Shown here piece by piece: positions 1-64,000 of a stretch of DNA of 64,000 bases. Origin of the DNA: a virus (taxonomy: Duplodnaviria > Heunggongvirae > Uroviricota > Caudoviricetes); the IMG/VR virus record IMGVR_UViG_2915331061_000005; one strand, given 5' to 3'. Numbering within the stretch: the first letter of the stretch is position 1; each line of letters begins with the position of its first letter. A program made the position numbers and the translations under genes. The notes under the pieces were generated by a model. The model made no database searches and was not told where the DNA came from. It worked only from the letters and a program-made list of their open reading frames with translations.

Positions 1-114
1 GATAGCCGTCCATGCAGTAAAAGGCACTCCCCGTGCCGACAAAAATTCTGCCGCCGTTGTTGATTACCTCACAATGACCGCAGTTCTTGATCTGGGCAGC
101 CAGTGCAGAAAGTT

Positions 115-300
115 TCATCTTTTCACCACCTCCACGTCAGGATCACCGTCTTCGATGAACTCAGGATAGGCACTCTTTGCGCGTTTCCTCGCTTCGCGGA
201 CTGCCGCATTCGCATTTTTTGCTTCCAGCTTATACGGCAGATACATATTTTCTTTCGTATAGCTGTCAATGCCAAACAACATGATGCTGAACTTCGCCAT
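115..300 (-). CDS. Small conserved hypothetical protein (MAKFSIMLFGIDSYTK...), paralog at 53163..53369
   Basis: Internal ATG of ORF 115..411 preceded by GAAGGGAG RBS. The 61-aa product is ~60 % identical to the copy in module B. Confidence 0.5.
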   Translation of the reverse strand: MAKFSIMLFGIDSYTKENMYLPYKLEAKNANAAVREARKRAKSAYPEFIEDGDPDVEVVKR

Positions 301-380
301 CGTCTGCTCCCTTCTGTTTATTTTTCTTTCGGTGGGCATTTCCGGGCTTGAACCGGGTGGGGCCTGTCCCATGCTCATAT

Positions 381-410
381 AAAAAGAAGCCGCCGCGCCG
401 GGCGGCTCCA
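381..410 (-). terminator. Intrinsic terminator hairpin (GGAGCCGCCCGGCGCGGCGGCTTC then U-tract) upstream of the small gene
   Basis: GC-rich inverted repeat followed by TTTTTATAT on the minus strand. Conserved at 53431..53459. Confidence 0.4.
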
Positions 411-424
411 CGCTTTACCTATGC

Positions 425-652
425 TTATCTTCCCATGGGTTGATATCTATTTGCGCACTCCATATTCGTGCAAAATCGTTCTGTTCCAATGATTTTCAGC
501 GGTTTCCCGCAATACGGGCAAAACGTTGGCTTAGGTTGCGGTTGGCCTTCTCCCTCTAAACTCTGTTGCAACCGATAGAGTGCGCACATGAACGATCCCG
601 GCTGCACATACAGTACACATCGTTCCCTTGCTCTGCAAATATCGCAATTCAT
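425..652 (-). CDS. Zinc-ribbon protein (two CxxC pairs)
   Basis: 75-aa ORF with CDIC...CPYCG...C..C motifs. Confidence 0.45.
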   Translation of the reverse strand: MNCDICRARERCVLYVQPGSFMCALYRLQQSLEGEGQPQPKPTFCPYCGKPLKIIGTERFCTNMECANRYQPMGR

Positions 653-656
653 TTTT

Positions 657-839
657 TTACCTCATCAAATACAGCCAGCAGAATTTCACCAGCCCCGCCG
701 GGACAAGCACAGCCGCCACCAGCCAGAGAACAGCTGCCGCGATCACCAGCGCCGCGAAAATTCCGGTCGCTTCTATCTTTCCGATTTTTACTTTATGATC
801 CATGTTTTTAGCCATTTCCCCTATCTTTGAAGTCCACAA
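657..839 (-). CDS. Small membrane protein
   Basis: 60-aa ORF with one strongly hydrophobic helix (IFAALVIAAAVLWLVAAVLV). Confidence 0.35.
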   Translation of the reverse strand: MWTSKIGEMAKNMDHKVKIGKIEATGIFAALVIAAAVLWLVAAVLVPAGLVKFCWLYLMR

Positions 840-1065
840 ATCGATCTTCTTCGTCTATCATGAACTCGTCAGCGTTCCACACTTCTTTGCAATCCAGACA
901 GTATGCTGTCTGACATTCCATCGGACCCGATGTGCTTCTTGTTCTTTTCTTTAGGAGTTTTCCACGCTTTCCAAGTAACTGGTCATAAGAAAACATCCAG
1001 TGATCCGACACTATAATCTGCCCACCGCAAACCGGGCAGGCTTTGCATTCAGTTCCCTCTCTCAT
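808..1065 (-). CDS. Zinc-ribbon/zinc-finger protein
   Basis: CKACPVCG ... CLDCKEVW cysteine pairs. Confidence 0.45.
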   Translation of the reverse strand: MREGTECKACPVCGGQIIVSDHWMFSYDQLLGKRGKLLKKRTRSTSGPMECQTAYCLDCKEVWNADEFMIDEEDRFVDFKDRGNG

Positions 1066-1066
1066 T

Positions 1067-1606
1067 TTATTTTCCCTTTATGATCCAGACCCGGTGTTCG
1101 CCGTATCCTTCCCAGTTCAGTGCATCCTCATGGCTGCCAGAAACAGCCACGTCCAGCTTATTGCCTTGAATGGCTGCACCGCGATCCTGCACAACGCGCA
1201 CGCCAATGTTTTCTATGTACAGAACGGTTCCAAACGGCAGGCTTTCATCTGCTGCAACAGTCAGCCCCGCCGTCACCGGTGCGCCGCTGGCGGTGATTCC
1301 GTGTCCTTCTCCGCAAATGTGCGGGTATTCTTCTGTGCAGTACGCCGTACACAGAAATTCCCCGGCATATTCCTTTGTCAGTCCATCTGGCAGGGCATTT
1401 TCATTGGCGGCAGTCTGTAACTGGTCGATAACTTCTTCATCCTGAATTGCTCTGTCCTGCCAGTTTGCCAGACGGGCGGAATAGATAATACGCTGCCCTT
1501 CCAGATCATCAATGCGTCTCTGCATCACCGCAACTTTTGTGGCATTGACAATTTCCGCCGCAAAGAACAGTACCAGAATCGCCTTTGTTTTCGCTGTCAT
1601 TTCCAA
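1067..1606 (-). CDS. 3D-domain (MltA/YuiC-like) cell-wall binding/lytic protein with N-terminal signal/TM
   Basis: TAYCTEEYPHICGEGHGITASG...VAADESLPFGTVLYIENIGVRVVQDRGAAIQGNKLDV matches the 3D (Asp-rich) domain. Paralog at 55645..56181. Confidence 0.65.
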   Translation of the reverse strand: MEMTAKTKAILVLFFAAEIVNATKVAVMQRRIDDLEGQRIIYSARLANWQDRAIQDEEVIDQLQTAANENALPDGLTKEYAGEFLCTAYCTEEYPHICGEGHGITASGAPVTAGLTVAADESLPFGTVLYIENIGVRVVQDRGAAIQGNKLDVAVSGSHEDALNWEGYGEHRVWIIKGK

Positions 1607-3117
1607 ACCTCCTTTTCGTCACCGCGATTGGAAACTCTTCTATTTCACTTGCCCAGCGTGCCGTGCCTTTCCCGTATGTAGTCTCCCACACTAGAGGAAA
1701 GCCACCAATTCCGTCAAACAAGCTACCCAGCGTTGCGCCCGCCGGAAGGTATTGCTTCATTTTCTGGGCGATCCAGAACCATTGCGGAAGCGCGATGCTG
1801 TTTCCCAGTGCCTTATAACGCGGGCTGTCTGCCGCCTTGTGCTTTTTCCCTTTGGTGTCCGTCCATTCTCCAATGTCCGTCCACCCGTCCGGGTATCCTT
1901 GCAGGCGCTCGCACTCTGTCGGGGTCAACCTGCGCACGATCCATTGTATCGTCTTTTCTATCACCGCTGCGTCGTGTCTTTCCGCGTACAATGTGCCCAT
2001 TTTTTCCACTTCGTATCCAATTCCGTTCGCCTTTGCTCCTGCTTTATAGGCAAAGCCAGCGCATAGCCGTTCGCGTCGATACTCCAAAGCTACCGCCTGT
2101 GGGTCGTGCATTGTGGTTAACGTGCCGGATGTTTCTTTGCTTGCGGAAACATTCGTTTGCCCATTCCCAACGCCATAGCTCGCCGTCAGGATAGCGGTAT
2201 AGTCCGTCACTCTGCTTTCGTGATCCCCGGTAATGGTCGGCACTGTCTTGCCATCACCGTTTCCCCGTGCATCAAAGACCTTATACGCTACTGCTGGACG
2301 GTCAACAGTGTTCAGCGTGTAGCTCTGGTTTTCCTTCACGCCGGAACCATTTGCGCCGGCCGTTTCAGAGCGATCAATAATGTTTCCTGCCAGGCAATAG
2401 ACCGGCTGAAAAAGGGTCTGATCCTGTAGCGTCGAAAGTGTTCCTGTTTTTTCGGTCTGCACCAGTGCACCTTTGCCGCCCCCGGCACAGCCTGACCGGA
2501 TTTTCAAGGTGTAGGCTTGCCCCCCCTGCTGGCCCACCATTCGATCATTTCCAGTAGGGCGGTTTCCAGCAGTTCTTGTAGCTTCTTGCCACGTCGGGAT
2601 GCTCTGGTCAGGATGCCCCGGCAAGCTTTCGCGCTCAAATAGTATTTCTCCGGCACGTCCACCTGCAAAATCCACGACAAGAGCGATACGTTTTCTTCTC
2701 TGGGGCACTCCCCAATATTGAGCGTCAAGCTGTCGCCAAGCCAGAGACCATCCATTTCCGGCGATTGCTCCGGCTTTGCTCCATCTGCCCCCCCCTCGGA
2801 GGTCTAGGAATTGAAGCGTCTGGTTCTTCCACGCGGGCAAGTTCTTCCAGCACGGCGCGGAAGTCTTCTCCGCCGTTTGAACTGAACGCTCCGGGAACAT
2901 TTTCCCAAATAACGACAACTGGATAACTTCCATGTGTCGCCCTCCTCATTTCTTTGATGATCCGAACTGCTTCCATGAACAATCCCGACCGTTCTCCCGC
3001 AAGTCCCGCCCGCCGCCCAGCAATGGAAAGGTCTTGGCATGGGCTGCCGAAGGTGATGCAATACACGGGTTCTATCTGGTCGCCATGTATCTTTGTGATA
3101 TCTCCAAGGTGGATCAC
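1509..3117 (-). CDS. DNA (cytosine-5)-methyltransferase, circularly permuted (motif order IV-VI-VIII-TRD-IX-X-I-II), split into two frames at a G8 tract (plus-strand C8 at 2768..2775)
   Basis: ORF 2725..3117 has GDI...FGSPCQDLSIAG (motifs III/IV) and ENVPG (VI). ORF 1509..2933 has YWGVPQRRKRIALV (VIII), RLTPTECERLQGYPDGWT (IX), ALGNSIALP (X), then LFDGIGGF (I) and ASEIEEFPIAV (II) near its C-terminus. The frames differ by one nucleotide at the homopolymer. Confidence 0.7.
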
Positions 3118-3431
3118 TTCTTGTCACCCCACCTTGCTTTATGGGGTAAGTCCTGGCACGGGCTGCTGCCGATCAAATAATCCGCCACAATTTCGCCATC
3201 TTCTGCCCACTTCATTCCCAGAAAATCCGCAACGCCGAAACTGCCGTCTTCGCAGCAATGCGTTTCTTGTACAAGCGGTTGGTTTTCAAGTTTCTTCAAC
3301 GGCCCAATTCCACTGGCGGTAAACGCCGCATTTGCCGTTGCGGTCCAGGCTGTCTCTTTATCACCAGTTCCGCCGTTGGTGAAGGTCTTCCCGCACAGCC
3401 TGCACCTGAACGTCATGTAGTACCCTTTCAT
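3114..3431 (-). CDS. Zinc-ribbon protein
   Basis: Internal start MKGYYMTFRCRLCGK...; CRLC and HCC motifs. ATGA overlap with the MTase start. Confidence 0.4.
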   Translation of the reverse strand: MKGYYMTFRCRLCGKTFTNGGTGDKETAWTATANAAFTASGIGPLKKLENQPLVQETHCCEDGSFGVADFLGMKWAEDGEIVADYLIGSSPCQDLPHKARWGDKK

Positions 3432-3461
3432 TGTTCTTCTCCCTTCTGCTTTTTGTTCTTG

Positions 3462-3538
3462 CACGGGTGGCCGGAATCGAACCGGCTTGCCTGCCGCTGG
3501 GGGATCAGGACGGCAGGCAACTTCCTTACTACACCCGC
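3462..3538 (-). ncRNA. tRNA-like structured element (7-bp acceptor-like stem, 9-bp hairpin with 14-nt loop, canonical T-arm GCCGG-TTCGATT-CCGGC); non-canonical, no D-arm
   Basis: Minus strand GCGGGTG...TGCCTGCCG-TCCTGATCCCCCAG-CGGCAGGCA-A-GCCGGTTCGATTCCGGC-CACCCGT-G. Conserved copy at 57773..57849. Confidence 0.35.
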
Positions 3539-3539
3539 A

Positions 3540-3577
3540 TATCAAAACCCACCGCGCAAGAGAGGTGGCGCGGTGGG
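3540..3577 (-). terminator. Intrinsic terminator (CCACCGCGC-loop-GCGCGGTGG then GTTTTGATAT) immediately 5' of the tRNA-like element
   Basis: Perfect 9-bp stem plus U-tract on the minus strand. Conserved, with a G-U pair, at 57856..57890. Confidence 0.4.
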
Positions 3578-3955
3578 GCGACCCGTTGCGGTCGGGTCTG
3601 CTGCCTTTTGCCTGGGCAATTGGGACAGGGCGTTTCTGCGCTCACGCTGCGACGTGCCGTTCAGCTTATGCCGGACTGCCATGCGGGCACGGTTTAGGAA
3701 ATACGGACAGGTCGGATTTTCACCGCCTTATACGGAAGGTTAGCGCTGCTTTTTCAGCATCCGTATTTCCCTGCCAGTTTTGGAAGATGAAACCTTGACC
3801 GGCTTCCATGGAATATGCGAGCAAAGCGGCGCAGGCGGGGTTCGACCCCGCTCCCAGCGTGCTGCGGGCACACCCTGCGCCATATAAAAGCCGCCCGGCC
3901 TTCACACATGACAACTGCTGCTTATCTGCTGAAAACTCTGGCCGGGCGGCTACAT

Positions 3956-4402
3956 TCAGTTTGTTTTGTGGTGCGTCACACTGTATTCTTCGCATTCCTT
4001 GTTGTACCCGTCGCAGGGCGCGCACCGCTGCGACGTGATACGGAACGTGTGTTGGCACTGTTCGCCCTTCTTCGGGGCTGGATGGGTCTTTGTGGACCTC
4101 GCAAGATTTTTCATTTCTTTTGCTTTATATAAATAAGTAGCAGTGCCCAGCGGCACCGTGTTCAGATGGAGCTTTGGTTGAACCCTGCGTGTCCGGTAAC
4201 GGCGCTTGTTGTGAATGGCCCATCCGGGCGTTTCCGGCGGCAAAAGCGTGTATGTCAAATCGTCCAGACCTTCACAGAAGCGTTTGACGCTCTCTGTGAT
4301 TTTCTCAAACGAGTCTATAATTATCTGGCGCATTTTCATCAAATCGCCCACCGGATCTTCGGACCATTCCCGCGTGCCGTGCTCAGGATCGGTTACTATC
4401 AT
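3956..4402 (-). CDS. Hypothetical protein; C-terminal 52 aa is a conserved Cys-rich module (EQCQHTF..RCAPC.GY..C) that occurs as a separate small gene at 58248..58421
   Basis: ORF 3956..4429. Its C-terminal segment aligns with the module-B small protein. Confidence 0.4.
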   Translation of the reverse strand: MIVTDPEHGTREWSEDPVGDLMKMRQIIIDSFEKITESVKRFCEGLDDLTYTLLPPETPGWAIHNKRRYRTRRVQPKLHLNTVPLGTATYLYKAKEMKNLARSTKTHPAPKKGEQCQHTFRITSQRCAPCDGYNKECEEYSVTHHKTN

Positions 4403-4547
4403 GCGCTTCCTTTTCCTTCCGCGCCGCAAACTGTGCAGCGCCCTCCGGGTATCTGGTGGGCTTCCCGGTCAGGTCTGCCGTTGCGGCAAACTCCCGCAGG
4501 ATATGCAGCAGAGGGACAGCAACAACGCCGGTTACTTTCACGCTCAT
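4383..4547 (-). CDS. Small conserved hypothetical (KPTRYPEGAAQF motif), paralog at 58995..59147
   Basis: Internal start MSVKVTG... of ORF 4383..4595. RPTRYPAGRAEF is conserved in copy B. Confidence 0.35.
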   Translation of the reverse strand: MSVKVTGVVAVPLLHILREFAATADLTGKPTRYPEGAAQFAARKEKEAHDSNRS

Positions 4548-4551
4548 AGGT

Positions 4552-5040
4552 TCAGCCCCCGTTCTTGTCTTTCCGTGCCTGCTTGTCCACCGCACTGATG
4601 ATGTGCTTTACCACTTCTTCCATGGGCATATCACCTGCCGGGACCTTGAACATCACGCCCTGCGCCTGACCCGGATTTTCCTTTGCCTGCTTCATTGCAT
4701 CTGCAATAATTTTCTCCATCATGCTGTCCACGTCGCCGGGCTGGCTTGCGGAAGGATCATTCCGCTTTTCTGCCGTGGCGGCAGTGGCAACAGGTTCAGC
4801 GGCAGGTGCGTTGCCATACTCGCGCTTCCATATGGATTCAAACCGTTCGGCGATGATTGCTTTCGCTATGGTCATGACGGCTTCTGCCTTCTTGCGGTTG
4901 CCGTTGCTGGCATCTGCAACGGTGTGTGCAACTGCTATTGCCGCCATAAAAACTTGATCCGTACTGTCTCCCATTGTTTCCACGCTGAGCGAAGTTTCGC
5001 TCTTCATCTTCACGACCAGTTCTGCAATGTTCTTGCCCAT
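4552..5040 (-). CDS. Hypothetical protein
   Basis: 162-aa ORF, acidic, no recognisable motif. Confidence 0.45.
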   Translation of the reverse strand: MGKNIAELVVKMKSETSLSVETMGDSTDQVFMAAIAVAHTVADASNGNRKKAEAVMTIAKAIIAERFESIWKREYGNAPAAEPVATAATAEKRNDPSASQPGDVDSMMEKIIADAMKQAKENPGQAQGVMFKVPAGDMPMEEVVKHIISAVDKQARKDKNGG

Positions 5041-5054
5041 AACACGACTTCCTT

Positions 5055-5357
5055 TCAGGACGGCGCATTTCCGCCCACGTCACTAGTACCAGTGGCTTCA
5101 TACGAATATTCTTTCAGCTCAATGTCCTGTACGCTGTCTTCATCCAACCACTTATTGATGATGTTAAACAGGTATTGCTTGCGCATCTGAATAATGTTCT
5201 TGTTGGTGGTGCCCAGAGAAAACATCTTGATAGCAACGCTCGCTACAAGCCGGGTCAGTTCATCTCCCTGCCCGTTCATTTCCACATAGACACTTTTCTT
5301 CTCTGGCGCATCATGGCCCGTGAAAAACGCCAGAATATGCGTTTTGCTCTTATCCAT
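5055..5357 (-). CDS. Hypothetical protein (AF.HG...NGQGD family, homolog of 59526..59875)
   Basis: Start MDKSKTHILAFFTGHD with AAGGGAGACG RBS. Shares the pattern ILAFFTGHD...NGQGDEL with B copy YAFIHGE...GNGLDLL. Confidence 0.45.
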   Translation of the reverse strand: MDKSKTHILAFFTGHDAPEKKSVYVEMNGQGDELTRLVASVAIKMFSLGTTNKNIIQMRKQYLFNIINKWLDEDSVQDIELKEYSYEATGTSDVGGNAPS

Positions 5358-5370
5358 GTAGTCGTCTCCC

Positions 5371-5796
5371 TTACGAAGGCAGGCCGTCGTCTGCATCCTG
5401 CGGTCTGCTGCCGGTGCCCGCCCGGTCGTCCACAGCAGCGCCAGAGCAGGTAGCACAGTCACCGAAGCACCCGGTGTTCGTGTTCTCTTTCAGCTTTGCC
5501 ATCGCTTGCGCAATAGCGGTTGCCTTTTCGCCGTGCCACTGGACGCTATGGTCTTTGCCATATTCGATCTCGCTGTTGCGGGCGTTCCATGCATCATCCA
5601 GCATACCGTCCAGCTGGTTCTTCATGTCATCCAGCATCTTAATCGCCCGTTCCTTTTCCGGGCTGGACTGCACGATTACGTCAGCCAGCGCCATAGCCGC
5701 GATCTGTGCGATATCTCCCGCGTGGCCGTCAACCTGAATTTCGACATCATCGCCATCCAGAGCGACAGCCAAATAGGCATCCCATCTTTTCTCCAT
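5371..5796 (-). CDS. Hypothetical protein
   Basis: 141-aa ORF with RBS AAAGGACAAAAG. Confidence 0.45.
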   Translation of the reverse strand: MEKRWDAYLAVALDGDDVEIQVDGHAGDIAQIAAMALADVIVQSSPEKERAIKMLDDMKNQLDGMLDDAWNARNSEIEYGKDHSVQWHGEKATAIAQAMAKLKENTNTGCFGDCATCSGAAVDDRAGTGSRPQDADDGLPS

Positions 5797-5830
5797 CTTT
5801 TGTCCTTTCTATTGGTGTGAATCTTCGGTC

Positions 5831-5894
5831 TGGTGGAGCATCCCGGAATCGAACCGGTTCCGGGGCTACACCCCCGGACGCGCCTGCATACTCC
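5831..5894 (-). ncRNA. Minimal tRNA-like element ending in CTCCACCA (acceptor GGAGTAT/ATGCTCC, 7-bp hairpin, T-arm ACCGG-TTCGATT-CCGGG, discriminator A, CCA)
   Basis: Minus strand GGAGTATGCAGGCGCG-TCCGGGG-GTGTAG-CCCCGGA-ACCGGTTCGATTCCGGG-ATGCTCC-A-CCA. Only 64 nt, with no D-arm and no canonical anticodon loop. Confidence 0.35.
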
Positions 5895-5895
5895 A

Positions 5896-5927
5896 TAAAA
5901 CGGGCGGCTTGACAGGCTGCCGCCCAC
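5896..5927 (-). terminator. Intrinsic terminator (GGGCGGC-loop-GCCGCCC then GTTTTAT) immediately 5' of the tRNA-like element
   Basis: 7-bp GC stem plus U-tract. Same terminator-then-tRNA-like architecture as 3462..3577. Confidence 0.4.
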
Positions 5928-6066
5928 CCATGCGGGCCGCCCTATGTATTCTTTCAGTCCTCAGTAGGTAGGACCCCCGACTGTCGGAATGGCCGGGGCA
6001 GCCGTCTGCGTCCCCACGTTTCCGGCTGCATGGTGGGCGTGATTCGGTGCGCCCAGACCTTTGCGG

Positions 6067-6312
6067 CTAATCTCGTGGGTCTCTGCCGCCGATCAGCACG
6101 CCGCCCAGCAGTAGGATCAGCCACACCAACGCCACCACGCCCATGCCAAACTCCGTTATTACTTTGACCCAGTACAGCAGCGCTGTCAGGATGACGGCCA
6201 GAACCAGCGTTCCCGCCAGAACGGCCACCAGAATAATCAGGTTCATTTCGCTTTTCGCCCTTTCTTCTGCTTGTGCTGCCGCGTCTGCCGGGACTTCCGG
6301 CGGTCTTTGCAC
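6067..6312 (-). CDS. Small membrane protein (two TM helices)
   Basis: LIILVAVLAGTLVLAVILTALLYW...VVALVWLILLLGGVLIGG. Confidence 0.45.
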   Translation of the reverse strand: MQRPPEVPADAAAQAEERAKSEMNLIILVAVLAGTLVLAVILTALLYWVKVITEFGMGVVALVWLILLLGGVLIGGRDPRD

Positions 6313-6363
6313 GGGCGGCAGTACAGCGTGGTCAGCGTGTCGAACCGGCGGTACGCCCCGCCG

Positions 6364-6711
6364 TCATGCCTTTTCTTGCTGTTGTTCATGTTCCTTCCGC
6401 TTCCTGTTCCTCTCGATCAGATTATCCAGCTCTTCCCAGGCCTTCTGCTCTTTCAGCAGTTCGTCTAAGCGCCAGTACCCGTATGACTTGCCCGCTGCGT
6501 CCGCCTTGCGCACATCGGCGGTCAGCGGATCAGCGGGCGGGTTCTTATACTTCTTGCGTACCCGTTCCGCAAATCGTTCTGCGCAAACGGGGCACCGCCG
6601 GGCGGTGACATTATTTGAAAGGATCACCGCCCCGCAGTCAACGCAGGTCTTGATTATCACCGGTCCATTCCCCCTTGTGGTTCTGGATGTAGCGCCGGAT
6701 ATCCTCCGCAA
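6364..6711 (-). CDS. Zinc-ribbon protein; conserved C-terminal DVRKADAAGKSYGYWRLDE motif (paralog 60039..60224)
   Basis: CVDCG...CPVC. The C-terminal region aligns with the B-copy protein. Confidence 0.45.
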   Translation of the reverse strand: MRRISGATSRTTRGNGPVIIKTCVDCGAVILSNNVTARRCPVCAERFAERVRKKYKNPPADPLTADVRKADAAGKSYGYWRLDELLKEQKAWEELDNLIERNRKRKEHEQQQEKA

Positions 6712-6798
6712 ACTTTTTGCGCTTCCTGCGCTCTATCACTTCAAAGATGGTGTACATCGCCGCACACACCACGACGACCGCCACCGCCGCCGCGCCCA

Positions 6799-7044
6799 TC
6801 ATCTGGCACGCTCCCGCTTCAGCTGCTTTTCCAGCTCTAAGCGTTCGCACTCCCAGCGATACCGCCGGACACGCTCTTCCAGCAGGTTCACCTTCTGTTC
6901 CAGCTTCGTGGTGTAGCTGATGCTGCACCAGCCCCATGTCAGCAGGGCAGCAATGGTGACGATCAGTGCAAACCACGCCACCGGCTCCCGTGCGGCTGCC
7001 TGGGCGGCATCCACGCCGTAGAACCACATAATAAAGTTCCTCAT
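6799..7044 (-). CDS. Membrane plus coiled-coil small protein
   Basis: N-terminal TM helix, C-terminal LEERVRRYRWECERLELEKQLKRERAR. RBS AAGGAGAG. Confidence 0.45.
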   Translation of the reverse strand: MRNFIMWFYGVDAAQAAAREPVAWFALIVTIAALLTWGWCSISYTTKLEQKVNLLEERVRRYRWECERLELEKQLKRERAR

Positions 7045-7200
7045 GCCTGTTCGCTCTCCTTCTTGTCTTCCGGTGCCTGTGCACCAGCCTTTGCCAGCTT
7101 CATGCCCTGAACCACGCCTGCGATATAGGTCGCTGCTTCCGGGTTCTCTGCCAGCAGTTCGGCCATTTCCTTGCTCTGGCTCTTGTCTTTCTCGCTCATG
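7041..7200 (-). CDS. Unlisted small ORF (MSEKDKSQSKEMAELLAENPEAATYIAGVVQGMKLAKAGAQAPEDKKESEQA), stop overlapping the next start (ATGA)
   Basis: RBS AAAGGAGCG eight nt upstream. Translationally coupled to 6799..7044. Confidence 0.3.
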
Positions 7201-7238
7201 CTCTCACGCTCCTTTGTTGTCTGCTCCTTCCCGTCGTG

Positions 7239-7490
7239 CTATAATATGGTGCCATTGGTGATAAGCAGCGCCGCCGGGAAGTCCGGGTCGTAGTTGAACT
7301 CGATCCGGGCTTTTGCTTTGTGGTCAATAAATCTCACGACTGCCCCGATTTCTCCCAACTTCTGAAACGCTTCTTCCTTGCGCCACACGCCGATTCCTAT
7401 GCCGTTGCAATGAATCTCTTCCGGCTTGTAGCCGTAGTGTTTCAGCACTTCGTCCACGTCGAGTTCATCAAATGCTTTTTTGTGGATCAC
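7239..7490 (-). CDS. Conserved hypothetical (DEVLKHYGYKPEE...KAKARIEFNYDPDFPAALLIT); paralogs at 60523..60810 and 61062..61372
   Basis: >70 % identity to the C-terminal half of the B-copy proteins. GTG start after GGGGGTGAAG. Confidence 0.5.
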   Translation of the reverse strand: MIHKKAFDELDVDEVLKHYGYKPEEIHCNGIGIGVWRKEEAFQKLGEIGAVVRFIDHKAKARIEFNYDPDFPAALLITNGTIL

Positions 7491-7574
7491 ACTTCTTCAC
7501 CCCCTTTTCTGTTGCTCTCGTGTTGCCCATCTCCTCCCGCCGTGGTACAATAGCCACAGAAAGGAGGTGTAAAA

Positions 7575-7943
7575 ATGAGCCTGTCGTTAACTAAAAAGGC
7601 TATCCTTGCCGGATACGCTCATTCCATTTCTCTTAAGGGATTTGAAACAAATCGCCTGTTTCTCGTCACCGCCGCTGGCATCATCAGCGGTATTCCTGTG
7701 TTTGATGAAAAAACAGACAATTTGAATGTTACCGTTGCACAGACGCTCAACTCTGCGGCTCTTGAAGCTGTTTCTAAGGCTGATAGCCCCGATGAAGAGC
7801 GTTCCGCTGGAAGCGGCGAGTTCATTCTGTTAAGGGATGCTCGGTTTGAAGCCACAACTCCCGTTGTGAACTTCCCCATTCTGACCGTGTTCTACGATCA
7901 GATCATTGCCGTGAGCCTTGGTACTGACCCCACCAATCGTTAA
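7575..7943 (+). CDS. Hypothetical protein
   Basis: Strong RBS AAAGGAGG 8 nt upstream, preceded by -10-like TACAAT. Confidence 0.45.
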   Translation: MSLSLTKKAILAGYAHSISLKGFETNRLFLVTAAGIISGIPVFDEKTDNLNVTVAQTLNSAALEAVSKADSPDEERSAGSGEFILLRDARFEATTPVVNFPILTVFYDQIIAVSLGTDPTNR

Positions 7944-8033
7944 GCTCTCGACCTTTTGCCGTCCTTGTACCGCTAATACAAGGGCGGCAATTTCTTTTGC
8001 GCTGCCAGTGATTACAATTTTCATCTCCTTCAC
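7830..8033 (-). CDS. Small hypothetical protein
   Basis: 67-aa ORF. Shares a duplicated 30-nt leader with 7239..7490. Overlaps the 3' end of 7575..7943. Confidence 0.3.
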   Translation of the reverse strand: MKEMKIVITGSAKEIAALVLAVQGRQKVESLTIGGVSTKAHGNDLIVEHGQNGEVHNGSCGFKPSIP

Positions 8034-8082
8034 CCCCCTTCTGTTGCTCTCGTGTTCGCTAAGTTAACTTTACGAGTTCATT

Positions 8083-8099
8083 ATAGTTTATCAAACTAT
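8083..8099. promoter_or_regulatory. Candidate operator: 7-bp inverted repeat ATAGTTT-ATC-AAACTAT upstream of the repressor promoter
   Basis: Perfect palindrome ~30 bp upstream of the -35 box. Confidence 0.35.
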
Positions 8100-8129
8100 C
8101 ATTGTCAACCCCTTTTTCTTCTTTTTTCG

Positions 8130-8158
8130 TTGACTTAATTAACGCGCCGTGCTATTAT
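8130..8158 (+). promoter_or_regulatory. Sigma-70-type promoter (TTGACT, 17 nt, TATTAT) for the XRE repressor gene
   Basis: Near-consensus boxes with 17-nt spacer, ~27 nt before ATG 8185 and RBS AAGGAGGTG. Confidence 0.55.
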
Positions 8159-8184
8159 TATAGTAAAGGAGGTGAAACAAAGGT

Positions 8185-8667
8185 ATGAAAGATAGAATCC
8201 GGGAGGTTCGAGAGCATTTTGGACTTAGTATGGAGAAGTTTGGTTCCCGCATTGGCATAGGCAAAGCGTCCATTAGTCTTTTGGAAAGCGGTAAGAACAA
8301 TCCATCCGTTCAGACCATTACTCTTATCTGCCGGGAGTTCGGTGTAAACGAACAGTGGCTCCGCACTGGTGAGGGCGAAATGCTTGAGCAGACCCGGGCA
8401 AGCGTGCTGGACAGGCTGTCCACGGAATACGATCTGAGCAGGGAGCAGCGTTCCGTAATTGAAGCGTTCCTTGATCTGGACCCGCAGGAACGGGACGTGA
8501 TTCTGAAGTATGTGCATAACGTTTTTGACCGTTCCGCAGAATCCGCAGCCCAGAGCATAGCAATACCCGATAAGGAAGCCCGGCGCATTGCCGAGAGCGA
8601 CGAGTTCAAAGCCCTTCGGGAAAAGAACGAGCCGCCGGAGAGCGAATCGTGTACTACCGCCGGTTAG
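8185..8667 (+). CDS. XRE-family HTH transcriptional repressor (CI-like)
   Basis: N-terminal HTH_XRE motif (LSMEKFGSRIGIGKASISLLESGKNNPSVQTITLICREFGVNEQWL). Sits next to the integrase at the prophage edge. Confidence 0.8.
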   Translation: MKDRIREVREHFGLSMEKFGSRIGIGKASISLLESGKNNPSVQTITLICREFGVNEQWLRTGEGEMLEQTRASVLDRLSTEYDLSREQRSVIEAFLDLDPQERDVILKYVHNVFDRSAESAAQSIAIPDKEARRIAESDEFKALREKNEPPESESCTTAG

Positions 8668-8723
8668 TTCTTCAACGTGCCGCTTCTGAGTGGCTGAAGA
8701 ATCACCAGTAAATCCGCGCAAAA

Positions 8724-8762
8724 AGAAAAAGCCCACCGGGGGACAGGCCCGGTAGGCTTTTT
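8724..8762. terminator. Bidirectional intrinsic terminator (A-tract, 13-bp stem, T-tract)
   Basis: AAAAAGCCCACCGGGggacagGCCCGGTAGGCTTTTT. Confidence 0.45.
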
Positions 8763-8797
8763 CGTGTATGCAAATTATTTTATGGAGGTATTATCTT

Positions 8798-9265
8798 ATG
8801 AGAAAAATTTCTGTCTTTGCTGTTTCCTGTGCCGCCGTTCTCCTTCTTTCCGCTTGTGGCAGTTCTTCCAGTTCCGTGCCTGCATCTAGCGGCGCTTCGT
8901 CTGCTGTGTCCAGTTCTTCGGAACCGGTTTCTTCCGTTTCCGTTTCATCTTCTGCATCGGTCGATGATGCGTTTTCCGATTTTGAAGCCGCGCTTTCCGA
9001 GAACGGTATTGCTTATACGGAAAAGGTTCGTATGGCTGCTGAACTTATCGGCGGCGTAGACGGTTACAAATACAAAACACCCGATTATAACATTGAGGTG
9101 TATACTTTCGATCCTTCGTCCGACGCTTATCTGACTACCGAAAAGGACGGCACCGTTATCATGGAAGGCTTTGGCTCATTCCCTGCTTATGCTCACAACG
9201 GCATGGTTCTTGTGCAGACCGACAATCTTCCCCAGGAAGTGATTGACCTGTTTGATGCCATGTAA
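8798..9265 (+). CDS. Lipoprotein (signal peptide with lipobox LLSAC, Ser-rich linker)
   Basis: MRKISVFAVSCAAVLLLSACGSSSSS... RBS GGAGG. Confidence 0.6.
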   Translation: MRKISVFAVSCAAVLLLSACGSSSSSVPASSGASSAVSSSSEPVSSVSVSSSASVDDAFSDFEAALSENGIAYTEKVRMAAELIGGVDGYKYKTPDYNIEVYTFDPSSDAYLTTEKDGTVIMEGFGSFPAYAHNGMVLVQTDNLPQEVIDLFDAM

Positions 9266-9301
9266 AGCTCCACATTGTCTTTCTGCAAAGGTGGTGTCCC
9301 T

Positions 9302-10912
9302 ATGAAGAAACAACCAACCGGCGGCAAGCGTCTTGTTGCCTACTACCGCTACAGCGGCGGCAGTCATCAAACGGAGCAGTCCATTGAGGGGCAGCGCCGG
9401 GACTGCGAAACTTACGCCCGTATCCATGGCATGGTCATCCTGCATGAATACATTGACCGGCATATCTCCGGCAAGACGGACGACCGCCCGGAGTTTCAGC
9501 AGATGATCGCCGATGCTGGGAAAGGGATGTTCGACTATGTGATTTGCTGGAAAACAGACCGCATTGCCCGCTCCCGGTATGACAGCATCGTCTATAAAAA
9601 GAAGCTCCGTGACAACGGCGTGGAGCTACTCTATGCCGCAGAAGCCAACGTTGAAGGCTCCGGCGGTATCATCGTGGAGGGCTTGATGGAAGCCCTTGCC
9701 GAATACTACTCTGCCGAACTGGCCGAGAAGGTGCGGCGCGGTATGCGGGAAAGTGCCTTGAAGGGCAAGGCTATCGGCAGTTCCCGTCCCCTTGGTCTTA
9801 CCGTGGACAAGGATAAGAAGTATATCATCGACCCCGCCGGGGCTGCCGCCGTGCGGTATATCTTTGAGCAGTACGCCGCCGGGGCTGCGTCCTCTGCTAT
9901 CGTTGCACACCTGAATGAACAGGGCTTGTGCACCAGCCGGGGCAACCCGTTCAATAAGTCCAGCGTGGTGCGTATCATCCAAAACGAGGTGTATCGGGGC
10001 GTGTATGTCAGCCCCAAGTTTGACGTGCGCATTGAGGGCGCAGTACCGGCCATTATTGACGACGATCTATGGGAGAGGGCGCAGAAGATGTTTATTCGTA
10101 ACCGTCAGAGCCGTTCCCCGCGCAATGACCGCGCGGACTACATCCTGTCCGGCAAGCTGTTTTGTGGCGAGTGCGGCACTGCCATGAAGGGCGTGTCCGG
10201 CCACAGCAGCAACGGCGAGGTGTACTTCTACTACAGCTGTCCGTGCAAGGACTGCCACCGCCGGAACATCCCGAAGGACGAGCTGGAAGGTCTGGTAATC
10301 CGCACCGTCTGTAACGACGTGTTGCAGCCGGACGTGATGGATCGCATTGCAGACAGTGTGATCGAAGCCCAGACCGCCGAACTGAACCAGCCAAACCCGG
10401 AGAAGGAAGCATTGCAGCACGAGCTTGCCGACGTGCAGCGCAAGGCAAAGAATCTGCTGTCTGCATTGGAGAACGGCACCGCCGGGGCTATGCTGACCAA
10501 CCGCCTTGCCGAACTGGAACAGCAGGCCAACACGCTGTCCTATCAGCTGTCGTCGCTGGAATCTGAGCCGAAGTTCCCGGTCTTCTCCAAGGAAGAAGTT
10601 CTGTACCTGCTGGAACAGTTCCTCATTGCCCCCAGCGAGAAAACCAAGGCATACCGCCGCCGCCTAATCGACACCTTTGTCAGCAAGATCGAGGTGAGCA
10701 ACACGGAACTGACCATCTATTTCAACATTGCCGAGGAAGATTGTGGAAAAATGAAAAAAGCTCCCCAGTCGAACCAGCCCGAAGGCTGTTCGACTGAGAA
10801 GCAAATGGTCCACCTTGCACATCAACAAGCGAACTATTCCCTTTATGCGGCTTCCGGCTACTTTTCACTGGTTGAACACCAATTTTCGGCCCGTTTGTGG
10901 CGCACCGCATAA
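9302..10912 (+). CDS. Large serine recombinase (phage integrase)
   Basis: Resolvase catalytic domain (VAYYRYSGG...EGQRRDC), recombinase domain, zinc ribbon (CGECG...CPCKDC) and C-terminal coiled coil. ~65 % identical to 62456..64000. Confidence 0.85.
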   Translation: MKKQPTGGKRLVAYYRYSGGSHQTEQSIEGQRRDCETYARIHGMVILHEYIDRHISGKTDDRPEFQQMIADAGKGMFDYVICWKTDRIARSRYDSIVYKKKLRDNGVELLYAAEANVEGSGGIIVEGLMEALAEYYSAELAEKVRRGMRESALKGKAIGSSRPLGLTVDKDKKYIIDPAGAAAVRYIFEQYAAGAASSAIVAHLNEQGLCTSRGNPFNKSSVVRIIQNEVYRGVYVSPKFDVRIEGAVPAIIDDDLWERAQKMFIRNRQSRSPRNDRADYILSGKLFCGECGTAMKGVSGHSSNGEVYFYYSCPCKDCHRRNIPKDELEGLVIRTVCNDVLQPDVMDRIADSVIEAQTAELNQPNPEKEALQHELADVQRKAKNLLSALENGTAGAMLTNRLAELEQQANTLSYQLSSLESEPKFPVFSKEEVLYLLEQFLIAPSEKTKAYRRRLIDTFVSKIEVSNTELTIYFNIAEEDCGKMKKAPQSNQPEGCSTEKQMVHLAHQQANYSLYAASGYFSLVEHQFSARLWRTA

Positions 10913-10995
10913 TCTGTAATTACTTTGTAATCTTTGTGCAAACAAAAAATGCCCCGCCAGCAATCCGTCAGGATGCCAGCGGGGCATTGCTTTAC

Positions 10996-11313
10996 TTAGT
11001 GGAGATACCTTGCCAATTCAGATGCAACAAAGCCTGCGATCACTGCCGCAATGACTGCCCACCAGAGTTTGTTTCCAAATACTCCGGGGGCTTTTTCCAG
11101 CGCGGTCAAGCGGTCGTCCTGCTTCTTGTTCTGTGCCGTCACAACTTCAAGGCTCCGGTTTGTGGTTTCGAGTTGCTGGATGGTCAACTTGATATTGGTG
11201 TTCATGCCGTTTACTGCATCGGTCAGCTTCCCCAGCTCGTCCAGCCGGTGGGTGTTGCTCTGTGCACGGTTTTCGACCGCTGTCAGGCGATGTTCCAGTT
11301 CCTCGTCAGTCAT
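10996..11313 (-). CDS. XhlA-like protein (coiled coil plus C-terminal TM), lysis accessory
   Basis: MTDEELEHRLTAVENRAQ... coiled coil then WWAVIAAVIAGFVASEL. Start with GGGGGAGAA RBS. Confidence 0.5.
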   Translation of the reverse strand: MTDEELEHRLTAVENRAQSNTHRLDELGKLTDAVNGMNTNIKLTIQQLETTNRSLEVVTAQNKKQDDRLTALEKAPGVFGNKLWWAVIAAVIAGFVASELARYLH

Positions 11314-11701
11314 TACGCTTGTTCTCCCCCACGTTACCGAAATGGGCCACAGTAGTGGTTTCTGCAGATTTCTTTGCCATGTAATCTTCGAGCTTCTTCT
11401 TGGTAAAGTCGAACACAAGTTGCACGATCCAATCCAGCGTCCGCTCATTGATTGCCCAGTCCAGCCAGTCCGGGGTGTACCCACGCAGTACGGCAATGAC
11501 ATGGGCTTTCTTTTCTGCACCCGCGCCACTGCCGAACTTTTCCTCTGCGTTGACGATCCACTTGTACACAGTCTTTGCGACCACAAGGCCGTAGCCCAGA
11601 CGTACCGCCGCCAGCGCCGTGACCACAAGGCCGACCATCATGAAGATACAGGCCAGCCATTCAGGGAATGCCATCAGAAAAACTTTCAGAATGTTCTCCA
11701 T
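11306..11701 (-). CDS. Holin (LL-H/Dp-1 family-like)
   Basis: N-terminal TM helices then NAEEKFGSGAGAEKKAHV motif typical of LL-H holins. Confidence 0.55.
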   Translation of the reverse strand: MENILKVFLMAFPEWLACIFMMVGLVVTALAAVRLGYGLVVAKTVYKWIVNAEEKFGSGAGAEKKAHVIAVLRGYTPDWLDWAINERTLDWIVQLVFDFTKKKLEDYMAKKSAETTTVAHFGNVGENKRND

Positions 11702-11719
11702 TTTGTTTTCCTCCTACTC

Positions 11720-12133
11720 TTAACCCACCCAACGGCTCTTTACCGCACGGGTGTCGATGTGTACCCAGCCAGCAGGACGACCAGTTTTTACCGGGTAACG
11801 TCCGATGCCGCCGGTGTTTTTCAGCAGCGTTTCGGCGTAGGTCGCGAGCGTTTCCACGTCCACGCCCTGAATCCGAATATCTGCCGCCATACCGTAGCAA
11901 TGCTGACTGTACGTTGCGCCCTTGACCGCCTTGTTATGGGCGGCAGTGCGATATGCGCTGGTGATCGTAACAGCCTTTCCAAAGTGATTCCGGATGTTCT
12001 GCAACAGTTTCACCAACACATCATCAATAAAGATGGGGTCAGTCCCATCCTTGCAGCGAAACTCTTTCACGGCAAAATTTGCGGACAGTTTCTTGTTACC
12101 ATCCTTTGCCAGTGAATAGGCTTTAATCGCCAT
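11720..12133 (-). CDS. Endolysin, peptidase M15 (VanY/D-Ala-D-Ala carboxypeptidase-like)
   Basis: TSAYRTAAHNKAV...SQHCYGMAADI zinc-binding motifs of Peptidase_M15. Confidence 0.75.
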   Translation of the reverse strand: MAIKAYSLAKDGNKKLSANFAVKEFRCKDGTDPIFIDDVLVKLLQNIRNHFGKAVTITSAYRTAAHNKAVKGATYSQHCYGMAADIRIQGVDVETLATYAETLLKNTGGIGRYPVKTGRPAGWVHIDTRAVKSRWVG

Positions 12134-12285
12134 TGTCGTTTTCTCCTTTCTGGCTCAATGCCATTTTGCAGCCGCTCGACCCGCACTCAGCCACCAGCAC
12201 GGCAAATTCGCCGCGCTCTGCGGTCGTGTCCGCACCACTGGTTTCCAGCCGGGTCAGCAGGCTTTCGCACAGATCGGGCCAGCTT

Positions 12286-12453
12286 TTATGCTGCATAGTC
12301 TTCGCCCGTGATGTCCTTGTAGTCGTCTGCGGTGATCTCGCCCTTGTTTATGCGCTCGGCCAGAACTTTCTTGACACCGGCGCGGCGGGATGCGGGCATC
12401 TCTGCCCAAGTCTTAGTGCCTGCAATCAGGCGGTTTGCCCAGATAATGTTCAT
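12286..12453 (-). CDS. XkdX-like small phage protein
   Basis: 55-aa ORF MNIIWANRLIAGTKTWAEMPASRRAGVKKVLAERINKGEITADDYKDITGEDYAA. The ITxxxYxxITGE motif resembles PBSX XkdX. RBS GGAGGT. Confidence 0.4.
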   Translation of the reverse strand: MNIIWANRLIAGTKTWAEMPASRRAGVKKVLAERINKGEITADDYKDITGEDYAA

Positions 12454-12465
12454 GGTGATACCTCC

Positions 12466-12669
12466 TTATTCCTTGTTCAGCGCTGCGTCCAGCTCACACA
12501 GCGCGGTTTCGATGTCGGTCAAGCGCTTCTCGTTGGCCGCGTCCTGTTCGCACAGGGCATCTTCCATTTCAGCCACACGGTCGGGCAACTGTTCGTGCTC
12601 CTGCTGCTTCTTGGCTGCGGCTTCCTTCTCCTGCCGGGTGGGCAGATTGTCCTTTTTCCACTGAATCAT
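12466..12669 (-). CDS. Small coiled-coil hypothetical
   Basis: 67-aa ORF with heptad-like repeats. Confidence 0.35.
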   Translation of the reverse strand: MIQWKKDNLPTRQEKEAAAKKQQEHEQLPDRVAEMEDALCEQDAANEKRLTDIETALCELDAALNKE

Positions 12670-12683
12670 GGTGACTGTCCTCC

Positions 12684-13943
12684 TTACTGGAATGCGCCGG
12701 AAACGGCCTCGATATAGCCGCCGGTGCCGGATTCGCCGCGCTCCACGCTGACGCGGAAGTTAAACGCCGCGCCGTTGGTGGCGGTCTTATTCTCAAAGAC
12801 GATGTTCACGCCTTTTTTTGCCTCGGTCGTGGCATCCTGCCAGACCGGGGAGCTGTCGAGTGCGTTGTTGGTCACTTCGGCTTTGAACTTCGCATCATCG
12901 GGGATGGAGCCGGTCACCTGAAGCACGGCAACGGTAATGTCGCCCTCAACGGCCAACGGTTCAGCCAGCGTCACGCTTGCGGCGTGGACGGCCTTGGTAA
13001 AGGTCGCGGACGTGCTGACGGTTTCCTTGCCGTCGCTCACCTCAACGGTGATGGTGTGGTTGCCGTTCAGGATTTTCTGGAATCCGGCAGCGCTGGCCGT
13101 CTGCTCAAAGGTCAGGGCCGTGCCGCTGGCAACGCCGGTGCGGATCTTGGTGGTCTTGCCGTCCAGCTTTTCGGTGACGGTCAAGGTGTCGCCGTCGGCA
13201 TCCCTGACGGTGTACTTCCACGCAAAGGCCGCGTTCTTCCGCCCCAGAGCTGCGTCGTCCGTGCTGACGGTAGGTGCAGTGTTGACACTGACCGTGCCAT
13301 CGTCAGAGACCACGAGTGTAGAGGGAAGAATGAAAGCGGGGCGAACACCATAGGAGTCGTTGTACCAGTCGTAGCTGCTGGAGCCATCGGTGTTGACGCT
13401 CCAGACGTTGTAGTTATTGCCGGTGTACGGAGAGCGCAGCCACCAAATGGCAGCGGAGCTGCCATTGTATGCAATACGCTTGCTGTTACCGCTGGAGCTG
13501 TTGCCAAAGTATGCCAGCCTCACACCGTCCTTCGGGAAATAGCCGTTGTCGCTGGTCGTCCAACCAACCTCATAACCAGACAGCAGGAACACTTTGGTGC
13601 TCAGGCCGTTGGAGCCGGTGGCAAGGCTGCCGCCGGAACCAGTGCCGTTCTGGTACGGGATTTTCACCTGCTTAATAGCCGCCCGGATGTTGCTGTCGAT
13701 GAGGTTGTAGAACGTTCCGTTCAGGTATGTGTGGATGCTGGAATCCTTGTAGGAGTTATTGCTGCCGAACGTGGACGTGGTGTAGATGTCCTTCATCAGC
13801 AGCCACGTTCCATTGCAACTCGAATCATAGGTGCTGGTGTTCGGGTTGCCCTGCTGCACAACAATAAAATCTTTGGACGCGCCGTTGACTTTGATTTTGA
13901 CAATGCTGCCAACGGCTTTCGTGCCCAGTTTTACGTTTGCCAT
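12684..13943 (-). CDS. Tail fibre / receptor-binding protein, DGR target 1 (VR1 encodes residues ~163-203, including YGVRPAF)
   Basis: Start MANVKLGTK with GGAGGT RBS. Contains VR1 with A-to-N mismatches against the TR. C-terminal Ig-like region. Confidence 0.7.
   Translation of the reverse strand: MANVKLGTKAVGSIVKIKVNGASKDFIVVQQGNPNTSTYDSSCNGTWLLMKDIYTTSTFGSNNSYKDSSIHTYLNGTFYNLIDSNIRAAIKQVKIPYQNGTGSGGSLATGSNGLSTKVFLLSGYEVGWTTSDNGYFPKDGVRLAYFGNSSSGNSKRIAYNGSSAAIWWLRSPYTGNNYNVWSVNTDGSSSYDWYNDSYGVRPAFILPSTLVVSDDGTVSVNTAPTVSTDDAALGRKNAAFAWKYTVRDADGDTLTVTEKLDGKTTKIRTGVASGTALTFEQTASAAGFQKILNGNHTITVEVSDGKETVSTSATFTKAVHAASVTLAEPLAVEGDITVAVLQVTGSIPDDAKFKAEVTNNALDSSPVWQDATTEAKKGVNIVFENKTATNGAAFNFRVSVERGESGTGGYIEAVSGAFQ
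13335..13455 (-). repeat. DGR variable repeat VR1
   Basis: 121 nt, ungapped alignment to TR 15364..15484 with 10 mismatches, all at TR adenines (minus strand). Confidence 0.8.
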
Positions 13944-13963
13944 TGTTACCTCCTTGTTTTCGT

Positions 13964-15193
13964 TCAGGCCCACGGCATGATCTCCGCGGGCCGCGTGTTC
14001 TGCGATACAGAGAGGGACAGGGCTTTGTGCTGCTTCTTGTAGATGCAGCGGCATTGCCTCGCCCGCCGTCTGTCACGCGCGAGTTTGTTCGAGTTGATTT
14101 TTCGATGGATAGGGATTTTACAGTCAAGCAATTTTTCGAGCCGGTCAGCGTACTTGCGGCGTAAAGAGTAAGTATCACCATGGGCGGCATGGGCATCCCA
14201 CGCATCAAAGCTCCGCAGGATTTCCTGCTTGGTCACTTCGCCTGCGGGGTATGCCGTCTCCCAATATCTGATCTTGTTCTTCATCCGCTTGGAGCTATCC
14301 CGGCGCAGCTTTTGGATGACCGCGCCGGTGTCGGTCAGGTAGCTATGGAATCCAAGAAAATCAATACCGTTCCGCAGCGGGAAAATGGCGGTTTTCTGGT
14401 TCAGCTCAAGGCCGTAACTGTCCATGAGCTCCCGAACATCCCGGAGAATGCACTGCAATTTCTTCTTGTCCGAACAGATGATATAGAAATCATCCATGTA
14501 TCGGCCATAGTATTTGATGCGGTACTTCTCTTTGATGATGTGGTCGAACTCATCCAAAAACATCAGCGCAAAGAGCTGGCTCGTCTGGTAGCCCAGCGGC
14601 AAGCCGTCCTCCATCACGTCGATGTAGATGCAAAGCAGCTCATAGACACGCGGGTCAACGCCGCGCTTGTCCAGCACGGCCTTGAGTTTGCGTTTTAACT
14701 TCCGGTGGTCGATGCTGGCAAAGAAATGCCGCACATCGCCTTTCAGCACCCAGCCGTCCGCGCCGTGGCCCTCACGGCGGTAATAGTCCACCATGTGAGT
14801 TTTCAGGCGCATCAGGCCGTCGTCTGTGCCTTTGCCGGTCTGGCTTGCGTGGCTGTCCCGGATAAAGCTCTTTGTCAGAGCATCATACAGGATGTTATCG
14901 ACCAGCGCGTGTAGCACCACCTTGTCCACAAATGCGGGGGCGTGTACCATGCGGCGCTTCGGCTCATAGACGGCAAAGACCTCAAACTTACTTGGCACAT
15001 AGCATATCTGCTGCCGGATGTCGCCGCCCGGCTGGCGTACATCACGCACAGCCAGCTTGCGGGACAGCTTTTCCGTGCAGGCCAGCGCCTGCGCCTCGTA
15101 CTCGATTGTTTTGCTTTTACTGCGCTTTCCCTTCCGGGCTTCAAGGTAGGCTTTGTAAAGCACCTCAAAGCTGCACAGTTCTTCGTATGTCAA
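13964..15193 (-). CDS. DGR reverse transcriptase
   Basis: LPLGYQTSQLFAL (DGR-specific [I/L]GxxxSQ motif 4) and YMDDF catalytic motif. 409 aa, adjacent to TR. Confidence 0.8.
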   Translation of the reverse strand: MTYEELCSFEVLYKAYLEARKGKRSKSKTIEYEAQALACTEKLSRKLAVRDVRQPGGDIRQQICYVPSKFEVFAVYEPKRRMVHAPAFVDKVVLHALVDNILYDALTKSFIRDSHASQTGKGTDDGLMRLKTHMVDYYRREGHGADGWVLKGDVRHFFASIDHRKLKRKLKAVLDKRGVDPRVYELLCIYIDVMEDGLPLGYQTSQLFALMFLDEFDHIIKEKYRIKYYGRYMDDFYIICSDKKKLQCILRDVRELMDSYGLELNQKTAIFPLRNGIDFLGFHSYLTDTGAVIQKLRRDSSKRMKNKIRYWETAYPAGEVTKQEILRSFDAWDAHAAHGDTYSLRRKYADRLEKLLDCKIPIHRKINSNKLARDRRRARQCRCIYKKQHKALSLSVSQNTRPAEIMPWA

Positions 15194-15363
15194 AATGACC
15201 CTCCGCTGGTTCGCGTTGCGGTAGTGGGCTGCATCCGGCAGGGATGGCCCACCTCAGCGGGATGTATTTATCACTTGCCTGCATCGGCAAGCGACAGGAT
15301 GCGGTTTCCTTTGATGGGCGCACTGCTTTCAGCTTATGCCTACTCGTCACACGGTTCCATCAG

Positions 15364-15484
15364 AGCGGGGCGAACACCATAGGAGTTGTTGTACCAGTTG
15401 TTGTTGTTGGAGCCATCGGTGTTGACGTTCCAGACGTTGTTGTTATTGTTGGTGTTCGGAGAGCGCAGCCACCAAATGGCAGCG
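15364..15484 (-). repeat. DGR template repeat TR (AAC-codon-rich)
   Basis: Minus strand is rich in AAC (plus strand gttgttgttgtt). Matches VR1 and VR2 except at A positions. Lies 170 nt upstream of the RT. Confidence 0.8.
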
Positions 15485-15534
15485 TCAGACAAACAAACCG
15501 CACCCTTTATGCAAAGCGGTTGCCCGCTGTGCGT

Positions 15535-16110
15535 TTACGGTTCCGGGTAAAGGACGGCTTTCAGGGCGGCAGCCTGTTCGGTCAGCCGTTTCCGTTCCGC
15601 TTCTGCCCGGAGTTTTTCGGCACGTCCGCGTTCCGACGTGAGCCACTTCATCGCCGGGTATTTTACGTCCGTGACCTTCTTTGTCCAGATACCGGCTTTC
15701 TTCGCACTGATGATACCTTCCTCCGTGCAGATGGCCAGGTATTCCAGCAGTAGAGAGCAACCGTCCACGACCGCGCCGATCTTCTCAACGCGCCTGTCGT
15801 AGTCGGTCTGGAAATTCACGTTGTTCGCCGCGTGTGCATCCAGCAGGATTTGCCGGGCGGTCAGCCGGATGCCCTCGCCGTACAGCCGGAAAGTGCTTTT
15901 GGAAAAGCCCTCCCTGTCCCGCGTGTCGAGTGCATGGACGGCAGTGCCACACACCTTCTGGATGTCGCGCACATCTTCGAGCGCTGCGACTTTCTGGATG
16001 ATCTTCCGGGCATCGCTCCGGCTGATGTCATCGGTGACGATGCGGGTTGCCCTCTGAGTGTAGCGCAACAGCTCCCGCGCATTCGCGCCGACCTTGAATG
16101 TTTCAGCCAT
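15535..16110 (-). CDS. Putative DGR accessory protein (Avd-like by position; helical, basic)
   Basis: Sits immediately upstream of the TR in the avd position. 191 aa, longer than the canonical ~130-aa Avd. Assigned by position only. Confidence 0.3.
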   Translation of the reverse strand: MAETFKVGANARELLRYTQRATRIVTDDISRSDARKIIQKVAALEDVRDIQKVCGTAVHALDTRDREGFSKSTFRLYGEGIRLTARQILLDAHAANNVNFQTDYDRRVEKIGAVVDGCSLLLEYLAICTEEGIISAKKAGIWTKKVTDVKYPAMKWLTSERGRAEKLRAEAERKRLTEQAAALKAVLYPEP

Positions 16111-16496
16111 CAGAACTCCACCCTCGCCTGTTCTGCGTTCCACACGCCAGTGACGGTCAGGCCGTCAAGGCTGCTGAACGTGGCGGAAAAAGGATTTTTC
16201 GTCACGTTTGTGCCGAACTTCAGCTCAATGGCCTTGATGCTGGCGTTCATAGCTGCCACACTGGCACGGATGTCGCTGTGGGCGTTCTCCGCACCGTTGT
16301 GAGCGTCCACGGCTGCGCTGATGCGCTGGTCGGTCTCGGCCTTTTTGTAGCCGTCCACTTCCCACCGCTGGCTCTCGGTCAGGTGGCCGTCTGCATCCAG
16401 CGTGGCAATGCCGCCCGGTACGCCGATCTGGTCAGTGCGGACAACATCTTCATCCGGCGCCTTGCCGGGGCCTGCGTTAAAAGAACCGTATGCCAT
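16110..16496 (-). CDS. Tail fibre protein (GIATLDADGHL motif)
   Basis: Conserved tail-fibre N-terminal motif. ATGA-type coupling with the downstream gene. Confidence 0.45.
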   Translation of the reverse strand: MAYGSFNAGPGKAPDEDVVRTDQIGVPGGIATLDADGHLTESQRWEVDGYKKAETDQRISAAVDAHNGAENAHSDIRASVAAMNASIKAIELKFGTNVTKNPFSATFSSLDGLTVTGVWNAEQARVEF

Positions 16497-16946
16497 TTAG
16501 GTTCCCCCTTCCTGTGCATCCGTGTATTTCACGGTGCTTGTAATGTGATACTGTGCAGAAATTTTCTCGGTCGGAGCTTTGGCGGCCCTCAGCCGCAGCT
16601 TTCCTTCGAGGCTTTCGGTCGCAATAAAGCCCACCGCACCCGCCACATCGTAAAATTCCGGCAGTACCGTAACATCCACAATGTCGGTAGCCAACAGGCC
16701 CGCAATGGGGATGTCACAATAAAAATAGCCGGGGGAGGAATCATCCTCGCCCCAGCCATCGACCGGAATCGTAAAAGACACCGCAGCCGTGACATCCTGC
16801 TTTTCGTGCAGGATGTCATCGGTTTCCTCGAATCCGTTTGCCGTTGCTTCGGAAAGGTCTCCGAGTGCGGTGTTGCACTGCTTGATGTGGCTGCAAAGCG
16901 CGGCAAGCCCTGTGCCCAAAAGCGTTTTGATCTTCGCTTTTGCCAT
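16497..16946 (-). CDS. Tail-associated hypothetical protein
   Basis: Position within the fibre/baseplate cluster. Confidence 0.35.
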   Translation of the reverse strand: MAKAKIKTLLGTGLAALCSHIKQCNTALGDLSEATANGFEETDDILHEKQDVTAAVSFTIPVDGWGEDDSSPGYFYCDIPIAGLLATDIVDVTVLPEFYDVAGAVGFIATESLEGKLRLRAAKAPTEKISAQYHITSTVKYTDAQEGGT

Positions 16947-16966
16947 AGAGCTTACCTCCTCATGTC

Positions 16967-17836
16967 TTAGTCAGCCAGCAGAGCGGCGATCTCCTCTGCG
17001 GAGAAGTCCTCCACATCCTCGTCGTGCAGAACATTCTCCGGCTCGGTGTACACGACGACTTCCTTGCCGTCAATGTTCACATTGCCGTTGGTGGAGCTGG
17101 CTGCGGTCTTGGTGGCACCCTCAGAGACACCGGCCAGCTTTTCGCCCTCGGCATCGGTCATCAGGCGCTTGCCAGCCTCGGCGGCCACAAAGTCGGCAGG
17201 CTTCTTGCCGCTGTCGGTCAGGTTGCCCTCGCCGTCCAGCGCAGCGAGGTTGCCGGTGGTAGCACCAGTGACCTTATCGGCCTTGCCGGAAATGTCCACT
17301 TCCTCAGGGGTGGGAACATACAGACCGTCGTCCTTCAGGGTCAGAGCGTTGCCCGCAGCAGCGGAAACATTGACCTTGACATCCACCTCATAGCCAGCGA
17401 TGGTAACGGTGGTGGAAGCATCCTTGCCGACGGCCTTAGCCTTGTAGGTATCCACCAGCGCAGCCATGCTCAGGAAAGAGTAGGTGCAGGAGTCAGGATT
17501 CTCGCCCTTGACGGCCAGCACCATGACGGGCTTGCCGTCCAGCTTGGGGTCGGTAGCGCCGGGATAGGTGGCGGCATCGAACTTGAACTTTGCCACGAAG
17601 GTGGTCTTGGTCTGGTCGAGGAACAGCTCAGAGGGGAAGTCAACGGAGAAAGCAGCAGTGCCGCTCTTGTCGGTAGAGGTGTAGAAGTTCACGGTGTTGC
17701 CGTCAACGCCAAGAGACTTGATAGCAGCGTTGGCTGCGGTCTGCACAGGGGTAAAGGCGTCCTTCTTGACGAAAGTCTTCTTGATCTCAGCGGTCAGGTT
17801 GCGGATGGTGGTCTTGGTAGAAATCTGCTTAGACAT
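16967..17836 (-). CDS. Tail fibre / baseplate-attached protein (XkdV-like)
   Basis: GNLAALDGEGNLTDSG fibre motif. Position. Confidence 0.4.
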   Translation of the reverse strand: MSKQISTKTTIRNLTAEIKKTFVKKDAFTPVQTAANAAIKSLGVDGNTVNFYTSTDKSGTAAFSVDFPSELFLDQTKTTFVAKFKFDAATYPGATDPKLDGKPVMVLAVKGENPDSCTYSFLSMAALVDTYKAKAVGKDASTTVTIAGYEVDVKVNVSAAAGNALTLKDDGLYVPTPEEVDISGKADKVTGATTGNLAALDGEGNLTDSGKKPADFVAAEAGKRLMTDAEGEKLAGVSEGATKTAASSTNGNVNIDGKEVVVYTEPENVLHDEDVEDFSAEEIAALLAD

Positions 17837-17855
17837 AATAGTGTCCTCCTAAAAA

Positions 17856-18980
17856 TTATTTCAGCATATCAACGATTTCCTGCTGCGTTTCTTCCTCGTC
17901 GAGCAGGTCTTCACTCGTCATAACGGTTTCTTTGCGGACGGTCAGCGCGTTTGCGCTGTCGAAGTCAAGACCTTCGCCGATGCGGACGGCAATAGCGCCG
18001 CTTGCGTCGCGCTTCAAGCCCTGACCGATGCTTACGCTACCGGTTTCACCCGAACCACCTCCTTTCCCGAACAGGGTTACGGTCGCCTGAATATCTGCTT
18101 CCGGGATGCGCTGAGCGAAAAATCTGATGAAACCATCATGCGTTTCGCACCCGTTCAGGACGCCCGCTTTGGTCGTAGTATAGAAGCTGCCGGGAGATAC
18201 AACGCCAACGGGTACAAGCTCGCTGGTGCTGTCCGACAGTTCTGCATCATAAATGCACTGGTAGTAATCCATACCGCCAGCGTTTTCGTAATCATCCTCG
18301 CTGCGGGCGGGCTTCCACCCGTCAGCCGCAAGGGTGAGTTCGTAGGAGCCATAGTAGCCGCCTGTTCCGCCGTCCACCTGTTCCTTGATAAGAGCCTTTA
18401 CCTGTTCTTCGTTCAGGATTTCCCCGGATTCAGACAGGTTCTTCACGGCTGCGCTGACCGCTGCCGTGATAGTCGCCGCATGGGCGTCGGCGGCGGCGTT
18501 GTGCTTCTCAATTTCGGCCTTGACCAGCTTCATCAAAGCCTGCATCTGCGGGCTGAGGGCAATTTCGATTTTTGCTTTGTTCGAGATTGCAATAAGGGCA
18601 GCAATCTCAATTTCAAAATCAGCGTTCACGCTGGATGCAGGGACTTCGATTCCACGTTCATCCTGCATGATGAACAGCAGCACTTCGGCATCATCATTCA
18701 GGCGGCCATATACGCCGATCTGGTGCATGATGTAAGTGCTTTCTGCTCCGGTAATCTGGATGCTGACTTTCCGGGCCGTTTCCTCTCCGTCCTTTACGGT
18801 GTCAATCGCAAGGATGGTCAGTTCGTGCGTTTCGCCGCTGACGGTCGTTTCTGCCGACAAGTCGGTTTCAACGATGCCGGTGCCGCTCACGGCGCGGGTG
18901 ATGGTGAGCGCGCCGCCGGAGAGGGATTCCGACAGGAGCGCGGCACCGGCAGTTGTATAACTGGATTTTTCCCAACTCAT
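17856..18980 (-). CDS. Tail fibre / baseplate protein
   Basis: 374 aa. Position after the baseplate I-like gene. Confidence 0.4.
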   Translation of the reverse strand: MSWEKSSYTTAGAALLSESLSGGALTITRAVSGTGIVETDLSAETTVSGETHELTILAIDTVKDGEETARKVSIQITGAESTYIMHQIGVYGRLNDDAEVLLFIMQDERGIEVPASSVNADFEIEIAALIAISNKAKIEIALSPQMQALMKLVKAEIEKHNAAADAHAATITAAVSAAVKNLSESGEILNEEQVKALIKEQVDGGTGGYYGSYELTLAADGWKPARSEDDYENAGGMDYYQCIYDAELSDSTSELVPVGVVSPGSFYTTTKAGVLNGCETHDGFIRFFAQRIPEADIQATVTLFGKGGGSGETGSVSIGQGLKRDASGAIAVRIGEGLDFDSANALTVRKETVMTSEDLLDEEETQQEIVDMLK

Positions 18981-19753
18981 GTTGTCTGTCCTCCAATCTT
19001 GATGGTTACGGTTTCGTGCGTGTGCGCAAGCCCGCCGGTGGCGTATGCCTGCGCGGTGATGTTTTTCGGGTGGATGGCTCCGGGCAGTTCAACGGTCGTC
19101 TGCATCCGCGCTGCGCTCATAGCACCGGCAACATAGCCACGAGCCGTGACGGCGCGGGGTTTGATGCTTCCGGGCAGCCAAACGGTGCAAAAGGCAGCCA
19201 TTCCGCAGGGTGCGGCGGCGATATAAGCGGGCGACCGTTCATGCGGTTCGACGATGTAGATGATGTGCTCAAGGTGAGCAGTGCAGCGTTTTGTGTAGCC
19301 CAGCAGCTTTTCCATTTCTGCTGCGGTGTGATATGTTTCCTGATCGTCGGTGATGTCAACATACAGTTTCCAGAATCCCGGTGTCCCCCCATACGAGAAC
19401 CATTCCTCAATTCTGGCTTTTTTGTAAATTGTCTCCACCTGTTCACGAACAGCCTTTACCGTTCCTGCATAACGCTGGATTTCAATTGCGGTTCTTACGA
19501 GCTTACGCTTCGTCTCAATATCGGCGGCAGAATCGTACCATTCGATTTTGAGATAGATTGCCATTTGATCCAGCATTCCCTCGCTACAGTTATCCACATC
19601 CGAGAACGTCATGCCCGTTGCCAGATATTCCAGCATCCGGCCTTGAAGTTCCCCGTATACTGCAGACAGCACCTTTGCCCACGGCTGTTCAGCAACGACC
19701 CGCGGCAGTCCATCTGCAATTCTCGCGTCCTGCAGCTTAATCATCCTCGACAC
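18977..19753 (-). CDS. Baseplate/tail protein I-like (XkdU/DUF2313-like)
   Basis: Position immediately downstream of baseplate J. Size 258 aa. Confidence 0.4.
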   Translation of the reverse strand: MSRMIKLQDARIADGLPRVVAEQPWAKVLSAVYGELQGRMLEYLATGMTFSDVDNCSEGMLDQMAIYLKIEWYDSAADIETKRKLVRTAIEIQRYAGTVKAVREQVETIYKKARIEEWFSYGGTPGFWKLYVDITDDQETYHTAAEMEKLLGYTKRCTAHLEHIIYIVEPHERSPAYIAAAPCGMAAFCTVWLPGSIKPRAVTARGYVAGAMSAARMQTTVELPGAIHPKNITAQAYATGGLAHTHETVTIKIGGQTT

Positions 19754-20918
19754 CTCCGTAGATGATCGTCGGGGTTCCGCTCAGTTTTGGGATTTGCACT
19801 GTTGCTTTTTCCAAATCCGAACCGCCTTCGACTACCATGTAAACCGGTTGTCTAAGCTCTACTCGTTTTACGCCAGCGACACGCAAGCGATAAATCAATT
19901 CCATCGGGCTAATGTCTCTCCCGATGGAGCGCTGCCACTGCTGAAATTCCTCAACAGCTTTTGTAACGTTTTCCTGAACAATACTTGCGCCCTTCGCGTT
20001 GCCCGCTCCGATATAATAGGTAAAGTCAATTCCGTACTCCACTTCTTCCGGGGCCTTACAGATCACCTGATCTGTCATGGGGCGTCGAGCTTCGTTCATC
20101 AGATATGCTTGCATTTCGCTCATATCCTTTTCACTCGGCATCCTTCCGCCCGTCAGCATGAAAAAGATATACACTGTGCAAGGCTGGCTCCGTGGACTGA
20201 CTGCAATTGCATTTTCCACATCAGAGCGGAAGCTCATTGCCCAATACTCGTAGGCGTCTCGCGGCCCTGCGCAACTATACGTTGTCGGTGACAGCCAAAT
20301 CCGCCGGGTCAAGCTATCGTCGCTTTCCGCGTCTGCGCCGCCGCTGGATGTATCCACATTCTCCACTGCCGCAACATAAGGAATGGCGTCTACCAGCGTA
20401 TCGACAACGCCGATTGGAACGTCGTTTCCGCTGGCTCCTACCACCTCGGCTTGCGCCAACACATCAACATAGGTCTCGCCAATGGCAATCTGTGCATAGG
20501 CCGCTGTGGCAAAATAAATACCCGCGGCAGTTCTGACGCGGGTTCCCTGTGGAATCATTACAACTGTTTTTTGTTCAGCCGAAAGATTAAATCGGATTGT
20601 CACCGTTGCATAGGTTGCTTCATTCCGCTTCACGCCGAACGGAAGCCCCATATTATCCAGCGCTGCACCCGTTGCTGTTTTCAGCAAGGCGCAGCGGGTT
20701 CTTTTTTCTGCAACCTGCAGCACCATGTAATACAGCTCAGAAATACTTTTCAGCGTAAGAGTGATTGGGTCAGCACTGTGCAACGGCGGGGTTGTTCCGT
20801 TTACCGCTTTGTAATTTCGGGTGTAAATTTCTGTCACCAGATTATTTACATCCTCAAGCGTCATATTATCTGTGACGCTATACTCCGGGATTTCGGCAAA
20901 TTCAGCGATATTAGACAA
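19737..20918 (-). CDS. Baseplate J-like protein (XkdT/gpJ)
   Basis: 393 aa. Order V-W-J-I as in P2/PBSX. Confidence 0.6.
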   Translation of the reverse strand: MSNIAEFAEIPEYSVTDNMTLEDVNNLVTEIYTRNYKAVNGTTPPLHSADPITLTLKSISELYYMVLQVAEKRTRCALLKTATGAALDNMGLPFGVKRNEATYATVTIRFNLSAEQKTVVMIPQGTRVRTAAGIYFATAAYAQIAIGETYVDVLAQAEVVGASGNDVPIGVVDTLVDAIPYVAAVENVDTSSGGADAESDDSLTRRIWLSPTTYSCAGPRDAYEYWAMSFRSDVENAIAVSPRSQPCTVYIFFMLTGGRMPSEKDMSEMQAYLMNEARRPMTDQVICKAPEEVEYGIDFTYYIGAGNAKGASIVQENVTKAVEEFQQWQRSIGRDISPMELIYRLRVAGVKRVELRQPVYMVVEGGSDLEKATVQIPKLSGTPTIIYGGVEDD

Positions 20919-21237
20919 TGTTTATCACCACCTTCGGTCGAATGTTCCCCTGCTGGCTTCGGCTGGTTTCATAGCTTACTTCCAGCACTTGTGCCCTCGG
21001 TTCGTACTTCTTTGTCTTTCGGATGATCTCTGCCGTGAGCTTCGCTTCGGCAGCTTCGGCTGGCAGGCTCAAGCAGTCCATGTTCAGGCCAAACTCCCGG
21101 TCAAGTGCCTGTTCACCTTCTCGGCTCCCATAAAGCGTCTTGAGACAGTTATATACATCCCGTTCTTCTGTGCTTTCGGACGGATTGATCTCTACATCAA
21201 TATCGCCCAGTATCAGCTTTTCCAGCTCACCGCTCAT
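20911..21237 (-). CDS. Baseplate wedge protein (gpW/gp25-like, XkdS-like)
   Basis: Internal start MSGELEKLILGDIDVEINPSE... ~108 aa. Position. Confidence 0.4.
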   Translation of the reverse strand: MSGELEKLILGDIDVEINPSESTEERDVYNCLKTLYGSREGEQALDREFGLNMDCLSLPAEAAEAKLTAEIIRKTKKYEPRAQVLEVSYETSRSQQGNIRPKVVINIV

Positions 21238-21644
21238 GTGTACTCCTTTAGCGTCAAGGTCAGCTTTCCGCTTGTCAGTCCCCAGAACCGATGTACCGCG
21301 CCCCATTCATCCGCTACTTTTTCAAGCATAAACGGATTTTGAGAAACCGGCCTGTTGTTGATGATGAAGTAGTCTACTGCTCCGGCTTCGCACAAATCCA
21401 TTAGGGCGTCAAAGACCTTTCGCGGATTTACTCCCAGCCTTGAACTAAGCGTAATGTTGAACTGATACTCTCGCAGGCCGGGACTTACATATTCGCTTTT
21501 ATCTTTTCCGCCGATCACGCTGTGCGTCGCCCAGTTGCTCGACGTACTTCCACTGATGTTGTCCGGCGTAAGAACTCGCCAACTTGATACCGTAAACACC
21601 AGTCCAGCAAAGCTACCGATGCTGCCCCATGCCATAAAGAACAC
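21234..21644 (-). CDS. Tail/baseplate hypothetical (XkdR-like position)
   Basis: 136 aa, between spike and wedge genes. Confidence 0.35.
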   Translation of the reverse strand: MFFMAWGSIGSFAGLVFTVSSWRVLTPDNISGSTSSNWATHSVIGGKDKSEYVSPGLREYQFNITLSSRLGVNPRKVFDALMDLCEAGAVDYFIINNRPVSQNPFMLEKVADEWGAVHRFWGLTSGKLTLTLKEYT

Positions 21645-21648
21645 CCCC

Positions 21649-22266
21649 TCACTTTACCGGGACGCCGGTATTCCCCGAAACAGTATACGGGCCAGCTTTT
21701 GCCGACCCGTCATGTTCGTGCTTGTGATTCACAAGGCTTACGCCATTGATTTTGCAGTCGCCAGAGCCGCCCGAAATATTCACCGTTGCTCCTGTGATTT
21801 TCACCGTCGTTCCGGTAATTTCAATCGTTCCGCTCTGGCAAACCTTGACGGTCGAAGCCCCGACCTTGAAGGTCACGTCCCCACCAACAGTGAAGTCCAG
21901 ATTTTTACCGATGGTCTCTTTTGCATTCCCGTCGATTTTTTCTTCATAGTCTCCGCTATCTCCATCGTATTGTTCAAAGGCTTTGCCCTTCTTATCGTTG
22001 TAGTCATACCGGTAACGTTGTTTCTTTCCACCGACCGGCTTGTTATCCTCATTCCAGAACGTTCCGATGCACGTTCCCATTTCCTGACTATCGGAATTGT
22101 GGAGAACGCAAACCATAGCACCGACAACCGGCATCCGGTACAGCGCATTTGAAACCACACAGATTTCATCGGTCACAGAACCGTCCCGATCTTCATATGC
22201 AACTTCAATTGTGCCATCCTCGTAATTCACTTTGGACACTGTGCCAATGCGAATGACGCTGCTCAT
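21649..22266 (-). CDS. Baseplate spike protein (gpV-like OB-fold plus beta-helix)
   Basis: N-terminal VIRIGTVSKVNYEDGTIEV...CVV and C-terminal ITGTTVKITGATVNISG repeats. Confidence 0.5.
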   Translation of the reverse strand: MSSVIRIGTVSKVNYEDGTIEVAYEDRDGSVTDEICVVSNALYRMPVVGAMVCVLHNSDSQEMGTCIGTFWNEDNKPVGGKKQRYRYDYNDKKGKAFEQYDGDSGDYEEKIDGNAKETIGKNLDFTVGGDVTFKVGASTVKVCQSGTIEITGTTVKITGATVNISGGSGDCKINGVSLVNHKHEHDGSAKAGPYTVSGNTGVPVK

Positions 22267-22270
22267 CGTG

Positions 22271-23269
22271 TCACCCTCCCACTCTGCTTGCTGAGACCTT
22301 CGTCACAAAACCGCCGGATTTATTCATGGTGTGCCCTACACTGTCCATGTAATATTTTCCGTCGATTTTCCCATATCCTTCCACGTCAATACACTGCGTC
22401 GCGCAATATGTCAGGTTTCCCATAGTCGTAAAGGAAATGGTTGTAGCCGAATGGTTTTTGTTGTCGATAGCCGCCTGCAGCTGCCGTTTTGCGTCCGCTT
22501 CACTTGATGCATACTGGTTTAGCTTCAACATCCGGTCTGCCGTTCCGATTGTCACCTTGATATTCACTTTTTTCTTTTGGTTGGAATAAGTGAACTCGCC
22601 TCCGGTGTATGTTCCTGCCAGCGTTGTGTTCCAGCTCAACGAGCCGGGCACAATGTCAATCGGTTTTACCGTTGCTACCGAATCCTTTTTCTTGTACTTT
22701 TCACGGTCAAAAATCCAGATTTTGTTCCGGTATGTTTTGAGGATCAGCCCGTATGTGCTGCAAATTTTCTGCAAGAAAGAGCTGTCATTATCGTCCTGTT
22801 CTTTCAGAGCGACGCTGACATCCTCTGCATCCATCTTGCATTCCAAGCCGTACCGCCCAGCAATGGTTTCTGCAATGCGTTTGATGCTCGTGTTCTTCCA
22901 AACCTGCTCTCTGTTTTTTTCATGAAAGCTCGTCCCGTTTGGCCGGGCGACCGCTCCAATCGTCAAAACATCCGGGCAGGCCGAAAAGCTCAGATCATCA
23001 ACTACCAGCGTTCCACAATCCAAAACGGTTCTATCCCCCTGCACGATCCAGTTTGTCGTGCAGAGGGTCGGGTGCAGCACAGCTTCCTTGTCTGGCATCC
23101 ACGAATCGATCCACTTGTGATCCATCGCGTTTACCTTAATAGAAAGGCTGTCACTCGAATCCGAACCGCTATCGGTGTATGTGAAGTTTTCCACATCTTT
23201 GCGGATGTCGCTTGAAATGTCCTTTCCGTCATATTCAAGCGTCAGGAACGCTTGACGTGGCGTAATCAT
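22271..23269 (-). CDS. Tail protein gpD/XkdQ-like
   Basis: 332 aa, directly downstream of tape measure and LysM genes as in P2/PBSX. Confidence 0.45.
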   Translation of the reverse strand: MITPRQAFLTLEYDGKDISSDIRKDVENFTYTDSGSDSSDSLSIKVNAMDHKWIDSWMPDKEAVLHPTLCTTNWIVQGDRTVLDCGTLVVDDLSFSACPDVLTIGAVARPNGTSFHEKNREQVWKNTSIKRIAETIAGRYGLECKMDAEDVSVALKEQDDNDSSFLQKICSTYGLILKTYRNKIWIFDREKYKKKDSVATVKPIDIVPGSLSWNTTLAGTYTGGEFTYSNQKKKVNIKVTIGTADRMLKLNQYASSEADAKRQLQAAIDNKNHSATTISFTTMGNLTYCATQCIDVEGYGKIDGKYYMDSVGHTMNKSGGFVTKVSASRVGG

Positions 23270-23279
23270 CCCTCACACC

Positions 23280-23483
23280 TCACCTTTTCCAAGGCGGCAG
23301 ACTTTCGTCTGTTTTTGCCTTAACTTCCACTTCCGGCGTGGCAAGCACCACCCCGGAATCAAACTTGTACACCTCGATATACTCCCGGTTGGCAGTCATC
23401 AGCACATCGGCTTTCAACTCGTCACCGTAGACAGTTTTTGCAATACCATCCCAAGTGTCACCGCTCTTTGTCGTGTAAGACAT
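23280..23483 (-). CDS. LysM-like tail protein X (XkdP-like)
   Basis: YTTKSGDTWDGIAKTVYGDE LysM-like motif. 67 aa. Confidence 0.5.
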   Translation of the reverse strand: MSYTTKSGDTWDGIAKTVYGDELKADVLMTANREYIEVYKFDSGVVLATPEVEVKAKTDESLPPWKR

Positions 23484-23495
23484 CAGGCCACCTCC

Positions 23496-26400
23496 TTATG
23501 CATACCGGGTTCGATTGTTTTCTCGGTTGTATTTGTCCATAAAGGCTTTGAACTTTTCGTACTCGTCCTCCATAATCGAAGCAATCTGCTGGCGGTCTGC
23601 ATCACCAGTGATTGTGATGTTCGGGGCAAATACAAACTGCGGAGAGCTTCCGCCGTTTCCGCCGGGTGCAGGTGTATTCTGATATGCGCTCACCGGGATT
23701 TCGGACAGCGTGCGCCCGGTATCCCTCGGCGGCAGCACATAAAGCGGCGTTCCGGTGTCTGTAAGAACGCCGTCCTGCCAGCTTGAAAGCACCGTTCCGC
23801 CGTTGTAGTTTTTGGCTGCTTCGGTCAGTGCAGTGGTTACAGGGCTGTCACTTCCGAGGTACTTGTTCAGCAGAAGCGGAGCAACATCAGCTGCAATGCT
23901 GGTCGCCGCCAGTGCAAGTGAAGCGTCACCAGACATTGAGTTGTTGGCGACCGTCCATAGCATCGACAAAGCGTCGCCGGTGGTTCGGATGCCATTGGAA
24001 CGCAGTGCGTACTTACCGTATGCTTTGGAGAAATCAATCAGGTTGTCCAGTTTTTCCTTGCTCCCGTCGGTGAAACCGCCGTTTGCAAAATACCGTACAC
24101 CCGCCGCACGAGTTGCATCCTCGCCAGACACTCCCAGCATCCGGCCTGCACGCACCCAGTTTTCGACGTTGCTATCATGAACGCTAGGCTTGAAGCTGAT
24201 AACCGCCTCTGTTCCAGCTTCGCCCGCAATGCTGACACCGTGAGTAAAACCGCCGTTCGCAAAGGCAGGCATTGCAACTTCTTTCAGGTTGAAGCCGAAT
24301 TTTTTTCCACCGAGGGCATGCACCCAATCAGGCACCGTAAAAGACACTTTGTTTAGCGTGCCGATGATTGCATTCACAACCGTAATCGTCACCGATACAA
24401 TGCCCTTTATCAATCCGACAATGCCCTGAATAACAGGTTCAATCACCGGCAACAGTCCATGGATCACATCGACGACGAGCTTGATTGCGTTTATCAGGGT
24501 TGTACCAACCAGACTGATAATCATGCTTATCAGCGGCGACACTGCGGGGAACAATTCGTTTACAGCGAAGCTCATAATATCAGCCAGCAGCGGCTTAATA
24601 TGATTCACTCCGAGGTCTACGATCTGTCCAATCAGCCCTTTCACCGATTCGATAATCGGTATCACTGCCCCGAAGGTGGTTCCCAAGTCGTCGATGCCGA
24701 AAATGCTCTTTCCGCTCAAGCTCTGCTGGATGTTTTGCAGGTTTTCCAAAGAGAATGCATTGCTCACCGAATCTCGGACGTTGCCTGCAATATCGTGGAT
24801 TTTACTCGTAAATCCATCAAACATCGCCAGTCCCTTTTCGCCGAACACGTTCCCGACGATCTGGCGGATGTCCTCAAAGTGATCTCCCAGCAGACTGACC
24901 ACTGCGATGATTCCACCGATTCCGGTAATCACCGGGCCGAAGGTGCCGAGCAATCCCATAAATGCACCGCCCAATTTACCGGCTATCGGGCCTACCGCCG
25001 TGTTGGCTAGGCTCAGTCCAGAACCAAGGAACTTGAACGTGTCCCCTGTTCCTTTCGCAATTCCCCCGCCAACCTTTAAGGCAAATTGTCCAGCTTTAGT
25101 AGATGCCGCGCGGCCTGCCAGATTTTTTACGCCGCCAATTGCCGTTCCTGCAATGTTTTTTGCTCCGCCCAGCAATCCTTGTCCAAAGCCCATAGCCTTT
25201 TGGCCCATGTTCCCTACAAAGCCGCCAAGTTGTGTACCGGCAACTTTTTGGCCGATCCACTTTCCAACGCCGACCGTGTTCTGAATAAAGTCTGTCCCCG
25301 CCAGATTTTTTGCAGACCTTGCAACTCTGGCTCCGTATTGCCCTATCGAACTGCCTTTCAACAGTCCGATTATTCCGCCGGAAGCCTGTGCCTGCTGAAT
25401 GCTGCCAAACAGCGCACTCGTTGCCTTTGCCATCCCAGCAGGTGTCTTTGCTCCAAACAGCTTCTTGCTGTTTTGCATTCCAAGGACGCTACCAAGTATG
25501 GTGTTCTGCACTCTCTGCCCGAAGCTAGGATTGCTGCCCGCCGGAACAGCGCTGTTTGCCAGCTGTGTTCCAAGTTTTGCAGCCTGCCACAGATTGCCAG
25601 CTTTTCCTGCACCAGACACGCCCTTCTGTACAAGCCCCACAGGGCTTGCCGCCCCGCTTGCAAACTTCGTCGCGCTGGATACCACCTGCAGGATTTGCGG
25701 TGCAAACCGCATTCCTGCCCATGCCGTGCCGATACCCGCGATGGTCGCAGCTACCTTATCGCCATTATTCAGCAGATACTCAATTACCTGCCTTACACGT
25801 TCTGCAATATCCGGCAGAGCGGCGCGGAGGTCATTCAGCTTTTCGATGCCAAACCCGGCTACATCTTTCAGCACCGGAAGGAAATTATTTCCAACCTCAA
25901 TGCGGACGGCCCGCCATACGCTCCCAAGCATCGTCAATACAGATTCAGAGGTTTCGCATTTCAGCATAAACTCTTTATACATACTGCCGTTATACTTAGA
26001 AGCATCGCCTACGTCGTCCAGCGTTTTCACAAACAAGTCAAGATTGCCGGTTAGTTTTGCGCCACTCTCAATGGCCCACTGACCGAGCAGAGTTTTCAGA
26101 TAGCCCACTTGCTTGTCTTTCGGCTGAGTACCGATAGCGGTAAACAAACTTTTCAATGCTGCCGGGGCGTCTTTTTGCATATCCTTTGCAAACTGTTCCG
26201 CGGTAAATCCCAGCTGTTCAAAAGCCGCAGACTGTGCATCTGTAGCTTTTGAACCCATAGAAAGGTTCGTATACATCCGGCGGATGGATGTTGCCACTTT
26301 ATCAGAATCAACGCCCATTGCCAGCAGTGCTGTAGAAAGCGCTGCCGTGCTCTGAACATCCATGCCAGCGATTTGACCCAGAGAGCCGGTGTCGTTTACG

Positions 26401-26999
26401 GTCTGGGCAATTTCAGCGGCGGTCGTTGCGTAGTGGGCACCCAGATAGTTAATCTGGTCTGCCAGCTCCATGACCTGATTGTGGTTCATGTTGAATGCAA
26501 CTTCCCACTTTGCTGCCCAGTCGCCTGCCTGATCCGCAGAAATATCCATGGCCGTGCCCATTTCGGCAACGTCCTTTAGAAACCCGCCGCTTATTAGGTC
26601 ATCCATGCTCTTTCCGGACTGACCAGCCGCAGCTGCCAGACGTGTCAGCTCTTTGGCGGTGTACGGAATTTGTGTGCTCAAGTCAAGAATGTCTTTCGAC
26701 ATTTCCGCATAAGCGTCCGTTTTGACCTTTCCGTTCGCGTCCGTCAGACCGCCAACGTACTTCGTCACATCAAGCATTTCGCTTTCAAATGCAACTGCTT
26801 CTTTTGTTGCATCTACCAGCCCCGCTGTAATGCCGCTTGCTATGCCCACCGTTACTTTTGCGATATTCGCTGCCAGTTTCGATGCGCCGTTCGCCATACT
26901 GCTGAGCTGAGTATTCGCAGACTTTACAGCCTGCGTCAGCGAGTTATCAACGTGACCGCCGATCAAAATAGAAAGCTCTAGGGTTTGATTTTTTGCCAC
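23496..26999 (-). CDS. Tail tape measure protein
   Basis: 1167 aa, Ala/Gly-rich helical repeats, position after the chaperone. Confidence 0.85.
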   Translation of the reverse strand: MAKNQTLELSILIGGHVDNSLTQAVKSANTQLSSMANGASKLAANIAKVTVGIASGITAGLVDATKEAVAFESEMLDVTKYVGGLTDANGKVKTDAYAEMSKDILDLSTQIPYTAKELTRLAAAAGQSGKSMDDLISGGFLKDVAEMGTAMDISADQAGDWAAKWEVAFNMNHNQVMELADQINYLGAHYATTAAEIAQTVNDTGSLGQIAGMDVQSTAALSTALLAMGVDSDKVATSIRRMYTNLSMGSKATDAQSAAFEQLGFTAEQFAKDMQKDAPAALKSLFTAIGTQPKDKQVGYLKTLLGQWAIESGAKLTGNLDLFVKTLDDVGDASKYNGSMYKEFMLKCETSESVLTMLGSVWRAVRIEVGNNFLPVLKDVAGFGIEKLNDLRAALPDIAERVRQVIEYLLNNGDKVAATIAGIGTAWAGMRFAPQILQVVSSATKFASGAASPVGLVQKGVSGAGKAGNLWQAAKLGTQLANSAVPAGSNPSFGQRVQNTILGSVLGMQNSKKLFGAKTPAGMAKATSALFGSIQQAQASGGIIGLLKGSSIGQYGARVARSAKNLAGTDFIQNTVGVGKWIGQKVAGTQLGGFVGNMGQKAMGFGQGLLGGAKNIAGTAIGGVKNLAGRAASTKAGQFALKVGGGIAKGTGDTFKFLGSGLSLANTAVGPIAGKLGGAFMGLLGTFGPVITGIGGIIAVVSLLGDHFEDIRQIVGNVFGEKGLAMFDGFTSKIHDIAGNVRDSVSNAFSLENLQNIQQSLSGKSIFGIDDLGTTFGAVIPIIESVKGLIGQIVDLGVNHIKPLLADIMSFAVNELFPAVSPLISMIISLVGTTLINAIKLVVDVIHGLLPVIEPVIQGIVGLIKGIVSVTITVVNAIIGTLNKVSFTVPDWVHALGGKKFGFNLKEVAMPAFANGGFTHGVSIAGEAGTEAVISFKPSVHDSNVENWVRAGRMLGVSGEDATRAAGVRYFANGGFTDGSKEKLDNLIDFSKAYGKYALRSNGIRTTGDALSMLWTVANNSMSGDASLALAATSIAADVAPLLLNKYLGSDSPVTTALTEAAKNYNGGTVLSSWQDGVLTDTGTPLYVLPPRDTGRTLSEIPVSAYQNTPAPGGNGGSSPQFVFAPNITITGDADRQQIASIMEDEYEKFKAFMDKYNRENNRTRYA

Positions 27000-27139
27000 T
27001 CCTCCGCCACCTCCTCGTTGATTTCCACCAGCTCACGCACGGGCAGATTCAGGTAGAAATCTGCGCTCGTGTGTGTAGCCGTGGCGAGGGCTATCGCCGC
27101 CTTTCTGATGGTTTTGTATCCGCCCTTTAGGCGAAAAAA
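26977..27139 (-). other. Predicted -1 frameshift extension of the tail assembly chaperone (slippery heptamer T-TTT-TTC at 27133..27139 on minus strand)
   Basis: Zero-frame codons GAT-TTT-TTC-GCC-TAA. The -1 frame continues ~50 aa (FFRLKGGYKTIRKAAIALATATHTSADFYLNLPVRELVEINEEVAEEWQKIKP) to a stop overlapping the tape-measure start. Confidence 0.5.
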
Positions 27140-27792
27140 TCCTTGTGGTTCACCCCTGCGCGAAGCTGTACAGCCTCCGCCAGCGGCAGGCCGAGGAAGA
27201 ATGCCACATCCTTACCGGTGGCCATAGATGCGATCAGGCAGCAGTAATAGTAGTTCAGGGTCTTTTCCGCTGCGCGAATATCTTCTTCCTCCATGCGGTT
27301 TTCCGCCTGACGGACGTTCATGCCGGTAAGGTTCGCCACGCCTGACAGGTCAACTTCGGTGTATTTTTCGCCCTTGTAGGTGTAGGGCTTGCCGAACTTC
27401 ATGATGTGGCTGTGCTCGTCCTCGTCGCCATCTTCCTCTGCGGCGGCGCTACGGAGCGACGCCTGAACAGTCTGGCGAACCTTCTTGCTTGCGCCGATGG
27501 GAAGCAGCTGGAAAAACTCGATGGGGAGCTTCGTTGCGGCAGCGGCCAGAGCGTCGGTGTATGCAGTCGCAGTTTCAGGGGTAATCATCACGGCCATTTC
27601 GCCCTCGTTGTACAGTTTCTTGATGATGAGCACCGCATCCTTGATGGTCAGATCATCCAGACCGGACAGGTCGATCTCGGTATACTCCTTATCATCAAAC
27701 TTGTACGGGCGGGCCAACTCGATCAGCTTCGGGTTCTTCTTAACCTCAGCGGTCTTGTCCTGTTCTGCGACGGAAGAAACATTCTTTTCCAT
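27127..27792 (-). CDS. Tail assembly chaperone (XkdN/gpG-like) with internal duplicated motif
   Basis: Located between tube and tape measure. YKFDDKEYTEIDLSG and YTYKGEKYTEVDLSG repeats. Confidence 0.55.
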   Translation of the reverse strand: MEKNVSSVAEQDKTAEVKKNPKLIELARPYKFDDKEYTEIDLSGLDDLTIKDAVLIIKKLYNEGEMAVMITPETATAYTDALAAAATKLPIEFFQLLPIGASKKVRQTVQASLRSAAAEEDGDEDEHSHIMKFGKPYTYKGEKYTEVDLSGVANLTGMNVRQAENRMEEEDIRAAEKTLNYYYCCLIASMATGKDVAFFLGLPLAEAVQLRAGVNHKDFFA

Positions 27793-27868
27793 GGTGGTTT
27801 TCCTTTCTGTTCAGATATAAAAATTGACCGCCCCGGTCTTTCGGGGCGGTCGCTTCATTTCTTTGGCG

Positions 27869-28396
27869 TTAGATCAGCGCGGTAACGTCTGCCAGCATAT
27901 CCTCGCCCTGAACGCGGTATACGCCGTTCAGCTTGTCGATGGCAATGATTTCCTCGCCGTCGTTCTCGATCATGATGTAGGTCAGTTCCAGCTTAACCTT
28001 GGCTTCCATGCCCTCGCCCGCCTTGATCTTGCCGGGAGTAAACTCCTTGACGCGGCCAACCTCAACGATGCGCAGGCCCTTATAGGCATAGCCGAGGCTC
28101 TTATCCACCGCCTGCTGTGCAACGCGGAAGGTAAGGTTCACCTGACGCTTCGGAGAAAGGACGTTGACAAAGCTCGAATATACGAGGTTGAAGGAAACTT
28201 CCTGCTCGATGGATTCAAACTGGCCGATGTTCGGTGCGGAAATCTTACCGAGGATACCAGCGCCGGAAACGTCGATAGTCTCCGAGGTGATCTGCGGCAG
28301 AGTGATTTCCGGTGCAGTGCCAATTGCTTTCACGCCGTCAATGTAAACGTTGAAGCTGTTGACGATTTCCGGGGTCAGATTCGTGTCCAGTGCCAT
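27869..28396 (-). CDS. Tail tube protein (XkdM-like)
   Basis: 175 aa downstream of the sheath. Confidence 0.65.
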   Translation of the reverse strand: MALDTNLTPEIVNSFNVYIDGVKAIGTAPEITLPQITSETIDVSGAGILGKISAPNIGQFESIEQEVSFNLVYSSFVNVLSPKRQVNLTFRVAQQAVDKSLGYAYKGLRIVEVGRVKEFTPGKIKAGEGMEAKVKLELTYIMIENDGEEIIAIDKLNGVYRVQGEDMLADVTALI

Positions 28397-28417
28397 TATT
28401 TATTCCTCCTTTCTGGG

Positions 28418-29866
28418 TTAGCCCGCCAGCGCGGTAGAAATCGCGTTGGGATCAAACTCCACAATTTCCTCGATGTCCTCCGCCGGATTAAACGGAGACA
28501 TATACTTGTGGAACTTCACCGTGCCATTCAGCAGATCGGTCGTGGGGTTTTCGGATTCGATGTACTGCAGCTCATAGCGGGCGCAAATGCCACGGCTGAC
28601 AAAGCTGTTGCCGCGCACGTTCTCGCTGTCAACCAGAGCCTCGATCAGGCGCTTGTTCAGCGGGTCGCTGACCTTCTGGAAATAGGTCTGGATGAAGGTG
28701 TTATCATCCCAGCAGAAGAACCTGCGGACGCTGAACCAGCGATCCTTCGGGTCAGTGTTGCCGGGATAACAGGCAGTGTTGTTGCCCCACAGACGGAAGC
28801 CGTTCATGTTCAGCCACGTTGCAACGCCGAAGGAGTTGACCACATTGGCCTGCTCCTGATCCAGCAGAACTTCCGTTCCATCTTTCAGGCAGGCAGCAGA
28901 AATAGAGATAGGCTTGTTATCCGGGCTTACGTTGGGAATATCGCCGTTGTTCGCATCGGTCGCCACGGTCGCCGCAGCAGCCATTGCCGAACCCGCATAG
29001 ATCACGTCGCCAACCTTTGCGTACAGCCACACAGCGTAGCAATTCGCACTGGTCACAGCCTGCTTTTCCTTCTGACGCTTCACGTCGTCATACTTGGTTG
29101 CACCGGCAGTAGAGCTGTCGATGTCCACGATGCACACGCAGTTGAAAACACCGTTGATGTGGCTTGTCTTTGCCTGCAGGCCAGCCGACACCAGTGCATT
29201 CTCCGACCAGCCCGGAGCAAGCAGAATGCCGGGGGTCATGTTCAGCTTCGGGAAAATCTGGCGAATGACTTCCATGCCGCTCTCAACACCATCTGCAGTA
29301 ACCGCACCAACGATGTCTGCCGGGGTAACAGCAGTCGGGTCGATCTGGACACCGCTCACAGTCAGGCTCGTTGCGCTGTCGCCAGCACCGCCGGGGATCA
29401 CCACGATGTTCACATAACCGTTATCGTCAAATGCTGCGGTGTAGTCCGTACCAGCCGCCAGCGGAGTTTCCTCTGCCTTAACGGTCAGCTTGTCCAGCAG
29501 GATGTCCTTTTCCTCCACCACTGCAACGCCGTCATTGACCTGCACAGTTTTTTCCGGCAGATTTTTCTTGTGCTTGTTGGGATCAAGCACGTTAATCAGG
29601 ATCATCGGCGACACGCCGACGACCTTGAAACTTGCGCCCATGCTCTGGCAGACGGTGTACTTCTCATAATCATCGTCGTAACCCACTGCGGCAGTTGCGC
29701 CTGCCAGCGTATTTGCCAGCATGGGGGTATTCGTGCAGTGATACGGATCACTTGCGCGGTTGATCGGCGCAGTGCCGATAACGACCTGCAGGCCAGCAGT
29801 TGCCGTCACGGGTGCCACGATACTGGTTCCCTGCTCGGCAACATAAACGCCATGCTTGTATGCCAT
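28418..29866 (-). CDS. Contractile tail sheath protein
   Basis: 482 aa; order sheath-tube-chaperone-tape measure. Confidence 0.8.
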   Translation of the reverse strand: MAYKHGVYVAEQGTSIVAPVTATAGLQVVIGTAPINRASDPYHCTNTPMLANTLAGATAAVGYDDDYEKYTVCQSMGASFKVVGVSPMILINVLDPNKHKKNLPEKTVQVNDGVAVVEEKDILLDKLTVKAEETPLAAGTDYTAAFDDNGYVNIVVIPGGAGDSATSLTVSGVQIDPTAVTPADIVGAVTADGVESGMEVIRQIFPKLNMTPGILLAPGWSENALVSAGLQAKTSHINGVFNCVCIVDIDSSTAGATKYDDVKRQKEKQAVTSANCYAVWLYAKVGDVIYAGSAMAAAATVATDANNGDIPNVSPDNKPISISAACLKDGTEVLLDQEQANVVNSFGVATWLNMNGFRLWGNNTACYPGNTDPKDRWFSVRRFFCWDDNTFIQTYFQKVSDPLNKRLIEALVDSENVRGNSFVSRGICARYELQYIESENPTTDLLNGTVKFHKYMSPFNPAEDIEEIVEFDPNAISTALAG

Positions 29867-29879
29867 GTTCTCTCCCTCC

Positions 29880-30176
29880 TTAGTTCAGTGCCGCTTTCAC
29901 TGCGGCAAAAAGAATACCCGCGCTGCTCTTGGGGTTCTCAAGAGCCACGCGAGTATCTTTGAATTTATCAAGAGGCACCAGCAGGCCCCTTGCCATCGGT
30001 ACGGCATCAAGGAAACGGTTCACCGCATCCGGCACCGCCTTACTGTCATGGTACACCGTGTACTGCTTCACCGTGTTTTTTACCGTCGGGCCGCAGTAAA
30101 CCATCGGCCCATCCTTCTTGACCGGAGTTTCGGTCGCAGCCGCCTTTTCGGTCTGAGTATTTTTTGCATTGCTCAT
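29880..30176 (-). CDS. Hypothetical protein
   Basis: Internal start MSNAKNT... of ORF 29880..30224. Confidence 0.35.
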   Translation of the reverse strand: MSNAKNTQTEKAAATETPVKKDGPMVYCGPTVKNTVKQYTVYHDSKAVPDAVNRFLDAVPMARGLLVPLDKFKDTRVALENPKSSAGILFAAVKAALN

Positions 30177-30709
30177 ATAAGTTCCTCGATTTCCGGGTTG
30201 TTTTCGCTGCTCATGCTCGGACAAGTAACATCCATCTGCACCGTAGCGAAGTAATACGGGCTTGTATCGTCCTGTTGAATTGCGCAGTCAATGGGAAGCA
30301 ACACGTTGAAATAATCGCCAAAGATGTTGTAGACGCGGAAATGCTGTCCAATATCCTGCATGATGTTGTACAAATCCAGAACGGCGGGAGCTTTTTTATC
30401 CCGCACACCTTCCTCTTTGTTGCGAATAGGTGTCTGATATGTGCAAATAATCAGGCTCATGTCCACCATTTCAGGTTCTTCCATCTTATCAATGCTCCAA
30501 CCTGCTGCCTTGACCAGAATAAACGGAGCCGCTGCAGCCACAGTATCCACATCCTCGTCATTGCCGAAGTCGGTCGGAAATTCAAAATCGAAAATGTTGA
30601 GCGGCTTATTTTTGCCTTGACCACTGAATGTCTTTCCTGCAAAGAGCTTGTCCAGTTCTTCATGCAGCTTTTTCACAGCGTCAACCGGTGTGTAATTACT
30701 CGCTCTCAC
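30173..30709 (-). CDS. Tail completion / neck protein (XkdJ-like position)
   Basis: 178 aa between head-tail joining and sheath genes. Confidence 0.35.
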   Translation of the reverse strand: MRASNYTPVDAVKKLHEELDKLFAGKTFSGQGKNKPLNIFDFEFPTDFGNDEDVDTVAAAAPFILVKAAGWSIDKMEEPEMVDMSLIICTYQTPIRNKEEGVRDKKAPAVLDLYNIMQDIGQHFRVYNIFGDYFNVLLPIDCAIQQDDTSPYYFATVQMDVTCPSMSSENNPEIEELI

Positions 30710-31389
30710 TTTGTTTTCCTCCCGGCCTGCGTCAGAATTTTGGATACTTCATGCTGCAGCCGTTCCTGCAAGATAATCTCGCTGTCCGGCTCGACTTCCT
30801 CTCTCCATACGGTGCTATGCATCGCACTGGCAGACGGGCTGGACATGGTGTAGAGTTTTTCTACGACGCCATTCTTACTGCGCCATCTGGTCGATTTCGG
30901 ATTTGCCGCCGGACGACCGATCAACCTCTGCACCATGCCGACGTGCCCACTGTCAAACTTCACAAGAAAGCCCTTGCTTGCCTGTCCCAGCGCCGTATGT
31001 CCGCCGGTCAATGCTTCCATCGGCGATTTTTTCAAAACACGCGATGTGTGGAACTCCGGCGACAACACCCAGTCCCTTCCCATATGCGGAACAGACGGGT
31101 TCGACTGGAAGTCGCCCAGATCATTTCTCCGGCTGGAAATAAAAATCTCCGCCGTCGGGTTCTGCGTTGTCGCCCTGTTGCGAACTTTCAGCGCATTCAG
31201 GTGACGACGGCCAGCAGAATTGACAGCATACCGAAGCCGCGCTTGCCGGATCATCATGTTTTTGGCTCTCGTCGCAGTCTGGTTGACAGCGTTTTTCATG
31301 GCCCGCGGGGCCTTATCCCGCATATCTCCCAGTGCACGTTCCACTTCACCGATGTTCGGCACCTGCACGTCATAGATTGCCTTTGCCAT
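30706..31389 (-). CDS. Head-tail joining protein (HK97 gp10-like)
   Basis: 227 aa. Position. Confidence 0.4.
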   Translation of the reverse strand: MAKAIYDVQVPNIGEVERALGDMRDKAPRAMKNAVNQTATRAKNMMIRQARLRYAVNSAGRRHLNALKVRNRATTQNPTAEIFISSRRNDLGDFQSNPSVPHMGRDWVLSPEFHTSRVLKKSPMEALTGGHTALGQASKGFLVKFDSGHVGMVQRLIGRPAANPKSTRWRSKNGVVEKLYTMSSPSASAMHSTVWREEVEPDSEIILQERLQHEVSKILTQAGRKTK

Positions 31390-31724
31390 TACTGCCGCAC
31401 CCTCTCCAACGTGACCAGATACAGTCCATGCTCATTTTGACAGCTTTTTATCGTGTAGCTGATTCGGTCGTACTCCATCGGCTTTCCAATCTTTGGAGCA
31501 GGGCCATAGTCAGCCGCCCGGATAAAGAACTGCTTTTGCGAGATGTACAAGCCTTGGTCAAAGTTTTGCTTGGCACCGGCTTCCCAGTGTGACTTGCGCT
31601 CTTTCAGTCCGGTTTCATACGGCACCACATCAAACGTTTCTCCGTCGATGGTATGCTGTTCTACAAACTCCTGAAAAAACACATCGTCAATATCAGCCAT
31701 TGCCATTTCCAAAAAGTCGGTCAT
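31389..31724 (-). CDS. Head-tail adaptor protein
   Basis: 111 aa. Position. Confidence 0.35.
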   Translation of the reverse strand: MTDFLEMAMADIDDVFFQEFVEQHTIDGETFDVVPYETGLKERKSHWEAGAKQNFDQGLYISQKQFFIRAADYGPAPKIGKPMEYDRISYTIKSCQNEHGLYLVTLERVRQ

Positions 31725-31736
31725 GGTAATACCTGC

Positions 31737-32015
31737 TTACTCTGCTGCAGTCTTGCGGCCTTTTCTGCCGGGCTTTTCCTCGGCTTCGGATGCTTCTTCC
31801 TGCGTTTCCACATCGTTGCTGTCGGCGTCAGCCTGCTCCACAATGGCCTTAGTTTCCGCATCCAGTTCCGCTTCAGCGGCAACGCCCAATTTCACAAGGC
31901 GTTCCGCCTCTGCATCATCAACGCAAACGACCTCGCCCGCCAGAATCAGCTTCGTGGGTGCACCAGCTTTCGCCCGGAAGCCATAGCCGCCGGAAATGAT
32001 CTGAACGACCTTCAT
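31737..32015 (-). CDS. Hypothetical acidic protein
   Basis: 92 aa, acidic tail, between capsid and connector genes. Confidence 0.35.
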   Translation of the reverse strand: MKVVQIISGGYGFRAKAGAPTKLILAGEVVCVDDAEAERLVKLGVAAEAELDAETKAIVEQADADSNDVETQEEASEAEEKPGRKGRKTAAE

Positions 32016-32032
32016 ATTCCTGCTCCTTTCTC

Positions 32033-33109
32033 TTAGCCCACAACTTTAGCTGCATAGATGTAGGGGCAGTAGGTCTTGGGTGCGGCCAGAGGACGGCAGC
32101 CCAGACGGAGCTTGCGGGTATCCTTGTCCTGATCCACAACCAGCTTTGCAACACGCTTTGCGGCATAGGTCGTGTAGTCGGTCTTGCCGTAGTCCATCTG
32201 AGTAATGGAGCCGTACATCATATGGCCGCAGTCCGGCGCAGTCACCATAGCTGCCGTAGCCGGGAAGTATCTGGCGCTCTTGCCGGTCTCGTCCTCATAG
32301 GTTTCGTCCACGCTGAACACGTTCAGCATGAAACCGCCGAAGTTTAGCGTACCCATAAACACAACGCCGTCGTACTGGGTGAGCTGCTGGCGAATCTCGC
32401 CTACGATGATGCCGCTGTTCTTATCGAGCAGCTGGCGGGTTCTTTCGTCAGTCAGGATGTAGTCGGCCACATCAGTGCCGAGAATCAGGTCTTTTGCAGG
32501 CAGACCACGAGCAGACAGCATACGGCACATGGCCTTAACGTCGCCCCAGAAGTCACCACCGTTCTCGTTCCACTTCTTGGAAGCGGTATAGGTATGATCG
32601 CTGGTGCCGTCGTAGAACTTCACAACCAGAGAATCGCCCTTGGTTGCACCGTCGATGTACTCCTGCATAACGCAGCCGTTGCCGATCATGGTTTCCGCCG
32701 CCATCCATTCCTCGCGGCGGGCAATGCGGTTTTCCATGTCGTTCATGTCGTCTGCCAGCAGGCGGGCGGCACGCTGTGCTTCATCCATGCCCGGATACAG
32801 AGCCTCACCGAAGCCACGCTTAGTCAGCTCGTCGAGGGTCAGCAGACGAGACGGGGCGATATAGGCGGGCTTATAGGAATGCACCTCATAGCTCCGGCGA
32901 CCAATGGGAATGTCGCCCGCTTTCTGATCCACGAATGCCGCCAGCTTACGGTCGCCGCTACGGTACTCGGTCAGAACTTCGTTCGCCTTGAAGATGTCAC
33001 CTGCCCCGGTGGGGAAATAGCGATCCTTGAAAAAGCTGACCTTCGGGACAATTTCCTCGGAAATTGCCTGAAGGATAACATTATCAAAGAAGTTAATCAG
33101 AATTGCCAT
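32033..33109 (-). CDS. Major capsid protein (lambda gpE-like, HK97 fold)
   Basis: 358 aa directly after the decoration protein, lambda-like order. Confidence 0.75.
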   Translation of the reverse strand: MAILINFFDNVILQAISEEIVPKVSFFKDRYFPTGAGDIFKANEVLTEYRSGDRKLAAFVDQKAGDIPIGRRSYEVHSYKPAYIAPSRLLTLDELTKRGFGEALYPGMDEAQRAARLLADDMNDMENRIARREEWMAAETMIGNGCVMQEYIDGATKGDSLVVKFYDGTSDHTYTASKKWNENGGDFWGDVKAMCRMLSARGLPAKDLILGTDVADYILTDERTRQLLDKNSGIIVGEIRQQLTQYDGVVFMGTLNFGGFMLNVFSVDETYEDETGKSARYFPATAAMVTAPDCGHMMYGSITQMDYGKTDYTTYAAKRVAKLVVDQDKDTRKLRLGCRPLAAPKTYCPYIYAAKVVG

Positions 33110-33124
33110 TGAAACGTCCTCCTG

Positions 33125-33523
33125 TTACATTTCGACCACAGGCAGCAGAACGATGTCCCGCATCCGCAGTGCGTCTTTGTCTGCCTCGGTCATGGTGTAG
33201 CTGTCCTTGACGGTCAGCTTGTCCGAGTTGAAACAGCCTGCCAGATAGACTGCAACGGTTTCATCCATGCTGGCCTTCATAGTCACATCCTCAATCAGGA
33301 TGCAGTCAGCGGTCAGAGTATCGCCGCCGGACGCCTTGGTTCCCAGAATGTGCAGCTTTCCATCCTTTGCGCTCTTGGCAAACACCGTGCCACGCACAAA
33401 GGTGGTTTCTGCTTCCGGGCCAGCAATCACGCCGGGGCCGACGCGCTTTTTCGGGTTCACGCCTGCGATCAGGCCGTCGTACTCAACCTCGCCCAGCTTT
33501 TCACTCAGCATTTTTTCAGCCAT
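33125..33523 (-). CDS. Head decoration protein (lambda gpD-like)
   Basis: 132 aa, between protease and capsid. Confidence 0.55.
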   Translation of the reverse strand: MAEKMLSEKLGEVEYDGLIAGVNPKKRVGPGVIAGPEAETTFVRGTVFAKSAKDGKLHILGTKASGGDTLTADCILIEDVTMKASMDETVAVYLAGCFNSDKLTVKDSYTMTEADKDALRMRDIVLLPVVEM

Positions 33524-33526
33524 CGT

Positions 33527-34747
33527 TTAGCCCTCCTTCTTCGGGTGGAACAGGTTCTTGACCATCGCACGCTTTTCGGCGTCGGTCTGGTTCTTGTTCT
33601 TCGTGCCAGTGCCAGAGACACCGTCCGGGGCAGCACCGCCAACGCTGTTTGCGCCGCTGGTATCTGCATCATCTTCGGTATCATCCAGCAGTTTGTGGCC
33701 CTTCTTCTTTGCATCCAGCGCCGCACGGTAAGCAAGCTGCTCCGCAGAACAAGCCTTGTCACCATACTTTGCCTCGGCCACCAGATCGGACGGGACTGCA
33801 TCCGCGATCTCGTCAATGGCAGCCAAACGATCACGCTCCTGCTTCTGTGCCTCCGCATGGGCTTCGTCCACAATCTCTTTCACCAGATCAGGACAGCCGT
33901 TGCGCAGTTCATCTGCGTTCTTGAACTCCATGTCGTTACCTCCATCGTTCTTGTCCGGCTTTCCTGCCGGGTCAGTGTTATTTACAAAACCCTCAGTCGT
34001 GGCAGGGGCCACCACGGCGCGGTTTCGTACAAATTCAGGGGCATCATCAAATGTGCCCGGAACGGCAATGCTGTTGACAAACAGCGCACCATTCCTGTTT
34101 TCGATTTTTGCAGTCTGGTTGCTTTCCGTGATTTCGTCGATGAAGCCATTTTCTTTTGCTTCTGCCGCCGTCCACCACGATGTAGCGTCCATCCACGCCG
34201 CCACTTCTTCGACGGTGTGTCCTGTCTTTTTCGCATACTGGTTCAAGACATTGGTGCGCATCACGGTCAGTGCATCCATGAGCTGCTTCAAGCCCTCCAT
34301 GTCCACAAACCCGTTCGGGTTTACCTTGATGGGGTGGATCATGTAGGTTGCATCCTCTGCCGCCTTGACCACTTTGCAATGGCTGGCGACGATGGTCGCC
34401 GCGCTGGCACAGATACCTTCGATTTGCGCTGTCACCGTGCCAAGCCTGTTTTCCAACATTGCGCCAATGGCTTGTGCGGCCCAGACATCCCCGCCGCCGC
34501 TGCAAATACGGACAGTCAGGTCATCCATAGCCGGAATCGTCGCAAGGTCTGCGGCGAACGCCTGCGGGGTCACTTCATCACCCCACCAGCTCGTACGGCT
34601 AATATCACCGTAAAGCAGAAGTTCCGCCGTGCCGCCGGTCTCGGCTGCATTGCGGAACTCCCAAAACTTCTTGTTACTCGGACTTGCCGGGGTCGCCGCC
34701 GCTCCGTTGAGGAACAGCGGTTTGCTGTTGCACTTGTGCTCCCGCAA
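33527..34747 (-). CDS. Head maturation protease (ClpP/S14 family) fused to scaffold-like C-terminus (lambda gpC-like)
   Basis: ClpP-like region LLLYGDI...ICSGGGDVWAAQAIGAML...EGICASAATIVAS. Acidic/Lys-rich C-terminus. Confidence 0.7.
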   Translation of the reverse strand: MREHKCNSKPLFLNGAAATPASPSNKKFWEFRNAAETGGTAELLLYGDISRTSWWGDEVTPQAFAADLATIPAMDDLTVRICSGGGDVWAAQAIGAMLENRLGTVTAQIEGICASAATIVASHCKVVKAAEDATYMIHPIKVNPNGFVDMEGLKQLMDALTVMRTNVLNQYAKKTGHTVEEVAAWMDATSWWTAAEAKENGFIDEITESNQTAKIENRNGALFVNSIAVPGTFDDAPEFVRNRAVVAPATTEGFVNNTDPAGKPDKNDGGNDMEFKNADELRNGCPDLVKEIVDEAHAEAQKQERDRLAAIDEIADAVPSDLVAEAKYGDKACSAEQLAYRAALDAKKKGHKLLDDTEDDADTSGANSVGGAAPDGVSGTGTKNKNQTDAEKRAMVKNLFHPKKEG

Positions 34748-36296
34748 TTTCGTCCACCTCCCGTTTCAGTGCGGCTTCGGCTTTCCGCTGCCGCATATTT
34801 GCCTCATAGCTTCCGCCCGTCATCTGAGCGGTTTCCTGTGCCGCCGTGGAGAATCCGCTGTTCACCCGCATCTGGGCTGCTTCGGCTTCATCCTTGGGGT
34901 TCAGGTTTGTTCTTGCCGGGCCATTCCAGTTGCAGTTCATGTAGGCCGCTGCAACCGCCGGGTTTGTCAGGAAGCCCGGCGCTTTGATCCGTCCCTTGCA
35001 CACGGCTTCCCGGAACCATGCCTCATAGACCGGCTGGCAGAAAGAATCCGCGAACCAGTCTCGGTGCATTCCCGTGGTTCTCCAAAATTCATTCAAAGCG
35101 CCGCGGGCTGCAGAATAGCTGGTGCTGAACTGCTTGTACAGCACCTCAGACGGAATTTCCAACGCCGCCGCCATCTGCTTTACAATGGCGTTCATGAACG
35201 CTTCAAACCCGGTCGTTGGGTGCTTCGGGTCTGCGAACTGCACTTCCTCTCCGGGGTTCAGGTCGATAAACGCGCCCGGTGCCAGCTCCACACTGGTCTT
35301 ATCAGGCGTATCTACCTGCACATCCGGGGGAAGCATTTCGCCAAACGGCACCTCGTCAGATTGATCCGACTTCTTGATAAACACTGTGAACATCGCGGAG
35401 ATCACCGCGGCTGTCAGCTCTGCGTCCGTAAAACGCCCAAGCTGTTTCAGGCTTTCCAGCACCGGTGCCAGCAGTGGTACGCCGCGCAGCTGACCGGCAC
35501 GTTCGCGCTGCATCAGACAGAGAACATTCTGCCGCCCGGTCTTTTTGCCGTAGGCTTCCACTCTTGTCCAGTGCGAGGCCGTCAATCCCGTCACGCTGGT
35601 AGACGCCAGCGGGTGCCGGTCGCAAACCCAGTACGCAATGACCATGCCGTCTGCATCGGTTTCAACACCTTGCACGATCTTTTCAACATGATGCTCGTTA
35701 ATGTCCGTCGGCGAAAGGATGTCCATAAACGCAGGAGAACAAATGCGGTCGGCTTCGATGATCCGCACACGCAGGTCATACGGTACACCGGGCGTCTTTT
35801 TGTTCTGCAGGACTGCCCATGAATCACCATTCAGCAGAAATCCCGTAAATGCCAACTGCTGCAACATATAGAAATTGTCGATGCGGTCTGCATCACAGGT
35901 CGGCTTATTGGCCCACAGAGCAAATTCTCTTGCGATTTGTTCATTGATTTTCTGGGCTTCCTCGTCTGAAATACCCAAAAATGCGTTGTCGATCTGCGGT
36001 GTCGGTGTCAGACCGCCGCACACTACATTGGTGCGCATGGTCTTGATGGCACCGGTTGCCAGCGGGACGCCCATATAAGCGTCCCTGCTCCGCTCTCTCA
36101 GGACGCGAAGATTATCTTCGATGTCCTCTTTCGGGCTTCCACCGTGCCACATCCAGCCCCGCATAGATTTCTTGTGCAGACTTGCGCCATAGTTGGAATA
36201 TCCCGAATTGATTGCCCGTATTGCCGTCTGTGCGGCAACACGTTTTACTGCCCGCTCCGGGGCAATCGCCGTGAGCAGGGTATCGAAGAATCCCAT
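34674..36296 (-). CDS. Portal protein (lambda gpB family)
   Basis: 540 aa between gpW-like and protease genes. Confidence 0.8.
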   Translation of the reverse strand: MGFFDTLLTAIAPERAVKRVAAQTAIRAINSGYSNYGASLHKKSMRGWMWHGGSPKEDIEDNLRVLRERSRDAYMGVPLATGAIKTMRTNVVCGGLTPTPQIDNAFLGISDEEAQKINEQIAREFALWANKPTCDADRIDNFYMLQQLAFTGFLLNGDSWAVLQNKKTPGVPYDLRVRIIEADRICSPAFMDILSPTDINEHHVEKIVQGVETDADGMVIAYWVCDRHPLASTSVTGLTASHWTRVEAYGKKTGRQNVLCLMQRERAGQLRGVPLLAPVLESLKQLGRFTDAELTAAVISAMFTVFIKKSDQSDEVPFGEMLPPDVQVDTPDKTSVELAPGAFIDLNPGEEVQFADPKHPTTGFEAFMNAIVKQMAAALEIPSEVLYKQFSTSYSAARGALNEFWRTTGMHRDWFADSFCQPVYEAWFREAVCKGRIKAPGFLTNPAVAAAYMNCNWNGPARTNLNPKDEAEAAQMRVNSGFSTAAQETAQMTGGSYEANMRQRKAEAALKREVDEIAGAQVQQQTAVPQRSGGDPGKSE

Positions 36297-36308
36297 CTTC
36301 TACTCTCC

Positions 36309-36539
36309 TTACAGGTCACGCGGCACAAAATGCCCCATCCGGTTCCGTCCCTTTCTCTGCTGAGAAAGTTCCGTCACCTTGTTCGACCAATAATCAATCC
36401 GCTTTCCAATCTGCGTCAGGTCTGCGTAGGTCAATGACCTATTGCCGATCTGGTAGCTTTGCCCGTGTGTCACCTTTTCCTCGGCGGCAATCCAAAGGTC
36501 AAGCTGTTTCTGTGCCGTTTCCAGCGTAATTCCTGCCAT
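36309..36539 (-). CDS. Head-tail joining protein gpW-like
   Basis: 76 aa between terminase large subunit and portal, exactly the lambda W position. Confidence 0.5.
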   Translation of the reverse strand: MAGITLETAQKQLDLWIAAEEKVTHGQSYQIGNRSLTYADLTQIGKRIDYWSNKVTELSQQRKGRNRMGHFVPRDL

Positions 36540-38399
36540 TTAGATACCTCCCGAAAGCTGACGACGGCCCCGTGATTTCTTGACCGGCTGGGCAGGCGTT
36601 CCGTCTGCATCCGGTTTTTTCAGCACAGGGCGAGAAATAGCAAGAGCCGCGGTTGCGTAATTGCGCAAATCCAGCGGCTCGTTTCGTTTATGCTCTTTAT
36701 CTTTGATTTCCCAGTATTCTTTCAAATGACCCTTGACGAACCGCACCACTTTCTTCTCAGCTGTTAGGCCCTTGAAGTATTCTTCGGTGTAGCCTGCTTC
36801 CTCATTTGACGGGAAGTGGCAGTAGTTCGGGCCGGGCGTCTTGACTTCCAAACGCTGATAGATGGTCGTTTTGCCCGCATCAACGCCCAGAATGAACAGG
36901 TCTGCCCGAACACGATTGTTCTTGGACGGGTTGCGGATAAACGGCACTCCTGCGCCGCCCATGCCCTTAATGGCAAAGATGCGCCGGTTGAGCCGTTCCT
37001 TTGCAAACCGGTAAACTTCATCGGTGTGGTGTCCACCGGAATCAATGCAGGTCGCCAACAGCGGGTATGCCGTTCCGTCTGCCTTGTGCCATGTCCGAAG
37101 TAGAAAGTTGTCCAGATCGTCCCATACCTGATCCGAAAGCATATCGCCGAAGATTTTCTGGTAGCGAACGCCCCAGCTCTCTGTGCCCTCGCCCCAGCCG
37201 ACCACTTCAACTTCAAAGCGATCATCCTGCACGTCAACACCAGCAGTGAGGTACAGAACATCATCCGGCACCTCTGCGGCGTAGATTTCGCGGCGGTTGA
37301 ACAGCTCGATGTCCTCCAACTGAATGCCGCGTTCCTCCCACGTCTCGCCCAACTCTGTGTTCACCCAGACCTTCATTTGTTCCGGGTTGCCATGATCGAG
37401 GGCAATTTTCGCTTCGATGAACTTCGTCACGATCTCTTTCCAGCCAACAAAGGTTGAAGCCAGCGTGTTCAGGTGGAAGCCTCTGGATTCTGCACCGGGA
37501 TTGGCGGCAACATACTTACCGTATTTCCCCTGCTCTTTCCAGCGGTATTCATTTGATACACAGCCGCATTCCCTGCAGACATATCCAATTCCCTTGTCGA
37601 GGTCGTCTTTGTCGAACTTGACATTCTCCCAAAGGAACGGCTGGTATGCCCCACATTCCGGGCAAGGCACGTTCCATTCTTCTTGTGTAGAAAGTAGGTA
37701 GGCGTCCTCAATGCGGCTGTCTCCCTTGATGGTGGGCGTGCTGACCATGACGGTCTTGTAATCCCAAAAGGTCGTCTGGCGTTTCTTTGCCAGATCAAGA
37801 GGGTCGCCCTCTGTTCCTGCGCTCTTGGGGTAGCGGTCGATCTCGTCCGCCAGCAGCACTTTGATGGGGCGGCTGGCAAGGCTCGACGGGCTGTTTGCGC
37901 CAACAATGGTGATGTGCCCGCCGGGGAAGTTCTTCTTCATGACGGTATTTCCAGCGTACCGGCTTTTGGTATCCACCAGACCGGTAAGCCGGGGCGTGTC
38001 CCGGATCATGGGAGCGATACGGTCTTTTGAGAGCGTCTGCCCCATGTCAAGGGTAGGCTGCATACACATCACCGGGCAGGGTGCATAGTCCATGTAGTAG
38101 CCCAGCGGGTTCAGAATGAAAGCATCCGTCTTTCCGATCTGCGCCGCCGACATGACGACGACAGAACGGACGTGAGGATCACCGATGGCATCCATGATAG
38201 CCCGCTGATACGGGGCTTTCTCGGTGTGCCACCGCCCCGGTTCTGCGCTGGATTCTGCGGACAACACCCGGTATCTGTCCGCCCACTGGCTGACTGTCAG
38301 GGGCGGCGGCGGGCGTAGTTTGCTTAGAACCTCGGCGAACAGTTCCACGGTCTGCGGTTCAAGTTTCACGATCCGTTTTTTCTTCACGTTTCGGTTCAC
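36540..38399 (-). CDS. Terminase large subunit (lambda gpA family)
   Basis: 619 aa. N-terminal ATPase region (VVMSAAQIGKTD Walker A-like) and nuclease C-terminus. Confidence 0.85.
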   Translation of the reverse strand: MNRNVKKKRIVKLEPQTVELFAEVLSKLRPPPPLTVSQWADRYRVLSAESSAEPGRWHTEKAPYQRAIMDAIGDPHVRSVVVMSAAQIGKTDAFILNPLGYYMDYAPCPVMCMQPTLDMGQTLSKDRIAPMIRDTPRLTGLVDTKSRYAGNTVMKKNFPGGHITIVGANSPSSLASRPIKVLLADEIDRYPKSAGTEGDPLDLAKKRQTTFWDYKTVMVSTPTIKGDSRIEDAYLLSTQEEWNVPCPECGAYQPFLWENVKFDKDDLDKGIGYVCRECGCVSNEYRWKEQGKYGKYVAANPGAESRGFHLNTLASTFVGWKEIVTKFIEAKIALDHGNPEQMKVWVNTELGETWEERGIQLEDIELFNRREIYAAEVPDDVLYLTAGVDVQDDRFEVEVVGWGEGTESWGVRYQKIFGDMLSDQVWDDLDNFLLRTWHKADGTAYPLLATCIDSGGHHTDEVYRFAKERLNRRIFAIKGMGGAGVPFIRNPSKNNRVRADLFILGVDAGKTTIYQRLEVKTPGPNYCHFPSNEEAGYTEEYFKGLTAEKKVVRFVKGHLKEYWEIKDKEHKRNEPLDLRNYATAALAISRPVLKKPDADGTPAQPVKKSRGRRQLSGGI

Positions 38400-38485
38400 C
38401 TCTTACGCAAGCTGGGAACATACACAGGATCAGCCTTTGGTGGATGCGTTTGCCCCACGGGCAGTGCTTGCAAGCGCCGCCGGGC

Positions 38486-38989
38486 TTATCCGGTTTCTTC
38501 TCCGTCTTGTTCATCTTCTTCATCATCCTTCGGCGGCTGCAACGCCACCTGATAATTAGAAAATTCCTCCATGATCTCATAGAGGGAACTTTGCAATAAG
38601 TCCATGATCTTGCCCTCATCACCGTCCAGCTTGGCAATGTTTGCAGCCAACTTGTTGGGCAGGGCAAGGAGCCTTGAGCGCAGGTTCATAACAACGGTGG
38701 TCATGCCAACCGTGATGTCAGATTTCCGGTACAGTTCCCCATTGCGAACTTTATTCTCGGTTTCGGCGGCGATCCGTTTTTCCTTGGTCAGCTTCGCCCG
38801 TTCCTCGTTGAGGTCAGCTTTGCCGCCCTCGTCGCCCCGCAGGTAGTTGATGTACCGTCGGACGCTGGAACGCAGGTCGTAAAGGCCGGGGGCCTTTTCT
38901 TCCAGCACGCCCTCGTCTCGGAGCTGCCGCACCCGGCGTTCGGACAGGTCGAGATACTGTGCAACGATCTTAGTCGTGTACAGTTTCAT
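38486..38989 (-). CDS. HTH DNA-binding packaging protein (Nu1-like winged helix), possible second terminase small component
   Basis: N-terminal KIVAQYLDLSERRVRQLRDEGVL HTH, coiled coil, acidic tail. Confidence 0.4.
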   Translation of the reverse strand: MKLYTTKIVAQYLDLSERRVRQLRDEGVLEEKAPGLYDLRSSVRRYINYLRGDEGGKADLNEERAKLTKEKRIAAETENKVRNGELYRKSDITVGMTTVVMNLRSRLLALPNKLAANIAKLDGDEGKIMDLLQSSLYEIMEEFSNYQVALQPPKDDEEDEQDGEETG

Positions 38990-39731
38990 CCTCTGTCCCT
39001 CCCTCCGGGTCTACATCCACCTCACCGGTCGCCCGCGTCTTTGCAATGTCAAGGCGTTCCAGTTCCAGAGCGTACCGTTTTTCAAATTCTTCCTGCTGAC
39101 GGATTTGTGTGGTCAGGGAAATAATTCTGCCGGAGACCTTGTTCAGGGCCTCCCGCAGCTGGGTCACTCGAACAAAGGCACTGTCCTTGTTATCCATGAC
39201 CATCTTCTGCACAGCTCCGTCCGCCTGCTTCCCGTCTTTGTCCTTTCCCGGTTTTCGCATATCGGTGATGGATGCAGTGAACAGCTTTTCCGGGTCGCAG
39301 CTTTCATACTCTGCGATCCGTTCCATGATGTGCCGCTGCTGAATCCGAAGCAGCTTCAACTCATAAATGTTGTTCTCGTTTGCACCGGTCGGCATTTGAT
39401 CCAGCCAGTCCCGTTCCTCTTGGTTCAAACGTTCAAGGTGAACCGTGCTATATGCACCGTCCTTCTCTGCGTTGGTGTTTCCGTTCGGCGCACCGCCGCC
39501 GGGATTGCCCTTGGCATTCCTCTTGCCCCGGCTGTTTTTGTTTCCGGGCTGTCCCCCGCGCTTGCGCTCCACCGCATCGTCCCATTGGTCAATGCGTTTC
39601 CAGTTGCGGACGGTTCCGTATGTCACGCCCAGCTTTTCGGCAAGGTCTTTGAGATTTACTTTCTCGCCCGACCGCCGCCGCTTGATGTACTCAGCCTTGG
39701 CGGTGTCGCGCTTGTCGTTCCGCTTCGGCAT
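38970..39731 (-). CDS. Terminase small subunit
   Basis: LGVTYGTVRNWKRIDQWDD...GGQPGNKN motif typical of phage small terminase subunits. Confidence 0.6.
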   Translation of the reverse strand: MPKRNDKRDTAKAEYIKRRRSGEKVNLKDLAEKLGVTYGTVRNWKRIDQWDDAVERKRGGQPGNKNSRGKRNAKGNPGGGAPNGNTNAEKDGAYSTVHLERLNQEERDWLDQMPTGANENNIYELKLLRIQQRHIMERIAEYESCDPEKLFTASITDMRKPGKDKDGKQADGAVQKMVMDNKDSAFVRVTQLREALNKVSGRIISLTTQIRQQEEFEKRYALELERLDIAKTRATGEVDVDPEGGTEDETVHD

Positions 39732-39971
39732 CCGGCATCACTCCTGCACCCCGTTTCCAAAATACACGCAAAAGAAAAAGCCCCACGACGGAATGTCATG
39801 GAGCTTCGCACCTATCACTGTACCGATTATAGCAGGAAAAAGGCATCACGATACATCATTTTGAAAATTTTCTTCAAAAAATCCCCCTAAATTTTTTCAG
39901 ACCCCCTTCTGGGGAAGGGCAAAAATCCGTTTATACCTAGAAAATTTTCGGGCTTTCGGACCCGTAAAGGA

Positions 39972-40550
39972 TTGAAACGCCGCTCCCAGTACCTACGGGC
40001 GCGGTGCGGGCGGGCCGTGGTCATCGGCCCAGCGCCGGGCGGCGGGCGCGGGGTCATTGCAAGAGGCGGCGCGGCGGGCCGGGCAGCGCCAGCGCGGCGG
40101 CGATCCGGCAGGCGGGCGGGGCCAGCGGGCCAGCGATCCGCCCCAAAGCAGGCCGGGCGCGGCGGCGATCTGGCAGGCGCGGCAAGGCGGCGGGCGGTGC
40201 TGGCTGCTGCATGGCTGGCAGTGTGCAGGCGGTGCAGTAGGGCGCGGCGGTCTGCTGTATGCTGGCATAGGGCAGGCGGGCGGCGCTGGCATGGTATGCA
40301 GCAGGCAGGGCGGCGGCGGAATGCCCTGTGCAGCCGGTGCGCGGCGGGCGCTGGCTGCTGCAGGCGGTGCAGTGTGAGCGGCCCGGCAGAGCGGGCAAAA
40401 GGAAAAAAGGCCGGGCGGCGGCGCGTTGTGCGTCGGTCGTCCCGGCCTTTTCTGCTGCTGTTGTCGCCCCGGTGCAGGGCTGTTTTTGCCGTTTGCCGGA
40501 GGGGTCAGATTCTTCACTTAACGGCATATCGCTGCAGTGGTAAGGGTTAA
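39972..40550. repeat. Extremely GC-rich (~75 %) non-coding island with degenerate direct repeats (GCGCGGCGGCGATC(C/T)GGCAGGCG x2, GCTGGCTGCTGCA...GGCGGTGCAGT x2); candidate cos/pac packaging region
   Basis: Immediately upstream of the packaging genes. All ORFs here are Arg/Gly/Pro-rich artefacts. Confidence 0.45.
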
Positions 40551-40604
40551 CTAGGCTATATGCCGCCCTAGTAACCCCCTATAGTCCCCCTTCTTCCCCG
40601 CTTT

Positions 40605-40835
40605 TCACGGTTTCACGGAATCAGCCCCCGGCAAATCGTCCAGCGTCAACGGCTGGCCCTCTTTTGCCATACGTTCCCGCACAGCCTGTAAAATATATCC
40701 TTGCAGACTTTGCCCCGCAACCGCGGCGGCGGCGCGAATCGCTGCCCCCTCTTGCTTGAGCGGCCAAACTGTAATGCGGTCACACTTTGCGTTGTATTTA
40801 TCGTTGTTACGTCTTTTTGCGTCAGATACCGGCAT
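40605..40835 (-). CDS. Ribbon-helix-helix (CopG/Arc-like) DNA-binding protein
   Basis: N-terminal KRRNNDKYNAKCDRITVWPLKQE beta-strand then two helices. Divergent from the repeat-laden promoter. Confidence 0.5.
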   Translation of the reverse strand: MPVSDAKRRNNDKYNAKCDRITVWPLKQEGAAIRAAAAVAGQSLQGYILQAVRERMAKEGQPLTLDDLPGADSVKP

Positions 40836-40886
40836 ATTATTACCCCTTGCTTATTTATTAAATATAATATAGCACAACCCAGCAGA

Positions 40887-41018
40887 CACCGCAACGTGCA
40901 AATTGCACAACACCGCAACGTGCAATTTGTGCAGAACGCCAAAAACACCGCAACGTGCTTGACATGCGACACGTTGCGGTGCTAGAATACAGCCACGGCA
41001 AGCGACACCGCAACGTGC
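40887..41018. repeat. Array of five 13-bp repeats CACCGCAACGTGC (four direct, one inverted) spanning the early promoter
   Basis: Copies at 40887, 40911, 40946, ~40968 (inverted) and 41006. Confidence 0.7.
40959..40988 (+). promoter_or_regulatory. Early promoter (TTGACA, 18 nt, TAGAAT) embedded in the repeat array
   Basis: Consensus -35 and near-consensus -10. One inverted repeat lies in the spacer. Confidence 0.5.
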
Positions 41019-41053
41019 TAGCAAGCCGAATAAGCCGAAAGGAGAAAAGCCGC

Positions 41054-41161
41054 ATGAATAAGCACTTTTTCGAGCTGCCAAAAGCCGTCAAGCGTGCCGT
41101 TTGGGCCGCGCTCATGGCTGAATGGGCAAAGAAAAAAGCCGCCAACCGCACCACCGGTTGA
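41054..41161 (+). CDS. Small basic protein (35 aa)
   Basis: RBS GAAAGGAGAAAAG, first gene of the early operon. Confidence 0.35.
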   Translation: MNKHFFELPKAVKRAVWAALMAEWAKKKAANRTTG

Positions 41162-41321
41162 CAGCTCGCAAGATGGGATTTGAACAGCTCATCTTGCAAT
41201 GATTTTACCAGTTTTCGCCGGTAAAGTCAAGCGGACACTTTGCAAGGGCTGCACCGCTCAACAAAGCAACCCATGCCCACCACCCCGCCGGGGTGATTCA
41301 AAAGAAAAGAGGTTTTGAAGT

Positions 41322-41711
41322 ATGACCACATTCGACCGCAAAATAAACCAGATCGCCGCCCGCCACGGGTGGAGCATCGAGAAACAGCCCCGCGCCGCTG
41401 TCCCTTGCTACATCATCGCCGCCCCAACTTATGAGGATACCGGGAAGATCGTTGCCGTTCTGAACCGCTGCAAGGGCTTGCACCATGAAACATTGACCCC
41501 GATTCACTATGAATCGTGGGCGGTCAAGGTGTATGACGCCGGACAGATCGCCGCATATCGGGAACGCGAACGGCAAAAAGCCGCCCTTGTTGATGCTTTC
41601 TATATGGCATTGAAAGCCAACGGCGGCGACCAGAACGCCGCGAAAGCTGCCCAGCGTGAAAAGGCGGTGCAATGGAACGCCGTCGAAGTGTTCAATGAAA
41701 TTTACGCATGA
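41322..41711 (+). CDS. Hypothetical early protein
   Basis: 129-aa ORF with RBS. Confidence 0.45.
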   Translation: MTTFDRKINQIAARHGWSIEKQPRAAVPCYIIAAPTYEDTGKIVAVLNRCKGLHHETLTPIHYESWAVKVYDAGQIAAYRERERQKAALVDAFYMALKANGGDQNAAKAAQREKAVQWNAVEVFNEIYA

Positions 41712-41824
41712 CCCCCGGATACCTTGACGGGCCGCACCACGAAAAGCGACCCGATCCCACGCCCCGACAATAGCCGGGGAAAAGCACGAAAAGCCACACC
41801 ACGAAACGAAAAGGAGAAACAACC

Positions 41825-42169
41825 ATGAAACGAATTTTGACCGCCGCCGCACTTTCCGCCGCGCTGCTGTCCAGCGCACCCCGCGCCGCTGCCGCCTGTC
41901 CCTACAAAGTCGGCCCTTTGGGGCGGTATATCGCCCCGGCCATTGTGCAGGGCATGACCGCCACCGACGACGGGAACGCCGTTGAAGTCTGGTGCACCGA
42001 CGCGCTGGACGGTGACGACTGGTTTTTTACCGTGGACAACGAAACCGAATTGAAGATTTACAGCCGTGTAAATCTGGTGATCGACGCCAACGGCACCCCG
42101 GACGACTTCACCGACGACCGCGTTATTGATGCCCTGTATTGTCACGATTGCGACGGGATCGACGATTGA
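41825..42169 (+). CDS. Secreted small protein (signal peptide, Asp-rich)
   Basis: MKRILTAAALSAALLSSAPRAAAA signal peptide. Confidence 0.5.
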   Translation: MKRILTAAALSAALLSSAPRAAAACPYKVGPLGRYIAPAIVQGMTATDDGNAVEVWCTDALDGDDWFFTVDNETELKIYSRVNLVIDANGTPDDFTDDRVIDALYCHDCDGIDD

Positions 42170-42187
42170 ACGAAAGGAGCGCACAAC

Positions 42188-42400
42188 ATGAAAACCCTTG
42201 AAGAAATCCGCAACGAATGCCGCAACGAAAACCACGCCGCCCGCCGCCTGTTGTCCGCCGGGTTCCGGCTTGAGGGGTGGGACATGAACACGGGGCGGCG
42301 GATCGTCGCCCGCATCACGAACGAGAACACGAACGACGAACAGCGCGCGTTCTACGAGTTTCCCGACTATCAAACCGCCGCCGCTGAACTTCTCGCATGA
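42188..42400 (+). CDS. Hypothetical early protein
   Basis: 70 aa with RBS GAAAGGAG. Confidence 0.4.
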   Translation: MKTLEEIRNECRNENHAARRLLSAGFRLEGWDMNTGRRIVARITNENTNDEQRAFYEFPDYQTAAAELLA

Positions 42401-42504
42401 TCCCCGCCGGATACCTTGACGGGCCGCACCGAAAAGCGACCCGATCCCATCCACCCGGCCCCGCCGGGAAGAACCACAACAAAAATTGAAAGGAAGTATT
42501 TACC

Positions 42505-43446
42505 ATGACGAACAATCAGATCATCCGCAACGAAGCCGCCCGGCTTGACCCTGCCACCCTGCACGCCATCGCCACCGCGCACCACACCCCGGACGAGATC
42601 GCCGCCATTGCCGCCGCTTGCAAGACCACCGACGAGAACGGCAACGAACAGCCCGCCACCGTGGCCGATGTCGAAATCATGCTTGCAGCCGACGAGCTGC
42701 ACACGTTCGACCACTGGAAGAAAGAGGGTAAGAGCGTCAAAAAGGGTGAAAAGCATCTTGTTTGCTGCTACCTCTGGAAGTACACCACGAAGCCCAGCAA
42801 AGAGCAGCGAGAAAAAGCAGCGGCAGAGGGCAAGGAAGCGGCCCCCGATCCGCATTACTACCCCACGAAATCGCACCTGTTCAGTTGCTTACAGGTTGAA
42901 AGCAGCAAGCCCGCCCCGGCTGGCCGGTTTGGATCGACCGCTGCAATCATCGAGTATAACAAGAAGCTGGCAGCCGAACGGAAAGCAGCGAAAGCCGCCG
43001 CCGAAAAGGCAAAGGCCGAAGCCGCCGCCCCGATCATCACCGAAGAACACCACGAGTTGCCGGAACTGGTGCACGCCGATCCGCTTCCCACGAAAAAGGC
43101 CACGAAGCGCACCGCCAAAAAGGCCCCGGCAAAGAAAGCCGAAACGAAACCCGCCGGGCCAGACATGGAAGAGTTGAAAAACGCTTTCGTCAAGAACTAT
43201 TCCCGCCTGTACCAGACCGACGACGACCACGAAAGCGGCGAGTTTTACGACGCCGTGGACAAGTTCGACGAAATGAGCGCCAACAATGCCCAGTTTACCG
43301 CCACCGTCCAGAAGTTCAATAAATACATGGGCGACCTTATCAGCAGTGACCGCGAAGCCGCCGCGTTTGTGATGGCCCTTGACGATCTGGAAAAGGCAAA
43401 GACCCCCGAAATGGTTCCCACCGTGCAGCAGCTTTGCTTTGCATAA
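42505..43446 (+). CDS. Hypothetical early protein with Lys/Ala-rich linker
   Basis: 313 aa. Central KAAKAAAEKAKAEAAAP low-complexity linker. Confidence 0.45.
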   Translation: MTNNQIIRNEAARLDPATLHAIATAHHTPDEIAAIAAACKTTDENGNEQPATVADVEIMLAADELHTFDHWKKEGKSVKKGEKHLVCCYLWKYTTKPSKEQREKAAAEGKEAAPDPHYYPTKSHLFSCLQVESSKPAPAGRFGSTAAIIEYNKKLAAERKAAKAAAEKAKAEAAAPIITEEHHELPELVHADPLPTKKATKRTAKKAPAKKAETKPAGPDMEELKNAFVKNYSRLYQTDDDHESGEFYDAVDKFDEMSANNAQFTATVQKFNKYMGDLISSDREAAAFVMALDDLEKAKTPEMVPTVQQLCFA

Positions 43447-43566
43447 CACGAAACGGAGACCCCAGCAGGGCCGCACCGCTCAAAGCGGCCCCGCCCCACT
43501 TCCCACCGGCACCCCGCCGGGGGATCGTCACGAAACACGAAAAACGAAAACAGGAGGCTTGAATTT

Positions 43567-44052
43567 ATGTCTTGCATGATGCTTTCCCCCGCCCACATCG
43601 CCACCGTTGCGCACGGTCTGGCGTACCTGCTCAATCAATCCGAAATGTGCCAGCTTTCCGCCGCCGACGAATTGCGCGACGCTCTGGGCGCTTGCAGATA
43701 CCCGCACGATTTTCTGTATGACGACCGCCGAATCTACCCCGTTCTGTACCGGCACAACGAAGCCGCGTATGAAGGGCGCTATAAGGCAGAGCCGGACGAA
43801 ACCGACGAAGTGCCAGCCATGCCGGACAATGTGCCGCACCTGCTGCACCGTCTGGACTACAACGAGCATTATTTTCTCGATGCTGATTTCTTCAAATTTC
43901 TGAAGCTGCTTGACTGCTACATTTACCAGTGCGAAGAACAGGCCACGGCAGACACGAATTTACAGAAAGCGCTTGTAAAGACTTCAAACCACTTGTACGC
44001 ATTCGCCGCCCAGCAGAATGCAGCATACAACGCCGCGCCGTGGTGCATCTGA
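43567..44052 (+). CDS. Hypothetical early protein
   Basis: 161 aa with RBS CAGGAGG. Confidence 0.45.
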   Translation: MSCMMLSPAHIATVAHGLAYLLNQSEMCQLSAADELRDALGACRYPHDFLYDDRRIYPVLYRHNEAAYEGRYKAEPDETDEVPAMPDNVPHLLHRLDYNEHYFLDADFFKFLKLLDCYIYQCEEQATADTNLQKALVKTSNHLYAFAAQQNAAYNAAPWCI

Positions 44053-44144
44053 TCCGCGCCGGATACCTTGACGGGCCGCACCGTAAAGCGACCCGATCCC
44101 AGCCGAAAGGCACAACACGAAACGCGAAAAGGAGCAAACGAATT

Positions 44145-45065
44145 ATGACAACATACTATCCCATCAACGAAAATCTGGCCCGTGCTTCCCACGATATGCG
44201 CAGCATGAGCACCTATCCGGACGGCTATGCAACCAGAGAATACCGTGCCAGCGTGGACAAAGCCGCCGCTCTGGTCGAAGAAAAGAAGCAGAAAGTCAGC
44301 CCCTACTATCACGAAAAGCTGGACGCGCTTCTTGACAGCTACGCCCGCCGCCTTGCACAGTGGACGGACGACCACAACCGGAACGGCGCAAGCTGCCCCT
44401 CTGTGCTTGTGTGCGGTGCTGGCAACTTCCCGGTGCGGAAGAAGCAGAAGCAGAACGCCCGCGAGGATACGCTTTGGCACGAATATGAAGAAATCGAAGC
44501 CATCTTGACGAAAATCAAGGCGGTTGGCACCGGCCCCGTTGATCTGGCCGACCCCCACGCCCGCGAACTGCTCACGGATCAGCTGAACAAAGAGCAAGAC
44601 CTTCTCGAATATTGCAAGGGTGCCAATGCCTATTACCGGAAGCACAAAACCTTGCGCGGCTATTCCAACATGAGCGACGCGGCAGCCGACGCGCTCACCA
44701 ACCCGGACGCCTTTTCAATGAGCCTGTACCGCAAGCCCTACGGCGATTTTGAGTTAACCAGTATCCGCGGCAAGATCAAGCGGATTCAGACCCGCCTTGA
44801 CGAACTCGACAAGGTACAGGCCGCCGCTGCATCCGGCCCCGTTGAAGATCAGCACGACGGCTACACCTACCGTGAGAACAACGAAATCATGCGCGTGCAA
44901 TTCATCTTTCCCGGAAAGCCGGACGACGAAACCCGCGCCATGCTCAAAGAGAACGGTTTCCGGTGGGCACCCAGTCAGGGCGCTTGGCAGCGCCAGCTTA
45001 CCGCAAACGCCAAATATGCAGCGCACCGTGTCATGGAGTTTCTGGACGGCAACGAAAACGAATAA
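44145..45065 (+). CDS. Hypothetical early protein
   Basis: Internal start MTTYYPINEN (RBS AAAGGAGCAAACG) of ORF 43929..45065. Confidence 0.45.
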   Translation: MTTYYPINENLARASHDMRSMSTYPDGYATREYRASVDKAAALVEEKKQKVSPYYHEKLDALLDSYARRLAQWTDDHNRNGASCPSVLVCGAGNFPVRKKQKQNAREDTLWHEYEEIEAILTKIKAVGTGPVDLADPHARELLTDQLNKEQDLLEYCKGANAYYRKHKTLRGYSNMSDAAADALTNPDAFSMSLYRKPYGDFELTSIRGKIKRIQTRLDELDKVQAAAASGPVEDQHDGYTYRENNEIMRVQFIFPGKPDDETRAMLKENGFRWAPSQGAWQRQLTANAKYAAHRVMEFLDGNENE

Positions 45066-45171
45066 TAAAAGCGGACACCCCAGCAGGGCCGCACCGATTC
45101 AAAGCGGCCCCGCCCCATCTTCCCGGCATAAATGTCGGGAACATCACGAAAACGAAAAGGAGCTATGAACC

Positions 45172-45429
45172 ATGACAGCCAAACAGCAAAGCACCGAATC
45201 CGGCGGCGGTCTGCGCACCGTCACCCTCACCGCTGACCAGTGGAACACCCTGTATTTCTACCTTCTCACTTCCACGAAGTACCGCAACGGTGAAATTGAA
45301 GCGTGGGAAAGGCTGGCCCTTGAAACGAACGAGGACGGTTCCCCAAAGTTCATCCACGCCGCCGACAATGCGCGTTATCTCCGGGATCAGGAAAAGACGC
45401 TGCACGAAATTGCGCAAAGCATCTGCTAA
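45172..45429 (+). CDS. Hypothetical early protein
   Basis: 85 aa with RBS AAAGGAGC. Confidence 0.4.
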   Translation: MTAKQQSTESGGGLRTVTLTADQWNTLYFYLLTSTKYRNGEIEAWERLALETNEDGSPKFIHAADNARYLRDQEKTLHEIAQSIC

Positions 45430-45532
45430 CAGACCGCTCCGCCGGGGAAAATAGGAGAATTGACTTCATTTTGTAGTCGGTTGAATGCCGATCCACTGCC
45501 CCGCCGGGGTGAATCACGAAAGGACGAAACGA

Positions 45533-45721
45533 ATGTACTACTTCATTTACTGCAAAGGCCCCAACGAAAAGCGCTTCACGCTTTGCAATCCATGGAAAGG
45601 CACACGCGGCATGGGCAAAGTATATGCGCCGCGCTTCCTCAAGGATCAAGCCGACTATGCCGTTGCATGGATGGCCGAGCACAACCCCGGCTTTATCTTC
45701 CAGCGCCGCCCGGCACGCTGA
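45533..45721 (+). CDS. Small hypothetical protein
   Basis: 62 aa, internal start MYYFIYCKG. Confidence 0.3.
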   Translation: MYYFIYCKGPNEKRFTLCNPWKGTRGMGKVYAPRFLKDQADYAVAWMAEHNPGFIFQRRPAR

Positions 45722-45752
45722 ACATCACCACCACGAAAAGGAGCAACGAACC

Positions 45753-46070
45753 ATGACAACCAACGAACGCTTTCTCTCAGTCCTGCACAGGATCACTTCC
45801 TGCCGCCACTTAGCCACCGTCAACATAACGATCTGGAACAGACGCATTGAAGTCCGGCACACCGTTTTCGATGAAATGTACATCCTGCGCAGCTTTCCCC
45901 TGCCCAACACCCACAACGAATATTGCGTCTGCATGGCGGCTGCCTGCCGGTGTCTGTCCGACAAGCTGCTTTCGTGGGCAAGCGAGTACGACCACGGCAA
46001 CGACGTTCTGAACAAGCAGTACGACACTGTGAACAAAGCCTTTCGCAAGCGCTTAGAGGAACAAGAATGA
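45753..46070 (+). CDS. Hypothetical Cys-containing protein
   Basis: Internal start MTTNERFLSV with RBS AAAGGAGCAACG. Confidence 0.4.
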   Translation: MTTNERFLSVLHRITSCRHLATVNITIWNRRIEVRHTVFDEMYILRSFPLPNTHNEYCVCMAAACRCLSDKLLSWASEYDHGNDVLNKQYDTVNKAFRKRLEEQE

Positions 46071-46293
46071 CCCGTGCCCCGGTTCCATGCCGGGGCATCT
46101 TGTGATATACTTTCACTAACGAAATTGGACTTTTCAAGCACGAAAAGTTCAATTCCAGCAACGAATTTGCAAAAAAGGGGGCATTTTTACGAACGAAGTC
46201 GAATTTTTTGCACCTTGGCGTCTGGTTGCCAGTTTTGCCGACGGCACACGCGCCACGTTCGACGGACTGACCGAGGAACAGGCCCACGCCGCA

Positions 46294-46551
46294 ATGGAAG
46301 CTGCCCAGACCGAGCACGGCGACATTGGCTATTGGAACCGTGTCACGGATGTAAACTATGAGGACGGCCAGTATTGCGGCACCCTGCAGGAACCGCCCAC
46401 GGTTCATGTTGTGGATTTTTCCGGGTATGACGGGCCGCTGGACGAAAACGGCTTTCCTGTTGGCCTGCCGAACGAAATCGCCGAGTACATGAAGCAGCAC
46501 GGCGAACCGCCCACCGTTCCGAAAATCATCATCAAGAAAAACGAACCATAA
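46294..46551 (+). CDS. Hypothetical early protein
   Basis: 85-aa ORF, last gene before the terminator. Confidence 0.35.
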   Translation: MEAAQTEHGDIGYWNRVTDVNYEDGQYCGTLQEPPTVHVVDFSGYDGPLDENGFPVGLPNEIAEYMKQHGEPPTVPKIIIKKNEP

Positions 46552-46566
46552 ACGCACGAAATCCCT

Positions 46567-46612
46567 CGACGGAATTACCCGCCGGGGGATTTCTGTTTTT
46601 GACGATTCGCAA
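46567..46612 (+). terminator. Rho-independent terminator ending the early operon
   Basis: GAAATCCC-loop-GGGGATTTC followed by TGTTTTTG. Confidence 0.55.
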
Positions 46613-46799
46613 GTTTGTTTTTCTGAGCGGTTCGGAGGTTTCGCGGAAGCCCTTCATTCTGCACGCGCATAAATTCGCTTCATTCTCTACCCTATAGTGT
46701 CTTTCCGGCACGAATTAAGATCGCTGAAGTTCGATTCTAAGGGCCTGTTTTTGCAGGTTTTCTGTCAAAAATCAGGCATAAGCCATTTTACAGCCCCTT

Positions 46800-47300
46800 T
46801 TAATCGCGCGCGTCATACGCGCGTGAGAGCAGTTCTTCGACCATCGGGACTTCATCCAGCATGGAACCCAGAACGACCAGCGCGAACTTTTCCCACCGCT
46901 GGGCTGTGATCTCTGTTTTTCTCAGTTCGCGGGCTATGGTTTTCCAGCCTTTTTGTAACGACGGATCACTGTAGACATACCGCCCGCACAGGATCGTTTT
47001 GTAACGACTGTTCAGCCGGTCTAATTGCCCCCGGATTGTTGTCTGATCCGCACGGAGAACATCCTGCCGAACACGAAGTTCATTTTCCCGGCGCTGGCAC
47101 TCCACATCATCGGCCAGTTTCACAGCCAGCGACGCGGTACTATCTCCCGGCGTGCTGCCGTGCGGCATACCGTCCATAGCAATGCCCTTGATGGGATTGT
47201 AGCGATCTCGCAGTTCTGCCAGCTCAATGTTGACATCATCAAGCTGCGCTTCAATCCCGCCAAAGTAGCGCAAAATCATTTTCGTTTCTTCTGCCTGCAT
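46800..47300 (-). CDS. Putative transcriptional regulator with C-terminal sigma-70 region-4-like HTH (possible RinA/ArpU-type late activator)
   Basis: C-terminal GWKTIARELRKTEITAQRWEKFALVVLG resembles a sigma region 4 HTH. Assignment tentative. Confidence 0.3.
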   Translation of the reverse strand: MQAEETKMILRYFGGIEAQLDDVNIELAELRDRYNPIKGIAMDGMPHGSTPGDSTASLAVKLADDVECQRRENELRVRQDVLRADQTTIRGQLDRLNSRYKTILCGRYVYSDPSLQKGWKTIARELRKTEITAQRWEKFALVVLGSMLDEVPMVEELLSRAYDARD

Positions 47301-47447
47301 TTTGCCCTCCTACGCTCCGTACCGTCAAAATTCTGTCGAGAAGATAGGCCCTGCACCGGGCACACGCGCAACCTCCGTACTGCCGCCGGTCATCTGGGCG
47401 ACACACCGGCCCAGTTTGGTATACGCCACATACTCCCCGTCTTTTGC

Positions 47448-47942
47448 TCATTCGAGGAACTGTTCATAGTTTTTTCTGGCTTCTTCCACGGTGCTGTTGA
47501 TCTGGGCACGATCATAGCCCATAGAATCCAGCGCTTCGATGAAGAACCGGATCACGAGATCACCAGCGGCACGCCGTTCGGCCAGCGCGTCTTTTTCACG
47601 CTGTTTGCGCGGGTATTGTCCCGCCGGGAGGACAAACGGCTTATCCAGCATCGGTGCTGTGCGCTCTCTCAGCTTCTCGCGGGCTTTCGGCTGCCCGTAG
47701 GCGCTCATTTCAACCGTGTATACCTCTGCCCTGTGGTTCATTTCCGTGCAAAGCCGCTCCTGCTTGTCCCGGTCAAAATCCAACGTGTCATTGGCTGCGA
47801 TCATGGTGCAGTAGCTCACCACCTCGCCAACGGCCTGCCGATTCAGCGTCAGGTTCTTTCTGGTGTTTACCTTTTCGGCGCACCGGGCAAAGGCATTCTG
47901 TGCCATATGCATAGACACTGCCCTTGGGATTCTTCTGCTCAT
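47448..47942 (-). CDS. Hypothetical protein
   Basis: 164-aa ORF. Confidence 0.4.
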   Translation of the reverse strand: MSRRIPRAVSMHMAQNAFARCAEKVNTRKNLTLNRQAVGEVVSYCTMIAANDTLDFDRDKQERLCTEMNHRAEVYTVEMSAYGQPKAREKLRERTAPMLDKPFVLPAGQYPRKQREKDALAERRAAGDLVIRFFIEALDSMGYDRAQINSTVEEARKNYEQFLE

Positions 47943-47948
47943 GATGTT

Positions 47949-48458
47949 TCATCCTTTCCTTTCGGTCTGTTGGGCGCACTTCTTCCATGCTTTGATTTCT
48001 GCTGCAGTATCAGGGGTAATGTGCTCCACAAAGCGCCAGCCCCGCGGCTCCGCCACAAGGTCGATGAATATACGGCGGCGGTGGATGTAATCGCGCTGCT
48101 GCCGCCGGGTGAATTTGCTTTTCACCTCTACAACCTCAACTGTGCCATCTGCATAAGTCAGCACAAAATCCGGGGTATAGTGCATCGCCGGTAGTTTCAC
48201 ATTGCCGTATTCTTTTTCGGGCAGCATGGTAAACCTGCGGTGCGATTCCACCTTCACGATCTCCCCGCGCTGGACTTTTGGCAGAATCATTCCCATGTAG
48301 TAGTCGTACTCGCCCCTGCTGTCAAACTCCCGTCCTGTTTTCTTGGCGGCTGCAGCCACGGCTTCCAGCGTCGGTGCTTTTGCTCTGCATCTGGCCGCAA
48401 TCTGTGCTTCCGCCTGTGCCCGATACTTTGGTGGCAGGTCAGAAAGTTCCATCCTCAT
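47949..48458 (-). CDS. DUF1064/PD-(D/E)xK nuclease-like protein (possible Holliday-junction resolvase)
   Basis: Start MRMELSDLPP with CAGGAGGAA RBS. D..E.K-type motif (TPDFVLTYADGTVEVVEVKS). The upstream 119 codons of the ORF-track entry are rejected. Confidence 0.45.
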   Translation of the reverse strand: MRMELSDLPPKYRAQAEAQIAARCRAKAPTLEAVAAAAKKTGREFDSRGEYDYYMGMILPKVQRGEIVKVESHRRFTMLPEKEYGNVKLPAMHYTPDFVLTYADGTVEVVEVKSKFTRRQQRDYIHRRRIFIDLVAEPRGWRFVEHITPDTAAEIKAWKKCAQQTERKG

Positions 48459-48460
48459 AC

Positions 48461-49321
48461 TCAAGGCCGGTTCCTCCTGTTCTGCTGCATCCCAGTCTCT
48501 TTGCGATATAGGCGCACGATCAGGTGCCGGGTGTTGTTGCCGGTGATTATGGGTTCGCAGTAGTGCAGGGTGTATCCGGGGTACATCTTCTCCCAGAATG
48601 CACGATCTTCCAGACGGTTCTCGCAAACATCTTTCAACTTGGTGCGGCTCATTTTCCCATCGTTCGGGCGGGGCATTTTCGGCGGTTTCAGCCCGCGGCT
48701 CTGCCGCCAATGGCGCTTGCACCTCACATTCTTCATGATGTACTTTGCAAGGCTCGTGATGTAGCCATGATCGAAGTGTAGAGGTTCGCAACGGGCCATG
48801 CCGCGCCCGCTCCACGCTTCCTCTACCATTTCACGGGTCAGACCGTAAACGCGCTGCATAATGACATGGTGATGGTGCTTTCCCACCCACACCCCGTCAA
48901 CATACGTCGAGTATTCATGCACGACGATCCACTTCGGGTGCCGAATGCCTTTTTTATCGCACATCCGGTATAGCTTTTTCATGGCGGCGGAAAAATCCTT
49001 ATCCACACGCTTTGTGTCCGCCGGGTCGGGCCGGTGTTCATCGTCATAGGTGTATGTAACAGAATAATCGCTCTTGTGGAAGTTGCGCTGAACCAACAGC
49101 TCTAAATACCGTCCACTTTTTCGCAAATTGTACGCTTCCTTCGCAATGGAGCTTGCCAGCTCTTTTTTCTTGCGGGTGCTGGCCTTGTGCTGCTGTTCCG
49201 TGATCTCGAAAAAATCCACCTGCATGGTGTCAGCCGTGGCATAGTCTTTGCCGCAGATAAATTTTTGCTCTCGTACTCTGAAACCCGCGGTCATGCTCTC
49301 CACGTCCTCCTTTCCGTACAC
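48461..49321 (-). CDS. Replication initiation protein (Rep_trans/HUH rolling-circle type)
   Basis: HUH-like GKHHHHVIM and Y-motif LAKYIMK. 286 aa. Confidence 0.5.
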   Translation of the reverse strand: MYGKEDVESMTAGFRVREQKFICGKDYATADTMQVDFFEITEQQHKASTRKKKELASSIAKEAYNLRKSGRYLELLVQRNFHKSDYSVTYTYDDEHRPDPADTKRVDKDFSAAMKKLYRMCDKKGIRHPKWIVVHEYSTYVDGVWVGKHHHHVIMQRVYGLTREMVEEAWSGRGMARCEPLHFDHGYITSLAKYIMKNVRCKRHWRQSRGLKPPKMPRPNDGKMSRTKLKDVCENRLEDRAFWEKMYPGYTLHYCEPIITGNNTRHLIVRLYRKETGMQQNRRNRP

Positions 49322-49607
49322 GTCATGGAATTTTCTGAATCTTGAACCACAAACACGAGAAGGGAACGATGCAGAGGAACAACACCGGGCCGCGTTCCCT
49401 ACGATCCTGCTTCCGGCAAGCCATCAGAACGCTGCCCTCGTTTTCCCTCTGCACTCCCTTTCCCCGCCGGGGGAAAGCTCCTGTTTTTCTCTGATTTCTC
49501 AGAATGTCCCTTAGTTTAGCTCCGATATACAAGCCCCTTGCCGCCTCGTCAGGGCGGCAATTTAACGACGGACGCTCTTTATATATAAGGTAGAGGGCTT
49601 GTCTTGC

Positions 49608-49760
49608 TTATTTCAGCAGGGCGAATTTGAACCAATCCGGCAGGTCGGATGCTGCAATAAAATACTTTACCACCAGCACCACGGCAAGAATAATCACCGG
49701 TGCCAGCAGGTACAGCCAGCCGATAGCGTAAGCGCCGAACTCACTTTTCTTCTTTTTCAT
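49608..49760 (-). CDS. Small membrane protein
   Basis: Start MKKKKSEF then hydrophobic helix. Confidence 0.35.
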   Translation of the reverse strand: MKKKKSEFGAYAIGWLYLLAPVIILAVVLVVKYFIAASDLPDWFKFALLK

Positions 49761-49895
49761 CACTATCTTCCCTTCCTTCCCACACAGGGCAGCTATCTTC
49801 CGGGTCTGTGAAATCCGCCCGATGCTCAGAATTTCCATTGAAGCACACCCATGAAAAGTTATCATGCCATGCGCAGGTGAAACACTCTTTTTCCA

Positions 49896-50360
49896 TCACT
49901 CACGTTCCTCCCAGTTCCAGCAGGAAGCTTCCCGGCCTGTCACGGGCTGAGAATGATGTTTGTTGAAACACGTCCCGTCCTGCAAATGCCACCTGCAAAA
50001 TTCACAGCTTTTGTGTGAAGTGACTTTTGCGCCGCACTCTGGGCAGTGCTTAAACTTGTACTCGCAAAGTTCTTTCTCCCCGTCGTCCGGGTCGATTTTG
50101 ATTTGCTTCCAGTCCTCAACGTGAATGCCGCACTTGTGGCAAATAAATTCGTCGCAGTCTATGTAGTCCCGGTTCTCGTTGTATGTCAGCGGTTGCAGGC
50201 TCTCCGGGGCAATGGTCGGTTCGGCATTCAAACTGCCCTCGATCATCTGCACTACACTGGTTTTGATTTTCCCGTGTGTCAGCTCCCCTTTCAGTGCATA
50301 CTCTATGTTCTTGAGTACCTGCATGAAATGGTTTGCATCAACCAGACGTTTTTCTTTCAT
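49896..50360 (-). CDS. Cys-rich zinc-binding hypothetical protein
   Basis: CHKCG...CPECG...CEFC motifs. Confidence 0.4.
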   Translation of the reverse strand: MKEKRLVDANHFMQVLKNIEYALKGELTHGKIKTSVVQMIEGSLNAEPTIAPESLQPLTYNENRDYIDCDEFICHKCGIHVEDWKQIKIDPDDGEKELCEYKFKHCPECGAKVTSHKSCEFCRWHLQDGTCFNKHHSQPVTGREASCWNWEERE

Positions 50361-50583
50361 TTTCTTTTCCCGCTTTCTTTCTTGGCGTTCGCTTCTTCTT
50401 TGGCAAATCCGGTATCGTCACCACAATATCCCTTTGTTTCTCCATTTCCGCCGGGATTGCCTCGACCAGACTTTTGAATTTTTGCAAGGTTTGAACCTCC
50501 GTCGCCGCGAAAATGAACTGCGCCAGTTCTTCCGGTGTTCCCTGCTGGACGGAATGACCGTCCGGGTATGTTGTGATCGTCAT
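50338..50583 (-). CDS. Hypothetical protein
   Basis: 81 aa. Confidence 0.35.
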   Translation of the reverse strand: MTITTYPDGHSVQQGTPEELAQFIFAATEVQTLQKFKSLVEAIPAEMEKQRDIVVTIPDLPKKKRTPRKKAGKENERKTSG

Positions 50584-51071
50584 TTTTCTTCGCCTTTCAG
50601 TTTCAGTTCCACTTTCGGCATGGGCTGATCCGAACGGTTCATCGGTTCATAGAAATCGACCCACTGTCCACCCTCCGGGAAGTCGTGCCACGCAAGCGCG
50701 TACCGGATCGTCAGCCAAACGGTTTCTGCTCTGTATGCTTCTTTCATGGTTGTGTCGATAGATGCAGGCGGAACATTCTGCCTCCAAAGTGCGTCCATGC
50801 CCTGCCGCATCTGGTTACGAAGCCGCATACACTTGAGAAAATCCGCTTCGTGGTCTTTATGAAACTGCTTTCGTTCTTCGGTCGTGTGGCACCGCTTTTC
50901 CATCTTGTCCACATAATCCCAGCAGCAAACCTCATTGGTGAAGTCCTCAAACTGGCCCATGCGGAACCGGAGGTATTCTTCGCACGCCTGCTTCACGGCC
51001 TGTGCTGTCTCCCGGCTCATGGTGATGGTCACGGCCTCAACCTCTGCCGGGGTCTTATTTTTTGTTACCAT
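50580..51071 (-). CDS. Hypothetical protein
   Basis: 163 aa. Confidence 0.4.
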   Translation of the reverse strand: MVTKNKTPAEVEAVTITMSRETAQAVKQACEEYLRFRMGQFEDFTNEVCCWDYVDKMEKRCHTTEERKQFHKDHEADFLKCMRLRNQMRQGMDALWRQNVPPASIDTTMKEAYRAETVWLTIRYALAWHDFPEGGQWVDFYEPMNRSDQPMPKVELKLKGEEK

Positions 51072-51080
51072 TCTGTCACC

Positions 51081-51473
51081 TCAACAAATCCTGACAGCCG
51101 GGGCACCGTAGCCATCCCGTACCAGAACCCCCTCTTTTTCCGTAAAAAACATTGTCGTCTTGAACGGAAAGTTTGCTCTGTCGATGCCAGCTTCGGCGGC
51201 AGCATCGGCCAGCATTTTGCACGGGCCGTAATCACTCCCGATGGAAAAGCCGAAAGCTTGAATGCTTTTCGCGTATTCCTCAATGCTTTTTGCCAATGCC
51301 GCCTTGAATGTGTTCAGCTGATCCAGCGTAACGCTCTGTCGCATCGTATCCGCAAGGAAGCACACTGCAACAGAGGTAAAACTATCGTCTCCGTTGCTAT
51401 GCGGCTGGTGATCCATCAGCTTTCCAGCCCACCAGCTGACAGCCTTTTCAATATCATCCTTTGCCAAAATCAT
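51081..51473 (-). CDS. Hypothetical protein
   Basis: 130 aa. Confidence 0.4.
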   Translation of the reverse strand: MILAKDDIEKAVSWWAGKLMDHQPHSNGDDSFTSVAVCFLADTMRQSVTLDQLNTFKAALAKSIEEYAKSIQAFGFSIGSDYGPCKMLADAAAEAGIDRANFPFKTTMFFTEKEGVLVRDGYGAPAVRIC

Positions 51474-51856
51474 ACCGTTTCCCCGCCTTTCTTTTTCAGA
51501 GGTTCAGGCCCCGTTCCATAGTCCGGCACCCAGCCGCCCGGCCAGTCGTGCCGCTGGCTGCGTTCGTATTTCTTGACCATTGCGGCCAGCTGAATAGCTT
51601 CCACCGCTGCGTGGATTGCCACATCATAAATGAGATTCAGGTGCTCCCGCTTCATGGGTTCGTTTCTCTTGACATCTCGCCACAGCCGGATTGTCAAGCC
51701 AAAGTGGAGCTTCCGCACCTCGTCTATCAGTTCGTCCAGTTCTTCCCGGATCACCGCATACCCTTCATGCGGACTTGCGAACATCCGAAAGCGGCGGTTT
51801 GCTGCCGCCAGCTCCTTCTTTGCCAGAGCACGGACATCTTTTGTGATAACGTCCAT
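51470..51856 (-). CDS. Hypothetical protein
   Basis: 128 aa. Confidence 0.4.
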   Translation of the reverse strand: MDVITKDVRALAKKELAAANRRFRMFASPHEGYAVIREELDELIDEVRKLHFGLTIRLWRDVKRNEPMKREHLNLIYDVAIHAAVEAIQLAAMVKKYERSQRHDWPGGWVPDYGTGPEPLKKKGGETV

Positions 51857-51858
51857 GG

Positions 51859-52506
51859 TTATTCCTCCGCCCGGCTCTTGATTTCAGCCAGCAGATCATC
51901 CAATGGAACATCGGCGAGGCAAAACCCGGCTTCTCCTTCATCCTCGGTAGAGACCCAGAGTGTAGAGGGAAAGTACAAAGCGGGGCGAACACCATAGGAG
52001 TAGTAGTACCAGTAGCGGTGGCTGGAGCCATCGGTGTCGACGTACCAGACGTAGTAGTCACTGTCGGTGAGCGGAGAGCGATTCGGCGTACCGTAAGGCG
52101 TCGCCAACCACCACGGCGTATCTACCTTCGGGATCAGCCGCCAATACTTTCCATACTGACGCAGGGTCAACAGGCCGATTCTGTATTCAACGGTTCCGTA
52201 TTCGGTCTGTCCGGTTGTGTCCTGCAGGTCGATCTTGAACGGAATAAAAGTATCCAGCGGCGTACCCTTCTCGGTAAACTCTGCCAGACAGTTACCCAGA
52301 TACTTCATAACATCGCTCCGGCGCAGATCGTTGGGACACTCCGGGTCGTCGCCGTCACGGAACGGCATTTTCGTCCAAATGTCCTTTGCCAGCACCAGAC
52401 AACCGTGTTCGTCTGCATCCAGCTTCACAAGCTCTTTGCCCAGCGCCTTGAAGATGCCGCCATTTTTCACATTGCCCAAAGTTGTGCTTTTCAAAATCTT
52501 GCTCAT
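51859..52506 (-). CDS. DGR target 2: small protein with C-terminal variable repeat VR2 (…YYYSYGVRPALYFPSTL)
   Basis: Contains VR2, a 102-nt match to the TR with 16 mismatches, all at TR adenines. 215 aa. Confidence 0.65.
   Translation of the reverse strand: MSKILKSTTLGNVKNGGIFKALGKELVKLDADEHGCLVLAKDIWTKMPFRDGDDPECPNDLRRSDVMKYLGNCLAEFTEKGTPLDTFIPFKIDLQDTTGQTEYGTVEYRIGLLTLRQYGKYWRLIPKVDTPWWLATPYGTPNRSPLTDSDYYVWYVDTDGSSHRYWYYYSYGVRPALYFPSTLWVSTEDEGEAGFCLADVPLDDLLAEIKSRAEE
51979..52080 (-). repeat. DGR variable repeat VR2 (remote, ~36.6 kb from TR)
   Basis: Ungapped alignment to TR 15364..15465. Every difference is at a TR A (plus-strand T). Confidence 0.75.
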
Positions 52507-52524
52507 GGTCGTTTCTCCTTCTTA

Positions 52525-53166
52525 TTACTCCTGCTGCTCGGAATCCTTTTCGGCGTTCAAATCATCGAACGTCTGTTCCGGTTCTTCCTGTTCACCGATG
52601 TGAGTTTCTGCCAGCATTGCAACCAGTTCTTGCAGCTTTGCTTCTGCGTAGTCCGGCACCGTATATGCCATAACGGCGGCTCGTACCCTCATGCCGTTCT
52701 TCACGACATAATAAACCGTTCCGTCGGTTTGTTTTCTCTGGTAATAGCGGATAAAACCGTTATTCTTAATTTCATCCTCCAGCGGCGCAAGGTGCGACTG
52801 ACAGATAATGCCGACCATGTGGCGATCCTCGGTCACAAGCGGGATAAGGATTTCTCCACTGCAGTAAATACCGATGCCCAGTTTCTTCACTTCGACTTCA
52901 TCCTTAATTGTGTCGTCAAGATTGAAACCATAAAAATCAATTTTGTATGCACAGTCGAAGTCGTTGTAAACCACCTTTTCGATCATGGTATCCTCGCTGA
53001 TTCCCAGCATAGCGCCCATCTGGTTGCGGTTCAGCGGACGCGGGAAACCGGTAGCGCAGTAAATCGCCGACGCAGTTCCAATGTAGAAATCATCACTCTC
53101 GTCGTTATGGAAAACATTGCAGACAAGCTGCCGCTTGACCATCTTTGTCAGCCCTGAAAGTTTCAT
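52525..53166 (-). CDS. Hypothetical protein
   Basis: 213 aa, acidic C-terminus. Confidence 0.45.
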   Translation of the reverse strand: MKLSGLTKMVKRQLVCNVFHNDESDDFYIGTASAIYCATGFPRPLNRNQMGAMLGISEDTMIEKVVYNDFDCAYKIDFYGFNLDDTIKDEVEVKKLGIGIYCSGEILIPLVTEDRHMVGIICQSHLAPLEDEIKNNGFIRYYQRKQTDGTVYYVVKNGMRVRAAVMAYTVPDYAEAKLQELVAMLAETHIGEQEEPEQTFDDLNAEKDSEQQE

Positions 53167-53369
53167 CTTTTGACCACCTCCACGTCCGGTTTTTCCGTTT
53201 CACTAAACCTCGGATAAAAGGTCATTGCGCACATCCGTGCCTCACGGAGTGCTGCATCTGAGCTTTTTGCGTCCAGCTTGTACGGTAGCTGCATCTTGTT
53301 TTTCGTGTAGCTGTCAATGCCGAACAGCATGATACTGAACTTTGCCATTTTCTGCTCCTTTCTGCTCAT
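53163..53369 (-). CDS. Small conserved hypothetical (MAKFSIMLFGIDSYTK...), paralog of 115..300
   Basis: Same gene plus downstream terminator/leader arrangement as module A. Confidence 0.5.
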   Translation of the reverse strand: MSRKEQKMAKFSIMLFGIDSYTKNKMQLPYKLDAKSSDAALREARMCAMTFYPRFSETEKPDVEVVKR

Positions 53370-53464
53370 TTTCTTTCGGTGGGCACTTCCGGGCTTGAAC
53401 CGGGCGGGGCCTATTCCCTATGCTCATATAAAAAGGAGCCGCCGCTCTGGGCGGCTCCAAAAGA

Positions 53465-54376
53465 TCAGTTGATGCCGTTGATAATGGGGATGCTGTTACC
53501 ATCGCCAACATAGGCAGGCAGTTCACCGTTCCAGCGGGATTCCACGTCGGTGATCTTGTAGTATTCCAGCAGGTTGCTGTTCAGACTGTCGTTCAAGGCG
53601 CGGTTTGCTTCCGCCTTTTTCTCTGCAACGTACAACTCTGCGTCCGCTGCAACCTTAGACTTTTCCGCTTCCGCATTGGCTGCGATCAGGTCAGCGTCCG
53701 CCGTGGCCTGTGCTTCGACACGGCGCTTGTCGGCGTCAGTCTCGGCTTTTTCCTTTTCCTGCTGGGCCTTGACCTTTGCTTCCACCGCATCGGTAAAGGT
53801 ATCAGTGAAGTCAAAATTGGTTACGCTGATATACTGCAGGTCGATGTTGTACTGTGCCAGCACTTCCCGCAGTTTCGTGTCCATCTTGGAAGCGACTGCA
53901 TCCCGGTTAGAAATCAGGCTGCTTGCATCGTAGTGGGCAACTACAGCTTTCACCGTTTCAAGGACACGGGGAGTAATCAGGGTGTCCTCATACTTTTTGC
54001 CGACCTCTTTGTAGATGGTCATTGCATTTGCCTGATTGATCCGGTAGCCAACCGCCACACTGGTGGAGACTTCCTGAATGTCAGAACTGAACGCTGACAA
54101 GTCCATGCTCATTTCCTGAACACGGTTATCCATCTTCACGATGGACTGCCACGGGGCCTTGAACACCACACCTGCGTCCTTCGTGCCATCCTCGACTTTG
54201 CCAAAGGTTGTGACGATGCCGGTATAACCGGTAGGGACATAGGACACACAGGAAATGCCGATAAAAATGACGGCCACCACCGCCGGGATGATTGCAGTTC
54301 TTTTTGCATCATCCGAGAAAATCAGGATAGCCAGCGCGATCAGTACAAACAGTGCGCCGATAATAAAAAGAATCAT
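53465..54376 (-). CDS. SPFH/band-7 (prohibitin/HflC-like) membrane protein
   Basis: N-terminal TM, then SPFH core (GYTGIVTTFGKV...), then C-terminal coiled coil (EAKVKAQQEKEKAETDADKRRVEAQA). Confidence 0.7.
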   Translation of the reverse strand: MILFIIGALFVLIALAILIFSDDAKRTAIIPAVVAVIFIGISCVSYVPTGYTGIVTTFGKVEDGTKDAGVVFKAPWQSIVKMDNRVQEMSMDLSAFSSDIQEVSTSVAVGYRINQANAMTIYKEVGKKYEDTLITPRVLETVKAVVAHYDASSLISNRDAVASKMDTKLREVLAQYNIDLQYISVTNFDFTDTFTDAVEAKVKAQQEKEKAETDADKRRVEAQATADADLIAANAEAEKSKVAADAELYVAEKKAEANRALNDSLNSNLLEYYKITDVESRWNGELPAYVGDGNSIPIINGIN

Positions 54377-54468
54377 GTTTCCTCAACTTTCGCTCATGCG
54401 TTTATGTACGGGCGAAAGCTGGATTAAATCGGATCGTGGTAAATAGGGACGCCACTTTGATAATCCCA

Positions 54469-54690
54469 TTACAGGAAGCTCACCTGCCCCTCTGGATTCT
54501 TATTTTTCGTTTCGCGCGGCTTGTAGTCCTTTTCTTCGTTCAGGACATCAACCGGATTAAATTCAAACTGCTTGCAGCGGTTCGGGCTGACAATTTTCTT
54601 TTTATCCCGGATTTCTTTTCTTGCTTCACAGTAAATTAGATCGTCGTCCTGCAGGGACGCCAGTGAACAATATCTGCAATACTGGGTCAT
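54469..54690 (-). CDS. Zinc-ribbon small protein
   Basis: CRYC...C..RC motifs. Confidence 0.4.
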   Translation of the reverse strand: MTQYCRYCSLASLQDDDLIYCEARKEIRDKKKIVSPNRCKQFEFNPVDVLNEEKDYKPRETKNKNPEGQVSFL

Positions 54691-54691
54691 T

Positions 54692-54901
54692 TCACAGCTC
54701 CAATGCGTCGATAATCTCCGCTACCATATCATTTAGAAAAGCAGCAAGCCTACGCAGAAGTGACCTTTTGGGCTGGTTGTCGTTCGGCTTGCGGCTGTCG
54801 TTCTCAATTTCAATTCCGACAACATAGTTATTGTCTCCGACAACCGTTTGCTGGATTTGAATTGCATTATTTCCTGCCTTTTGAGACTGCTTCACATCCA
54901 T
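54692..54901 (-). CDS. Hypothetical small protein
   Basis: 69 aa, specific to module B. Confidence 0.35.
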   Translation of the reverse strand: MDVKQSQKAGNNAIQIQQTVVGDNNYVVGIEIENDSRKPNDNQPKRSLLRRLAAFLNDMVAEIIDALEL

Positions 54902-55143
54902 ACTTCGTCCCTCTCGTATTGATCTTTCAGGGCAAAGTAAGTATCGAAAATGAGCTTGTGCCCCGTCCCGGACGTTTCATGCTCGACCACTTCCCTGACG
55001 GGTAAAGTCACCCTTTCGCCAAATCGTCCCTTGAAAATTCTCATTTCAAGCGATCCATCCCGGATGTTTCGCATATATTCAAACCCATACCCATCCTTCT
55101 GGGCCTCTGCTGCAACTTCTTCCAGTGCTCTTTTTATCTTCAC
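54892..55143 (-). CDS. Hypothetical small protein
   Basis: 83 aa, overlaps its neighbours by a few nt. Confidence 0.35.
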   Translation of the reverse strand: MKIKRALEEVAAEAQKDGYGFEYMRNIRDGSLEMRIFKGRFGERVTLPVREVVEHETSGTGHKLIFDTYFALKDQYERDEVWM

Positions 55144-55146
55144 CGC

Positions 55147-55641
55147 TCACCCTCCAAGCGTCGGATCAGGGCATTCCCATTTGTAGTCCTTAAATTTGAT
55201 TCTCCGGTTCGTGACAAGTCTGCCCTCCACGATCTCAATTTCCCTGTTGAACTCCAAACCCATTTCATATCCATACACGCGGAAATCCACATTGTACTTT
55301 TTGGACATTTCAATGTAGGGCGTTTCATCAACGTTCCATGCTGCTTTCATGCTTACAACAAGGATCGGCTTTTCATCTTCTCTGTAAGAATCCCCGTAGA
55401 CCCCCTTTTCAACAAAGTTTCTTTTCGTTCCTTCGATATAAGCGTCCTCGATCGTATCCAAACGCATCTCGCGGGCTTTCGGATCATGTTCAAATACGAC
55501 AGCGTCATCTACAAGTTCATCTTCGTATGAGCCATCTCTAAACCACTTTGTGAAGTAGCAGTGCAGGCATTCTTCCACCCACCGCTTAATATCTTCCGGC
55601 TTTCCGCGGATTTTAAGTTTTCCTTTTACCCAGTTCGCCAT
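55147..55641 (-). CDS. Hypothetical protein
   Basis: 164 aa, specific to module B. Confidence 0.4.
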   Translation of the reverse strand: MANWVKGKLKIRGKPEDIKRWVEECLHCYFTKWFRDGSYEDELVDDAVVFEHDPKAREMRLDTIEDAYIEGTKRNFVEKGVYGDSYREDEKPILVVSMKAAWNVDETPYIEMSKKYNVDFRVYGYEMGLEFNREIEIVEGRLVTNRRIKFKDYKWECPDPTLGG

Positions 55642-55644
55642 AGT

Positions 55645-56181
55645 TTATTCCTCCTTCAAAACCCATACTCTATGATTTCCACAGCCGTTCCACTTCTCGG
55701 CATTCTCGTGAGTGTCCACAGCTACATCAAGGTGTTTTCCCTGAATGGCGGCTCCTTTGTCCTGCACAATGCGGATTCCTACGCCCTCAATGTACAGAAC
55801 CGTTCCATACGGAAAGATGGACGTGTCCGCTGCCACAGTGACGCCTGCCTGTATAGGCTGGCCGCTGGCCGTAATTCCGTGTCCTTCTCCGCAGATATGT
55901 TCGTACTGTTCTGTGCAATATGCCGTGCAGAAAAATGTACCTGCCTCTGTCAGCTCGATTTTCCTGTCCGCTGTTTCATCAAGGCGAATTTGCAGAGAAT
56001 CAATAACTTCTTCGTCCTCTACAGCCCGGTCAAGCCAGTTCTGGGCACGGCTTGCGTAAATATCCCGCTGGGTCTCAAGGTCTGCAATACGGCCTTTCAG
56101 TACGCCGACCTTTGCGCTGTTGACGATCTCAGCCGCGAAGAACAGCACCAGAATTGCTTTCATTTTCCGTGTCATTTCCAA
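55645..56181 (-). CDS. 3D-domain (MltA/YuiC-like) protein, paralog of 1067..1606
   Basis: TAYCTEQYEHICGEGHGITASG...VAADTSIFPYGTVLYIEGVGIRIVQDKGAAIQGKHLDV. Confidence 0.65.
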   Translation of the reverse strand: MEMTRKMKAILVLFFAAEIVNSAKVGVLKGRIADLETQRDIYASRAQNWLDRAVEDEEVIDSLQIRLDETADRKIELTEAGTFFCTAYCTEQYEHICGEGHGITASGQPIQAGVTVAADTSIFPYGTVLYIEGVGIRIVQDKGAAIQGKHLDVAVDTHENAEKWNGCGNHRVWVLKEE

Positions 56182-57539
56182 ACCACCTTTTTGTTACTGC
56201 AATTGGAAATTCTTCAATTTCAGACGCCCACACTGCTGTACCTGCTCCATATGCCGTCTCCCACACAAGCGGGAAACCGCCAATTCCATCAAACAGGCTT
56301 CCCAGTGTTGGCTTATCTTTCAGGTATGGCCGCATCTTCTGGGCAATCCAGAACCACTGCGGAAGGGCAATGCTGTTTCCCAGTGCCTTATAGCGCGGCG
56401 TATCTGCCGGTTTATGCTTTTTCCCTTTGGTGTCCGTCCATTCCCCGATGTCTGTCCATCCGTCCGGGTATCCCTGCAGGCGCTCACATTCCGTCGGGGT
56501 CAATCTTCGGACGATCCAGCGCACGACACGTTCCGCCACAAGGCATTCCCCACCGTTTCCGATATTTCCCGTTTTCGCTTTCAGTGTTGCACTGCTGTCG
56601 CTTTCCTTGTATGTAGAGAAAGTCTGCTCGCTATAGGTTTTTCTTTCAGCAACCTGCGGCCCCGCTGTCGTCCCGGTATTCTTGCAACTCAAGGCTGCCG
56701 CCTTGCTTCCGGTAACAGCTCCGTTGTACAGATCGACCGCAATAGCCGTATAGTCTGTGACGCGGCTCTCATGATCCCCGGTAATGGTCGGAACTGTCTT
56801 ACCGTTGCCATTTCCACGAGCGTCAAAGACGATTGGCTGGAAAAGGGTCTGGTCTTGAAGCGTCGAGAGCGTTCCCGTCTTTTCTGTCTGCACCAGTGCG
56901 CCTTTCCCGCCTCCTGCACATCCCGAACGGATTTTCAAGGTGTAGGCTGCCTCCCCTGCCACCACTCGATCATGTCCAGCAGGGCAGTTTTGAGTAAATC
57001 CGGTAACGCTTTGCCACGTCGGGATGCTCTTGTCAGGATTCCCTGACAGGCCCGTGCGCTCAAAAAGTATCTCTGCGGCACATTGACCTCTAAAATCTGC
57101 GACAACTGCGATACGCTTTCTACGCTGGGGCACTCCCCAACGTTCAGCGTTGAGCAACCGCCATGCCAGAGACCAGCCGTTTCCGATGATTGCTCCGGCC
57201 TTGCACCATCGCCCCCCCCGCAGGTCGAGGAATTGAAACGTCTGGTTGTGCCGCGTGGGCAAGTTTTTCCAGCACGGTTCTGAAATCTTCTCCGCCGTTT
57301 GAGCTGAAAGCTCCGGGAACATTTTCCCAGATAGCGAAAGCTGGATACATTCCATTTGTGGCAACCCTCATTTCTACAATAACTCTTATGGCTTCTGTGA
57401 ACAGACCGGAATTTTTCCCCTCAAGGCCAGCTCTCAAGCCTGCCATGGACAAATCCTGACAAGGCGAACCAAACGTGATGCAGTCCACGGGTTCAATCTG
57501 GTCTCCATGGATTTTAGTAATGTCGCCCAAATGAATCAT
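56129..57539 (-). CDS. Circularly permuted DNA (cytosine-5)-methyltransferase, second copy, split at a G8 tract (plus-strand C8 at 57212..57219)
   Basis: Same motif order and same frame offset as 1509..3117. ORFs 57144..57539 and 56129..57364. Confidence 0.7.
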
Positions 57540-57736
57540 TCTTCTGCCTCTTTAGATTTAATTGCCATCCACCACAGTGCGGCATGAAGCGCGAAGCCCG
57601 GACAAGCCTGAACCGTTACCTGACTTGCCACAACCTTAATCGCTTCTTCGATTTCTTCTTGTTTCGGCATTGTCGCGTGAAGGAATCTCGCCTGTGCAAT
57701 TTTCTCCAAAATCCTTATTGCATCGACGTAAAGCAC
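57536..57736 (-). CDS. Small hypothetical protein
   Basis: 66 aa, ATGA overlap with the MTase start. Confidence 0.3.
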   Translation of the reverse strand: MLYVDAIRILEKIAQARFLHATMPKQEEIEEAIKVVASQVTVQACPGFALHAALWWMAIKSKEAEE

Positions 57737-57772
57737 TCTTTTTACCTCCTATTGATTTTTTCATAGTTCTTA

Positions 57773-57849
57773 CACGGGTGGCCGGAATCGAACCGGCTTG
57801 CCTGCCGATGGGGGATCAGAACGGCGGACAACTTCCTTGCTACACCCGC
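57773..57849 (-). ncRNA. tRNA-like structured element, second copy
   Basis: ~90 % identical to 3462..3538. Differences in the long hairpin partly preserve pairing. Upstream terminator at 57856..57890. Confidence 0.35.
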
Positions 57850-58247
57850 ATATCAGAACCCACCGCGCAAGAGAGCAGCGCGGCGGGCCGGTCTTGGTCA
57901 AGCAGACCTTCCACCTTTGGCTTGGGTGGATCGGACAAGGCATTTCTTCGCTCATGCGGCGTGCACGCCCAAATCGGTTTCCGCACCGTCATGCGGGCGT
58001 AGCTTGGCAGAAAGGCAGCGTGGTCTTGCACCAGCTTACACGGGAGAAACGCCGCCATACGGCACCCTCTGCCCCTGTCGGTGCGTCAAATTATGGACAA
58101 ACGCACCGGCTTCCATGAATACCTGCTGCAAAGCGGCGCGGACGGGGTGTGGCCCCGCTGGCGGTTTCCCCCTGCGTCGTTTCAAGGTTCAGCCCCGCGC
58201 CATATAAAAGCCGCCGCGCTGACGCGGTGCGTGGCGGCTCATTCATA

Positions 58248-58421
58248 CCTTAGATGTTTTTGTATCAGCAGCACCCTTGGTTTTTTCGTAACGTTCACAG
58301 TTCGTATCATAGCCACTGCACGGTGCACACCGTTTGTGGGTGATCTCGAACGTGTGCCTGCACTGTTCATTTTTGTGCAGGTCTTTTTCGGTGGGACTTC
58401 TGTTATGTACCTTCATTTACA
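58248..58421 (-). CDS. Small Cys-rich protein (EQCRHTFEITHKRCAPCSGY..C)
   Basis: 57 aa. Homologous to the C-terminus of 3956..4402. Confidence 0.35.
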
Positions 58422-58424
58422 GCC

Positions 58425-58991
58425 TCAGAAAGGAACTTCATCGTAGTGTGTAGCGATCATATCCGCGAAGTGCAGACACAGGGCTTCCGGGTAGCGGTCA
58501 TAAACAGCACTGAGCGTATCCCAGTCCTGCGACCCGCTGTATGCTCCCATGTGCCAGCGAATCGCCACGATCTCCCGCGCCGTCAGCTTGATGTACTGCT
58601 GTGCCATGATGACGCTTCCTTCTCCATGGCCTACCAGACCGGCGTCAAAGTATTCGTACTCACCTTTGCCTTTATCGCGGTACTTGCCCACCTTGCAATA
58701 GTCGTGCAGAAGCGCTGCCGCAAGAACTTCATTCCGGTGACATTTCTTGAAAGCGTGATTCGTTCTGCACAGTTCCATTGCCGCCTCTGCCACACAAACC
58801 GAGTGCTCACACAGACCGCCGGGATGGTTGGAATGGTGCTTAATGCTTGCAGGCTTTTCAAAGAACCCCAAAGCCACCATCTGCTGCCAAAGGTTTTCCG
58901 CTCCCGGACGATTAGCAAGGCCGCTCTCCGCCCAGAGAACCTCAAACTTTTCTTTCGGCTTCATGTCCTCATACAGTTTTTCGTTATCCAT
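58425..58991 (-). CDS. HD-domain phosphohydrolase
   Basis: HHSNHPGGLCEH...ALLHDYCK metal-binding H..H...HD motif. No counterpart in module A. Confidence 0.65.
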   Translation of the reverse strand: MDNEKLYEDMKPKEKFEVLWAESGLANRPGAENLWQQMVALGFFEKPASIKHHSNHPGGLCEHSVCVAEAAMELCRTNHAFKKCHRNEVLAAALLHDYCKVGKYRDKGKGEYEYFDAGLVGHGEGSVIMAQQYIKLTAREIVAIRWHMGAYSGSQDWDTLSAVYDRYPEALCLHFADMIATHYDEVPF

Positions 58992-58994
58992 GGT

Positions 58995-59147
58995 TCGGCT
59001 CCTTCTGTTTCAAAAATTCTGCCCGGCCTGCCGGGTATCTTGTCGGTCTGTCGAAAATCTCCGGGTGCTTTTCGAGCATATCCAAAAGCATCTCCCGCAT
59101 GGACGCCGCCACAAAGGGCGTAAATTCACTGCTCACGCTTCCCCGCC
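58995..59147 (-). CDS. Small conserved hypothetical (RPTRYPAGRAEF)
   Basis: ~50 aa. Paralog of 4383..4547. Confidence 0.3.
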
Positions 59148-59212
59148 TTTCCACTTGTATTTCTGGCAGCGGGTTTTATTTTCGTTCCTCCCGCCATTGG
59201 AACCGCCTTGTG

Positions 59213-59509
59213 TTAGTCCTCCGGTTCAAAGAACATTGCCACAAAGGCTTTCAGCTGGCTCACCGCCGCTTCTTTTTCAGCTTCCGTCTTGGCCGTCTTT
59301 TCTGCCCAGCAGTCCTTGACCATTTCATTGATGATCTCAAACATGCTGTCTTTCAGGTCTGACAGATTTTTCTCGTCGTCGGCCACCTCCATAAGGACAC
59401 GGGCCACAATAAGCTCTGCCGCCGTCATCATGCCAACCGAACCGCCGTGAATGCTGACTTCCAGACCATCAGCCGTTCCCACGGCTGTAATTTCCACATT
59501 ACAGTTCAT
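59213..59509 (-). CDS. Hypothetical protein
   Basis: 98 aa. Confidence 0.4.
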   Translation of the reverse strand: MNCNVEITAVGTADGLEVSIHGGSVGMMTAAELIVARVLMEVADDEKNLSDLKDSMFEIINEMVKDCWAEKTAKTEAEKEAAVSQLKAFVAMFFEPED

Positions 59510-59525
59510 GCTCTATCCTTCAAAG

Positions 59526-59875
59526 TCAACCGTTCTGCAGTTTGTTTGCCAGCGCCACAATGAAGTCCTTGAAGCCCGGCTCTGTCTCTGCAAACTGCCG
59601 TGCCATGCGGAACCCTACCGTCTCGCCAACAGGAGGCTTTTCCTTCTTCTCTGCCGGAGCCGCCTTTCCCTGCGCTTCCAAATCGTTCTGCACTGCATCA
59701 GGAATTTTGTCCTGAATCTTCTTGATAACGTACGGACGAAGCGGTTCGTGAACTTCTGCTACAACGCTGCCCACGATCTGGATCGTCAAATCCAGCAGAT
59801 CAAGCCCGTTTCCCTTGAACTCGACCGACGCACCGCTGCCCTTGACCTCTCCGTGAATAAATGCGTATGCCATAC
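59526..59875 (-). CDS. Hypothetical protein (AF.HG...NG.D family)
   Basis: Start MAYAFIHGEVKG with RBS AAAGGACAAAGAG. Homolog of 5055..5357. Confidence 0.4.
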
Positions 59876-60038
59876 TCTTTGTCCTTTCTGCTTGCAGGTA
59901 AATTTTCGGATATGGGGGTGCGCCCCGGAGTTGACACCGGGCGGCGGGGCTTGACACTCCCCGCCTGCACTGGCCGCACCATATAAAGGCGGTGTCGGAC
60001 ATACCGCCTGCCCATGCGGGCCGCTCTGGCGTGTTCTT

Positions 60039-60224
60039 TCAGCCCTTGCCAGATAAGGCTTCATCTCGCCGACGCCGCCGTTCTTCGCACTGACGGCGGA
60101 TGATCTCTTTTCCCTTGCGAATACGCTCGGTTTCTTCATATCTCCACCTGCCGTAGGACAGCCCCGCGGCGTCGGCCTGCCGGACATCCAGCATCAGCTT
60201 GTCCGGCTTCATCCTTTCGGCCAT
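60039..60224 (-). CDS. Small protein with DVRQADAAGLSYGRWRYEE motif
   Basis: Paralog of the C-terminus of 6364..6711. Confidence 0.4.
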   Translation of the reverse strand: MAERMKPDKLMLDVRQADAAGLSYGRWRYEETERIRKGKEIIRRQCEERRRRRDEALSGKG

Positions 60225-60310
60225 TTGCTCATACCCTCGTGCTCCTTGTTGTGCTTGTACTCCCCGCCGTGCTATAATTTGAACATATAAAATGGGGAGG
60301 GGGTGAATTT

Positions 60311-60520
60311 ATGAAATACTACTTTGTCGATCTTCGCGCACTACCCATATCTGAACGTATAGCAGCTTGTAAGAAAATGGAACAGTACGCATGGGAAGTC
60401 TTTGAAAAGGTTGGAACATCCGGCCTTGAATCCGCAGAGGTTTGCTGGACATCGCCAGAGGACTTTGAATCTTCTCCTTGTTTTCCTCAAGGATGCAAAT
60501 GCACGCTTCTGGGAAACTGA
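60311..60520 (+). CDS. Hypothetical small protein
   Basis: Preceded by CCGCCGTGCTATAAT promoter-like box and RBS GGGGAGGGGG. Confidence 0.35.
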   Translation: MKYYFVDLRALPISERIAACKKMEQYAWEVFEKVGTSGLESAEVCWTSPEDFESSPCFPQGCKCTLLGN

Positions 60521-60522
60521 TC

Positions 60523-60810
60523 TTACGTCTTTGTGGCGGCGTGCGTAATAAGCAACGCCGCCGGAAAGTCCGGGTCGTAGTTGAACTCGATCCGGGCTTT
60601 TGCTTTATGGTCAACAAACCTCATGAATGCCCCGATGTCCCCCAACTTCTGAAACGCTTCTTCCTTGCGCCATACACCGATCCCGACGCCGTTGCAACGA
60701 ACTTCTTCCGGCTTGTAGCCGTAATGTTTCAGAACTTCGTCCGGGTTGATTTCATCAAACGTCTTTTTGTTCAGCGCTTCTTCAATGTGTTCAGGTCTCA
60801 GCGTCATGCG
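60523..60810 (-). CDS. Conserved hypothetical (MTLRPEHIEEALNK...KHYGYKPEE...KAKARIEFNYDPDFPAALLIT)
   Basis: Start with GCAGGAGGGCGG RBS. Paralogs at 61062..61372 and 7239..7490. Confidence 0.5.
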   Translation of the reverse strand, partial: RMTLRPEHIEEALNKKTFDEINPDEVLKHYGYKPEEVRCNGVGIGVWRKEEAFQKLGDIGAFMRFVDHKAKARIEFNYDPDFPAALLITHAATKT

Positions 60811-60882
60811 CTCCGCCCTCCTGCTTGTTGTCTCTCCCCTCCCCGCCGTGCTATAATCAGTCGGAAAGGAGGCGTTATAAAT

Positions 60883-61098
60883 ATGTGGGTCTACCATTCT
60901 TCTATCGGCCCGTTGTATATCGTCCCAACCGGTGACGGCCTGTTCGGATTTCTGTACAACGGCATTATCTGGGAAGCCTGCCCCACTCCACAGATTGAAG
61001 CAGACAATGTATACTGCCGTGCCACCGGCTGCCCCGATGCTTCAAATCTGGAAGAACTCCCTCACGATTTATCGGAGTGGACATACATTTCCAAATAA
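60883..61098 (+). CDS. Hypothetical small protein
   Basis: Preceded by CCGCCGTGCTATAAT box and RBS AAAGGAGG. Confidence 0.35.
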   Translation: MWVYHSSIGPLYIVPTGDGLFGFLYNGIIWEACPTPQIEADNVYCRATGCPDASNLEELPHDLSEWTYISK

Positions 61099-61372
61099 GT
61101 TCCTCTCGCCCGGTTCAATGCTTCTTCGGCATCGTCCGGGCGAACTTTGTTTTTGTGGAACAGCCGCACGATGATCTGCGCCAGTTCTTCGCGTACCTTT
61201 TCCCTATACTCCGGTGAAGCCTCTGCCGCTGCCGGGTCATACAAGCGCGGGTACGCTTCCATAAAGGCTTCGCTGTCCAGCAGTTCTTCCATGATCCGCA
61301 GGATCAGGCGACGTTTCAGCTCCGGCGTTTTGTTCAGCGCTTCTACAATGTGTTCAGGTTTCAGCGTCATGC
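61062..61372 (-). CDS. Conserved hypothetical (MTLKPEHIVEALNK...), paralog of 60523..60810
   Basis: Identical N-terminal motif and RBS context. Confidence 0.45.
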
Positions 61373-61599
61373 GCTTCGCCCTCCTGCTTTTCGGGTTCGT
61401 CGCTGCGTGCAAAGAGCTTTTCAATGCTTTCCTCTGCACCCAAAGCCGCCTTGACCTTGATAGCCATTTCCACGCTCATGTCTGAGCCGCCATTCAGTTT
61501 GTAGTACATCGTACTGCGGGAAGTCCCGACTTCTTCCGCCAGTTCTTCTACCGTTTTGCCACTGATACGCAGATACTTTTCAGCCAGCGGATATACCAT
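61354..61599 (-). CDS. Cro-like HTH regulator
   Basis: RISGKTVEELAEEVGTSRSTMYYKLNG HTH. RBS GGAGG. Divergent from the CI-like gene. Confidence 0.55.
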   Translation of the reverse strand: MVYPLAEKYLRISGKTVEELAEEVGTSRSTMYYKLNGGSDMSVEMAIKVKAALGAEESIEKLFARSDEPEKQEGEAHDAET

Positions 61600-61771
61600 T
61601 GCGCCATCCTCCAATCCTAAGTTTCGTATTTGCGACCACTATAGCACTAGAATTAGTATTTGTCAACCGTTTCAATACTATTTTTAGAAAATTCTTTTTA
61701 TTTTCGGATGTTCGGCATTGATTTTTCCTAATTCTAGGACTACAATATAAATAAAGAAGGGAGCCTACACT

Positions 61772-62125
61772 ATGACCAGAGAAGAACTTTTGAAATCCTA
61801 CATCCTGAAACAATATAGGACTGTAAAAGATTTCTCCGTTGCAATCGGATTGCCTTATACAACCATTGACGGTATCCTTCGCCGTGGTGTAATGAATACT
61901 CGCGTCGAAAATATGATCCGCGTATGTCAGTTTCTCGGAATCTCACTGGATGCTCTTGTTGCCGGGCGCATTGAGCCGTATTCTGACAGGCCGTCTTTCT
62001 CCATCGACGATGTATCCGCGCTGGAAAAATATCACAACCTTCCTGCGTCCGATAAAGAAACCGTGGACTTCGTTTTGAACCGTCATGCTCAACGCGCAGA
62101 AAGCGCAGAAACTACCAAAGTGTAA
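61772..62125 (+). CDS. XRE-family HTH repressor (CI-like) of the next prophage
   Basis: TVKDFSVAIGLPYTTIDGILRRG HTH. Unrelated in sequence to the 8185 repressor, which suggests heteroimmunity. Confidence 0.65.
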   Translation: MTREELLKSYILKQYRTVKDFSVAIGLPYTTIDGILRRGVMNTRVENMIRVCQFLGISLDALVAGRIEPYSDRPSFSIDDVSALEKYHNLPASDKETVDFVLNRHAQRAESAETTKV

Positions 62126-62455
62126 GCGAATAGAATCCATGATGTTCCCTTGTCAAGCAAGGGAACATCCTGCGTGCTATCCTCTCCTTCCGATAGTTAG
62201 GATAGCACGCGGGCGCTCATTACTTTTTTGAAGCATTTTCTGAAAGTCCCTCAGTTTATTCCGTTTTGCTTCATTTATTCTTTATTTTCGTAAAATTTGC
62301 AAAAAGAAAAAGCCCGCCGGGCCGAAGCCTGACGGGCTATAAATGAAACTGTATTTATATGATCCTGCAGTGATTTATGATTTTTCGTCTCACGCCTTGC
62401 GCTTTCGTCTAATCCGCAGGCCAATGAGACGATTACCTGAAAGGACACTCAAGGT

Positions 62456-64000
62456 ATGGCAAAAAGAAAATTCAACAAGGGCGGCGAAGTGCGGCTGGTC
62501 GCCTATTACAGATACAGCGGCGGCAGCGGGCAGACCGAGCAGTCCATTGAGGGCCAGCGCCGGGACTGCGAGACCTACGCCCGCCTGCACAACATGACCA
62601 TTCAGAAAGAATATGTGGATCGCCACATCAGCGGCAAGACCGATGATCGTGCAGCGTTCCAGCAAATGATTACTGACAGCGACAAGGGCGCATTCGATAT
62701 GGTGATTTGCTGGAAAACAGACCGCTTCGCCCGGAACCGCTATGATTCTGCCGTGTACAAGAAACGCCTGCGTGACAACGGCGTTGAGATCGTTTATGCC
62801 GCAGAATCCAATATCGCCGGTGCGGAAGGTATCATCATTGAGGGCGTGATGGAAGCGCTGGCCGAATACTACTCTGCCGAGCTGGCCGAGAAGATGCGCC
62901 GCGGCATGAGAGAAAGTGCCCTCAAGGGGCAGGCCATCAGCCGATGCCGTGCCCTTGGCCTGAAAACGGACGAACACAAACGGTTTGTCATTGATGAAAA
63001 GACCGCTCCCACCGTCCGCTTCATCTTTGAGCATTACGCCGCCGGGGAATCCGCCACCTCTATTGTAGATAAGCTCAACGCCAAAGGTCTGCGTACCAGT
63101 CAGGGCAACCCCTTCAACAAGAGCAGCATTCCCCGGATCATCCAGAACGAAGCCTATCGCGGCGTGTACATCAGCAAATCGTATGACGTGCGCATTGAAG
63201 GAGCCATTCCGGCCATTATCGACGATGAACTTTGGGAGAGGGCACAAACCATGTTGAAACTGAACCGTCAGCTCAAGGCAAAGAATGAACCAAAAGCGGA
63301 CTACATCCTGTCCGGCAAGCTCTACTGCTCCTGTGGTTCCCTCATGCGCGGTATGAGCGGCCACAGTGCCACCGGCGAAGTCTACCGCTACTACACCTGC
63401 CCCAATAAGGACTGCCACCTGCGGAACATCCCGAAGGACGATCTGGAAGGAAAGGTCATGCAGTCCATCGTGGATCACCTCTTGCAGCCGGAATCTATGG
63501 AAGCACTGGCCGAAGCCATGGTCGAGGTGCAAAAGGCCGACGTTGAAAAGCCCAACGCCGAACGTGTAGCCATCGAACAGAGCCTTTCCGATGTCCGCCG
63601 CCGCAGTAAAAACATTTTGGACGCCATTGAAAACGGCACCGCTAATGCGCAGCTGTGCGCCCGTCTGGATGATCTGACCGAACAGGAGCAGACCTTGAAC
63701 TTCCAGCTTTCTTCTCTGGAAAAGGAGAAGCCTGTTGTGTTCACAAAAGAGCAGTACCTTTTCCTGCTGGAACAGTTCTTGATGGAGCCGTCCGAGCGCA
63801 CACCGGAGTATGGTCGCCGTCTTGTTAACACTTTCGTAACAAGTATGGTAGTTAGCGGTCGTGAACTGGTTATCAATTTTAATGTTTCGGACGAAACCGT
63901 TAACAAAAACAAAAAAACATCCCAGACAAACTTACAAAAAGAAAGTTCGTCTGGGATGCGTCTGGTCCGAGTGGCGAGAATCGAACTCACGGCCTCTTGA
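62456..64000 (+). CDS. Large serine recombinase of the next prophage (3' end runs off the window)
   Basis: ~65 % identical to 9302..10912 (VAYYRYSGGSGQTEQSIEGQRRDCETYARLH...). Confidence 0.85.
   Translation: MAKRKFNKGGEVRLVAYYRYSGGSGQTEQSIEGQRRDCETYARLHNMTIQKEYVDRHISGKTDDRAAFQQMITDSDKGAFDMVICWKTDRFARNRYDSAVYKKRLRDNGVEIVYAAESNIAGAEGIIIEGVMEALAEYYSAELAEKMRRGMRESALKGQAISRCRALGLKTDEHKRFVIDEKTAPTVRFIFEHYAAGESATSIVDKLNAKGLRTSQGNPFNKSSIPRIIQNEAYRGVYISKSYDVRIEGAIPAIIDDELWERAQTMLKLNRQLKAKNEPKADYILSGKLYCSCGSLMRGMSGHSATGEVYRYYTCPNKDCHLRNIPKDDLEGKVMQSIVDHLLQPESMEALAEAMVEVQKADVEKPNAERVAIEQSLSDVRRRSKNILDAIENGTANAQLCARLDDLTEQEQTLNFQLSSLEKEKPVVFTKEQYLFLLEQFLMEPSERTPEYGRRLVNTFVTSMVVSGRELVINFNVSDETVNKNKKTSQTNLQKESSSGMRLVRVARIELTAS

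Follow-up and report, generated by a model that had tools for sequence, protein, structure and literature searches.

A probable second control region, formed by an operator array and a divergent ribbon-helix-helix gene, in a Toutatis-like Faecalibacterium prophage

Phage P22 has two ribbon-helix-helix (RHH) proteins, each with a single operator of ~21 bp that is bound by a tetramer, and one of them, Arc, has a shut-off role after an early burst. Two further RHH repressors, CopG of pMV158 and MetJ, read elements that overlap a promoter, a 13-bp pseudo-symmetric element for CopG and tandem boxes for MetJ, and to our knowledge multi-class specificity swapping is not known for either of them. In P22, the immI region represents a second control region apart from the CI/Cro-type immunity region (PMC8022706). 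In pSM19035/inc18, the RHH dimer omega (ParB) acts on short repeats in direct and inverted orientation, and several orientation arrangements are functional (PMC9499535).

Here we describe an RHH gene and a divergent promoter with an array of short repeats in a 64,000-nt phage sequence (IMGVR_UViG_2915331061_000005; the whole stretch is referred to below as the window). Where they align, the region and the Faecalibacterium phages FP_Toutatis and Lelie are 88-89% identical, and the window contains a whole Toutatis-like prophage in inverted orientation. Judging from the sequence comparisons, the locus is very probably an autoregulated, Arc/Mnt-like RHH repressor/operator module that serves as a second control region besides a CI/Cro-like pair. 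The Toutatis and Lelie papers do not discuss this locus, and no description of it was found in the literature on RAGATH-5 or on RHH proteins, prophages, operators and superinfection.

Putative operator array, promoters and RHH protein

Four exact copies of the 13-mer CACCGCAACGTGC are present on the + strand (40887-40899, 40911-40923, 40946-40958 and 41006-41018), and a fifth copy at 40969-40981 is inverted, reading CACCGCAACGTGT on the - strand and matching CACCGCAACGTGC at 12 of 13 positions. The four direct copies described in the initial annotation are therefore exact, and its inverted copy needs the minor correction that it is imperfect. A search of the whole window for the 13-mer, which the same annotation had suggested, gave five matches at up to one mismatch on both strands of the 64 kb, all of them inside the 132 bp from 40887 to 41018; 0.17 would be expected by chance, and five matches were not reached in any of 100 dinucleotide-preserving shuffles. 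Two more matches appear at two mismatches (29366 and 39570), in line with chance (2.8 expected). The actual repeat unit is the 14-mer ACAC-CGCAAC-GTGC, and on the + strand the inverted copy reads ACAC-GTTGCG-GTGC, with the outer frame unchanged and the 6-bp core reversed. Orientation is thus mixed, and neighbouring centres lie at uneven distances (24, 35, 23 and 37 bp, leaving gaps of 10-24 bp between sites), such that the helical phase is not uniform. The array, whose copies are taken as the putative operators O1 to O5, and the elements around it are as follows:

40605..40835, - strand: gene for the putative RHH (Arc-like) repressor, 76 aa, with the β-strand at residues 18-26 and proposed specificity positions R20, T22 and W24
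40866..40874, - strand: putative extended -10 of the RHH gene promoter (P_RHH), TGCTATATT, with a probable -35 region TTGCGG at 40889-40894 inside O1
40887..40899, + strand: operator copy 1 (O1), over the -35 region of P_RHH, the proposed autoregulatory site
40903..40910, no strand assigned: conserved non-operator motif TTGCACAA, inverse partner of TTTGTGCA across O2
40911..40923, + strand: operator copy 2 (O2), between both promoters
40926..40945, no strand assigned: conserved block TTTGTGCA(A)AAcGTAGAAAGC-like, also written TTTGTGCAAAAcGTAGAAAGC-like, immediately upstream of O3
40946..40958, + strand: operator copy 3 (O3), its last base directly preceding the -35 hexamer
40959..40988, + strand: operon promoter, with TTGACA at 40959-40964, an 18-nt spacer, TG at 40980-81 and TAGAAT at 40983-40988
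40969..40981, - strand: operator copy 4 (O4), inverted core, filling the promoter spacer and ending two bases before the -10
41006..41018, + strand: operator copy 5 (O5), in the predicted transcribed leader at about +11..+23

The operon promoter is of the near-consensus sigma-70 type, with 11/12 consensus positions plus the TG of an extended -10 (TGcTAGAAT), and its transcription start is predicted near 40995. It faces away from the RHH gene and is the sole promoter of this kind in each related locus. The near-consensus hexamers and the spacer, 17-18 nt long in the classes of related loci examined, suggest that this promoter needs repression rather than activation. That repeat copies flank and invade a TTGACA/TAGAAT promoter, as initially annotated, is borne out by O3, which abuts the -35 hexamer, and O4, which fills the spacer.

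The -10 of the putative RHH gene promoter was absent from the output of a stricter promoter scan of the window. Across the classes of related loci examined, a -10 element occupies a constant position, -93..-85 relative to the early -35, as TGnTAnnnT found by script in classes A-E, H and I, and as TATAAT found by eye in classes F, G, J and K. Because O1 covers the -35 region of P_RHH, negative autoregulation is predicted. P_RHH was also considered as a late promoter; this is unlikely, since the stretch between cos and terS has an extended -10 of its own, accompanied by a terminator.

Part of the intergenic region is conserved outside the operators. TTTGTG of the block at 40926..40945 is present in 11/11 classes, and in several classes the TTTGTGCAAAAcGTAGAAAGC-like block and its partial inverse TTGCACAA bracket O2 and are retained within the cassette that is otherwise swapped. 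The conserved block might be UP-element-like or a site for a second factor, and TTTGTGCA and TTGCACAA together hint at such a factor. We also considered TTTGTGCA as a site common to other control regions and rejected this, as there are three matches in the window without enrichment, and the motif is missing from the CI/Cro-like intergenic region.

The divergent ORF at 40605..40835, annotated initially as an RHH protein, is present, and an AF2 model and Foldseek point to the RHH fold. Against Pfam, the window protein gave ParD (17.4 bits), TacA1 (16.9 bits) and NikA-like (15.7 bits), all RHH families and all below the gathering threshold, and the UniRef name is DUF1778. A family profile built from 25 homologs had P22 Arc as its best PDB match, at a marginal E-value (1.2e-3), and the Pfam Arc family PF03869 was matched by one of the 25 family members scanned (E 8.9e-6). 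The AF2 monomer model (pLDDT 81) has a helix at residues 5-17, an extended segment at 18-26 and helices at 27-40 and 44-58, including the β-α-α topology of the RHH superfamily. Foldseek matches of this model in the PDB are almost exclusively RHH proteins, headed by Arc (1myl_A; target TM-score 0.90, rmsd 0.9 A over 44 residues) and including ParG and CopG-DNA complexes; their E-values are weak (0.3) because the RHH domain is small.

In the profile alignment, R20, T22 and W24 of the window protein correspond to Gln9, Asn11 and Arg13 of Arc, which are the base-contacting β-sheet residues in the Arc-operator structure (PDB 1par). Among 120 homologs, the folded region is most variable at positions 20, 22 and 24 (entropy 2.25, 1.88 and 1.59 bits), and these alternate with I21 and P25, which are invariant, and with position 23, which is only V, L or I. 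This is the alternating β-strand pattern of RHH proteins, with the inward hydrophobic residues conserved and positions 20, 22 and 24 co-varying with the operator core. The C-terminal tail of the protein is acidic and proline-rich. A hairpin with a T-run follows the gene (~40405-40452), suggesting that it is monocistronic.

Matched classes of RHH protein and putative operator in related phages

Related loci were collected with a neutral anchor, the conserved first large gene of the operon, which gave 22 virome loci and one locus from a Faecalibacterium intestinale genome; seven contigs for distinct RHH variants and 80 virome loci retrieved with an RHH alignment were added. All Toutatis-like loci contain a single strong promoter, with the RHH gene divergent from it and ~120-133 nt upstream of its -35 hexamer. 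Among ~80 array-bearing loci, at least 14 classes of β-strand and operator are paired one-to-one, with no contradictory locus; because the classes are related by descent, these locus counts are not independent, and the independent evidence lies in the ~14 swaps at class level. The classes, named by their β-strand residues, and their operators are as follows:

DRITVW: ACACCGCAACGTGC (window)
TQINLK: GCACGGTACAGGGC (Toutatis; class B)
KSIRI: GCATGAWTCATGC, a perfect palindrome (Lelie)
DSIQIR: GCATTCCGTCATGC
AQINLK: GCATGGTACAATGC
DYISLR: ACACGCAACAGTGC
DAITIR: GCACGTCAACGTGC
DYINVR and DYINIR: GCATTCAACCGTGC
DVINVR: GCACCGTTGAGTGC
DSITIR: AATCGTCTACGGT
DMIRLQ: GCATAGGCTCATGC
DRIVIQ: CACGGCAACGTG
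DQIMIK: CCCGTTAACGGG
DFIAIK: CACGTTAACGTG

In the automated set, each β-strand type corresponds to one operator, including DRITVW with ACACCGCAACGTGC (16/16 loci) and TQINLK with GCACGGTA(C/T)AGGGC (14/14), and the borderline loci of this set were, on inspection, also array-bearing. One seeming exception, DRIVIQ with two operators, was resolved: O1 and O2 of loci L090 and L092 carry the operator of L109 and L111, and their O3 and O4 carry a two-base variant. Most classes have a common frame, [G/A]CA[C/T]-N6-[A/G]TGC, and a variable N6 core. The two classes with a Q-N-K triplet have the core GGTACA in both cases, despite their different frame and N-terminus. A DYINVR homolog in an unrelated genomic context has CACGGTTGA half-sites upstream of its gene, and no array was found for ~25 homologs that lie inside co-directional operons.

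The positions of the sites, counted from the first base of the -35 hexamer, are constant within a few bp: O1 at ~-73..-60, O2 at ~-48..-36, O3 at -13..-1 and O4 at +10..+22. O5 (+47..+59) is present in classes A, B, F and G (4/11 of those tabulated) and also in the L109/L111 class. There are exceptions to this layout, as some classes are without O5, L109 and L111 are without O3, and in L091 O3 lies away from the -35 hexamer. Apart from L091 and L109/L111, sites lie over core promoter elements, that is, in nearly all classes. The orientation of the core at a given site position varies between classes.

A comparison of the window with Toutatis delimits the exchanged segment. The two are 94-99% identical on either side of a ~290-bp cassette (about 40728-41018), which contains only the sites and the N-terminal half of the RHH gene. 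Within this cassette, identity falls to 23-62% in the operators and to 47% over RHH codons 18-36, whereas the -35 hexamer is the same in both. The small ORF downstream is 98% identical between the window and Toutatis, which leaves RHH as the sole protein to co-vary with the sites.

These comparisons strongly support the initial proposal of a second, Arc/Mnt-like switch besides the CI/Cro pair, as the sites change with the putative DNA-reading residues of the RHH protein and their positions relative to both promoters stay fixed. That specificities have diversified on near-identical backbones speaks for an immunity-type role, like that of P22 immI (PMC8022706). The joint exchange, in a single cassette, of the operators and the N-terminal half of the repressor between near-identical phages further suggests that the module probably behaves as a second, immI-like immunity determinant.

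Putative controlled operon and its position beside cos

The genomic setting of the array is outlined by the following features:

39962..39963, no strand assigned: position matching the Lelie cos junction (packaged genome ends)
41054..46551, + strand: putative controlled operon, ~5.5 kb, its far end placed at the last + strand ORF
41231-41286, 41715-41766, 42407-42456, 43453-43505, 44059-44108 and 45071-45124, operon strand: six RAGATH-5 motifs (Rfam)
46803-47300, - strand: Q-like gene, convergent with the controlled operon

In the annotation of Toutatis, the array promoter heads a leftward block, gp48 to gp36, that is antiparallel to all else. This block lies between the annotated antiterminator Q and the RHH gene, beyond which come a spacer and then the terminase genes, and its products are all annotated as 'hypothetical' but for one 'primase'. 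In the window, the operon contains a 35-aa ORF, gp47- and gp46-like genes, a 70-aa ORF, a 313-aa ArdC-N-like protein, a 161-aa ORF, a 306-aa protein and small ORFs. The 313-aa protein scored 21.4 bits against the ArdC N-domain, below the cut-off of 22.6, and has a weak match to an anti-restriction PHROG; the 306-aa protein matches a PHROG labelled 'primase'. No Ant-like antirepressor was found in the operon by Pfam and PHROG scans.

The operon is punctuated by the six RAGATH-5 motifs, which score 58-68 bits against a gathering threshold of 50 and are the sole Rfam matches in the window. RAGATH-5 motifs were also present in 8/8 related array loci tested. In one relative (L031), a twister-sister ribozyme (70.6 bits against a threshold of 34) replaces RAGATH-5 in the slot after the small ORF.

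At the right end of the window are a large serine recombinase (62456-64000), through which the phage presumably integrates, and a divergent HTH_3-type pair at 61772-62125 (+) and 61357-61614 (-). This pair, ~20 kb from the array, is taken here as CI/Cro-like on the basis of sub-threshold Pfam HTH_3 matches, and its intergenic repeats are unrelated to the 13-mer of the array. At the other side of the array, the RHH gene points toward cos and terS, in the same orientation as the late genes.

Lelie is reported to have cos ends with 5' overhangs, and its record to have been rearranged to begin at cos (PMC11792537). The ends of that record map to 39962..39963 in the window with 96-99.8% identity, and the cos position is drawn solely from the published analysis and this mapping. 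It lies 231 nt upstream of terS, 642 nt past the RHH stop codon and ~1.0 kb from the operon promoter. In lambda, packaging starts at the terminase-proximal end, and the other end is the first to exit the capsid. The window encodes a lambda gpA-type TerL and a lambda-family portal, and with the lambda order of ends the operon promoter and its operon should enter the cell first; by this analogy, they are probably the first DNA to do so.

The ends of IMG/VR contigs were also considered as evidence for a genome terminus, as 13 contigs stop upstream of the RHH gene. Nine of the 13 ends could be mapped on the window, eight scattered over 40101-40616 and one at 39799, none of them at cos. The scatter points to assembly breaks in the GC-rich spacer, and these ends were therefore discarded as terminus evidence.

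Interpretation and comparison with known systems

We propose that one RHH dimer would bind each 13-14-bp site, in which a near-palindromic outer frame encloses an asymmetric 6-bp core. The core may be read in the major groove by the two-stranded β-sheet (R20, T22 and W24), and the outer frame by the basic, conserved N-terminal segment (residues 5-17, predicted to be helical). The pseudo-symmetry of the frame would account for the free orientation of the core. If occupied, O3 and O4 would sandwich the -35 hexamer and fill the spacer, excluding RNA polymerase, and O5 would form an extra block in the leader, while occupation of O1 on the repressor's own promoter would lead to negative autoregulation. 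The module may thus silence the ~5.5-kb, presumably early, operon in the lysogen in the manner of Mnt, shut it off after a burst upon infection in the manner of Arc, or both.

Other roles for a repeat array next to an RHH gene have to be weighed against this proposal. The initial annotation had offered an iteron-type origin, in which initiator-bound repeats mark the site of replication, and an intergenic cluster of short-repeat copies that adjoins 45 bp of AT-rich sequence would be in keeping with such an origin. This is very improbable, however, because the repeats are unevenly spaced (24, 35, 23 and 37 bp), direct and inverted copies occur together, with the orientation at a fixed position varying from class to class, and in the classes examined the sites keep a set register with the -35 and -10 hexamers of both promoters. 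The AT-rich stretch is accounted for by the -10 of P_RHH and the ribosome-binding region of the RHH gene, and the co-varying neighbour is a 76-aa RHH protein rather than a Rep, with no Rep gene adjacent; the annotated replication initiator of Toutatis is ~9 kb off in another operon. A partition centromere of the omega/ParG type, where an RHH protein binds an array and autoregulates its par operon, would account for the mixed orientation, as omega of pSM19035, an RHH ParB, binds arrays of short repeats of this kind (PMC9499535), and ParG is among the fold matches. Yet no ParA-type ATPase or other partition gene was found among the 13 operon ORFs scanned with Pfam, the phage appears to integrate via a large serine recombinase, and omega needs at least four contiguous heptads (PMC9499535), whereas the sites here are 13-14 bp long and 10-24 bp apart, and we assign this possibility a very small weight. 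The sub-threshold ParD and TacA1 matches and the name DUF1778 might further suggest that the RHH protein is the autoregulated antitoxin of a type II toxin-antitoxin pair. We regard this as extremely unlikely, since no toxin gene is co-transcribed (the RHH stop codon is followed only by the hairpin with its T-run, the GC-rich spacer and cos), the best structural and profile match is Arc rather than an antitoxin, and the operators also extend over the outward promoter of a 5.5-kb operon, something that a toxin-antitoxin pair would not require to regulate itself.

A closer rival shares the repressor and its operators and differs in their purpose. The RHH protein might only time the lytic cycle, by ending an early burst as Arc does or by acting as a switch that extends to late or terminase expression, with no role in lysogeny or immunity. 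The shut-off role of Arc in P22 provides a precedent, and the orientation of the RHH gene, toward cos and terS like the late genes, is compatible with it. By contrast, a prophage with a consensus-type promoter must have a resident repressor for it, and sites of other regulators were not seen at this promoter; the at least 14 specificities among near-identical phages are a signature of immunity-type selection that is not obviously expected of an internal timer; and late expression has a separate candidate promoter, with a terminator, between cos and terS. A timer alone is therefore unlikely, although it carries appreciable weight.

For the autoregulated RHH repressor/operator module, a more far-reaching model can be formulated, which we put forward as a tentative and rather doubtful possibility. 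The RHH cassette may be an independently diversifying immunity determinant that gates a 'first-in' operon, whose mRNA RAGATH-5 might cut into single-gene pieces and whose products, the ArdC-N-like protein among them, might act in takeover and anti-defence. A resident prophage would then silence only incomers of its own class, which could have driven the at least 14 classes, with three residues reading the 6-bp core. If this is true, the classes represent a natural recognition code for RHH β-sheets.

The locus may be of use beyond this phage group. It provides at least 14 natural RHH/operator pairs of fixed geometry that differ mainly at three β-strand residues and a 6-bp core, and this set could be used to derive a DNA-recognition code for RHH proteins and to obtain orthogonal repressor/promoter parts for Firmicutes. 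Toutatis-like Faecalibacterium prophages are common in human gut viromes, and a second control region in them could decide superinfection by related phages. The locus also links a defined promoter and a candidate regulator to a RAGATH-5-punctuated operon, and the presence of a proven self-cleaving ribozyme type in the same slot of a relative makes the role of RAGATH-5 directly testable.

Overall, the logic of the switch is classical, that of an Arc/Mnt-like second control region with lambdoid-style cassette swapping. Like P22 immI (Mnt/Arc, Pant/Pmnt), the window has a small RHH repressor, divergent back-to-back promoters and operators over promoter elements, and in both cases the region is far from the CI/Cro-type region, next to or inside the late/structural block, and varies among related phages. 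P22 immI differs in having two RHH proteins with single operators, compared with one RHH protein and 4-5 dispersed sites of 13-14 bp in the window, and the target here is a 5.5-kb RAGATH-5-punctuated operon beside cos in which no Ant-like antirepressor was detected. The sequence similarity of the RHH family to P22 Arc is marginal (E 1e-3, family profile).

The remaining systems each share part of this arrangement. Omega resembles the window in its tolerance of mixed repeat orientation and in autoregulation, but its units are contiguous and of 7 bp (PMC9499535), whereas those of the window are 13-14 bp long, separated by 10-24-bp gaps, pinned to promoter hexamers and without a ParA partner. CopG and MetJ differ in having a single contiguous operator with cooperative stacking of dimers. 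In lambdoid imm cassettes, as in the window, a single mosaic cassette carrying the operators and the DNA-reading part of the repressor is swapped, and several operators are common to divergent promoters, one of them autoregulatory; these cassettes have the HTH CI/Cro fold, however, and the candidate HTH pair of the window is separate, next to the integrase. Compared with P22 immI, omega and the lambdoid imm cassettes, the window is set apart by the combination of one RHH protein with 4-5 dispersed sites pinned to two promoters, many specificity classes and, at a genome end, a target operon with ribozyme-candidate motifs.

Conserved DNA around O2 and repeats at the HTH gene pair

The copy of the 13-mer repeat between the two promoters, O2 (40911-40923, plus strand), lies among conserved sequences that are distinct from the putative RHH operators:
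40903-40910 and 40926-40945, conserved non-operator motifs inside the swapped cassette of ~290 bp that carries the sites and the N-terminal half of the RHH gene

O2 is flanked by an inverted repeat, made up of TTGCACAA on one side and TTTGTGCA(A)AAcGTAGAAAGC-like sequence on the other. These motifs are retained despite the cassette swap, with TTTGTG kept in 11 of 11 classes (i.e., versions of the matched RHH beta-strand and site sequence among related loci), and they are not enriched in the rest of the window. They may be bound by a second, conserved factor, or act as a UP-like element. Another candidate regulatory region carries its own inverted repeats:
61600-61771, intergenic region of divergent HTH genes adjoining a serine recombinase, with inverted repeats CTAGAATTAG and CTAATTCTAG

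Neither repeat is related to the 13-mer, and both are presumably operators of the primary immunity switch.

The RHH gene and its homologs

Short direct repeats lie at the 3' end of the gene for the predicted Arc-like repressor RHH:
40596-40625, read on the minus strand, direct repeats TTCCGTG(A/G)AA

A 15-nt unit encoding GGDSV is present in the RHH genes of relatives and absent from that of the window, which is why the protein has 76 aa here vs. 81 aa. At loci of the Lelie type, similar CCACGGAAAA repeats are located outside the coding region.

Around 25 RHH homologs from other phage groups (L032, L059-L066, L093-L097, and L115) are situated within co-directional operons; the DNA immediately 5' of them is coding, and no repeat array is present. 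At another related locus, L071, a simple inverted pair of half-sites of class H, one of the site-sequence classes, precedes the RHH gene, with nothing more. These array-less homologs and the half-site pair indicate that the RHH family is broader than the Toutatis-type module.

The cos position and the region upstream of terS

Both ends of the cos-ordered record of the related phage Lelie map to 39962/39963 (96-99.8% identity), so one end of the packaged DNA is ~1 kb away from the RHH/promoter module. The adjacent DNA is variable between phages:
39963-40400, GC-rich spacer beside the cos position

Many metagenomic contigs also stop within this spacer, and we rejected these stops as true genome ends since their scattered positions reflect assembly breaks. 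Further features are found near the small terminase gene (terS; ATG at 39731) and beyond the operon:
39833-39825, minus strand, extended -10 TGCTATAAT upstream of terS
39807-39777, minus strand, hairpin with T-run just 5' of terS
46803-47300, minus strand, homolog of a gene annotated as Q, with no Pfam match

The hairpin follows the extended -10 within ~20 nt, and the pair looks like a late promoter and terminator unit, a possible antiterminator target.

An ArdC-like protein and RNA motifs in the operon

One operon product has weak matches to anti-restriction proteins:
42505-43446, plus strand, 313-aa protein with a sub-threshold ArdC N-terminal match (21.4 bits, cut-off 22.6) and a weak PHROG anti-restriction match

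The ArdC N-terminal domain binds single-stranded DNA and functions in anti-restriction, and these matches would be consistent with an operon that serves in takeover or anti-defence.

The only Rfam matches within the window are six RAGATH-5 (RF02685) motifs, all on the plus strand and above the gathering threshold:
41231-41286
41715-41766
42407-42456
43453-43505
44059-44108
45071-45124

In five of the six, only 4-7 nt separate the motif start from the stop codon upstream, and each motif precedes the next start codon by 36-62 nt. RAGATH-5 is likewise on the operon strand in all eight related array loci tested. In the related locus L031, a twister-sister ribozyme takes its place in the equivalent slot after the small ORF:
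L031 1009-1091, minus strand, twister-sister ribozyme (70.6 bits, threshold 34)

Twister-sister is a proven self-cleaving RNA, and its presence in the equivalent slot suggests that RAGATH-5 plays the same role.

Follow-up and report, generated by a model that had tools for sequence, protein, structure and literature searches.

RAGATH-5 motifs between the genes of a phage operon: candidate triplex pseudoknots that may punctuate a polycistronic transcript

Introduction

Several genes in one operon of the phage DNA analyzed here (a window of 64 kb from a relative of Faecalibacterium phage Toutatis) are introduced by what appears to be the same leader, which raises the question of what is being repeated between the genes and whether the repetition matters at the level of DNA, RNA, or translation. 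The roles of the RNA motif RAGATH-5 and of small self-cleaving ribozymes in phage neighborhoods are still open questions (PMC6765202, PMC8782182).

Results and Discussion

The repeated leader element is the known Rfam family RAGATH-5 (RF02685) and not a new one. In a covariance-model search, six of the seven spacers exceed the gathering score of 50 bits, with 58-68 bits, all on the + strand, and each match spans model positions 1-53 of 53 (E-values 4e-07 to 4e-09). This conserved element of about 50 nt is present as a single copy in each of the spacers at ~41200, 41715, 42405, 43456, 44058, and 45079, and the copies are 62-95% identical to each other. Copy 1 (41231-41286, 58.9 bits; class X1X2 = UU with stem purines AA) lies 70 nt past a 35-codon ORF, within the leader of the gene at 41322-41711, while the CGG of copy 2 (41715-41766, 61.0 bits) begins 4 nt past the TGA at 41709-41711. 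Copies 3 (42407-42456, 65.5 bits), 4 (43453-43505, 68.0 bits; class CC with GG), and 5 (44059-44108, 58.0 bits) follow, and copy 6 (45071-45124, 65.3 bits) is downstream of the tandem stop TAATAA at 45060-45065. The hairpin, the conserved flanks, and the phage-like, ribozyme-associated neighborhood are those of RF02685, with nothing against membership. The motif was reportedly described by Weinberg et al. in 2015 in Nat Chem Biol; since it is already catalogued, finding it here is no discovery. The original prediction placed the element in seven spacers, which is correct for six, but the 7th (45430-45532) has no RAGATH-5 and contains only a CCCCGCCGGGG hairpin (45499-45509, + strand) and a leader. 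Nor does every early gene have the leader, because no module precedes those that start at 42188, 45753, and 46294. Among other Rfam families, only a terminator-like partial match to His_leader was found in the region at E <= 5, ribozyme models gave no match at that threshold, and no tRNA or tmRNA genes were found.

A GC hairpin (hairpin 2) is found downstream of each of the six copies, all on the + strand, at 41281-41295 (CACCCCGCCGGGGTG), 41762-41779 (CCCCGACAATAGCCGGGG), 42454-42468 (CCCGGCCCCGCCGGG), 43501-43524 (containing CCCCGCCGGGG), 44102-44111 (a weak hairpin of 3 bp, GCCGAAAGGC), and 45120-45141 (UUCCCGGCAUAAAUGUCGGGAA, a different sequence in which the pairing is kept). The CCCCGCCGGGG palindrome, proposed as a common part of the spacers, is exact only at 41283, 43512, and 45499, with a one-mismatch copy at 42459; modules 2, 5, and 6 have different GC hairpins in the same place. 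The Rfam model stops within hairpin 2, in its 5' arm, to which the final CCCc of the model corresponds. The string CCGGATACCTTGACGGGCCGCACC is indeed common to three copies (repeat family D1). The CACGAAA repeats are enriched (the 64 kb contain 25 matches, where 12.4 +/- 3.4 would be expected, and 18 of the 25 lie on the + strand from 41738 to 46561), but copies 1 and 3 have none in their leaders, and related phages have other A/C-rich strings in their place. Examples of the A/C-rich leader, both on the + strand, are found at 41780-41824, with two CACGAAA and an AAAGGAG SD sequence ahead of the ATG at 41825, and at 43525-43566 (CACGAAACACGAAAAACGAAAAC), with an SD sequence ahead of the ATG at 43567.

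About 450 RAGATH-5 copies from phage contigs and Oscillospirales genomes were surveyed, including thirteen further copies in Toutatis and Lelie phages and 71 copies in 13 viral contigs. After the motif there usually come a GC hairpin, which in one version is the CCCCGCCGGGG palindrome, and a leader rich in A and C. Hairpin 2 was found in 195 of 255 unique leaders, as 84 distinct sequences with a median z-score of -2.5; between roughly a quarter and a third of copies lack it. An operon can contain up to 7 copies, and within each locus all of the matches listed share one strand. Both edges of the motif are placed relative to genes: the spacing from the upstream stop codon has a mode of 7 nt and is 6-9 nt in 159 of 269 unique contexts, and for 302 of 330 copies the end of the motif is 30-69 nt upstream of an SD sequence and start codon.

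Covariation in the family adds to the hairpin given by Rfam a putative pairing of the 5' CGG with a CCG in the loop. Columns 1-3 are paired with columns 23-25 in 98%, though two of the three pairs are invariant; the sole variable pseudoknot pair, 1-25, is CG in 131, UG in 3, GC in 2, UA in 2, and other in 8. The stem pair 19-40 covaries (CG 82, UA 54), as does 12-47 (GC 99, AU 37, CG 3), and invariant positions, unpaired ones included, number 22 in a core of about 45. Two pyrimidines of the 5' flank track two stem purines in parallel orientation, C with G and U with A: columns 8-40 are CG in 82 and UA in 58, and columns 9-41 are UA in 86 and CG in 55. Both combinations are among the top mutual-information pairs, none of 500 shuffles matches the observed score, and slid controls collapse. 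Among IMG/VR matches a pyrimidine is found at column 40 in none and at column 41 in two, the remainder having a purine, and the same pyrimidine/purine code is present in prophages of several genera. Because of the CGG-CCG pairing and the parallel tracking of stem purines, the pattern points to an H-type pseudoknot with putative major-groove triples and an A-rich third loop; the covariation signal is that of loop-1 pyrimidines which would read stem-2 purines (U.A-U and C+.G-C) parallel to the purine strand. In copy 3 (+ strand), the covariation-derived pseudoknot comprises C42408-G42431, G42409-C42430, and G42410-C42429, the stem pairs G42421-G42423 with C42440-C42442 and C42425-C42427 with G42436-G42438, and C42415 and U42416 would read G42438 and A42439. 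Compared with the structure line printed by cmscan, we infer as additions the 3-bp pseudoknot, the two loop-1/stem triples, the usual second hairpin, and the stop offset of ~7 nt.

An antiparallel pairing of 9-41 and 10-40 was considered for the same positions and also gives 98.6% pairs, but 10-40 consists mostly of U.G and U.A and falls outside the top 25 mutual-information pairs (a list that goes down to 0.20; 8-40 scores 0.73); on these sequence statistics the parallel reading is preferred. At the level of column 41 in the candidate triple, a mismatched C often takes the place of the Watson-Crick partner: in 88 of 146 variants, position 18-41 of the stem is a C.A mismatch on the sense strand, which on the antisense strand would be a G.U pair. 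The choice of strand therefore depends on placement, on topology, and on the A-rich loop. A function of the antisense strand was judged less likely because the long purine loop would there be located in the minor groove, in which a C-G/U-A code would not be expected, and because of the fixed relation to the stop codon and SD sequence. Triplex-containing H-type pseudoknots are found in luteovirus frameshifting signals (with a C+.G-C triple), telomerase RNA, and the SAM-II riboswitch. These have the same strand order as the predicted RAGATH-5 fold, a loop 1 whose pyrimidines read purines of stem 2 in parallel by a C-G/U-A code, an A-rich loop 3 beside a short G-C stem, and a distance of 6-9 nt from the decoded codon; RAGATH-5 differs in having no slippery site, frame bias, or ligand-related gene context, and in being reiterated within an operon.

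If each module carried its own promoter, as the original prediction suggested from a TTGACG resembling a -35 box, a -10 element should accompany it. TTGACG is present in three of the six copies, but no -10 element is found 16-18 nt downstream, and a + strand consensus scan for sigma-70 promoters (-35 and -10 elements 16-18 nt apart) finds none in any module. The TTGAC is one of many variants (CCAGCA, TTAGCA, CTGGCA, TTCGC, and others) of a linker between the 5' flank and the stem, and the TT of TTGACG corresponds to alignment columns 9 and 10, column 9 being one of the two positions that track stem purines. Per-gene internal promoters are rejected as highly improbable because of the scan and the family-wide variability of this linker. 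Upstream of the array there is a single strong sigma-70-like promoter, at 40959-40988 (+ strand; TTGACA-18-TAGAAT with TG before the -10), flanked on both sides by the 15-mer repeats GACACCGCAACGTGC (40885-41018, repeat family D13), and the only other promoter-like site on the + strand is weak and within a coding region at 44145. The + strand unit ends in an intrinsic terminator at 46558-46600 (an 11-bp GC stem followed by UGUUUUU, z = -3.4), which is also the terminator part of the sub-threshold His_leader match. No intrinsic terminator is found within the modules on the + strand, both hairpins preceding C- or A-rich sequence and no U tract. The block has one promoter and one terminator overall.

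The position of the motif directly after a stop codon could reflect an action on the terminating ribosome, with a pseudoknot 6-9 nt past the stop modulating termination, readthrough, frameshifting, or reinitiation. Recoding stimulators are structures at the same spacing downstream of a recoding site; their range of 5-9 nt includes the modal 7 nt found here after the stop codon, H-type pseudoknots with triples are used in viral recoding, and the most frequent stop context (128 of 324) is UGA-C, in which termination is weak. The stretch past the stop, however, is not kept open in frame any more than in the other two frames, the next gene uses the three frames almost evenly (114/87/123), and of 315 contexts 1 has a slippery XXXYYYZ heptamer, compared with 4 of 315 at a control position. 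With neither frame bias nor an excess of slippery sites, readthrough, fusion, and frameshifting were rejected, and as some copies, such as copy 6, are preceded by tandem stops and no recoding role is known for twister-sister, which occupies the same slot, a translational signal of any of these kinds is considered quite unlikely.

Twister-sister ribozymes (79-86 bits) are present within three related RAGATH-5 arrays (L017, L020, and L048), which give the family a ribozyme-bearing neighborhood; the Rfam search found none in this window. They begin no more than 4 nt from a stop codon and end 23-33 nt ahead of a start codon, on the same strand and with the same type of leader, so that RAGATH-5 has a slot directly past the stop codon in common with small self-cleaving ribozymes. 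RAGATH-5, alone or in combination with hairpin 2, could itself be a self-cleaving ribozyme that needs conditions or flanks beyond those of earlier tests, for example a mildly acidic pH for C+ triples. The family was found through a search near ribozyme-associated genes and has the Rfam type "Gene; ribozyme", its fold is predicted to be compact and pseudoknotted, its core has the strict conservation described above, and the 53-nt Rfam model cuts hairpin 2 in half. Despite the common slot, the copies in the window resemble no ribozyme model in sequence or structure, hairpin 2 is absent from about a quarter of copies, and the additional RAGATH structures beyond three new classes showed no cleavage in experiments (PMC6765202); self-cleavage is considered unlikely. 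Processing of polycistronic transcripts into products that differ in stability or translation has been suggested for bacterial self-cleaving ribozymes in general (PMC6765202).

The element, which has strictly conserved unpaired nucleotides and is reiterated through one transcription unit, could also be bound by a factor of the phage or the host, such as an RNA-binding regulator or RNA polymerase in put- or nut-like processive antitermination. A homologue of a transcription regulator or activator that matches phrog_36, annotated as "antiterminator Q" in Toutatis, adjoins the array at 46800-47300 on the - strand. Most cargo proteins, however, have no Pfam match, internal + strand terminators that might be antiterminated are absent save for one weak candidate, and this reading gives no reason for the constant placement next to stop codons; factor binding is considered rather unlikely. 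Among the cargo proteins of the window there is a sub-threshold match to ArdC-N, and related loci encode a DUF4942 protein, which we take to be a methyltransferase fusion.

Early-gene shuffling, also part of the original prediction, is seen in the comparison with Toutatis, in which a single cassette has been swapped with breakpoints at the start codon at 42190 and at the stop codon and RAGATH-5 start at 42398. These are exactly the edges of modules and would be explained equally by homologous recombination or by an integron attC-type site, which is an imperfect palindrome with conserved R/L boxes on which an integron integrase acts. The modules could accordingly be DNA elements without RNA function, serving as homologous linkers or folded single-stranded sites for integron- or moron-like cassette exchange, as might the identity among the copies and the change of the C.A mismatch to G.T on the opposite strand suggest. 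Exchange by homology, however, neither needs nor explains compensatory pair changes or a pyrimidine/purine triple code, and it does not account for the fixed distances to the stop codon and SD sequence or for replacement by a ribozyme; a role in DNA only is very unlikely. The proposal of a reused, cassette-like module is borne out in spirit, and the evidence points to an RNA-level role because of the strict co-orientation of the module with the genes, the stereotyped stop, SD, and start distances, the compensatory changes, and the ribozyme found in the same slot.

Conclusions

The modules most likely mark or insulate single genes on one long mRNA and are not promoters. We give a probability of about 0.5 to their being sense-strand RNA punctuation of a single polycistronic phage transcript that acts through processing or stability, the mechanism being inferred. 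Each module would consist of RAGATH-5 as a compact H-type pseudoknot with loop-1 pyrimidines in the major groove and an A-rich third loop, usually a GC hairpin, and an unstructured A/C-rich leader with a strong SD sequence. The pseudoknot would be placed just beyond a ribosome terminating at the upstream stop codon, where it may serve as a site of RNA cleavage or as a barrier or end structure of high mechanical stability. Every cistron would end with a protected 3' structure and the next would start with a 5' hairpin and an open SD sequence, which would uncouple the stability and translation of neighboring genes; this is the role that the literature proposes for self-cleaving ribozymes occupying the same slot in related arrays. 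REP hairpins, the 5' stabilizer hairpins and STAB-SD of Firmicutes, and exonuclease-resistant xrRNAs are intercistronic stabilizers or processing sites of mRNA. Like them, the RAGATH-5 module lies between cistrons, with one stable structure directly past the stop and another hairpin before the leader that follows; the likeness is one of placement, with no sequence relationship.

A more specific version can be put forward tentatively, in which RAGATH-5 would be a triplex pseudoknot that insulates cistrons, as an exonuclease- or ribosome-proof barrier or as a protonation-dependent (C+ triple) cleavage module, functionally interchangeable with twister-sister, and by which phages of gut Oscillospirales might let the mRNA of every gene in an accessory operon have a separate fate. 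The locus is a handy test bed, with six copies in one operon under one promoter, a Toutatis and Lelie lineage for which GenBank records name Faecalibacterium hosts, and close relatives with a proven ribozyme in the same slot, and the model of a pseudoknot with a C-G/U-A triple code gives precise mutations for probing the fold. If true, the proposal would provide a common biological role for orphan RAGATH motifs and phage-borne small ribozymes.

Identity and Genomic Setting of the Repeated Element

The repeated element belongs to a known RNA family. Scanned in full against Rfam, the window has exactly six matches above the gathering score of 50 bits, every one on the plus strand (41231-45124) and every one to RAGATH-5 (RF02685), a family reportedly due to Weinberg et al. 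2015. The original prediction had placed one shared leader in seven spacers, before every early gene; six of the seven hold RAGATH-5, but the seventh (45430-45532) has none, and the observation is real, though partly overstated. The homologous operon has six copies in Faecalibacterium phage FP_Toutatis and seven in phage Lelie. A pattern scan of IMG/VR finds at least 120 loci; among the matches listed, the copies of a locus are always on one strand and number up to six. About 44 stretches of GTDB genomes carry the element, nearly all in Oscillospirales (Faecalibacterium, Gemmiger, Subdoligranulum, Oscillibacter, Acutalibacter, Flavonifractor, and relatives). No paper in the literature searched names RAGATH-5; twister-sister, pistol, and hatchet aside, the RAGATH structures are stated to have shown no cleavage in experiments and to have no known function (PMC6765202).

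The copies lie in a block of about ten small plus-strand genes at 40.8-46.8 kb (41322-41711, 41825-42169, 42188-42400, 42505-43446, 43567-44052, 44145-45065, 45172-45429, 45533-45721, 45753-46070, and 46294-46551), and each of the ten proteins has a PHROGs match over nearly its full length. Minus-strand phage modules flank the block: the left one carries the terminase genes (small and large) and portal, the right one genes for replication and regulation. By megablast the window is related to Toutatis, with 98.4% identity from 42398 onward, and Lelie is a second relative. The gene at 42505-43446 encodes an ArdC-N-like protein (E = 3e-4, under the Pfam cut-off), and in other RAGATH-5 loci there is a 541-aa DUF4942-domain protein, interpreted here as a methyltransferase fusion. 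The majority of genes carried in the arrays have no Pfam family; the sequences hint at anti-restriction or accessory functions.

Placement and Predicted Fold

Each module consists of a RAGATH-5 element, usually a GC hairpin (hairpin 2), and then an A/C-rich leader with a Shine-Dalgarno (SD) sequence. In about 1-1.6 Mb of loci, 345-449 copies were defined by regex; their median start is 7 nt past the stop of an ORF on the same strand, and in 302 of 330 cases the motif ends 30-69 nt before an SD and start codon. The spacer after the stop codon peaks sharply at 7 nt in 269 unique contexts (n = 27, 67, 38, and 27 for 6, 7, 8, and 9 nt), with few shorter. Going by ribosome footprints, a gap of roughly this size leaves a structure just clear of a ribosome on the stop codon, and RAGATH-5 would sit there at its offset of about 7 nt.

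Covariation was examined in 146 unique cores (alignment A2, to which column numbers refer). The hairpin is supported by pair 19-40 (CG in 82, UA in 54) and by the outer pair 12-47 (GC 99, AU 37, CG 3), while 88 of the 146 variants have a C.A mismatch at 18-41. The loop CCG (columns 23-25) can pair with the 5' CGG (columns 1-3), and the sole variable pair between them shows compensatory changes (CG 131, UG 3, GC 2, UA 2, other 8). The strand order is CGG, a long loop, the 5' arm of the stem, A, CCG, a loop ending in an invariant AAA, and the 3' arm; since this is the order of an H-type pseudoknot, that is the fold predicted from the alignment.

Two purines of the stem are tracked, in parallel orientation, by two pyrimidines of the 5' flank (8-40, CG 82 and UA 58; 9-41, UA 86 and CG 55). 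These pairs rank first and third in mutual information, and 98% of cells fit; none of 500 shuffles reaches the observed score, and slid controls collapse. The flank bases follow the 3'-strand purines and not the Watson-Crick partners of those purines. Four classes (CU/GA, UU/AA, CC/GG, and UC/AG) each occur on several linker backgrounds, and all four are also found in prophages from several genera. Across IMG/VR a purine stands at columns 40 and 41 in practically every copy, matches with a pyrimidine there numbering 0 and 2, respectively. The numbers also fit an antiparallel alternative of 2 bp (9-41, 10-40), but its coupling is much weaker and it is less likely. In H-type pseudoknots, loop 1 follows the major groove in parallel with the 3' strand of stem 2, exactly the geometry that U.A-U and C+.G-C triples need, and the minor groove of the short stem takes up an A-rich loop 3.

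In 195 of 255 unique leaders, hairpin 2 starts 0-4 nt 3' of a conserved CCA; there are 84 different versions of it (e.g., CCCGG/CCGGG, GCCC/GGGC, and the flipped GGGC/GCCC) with a median z-score of -2.5 against shuffles. Its 5' arm is the last CCCc of the Rfam model, and the palindrome originally singled out, CCCCGCCGGGG, is one of its versions. From hairpin 2 to the SD, the base composition is A 52%, C 27%, G 12%, and T 8.5%. The CACGAAA repeats proposed as part of every leader are indeed enriched in the window, but other A/C strings replace them elsewhere; judged from sequence, they are a Toutatis-lineage flavour of the A/C-rich leader.

Possible Promoter, Terminator, and Recoding Roles

A promoter for each gene had been suggested, but the sole plus-strand promoter-like site ahead of the block is at 40959-40988, flanked by 15-mer operator-like repeats, and none was found on the plus strand of the modules. 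Neither module hairpin is followed by a U tract, and the plus-strand unit ends at a terminator at 46558-46600. Tandem stops precede some RAGATH-5 copies; what follows the stop codon shows no frame bias, potential fusions are not in excess, and slippery heptamers were not found. Promoter, terminator, and recoding roles are rejected for the modules on these grounds.

Other signals occur around the block. Four direct 15-mers, (G/A)ACACCGCAACGTGC, at 40885-41018, with an apparent inverted copy seen by eye at about 40969-40985 in the spacer of the strong promoter, look like an operator array for a repressor of the operon. Facing that promoter is a minus-strand promoter-like site (TTGACT-17-TAAAAT with TG, 41230-41202), upstream of a minus-strand 76-aa ORF and the terminase operon; about 35 nt past it lies a terminator-like hairpin with a T run (41167-41136), and the arrangement (41136-41230, minus strand) resembles the lambda PR'-tR' late promoter. 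A transcription regulator/activator homologue at 46800-47300 (minus strand) is annotated as "antiterminator Q" in Toutatis. The 223-nt gap at 46071-46293, ahead of the ATG at 46294, holds a GC hairpin (about 46076-46098) and an extended -10 resembling TGnTATACT, which may be an internal promoter of the last gene; upstream of this ATG the frame stays open, with no canonical start codon.

A Slot Shared with Ribozymes

Three related loci have a twister-sister ribozyme (79-86 bits) inside the RAGATH-5 array and on its strand (L017, 1664-1746, minus; L020, 2420-2502, plus; L048, 5370-5451, plus). In each it begins no more than 4 nt from the stop codon upstream and ends 23-33 nt ahead of the next SD and start, and in L020 it has nearly the same leader as the adjacent RAGATH-5 copy. 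Either a proven RNA-cleaving element or RAGATH-5 can thus occupy this slot. Such ribozymes have been suggested to process polycistronic mRNAs into pieces differing in stability or translation (PMC6765202), and their common phage-like context has been noted (PMC8782182). Because of the shared slot and this suggested processing, we favour a role for RAGATH-5 modules in RNA punctuation or insulation. If the module were cleaved or blocked a nuclease, a stable pseudoknot would remain at the 3' end of the upstream cistron, while the downstream cistron would retain a hairpin at its 5' end and an accessible ribosome-binding site. The RNA-processing or control part of the original prediction is plausible; its promoter part is not supported.

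Reuse of the module as a cassette through gene shuffling is plausible as well. One gene cassette has been exchanged between the window and Toutatis, with mosaic breakpoints exactly at the start codon at 42190 and at the stop codon/RAGATH-5 start at 42398 (3283 and 4001 in the Toutatis locus); one 70-aa gene in the window stands against three genes and an extra RAGATH-5 copy in Toutatis. The swap fits shuffling as a consequence, or evolutionary side effect, of repeated modules. What these arrays offer is a structural model that can be tested and a tractable phage system rather than novelty of kind.

Follow-up and report, generated by a model that had tools for sequence, protein, structure and literature searches.

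Evidence that a small DUF6273 protein is a second, non-adjacent target of the DGR in a Toutatis/Lelie-like prophage

A prophage carried in the window analysed here (a stretch of 64,000 nucleotides of viral DNA, IMG/VR record IMGVR_UViG_2915331061_000005) has a single diversity-generating retroelement (DGR) and two variable repeats (VRs), one beside the DGR cassette and the other, VR2, in a remote gene that encodes a small protein. We are confident that VR2 is an authentic, naturally active, non-adjacent second target of that DGR. The conclusion is carried by the restriction of VR2 differences to adenines of the template repeat (TR) and by the hypervariability of VR2 among close relatives. The two-target arrangement, the DUF6273/C-type-lectin (C-lectin) nature of the protein and its non-adjacent position are already known from the literature of 2023-2024. 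As a discovery the system adds little; its remaining value lies in the question of what the small target binds, and whether it does so on the virion or inside the cell.

The prophage and its DGR cassette

The prophage and the elements of its cassette are located as follows.

10806..63968, no strand assigned: Toutatis/Lelie-like prophage carrying the DGR and both targets, ~53.2 kb, delimited by blastn against Lelie (PP479942.1)
12684..13943, minus strand: large DGR target of ~419 amino acids, with an N-terminal DUF6273 C-lectin domain followed by an Ig-like domain (PF19789, E = 1.7e-39; Big_9; phrog_10993, E = 8e-146); Toutatis gp82
13335..13455, minus strand: VR1, the variable repeat of the adjacent large target, 121 nt
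13964..15193, minus strand: DGR reverse transcriptase (RT), 409 amino acids (PF00078 RVT_1, E = 3.3e-19; LGYQTSQ motif), whose Lelie and Toutatis orthologues are annotated as reverse transcriptase
15364..15484, minus strand: TR, between Avd and RT
15535..16110, minus strand: Avd accessory protein (phrog_3206, 'Avd protein of DGR', E = 4.9e-36); Toutatis gp79 is annotated as Avd

Faecalibacterium phage Lelie (PP479942.1) matches the prophage at 98.6% identity and FP_Toutatis (NC_047915.1) at ~98%. In the blastn map, window positions 10806-39962 correspond to Lelie 29163-1 and the match resumes at window 39963 with Lelie 53400 downward; window 62274-63968 matches Lelie 30853-29158, which is the large serine recombinase. 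Judged from this map, the prophage is an integrated, circularly permuted copy of a Lelie-like genome. The distance of 36.6 kb between TR and VR2, given in an earlier note on this DNA, holds for the integrated prophage and not for the circular or packaged genome, where the two are ~16-17 kb apart across the att/integrase side. The published distance from TR to the second target in Toutatis is 17,480 nt (10.1101/2024.10.15.618418).

Positions 1..10805 of the window (compare 53156..63492) are not host DNA; they form the right arm of another, diverged Toutatis-like prophage. It lies in tandem and in the same orientation, is 72-87% identical at the nucleotide level in blocks, and has its own large serine recombinase (9275..10912, plus strand). 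By synteny, its homologue of the small target is expected just outside window position 1. The prophage junction, window 10806, equals Lelie 29163; with the stop codon of the Lelie integrase at 29057, this junction is within the 3' end of the integrase ORF, so that the last ~35 codons of the neighbour's integrase ORF come from the left end of the prophage studied here. The attP site is thus located inside the recombinase coding sequence (junction 10806; recombinase 62274..63968). A tRNA scan made in search of an att site found no tRNA. Two segments of the prophage, 40233..45528 and 60825..62273, resemble Lelie little or not at all. The first is the accessory block (on the opposite strand in Toutatis, and including primase) and the second the immunity-repressor region, and both modules have therefore been swapped relative to the closest published phage.

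The cassette runs in the order Avd, TR, RT, large target. The Avd ORF as listed begins at 16143, and the ATG at 16110 is the likelier start. VR1 (13455..13335) aligns to TR 15484..15364, and its mismatches fall at TR adenines without exception in the window (10/10), in Lelie (17/17) and in Toutatis (15/15). The large target matches phrog_10993, 'Hoc-like head decoration'; its domain content places it with the tentaclin or 'Hoc-like' type, and it is not a demonstrated tail fibre.

RefSeq lists the Toutatis TR as a CDS of 50 amino acids, 'DUF6273 domain-containing protein' (gp80; L007 19048..19200, equal to NC_047915.1 49048..49200). This CDS is most likely a mis-annotated non-coding TR, and phrog_32827 (50 amino acids) was probably derived from such ORFs. 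Downstream of TR, the TR-RT spacer (15245..15340, minus strand) contains a strong hairpin, CGCTTGCCGATGCAGGCAAGTG, which may belong to the DGR RNA structure recognised by RT-Avd; the overall fold of the spacer is not significant against shuffles (z = -0.63).

The second variable repeat and its diversity

The second target and its repeat comprise three features.

51859..52506, minus strand: small DGR target gene, 215 amino acids; the same gene as Lelie orf58 and Toutatis gp24 (YP_009797461.1)
51949..51993, minus strand: candidate IMH-like 3' boundary element, the 14-mer GGTGTTCGCCCCGC plus a ~30-nt flank, TTGTACTTTCCCTCTACACTCTGGGTCTCT, from the alignment
51979..52080, minus strand: VR2, variable repeat in the small target (the second one of the DGR), codons 143-176

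The 215-codon ORF was confirmed, with VR2 in frame. TR, VR1 and VR2 were aligned without gaps, anchored on the shared 14-mer, which is found three times, at 13.3, 15.4 and 52.0 kb; all elements are on the minus strand. Over the 102 nt that VR2 (52080..51979) shares with TR (15465..15364), the two differ at 16 positions, and all 16 coincide with one of the 33 adenines in that stretch of TR (hypergeometric P = 6e-10). The recount reproduced the coordinates and numbers of the earlier note exactly and placed no difference off a TR adenine. Read in the frame of VR2, TR gives RSPNTNNNNNVWNVNTDGSNNNNWYNNSYGVRPA, with 14 AAY codons and an A in 19 of its 34 codons. This AAY-codon design is that of a classical DGR, and stop codons cannot arise from it. 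The likeness drawn in the earlier note between the peptides YSYGVRPALYFPSTL and DSYGVRPAFILPSTL is correct, but the former is not the C-terminus of its protein, since 39 residues follow VR2, and the label 'fibre' given to the latter is inaccurate.

The first base of VR2 (window 52080, codon 143) is C (Arg143) in the window and in two of its relatives (L024 and L049), as in TR, and T (Cys143) in the other 22 close relatives. The difference may stem from cDNA replacement that varies in its 5' extent, or VR2 may simply be polymorphic at its boundary.

The boundaries of the repeats were considered separately for the two sides. On the 3' side the 14-mer is common to TR, VR1 and VR2, and the flank occurs only in VR1 and VR2 and is absent after TR. 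The flanks of VR1 and VR2 are alike at 24 of 30 nt and use identical codons for all seven shared amino acids. This difference between the VRs and TR parallels that between IMH and IMH* in phage BPP-1, and by analogy we infer a candidate IMH role for the element. In the protein, the flank corresponds to a conserved beta-strand (family consensus GVRPALxLxSxLLVS), so the conservation of the flank could be at the level of the protein and not of an IMH. Unlike in BPP-1, no inverted repeat of at least 7 nt was found within 40 nt downstream of VR1 or VR2, and in a search for a downstream hairpin or cruciform the DNA folded no better than shuffles (z = +0.36 and +0.45). A hairpin downstream of the VR is not universal among DGRs. 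On the 5' side, the boundary of mutagenesis is set by the extent of TR/VR homology and differs between targets (PMC5758913), a rule that the shorter VR2 fits.

We propose a mechanism whose retrohoming steps are modelled on Bordetella phage BPP-1. The Avd-TR-RT cassette (13.96-16.1 kb) would transcribe TR, and a complex of RT and Avd would copy it to cDNA, misincorporating at template adenines. The cDNA would replace the homologous stretch in two genes, as VR1 in the adjacent tentaclin-like gene and as VR2 in the gene for the 215-residue early-region protein. Replacement would be limited on the 3' side by the shared GC-rich 14-mer with its VR-specific, IMH-like flank and on the 5' side by the end of TR/VR homology, which would make VR2 (102 nt) shorter than VR1 (121 nt).

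The window, Lelie and Toutatis have one and the same TR, but each has its own VR1 and its own VR2. Between the window and Lelie, 19 of the 20 nucleotide differences in the 648-nt gene lie within VR2. In IMG/VR, 52 loci with the small-target gene were found; the set for analysis consisted of 25 copies with an identity of 97.4% or more outside VR2. No two of these 25 have the same VR2. Each of the 33 TR-adenine sites is substituted in at least one genome, and 46% of the cells at these sites differ from TR. At non-A sites 3.8% of cells differ over all 25 copies, a figure that becomes 0.5% (7/1428) when the first (boundary) base and four outlier copies (probable TR variants or a deletion) are left out. 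Outside the VR the minor-allele fraction is 0.8%. The VR2 variants that the earlier note had proposed to look for in related genomes are thus abundant. The published Lelie study could not make a between-genome comparison for Lelie (PMC11792537), so the 25-genome comparison is a modest addition.

The same pattern is seen at the protein level. A protein database gave 812 relatives, the best 120 of which are 215-residue proteins that are 85-93% identical, and 105 distinct VR peptides were counted among 106 sequences. Entropy before, within and after the VR is 0.12, 1.37 and 0.11 bits. Since two TR subgroups are mixed in this set, counts at single positions are approximate. Tyr, Ser and Gly are frequent at the diversified codons, as would suit a selected binding surface, and the ORF is intact in all relatives, at 213-218 amino acids.

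A few VR2 changes do not involve adenines. TAT>ATT is common to Lelie (L001) and L016 in the 3' part of VR2; L015, L022 and L026 have a block of non-A changes in common, probably reflecting a variant TR; and L028 has a 12-nt deletion in VR2. In a second subgroup, 80-86% identical and including MT836117 (L003), VR2 is one codon shorter.

Fold, genomic setting and possible role of the small target

The small target matches phrog_9958 over its full length (E = 2.5e-83), and the large target matches the same family over residues 85-252 (E = 1.8e-15). By BLASTP the two targets are similar only in and immediately around the VR (residues 132-191), which argues that they are old paralogues and not the result of a recent fragment copy. 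PF19789 (DUF6273) scores 23.4 bits against the small target of the window, with a gathering threshold of 23.5. At E ≤ 0.001 it matches 40 of 61 aligned family members, and the RefSeq name of Toutatis gp24 is 'DUF6273 domain-containing'. An exhaustive family search gave 601 clusters (50% identity), many of them stand-alone proteins of 190-260 amino acids; the domain fusions seen in longer members are limited to DUF6273 itself and one C-terminal fusion to DUF5983.

The AF2 model of the small target (pLDDT 93.1, pTM 0.83) has a C-type-lectin-like fold, as the earlier note had guessed, with the variable residues on a surface hairpin and loops toward the C-terminal part of the domain. More exactly, the variable codons fall in a short helix, in a beta-hairpin formed by strands 152-156 and 162-166, and in the loops next to these. 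Structural relatives include dozens of C-type lectins and the DUF6273 domain of an IgA peptidase (PDB 9qa6); a BFVD fold search returned only other DUF6273/DUF1566 phage proteins, with uninformative names. The protein consists of a stand-alone DUF6273/C-type-lectin-fold domain, an acidic linker (residues ~189-200, low pLDDT) and a C-terminal helix (residues 202-214). The motif of this helix, L-x-D-[YF]-S-x-[DE]-E-L-L-x-E-[IV]-x-x-R, is kept in homologues that are only 34-56% identical. No signal peptide or transmembrane segment was detected in the small target (maximum Kyte-Doolittle 19-residue window 0.77), and it has no Ig-like domain. In our model the product would be a soluble ligand-binding module whose hairpin and flanking loops (residues 146-171) are randomised at up to 19 codons, and the conserved C-terminal helix would probably dock it onto a partner.

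The gene lies outside the structural module, as had been claimed earlier. It had also been described as next to the accessory module; it is instead ~11.5 kb inside the right end of the prophage, in an early/replication operon. Genes are tightly packed here. The RBS of the small target, AAGGAGAAA, is good, lies 7 nt before the ATG and stands 18 nt after the upstream stop codon, and the next gene begins 2 nt past the small-target stop. In the Toutatis annotation the co-oriented block starts with integrase, repressor, a cro-like regulator, an HD-domain protein, two DNA methyltransferases and a 3D-domain protein, and continues with prohibitin, gp23, gp24 (the small target), a regulator, a replication initiator, an endonuclease and antiterminator Q; the structural and lysis genes come after it. 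This gene order suggests that the small target is expressed early. A promoter scan gave no more sites than were found in shuffles, so the timing is read from gene order only.

Pfam and PHROGs assigned functions to only two of the immediate neighbours, a transcriptional regulator and the SPFH/prohibitin protein. The gene for the latter, an SPFH/Band-7 (prohibitin-like) membrane protein of the early region (53465..54376, minus strand), is followed directly by the strongest terminator-like hairpin of the region.

53435..53458, minus strand: strong terminator-like hairpin, a 9-bp stem with 8 GC pairs and a T-run, by pattern match only

The hairpin shares the orientation of the small target and precedes it by ~0.9 kb. 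The SPFH gene and the hairpin may together form an autonomously expressed moron.

The setting of the small target recurs in more distant lineages. In the independent lineage L062, whose small protein is 40% identical, an RT and a 615-residue DUF6273 target come first, then lysis genes, and after these a 237-residue DUF6273 gene; this gene lies ~9.6 kb from TR, and its VR has 12 of 13 mismatches at TR adenines. The small gene of L060 (56% identical) stands among methyltransferase, HD, 3D and replication genes, and that of L061 (46% identical) among small early-type genes. On the gene order of these genomes, a large target beside the RT combined with a small target among the early genes is a conserved design. 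A conserved partner gene was sought in the same three lineages: the upstream 213-residue gene and the downstream 128- and 163-residue genes are kept only in L060, and not in L061 or L062.

As to function, we lean slightly toward an accessory receptor- or adhesin-type binder, in line with proposals in the literature, docking by means of its C-terminal helix. Two features speak against a receptor-binding role, namely the early-operon position, which is not with the virion genes in any of the three lineages examined, and the lack of an export signal. The alternative is that the small target is an early-expressed, diversified binder that acts inside the cell and is neither part of the virion nor receptor-binding. 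The DGR would then tune a cytoplasmic interaction, for example in neutralising variable host defence or host-takeover targets or in excluding competing phages. We regard this as a serious alternative, possible rather than probable. It is consistent with the co-orientation of the gene with, and its embedding among, immunity, methyltransferase, replication-initiator, endonuclease and antiterminator-Q genes (in Toutatis), with the same kind of position in the lineages at 56%, 46% and 40% identity, and with the absence of a signal peptide or transmembrane segment. The small target is also a core gene that is kept even in Toutatisviruses without a DGR (10.1101/2024.10.15.618418), and cytosolic targets are known from cellular DGRs (PMC7517822; 10.1101/2023.09.22.558884). 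Against it, we found no effector or enzymatic domain and no known anti-defence similarity (PADLOC and dedicated anti-defence libraries were outside the scope of the searches), and a presumed virion protein of tentaclin type has the same VR scaffold and TR. Virion proteins, moreover, need no signal peptide, and lysis frees all phage proteins. The want of a partner gene conserved across lineages and the derivation of expression timing from gene order only likewise weigh on this side. We regard as rather doubtful the more specific proposal of a cytoplasmic hypervariable binder that tracks variable host or competitor factors (defence components, rival phages), a DGR-driven 'intracellular antibody' coupled to a partner by its helix.

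A further reading concerns VR2 itself and not its product. VR2 might be a fossil, either a piece of the large target left by duplication or a site that was once targeted and at which diversification has ended; we consider this highly improbable. In its favour, read mapping in Lelie induction experiments shows no variation peak at either VR (PMC11792537), so that DGR activity is deduced from between-genome diversity and was not seen in real time, and some Toutatisviruses keep the gene without a DGR (10.1101/2024.10.15.618418). Against this stand the 25 distinct, adenine-restricted VR2s in 25 near-identical genomes whose small-target genes otherwise vary by 0.8%, BLASTP similarity to the large target that is confined to residues 132-191, and an ORF that is intact in all relatives. 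The 25-genome comparison effectively refutes the fossil reading. A duplicated fibre fragment, which the earlier note had raised as a counter-explanation, was rejected because, by BLASTP, only the VR and the sequence immediately beside it resemble the large target and because the VR is hypervariable. Least credible of all is maintenance of the VR1/VR2/TR similarity by homologous recombination or gene conversion and not by retrohoming into VR2: three ~100-nt repeats of ~85-92% identity do coexist in one genome, but conversion would homogenise them, whereas TR is invariant, the VRs differ only at A and by different substitutions in VR1 and VR2, and the directional, adenine-specific A>G/T/C changes are a DGR signature, so this explanation was rejected.

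Comparison with known systems

VR2 as an active second target agrees with what has been reported for the same gene elsewhere. Outside the VR, the small target is 99.8% identical to Lelie orf58 and 97.6% identical to Toutatis gp24, and TR, gene position and DUF6273/C-lectin assignment are identical. The VR2 allele differs, with 16 substitutions in the window, 15-17 in Lelie and 13-14 in Toutatis. The prophage is also unlike both in adjoining a second related prophage, and unlike Lelie in its accessory and immunity blocks. Lelie was described as having two VRs, in a 'large' and a 'small' DUF6273 target with function unassigned (Microbiol Spectr 2024, PMC11792537). In FP_Toutatis the gene with the second VR was reported as core, being present in 98.8% of 173 Toutatisviruses, with a DUF6273 assignment and a C-lectin-like AF3 model, and some Toutatisviruses without a DGR still keep both targets (iLund4u preprint 2024, 10.1101/2024.10.15.618418). 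The novelty that the earlier note attached to the second target accordingly falls away. So does the rarity it implied for a two-target DGR, since two targets are present in ~13% of DGR cassettes, and 'many examples' are on record of a phage DGR that serves both an adjacent target and a non-adjacent one in the same prophage, at <50 kb (Wu et al., 2018; PMC5758913). Beside these non-adjacent phage targets and the multi-target DGR of Treponema denticola, the window case is one of the same kind, with no difference in principle.

Contributed here are the VR2 diversity of the Lelie/Toutatis clade (25/25 distinct), the conserved C-terminal helix, the early-region recurrence in lineages of 40-56% identity and the structural link to the DUF6273 domain of the IgA peptidase. 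These results sharpen the question of ligand and location and do not settle it. They describe a core, hypervariable protein of lectin fold, devoid of a signal peptide, which several lineages of phages of a key gut commensal encode with their early and not their virion genes. If it acts inside the cell, phage DGR biology would extend beyond receptor recognition; if it is an accessory adhesin of the virion, it would be a further example of a known paradigm.

Another described parallel is in gut phages whose two-target DGRs combine a tentaclin with a small 'tgt2', for which receptor binding was hypothesised (Baykov, 2023; PMC10743442). In the gut myoviruses nd4 and nd12 one TR serves two targets, and tgt2 is a single DUF6273 C-lectin domain flanked by short helices (PMC10743442). 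As in the window, the VR is at the 3' end of tgt2, VR2 is shorter than VR1, the variable part is a beta-hairpin, and the partner tentaclin has an N-terminal C-lectin domain and Ig domains. These are different phages with different sequences, the two tgt2 proteins being only 24% identical to each other, and the window protein is likened to them by description. Both targets are termed part of the 'cassette' in the nd4/nd12 papers, which do not discuss an early-gene position. The large target (DUF6273 plus Big_9) fits the tentaclin family (Baykov, 2023), and the small target, with no Ig-like domain, does not.

The small-target system likewise resembles the prototype, Mtd of Bordetella phage BPP-1, in its C-type-lectin fold, a VR near the C-terminus, an AAY-rich TR, adenine mutagenesis and a candidate IMH-like distinction between the 3' flanks of VR and TR. 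The small target does not have the other features of the Mtd family, which are N-terminal beta-prism and beta-sandwich domains, together with the C-lectin domain, in a trimeric fibre-tip protein. A relative outside DGR biology is the N-terminal DUF6273 domain of the Thomasclavelia ramosa IgA peptidase (PDB 9qa6). That domain is not diversified and belongs to a secreted, cell-wall-anchored bacterial protease; it has a C-type-lectin-like core and is dispensable for IgA cleavage.
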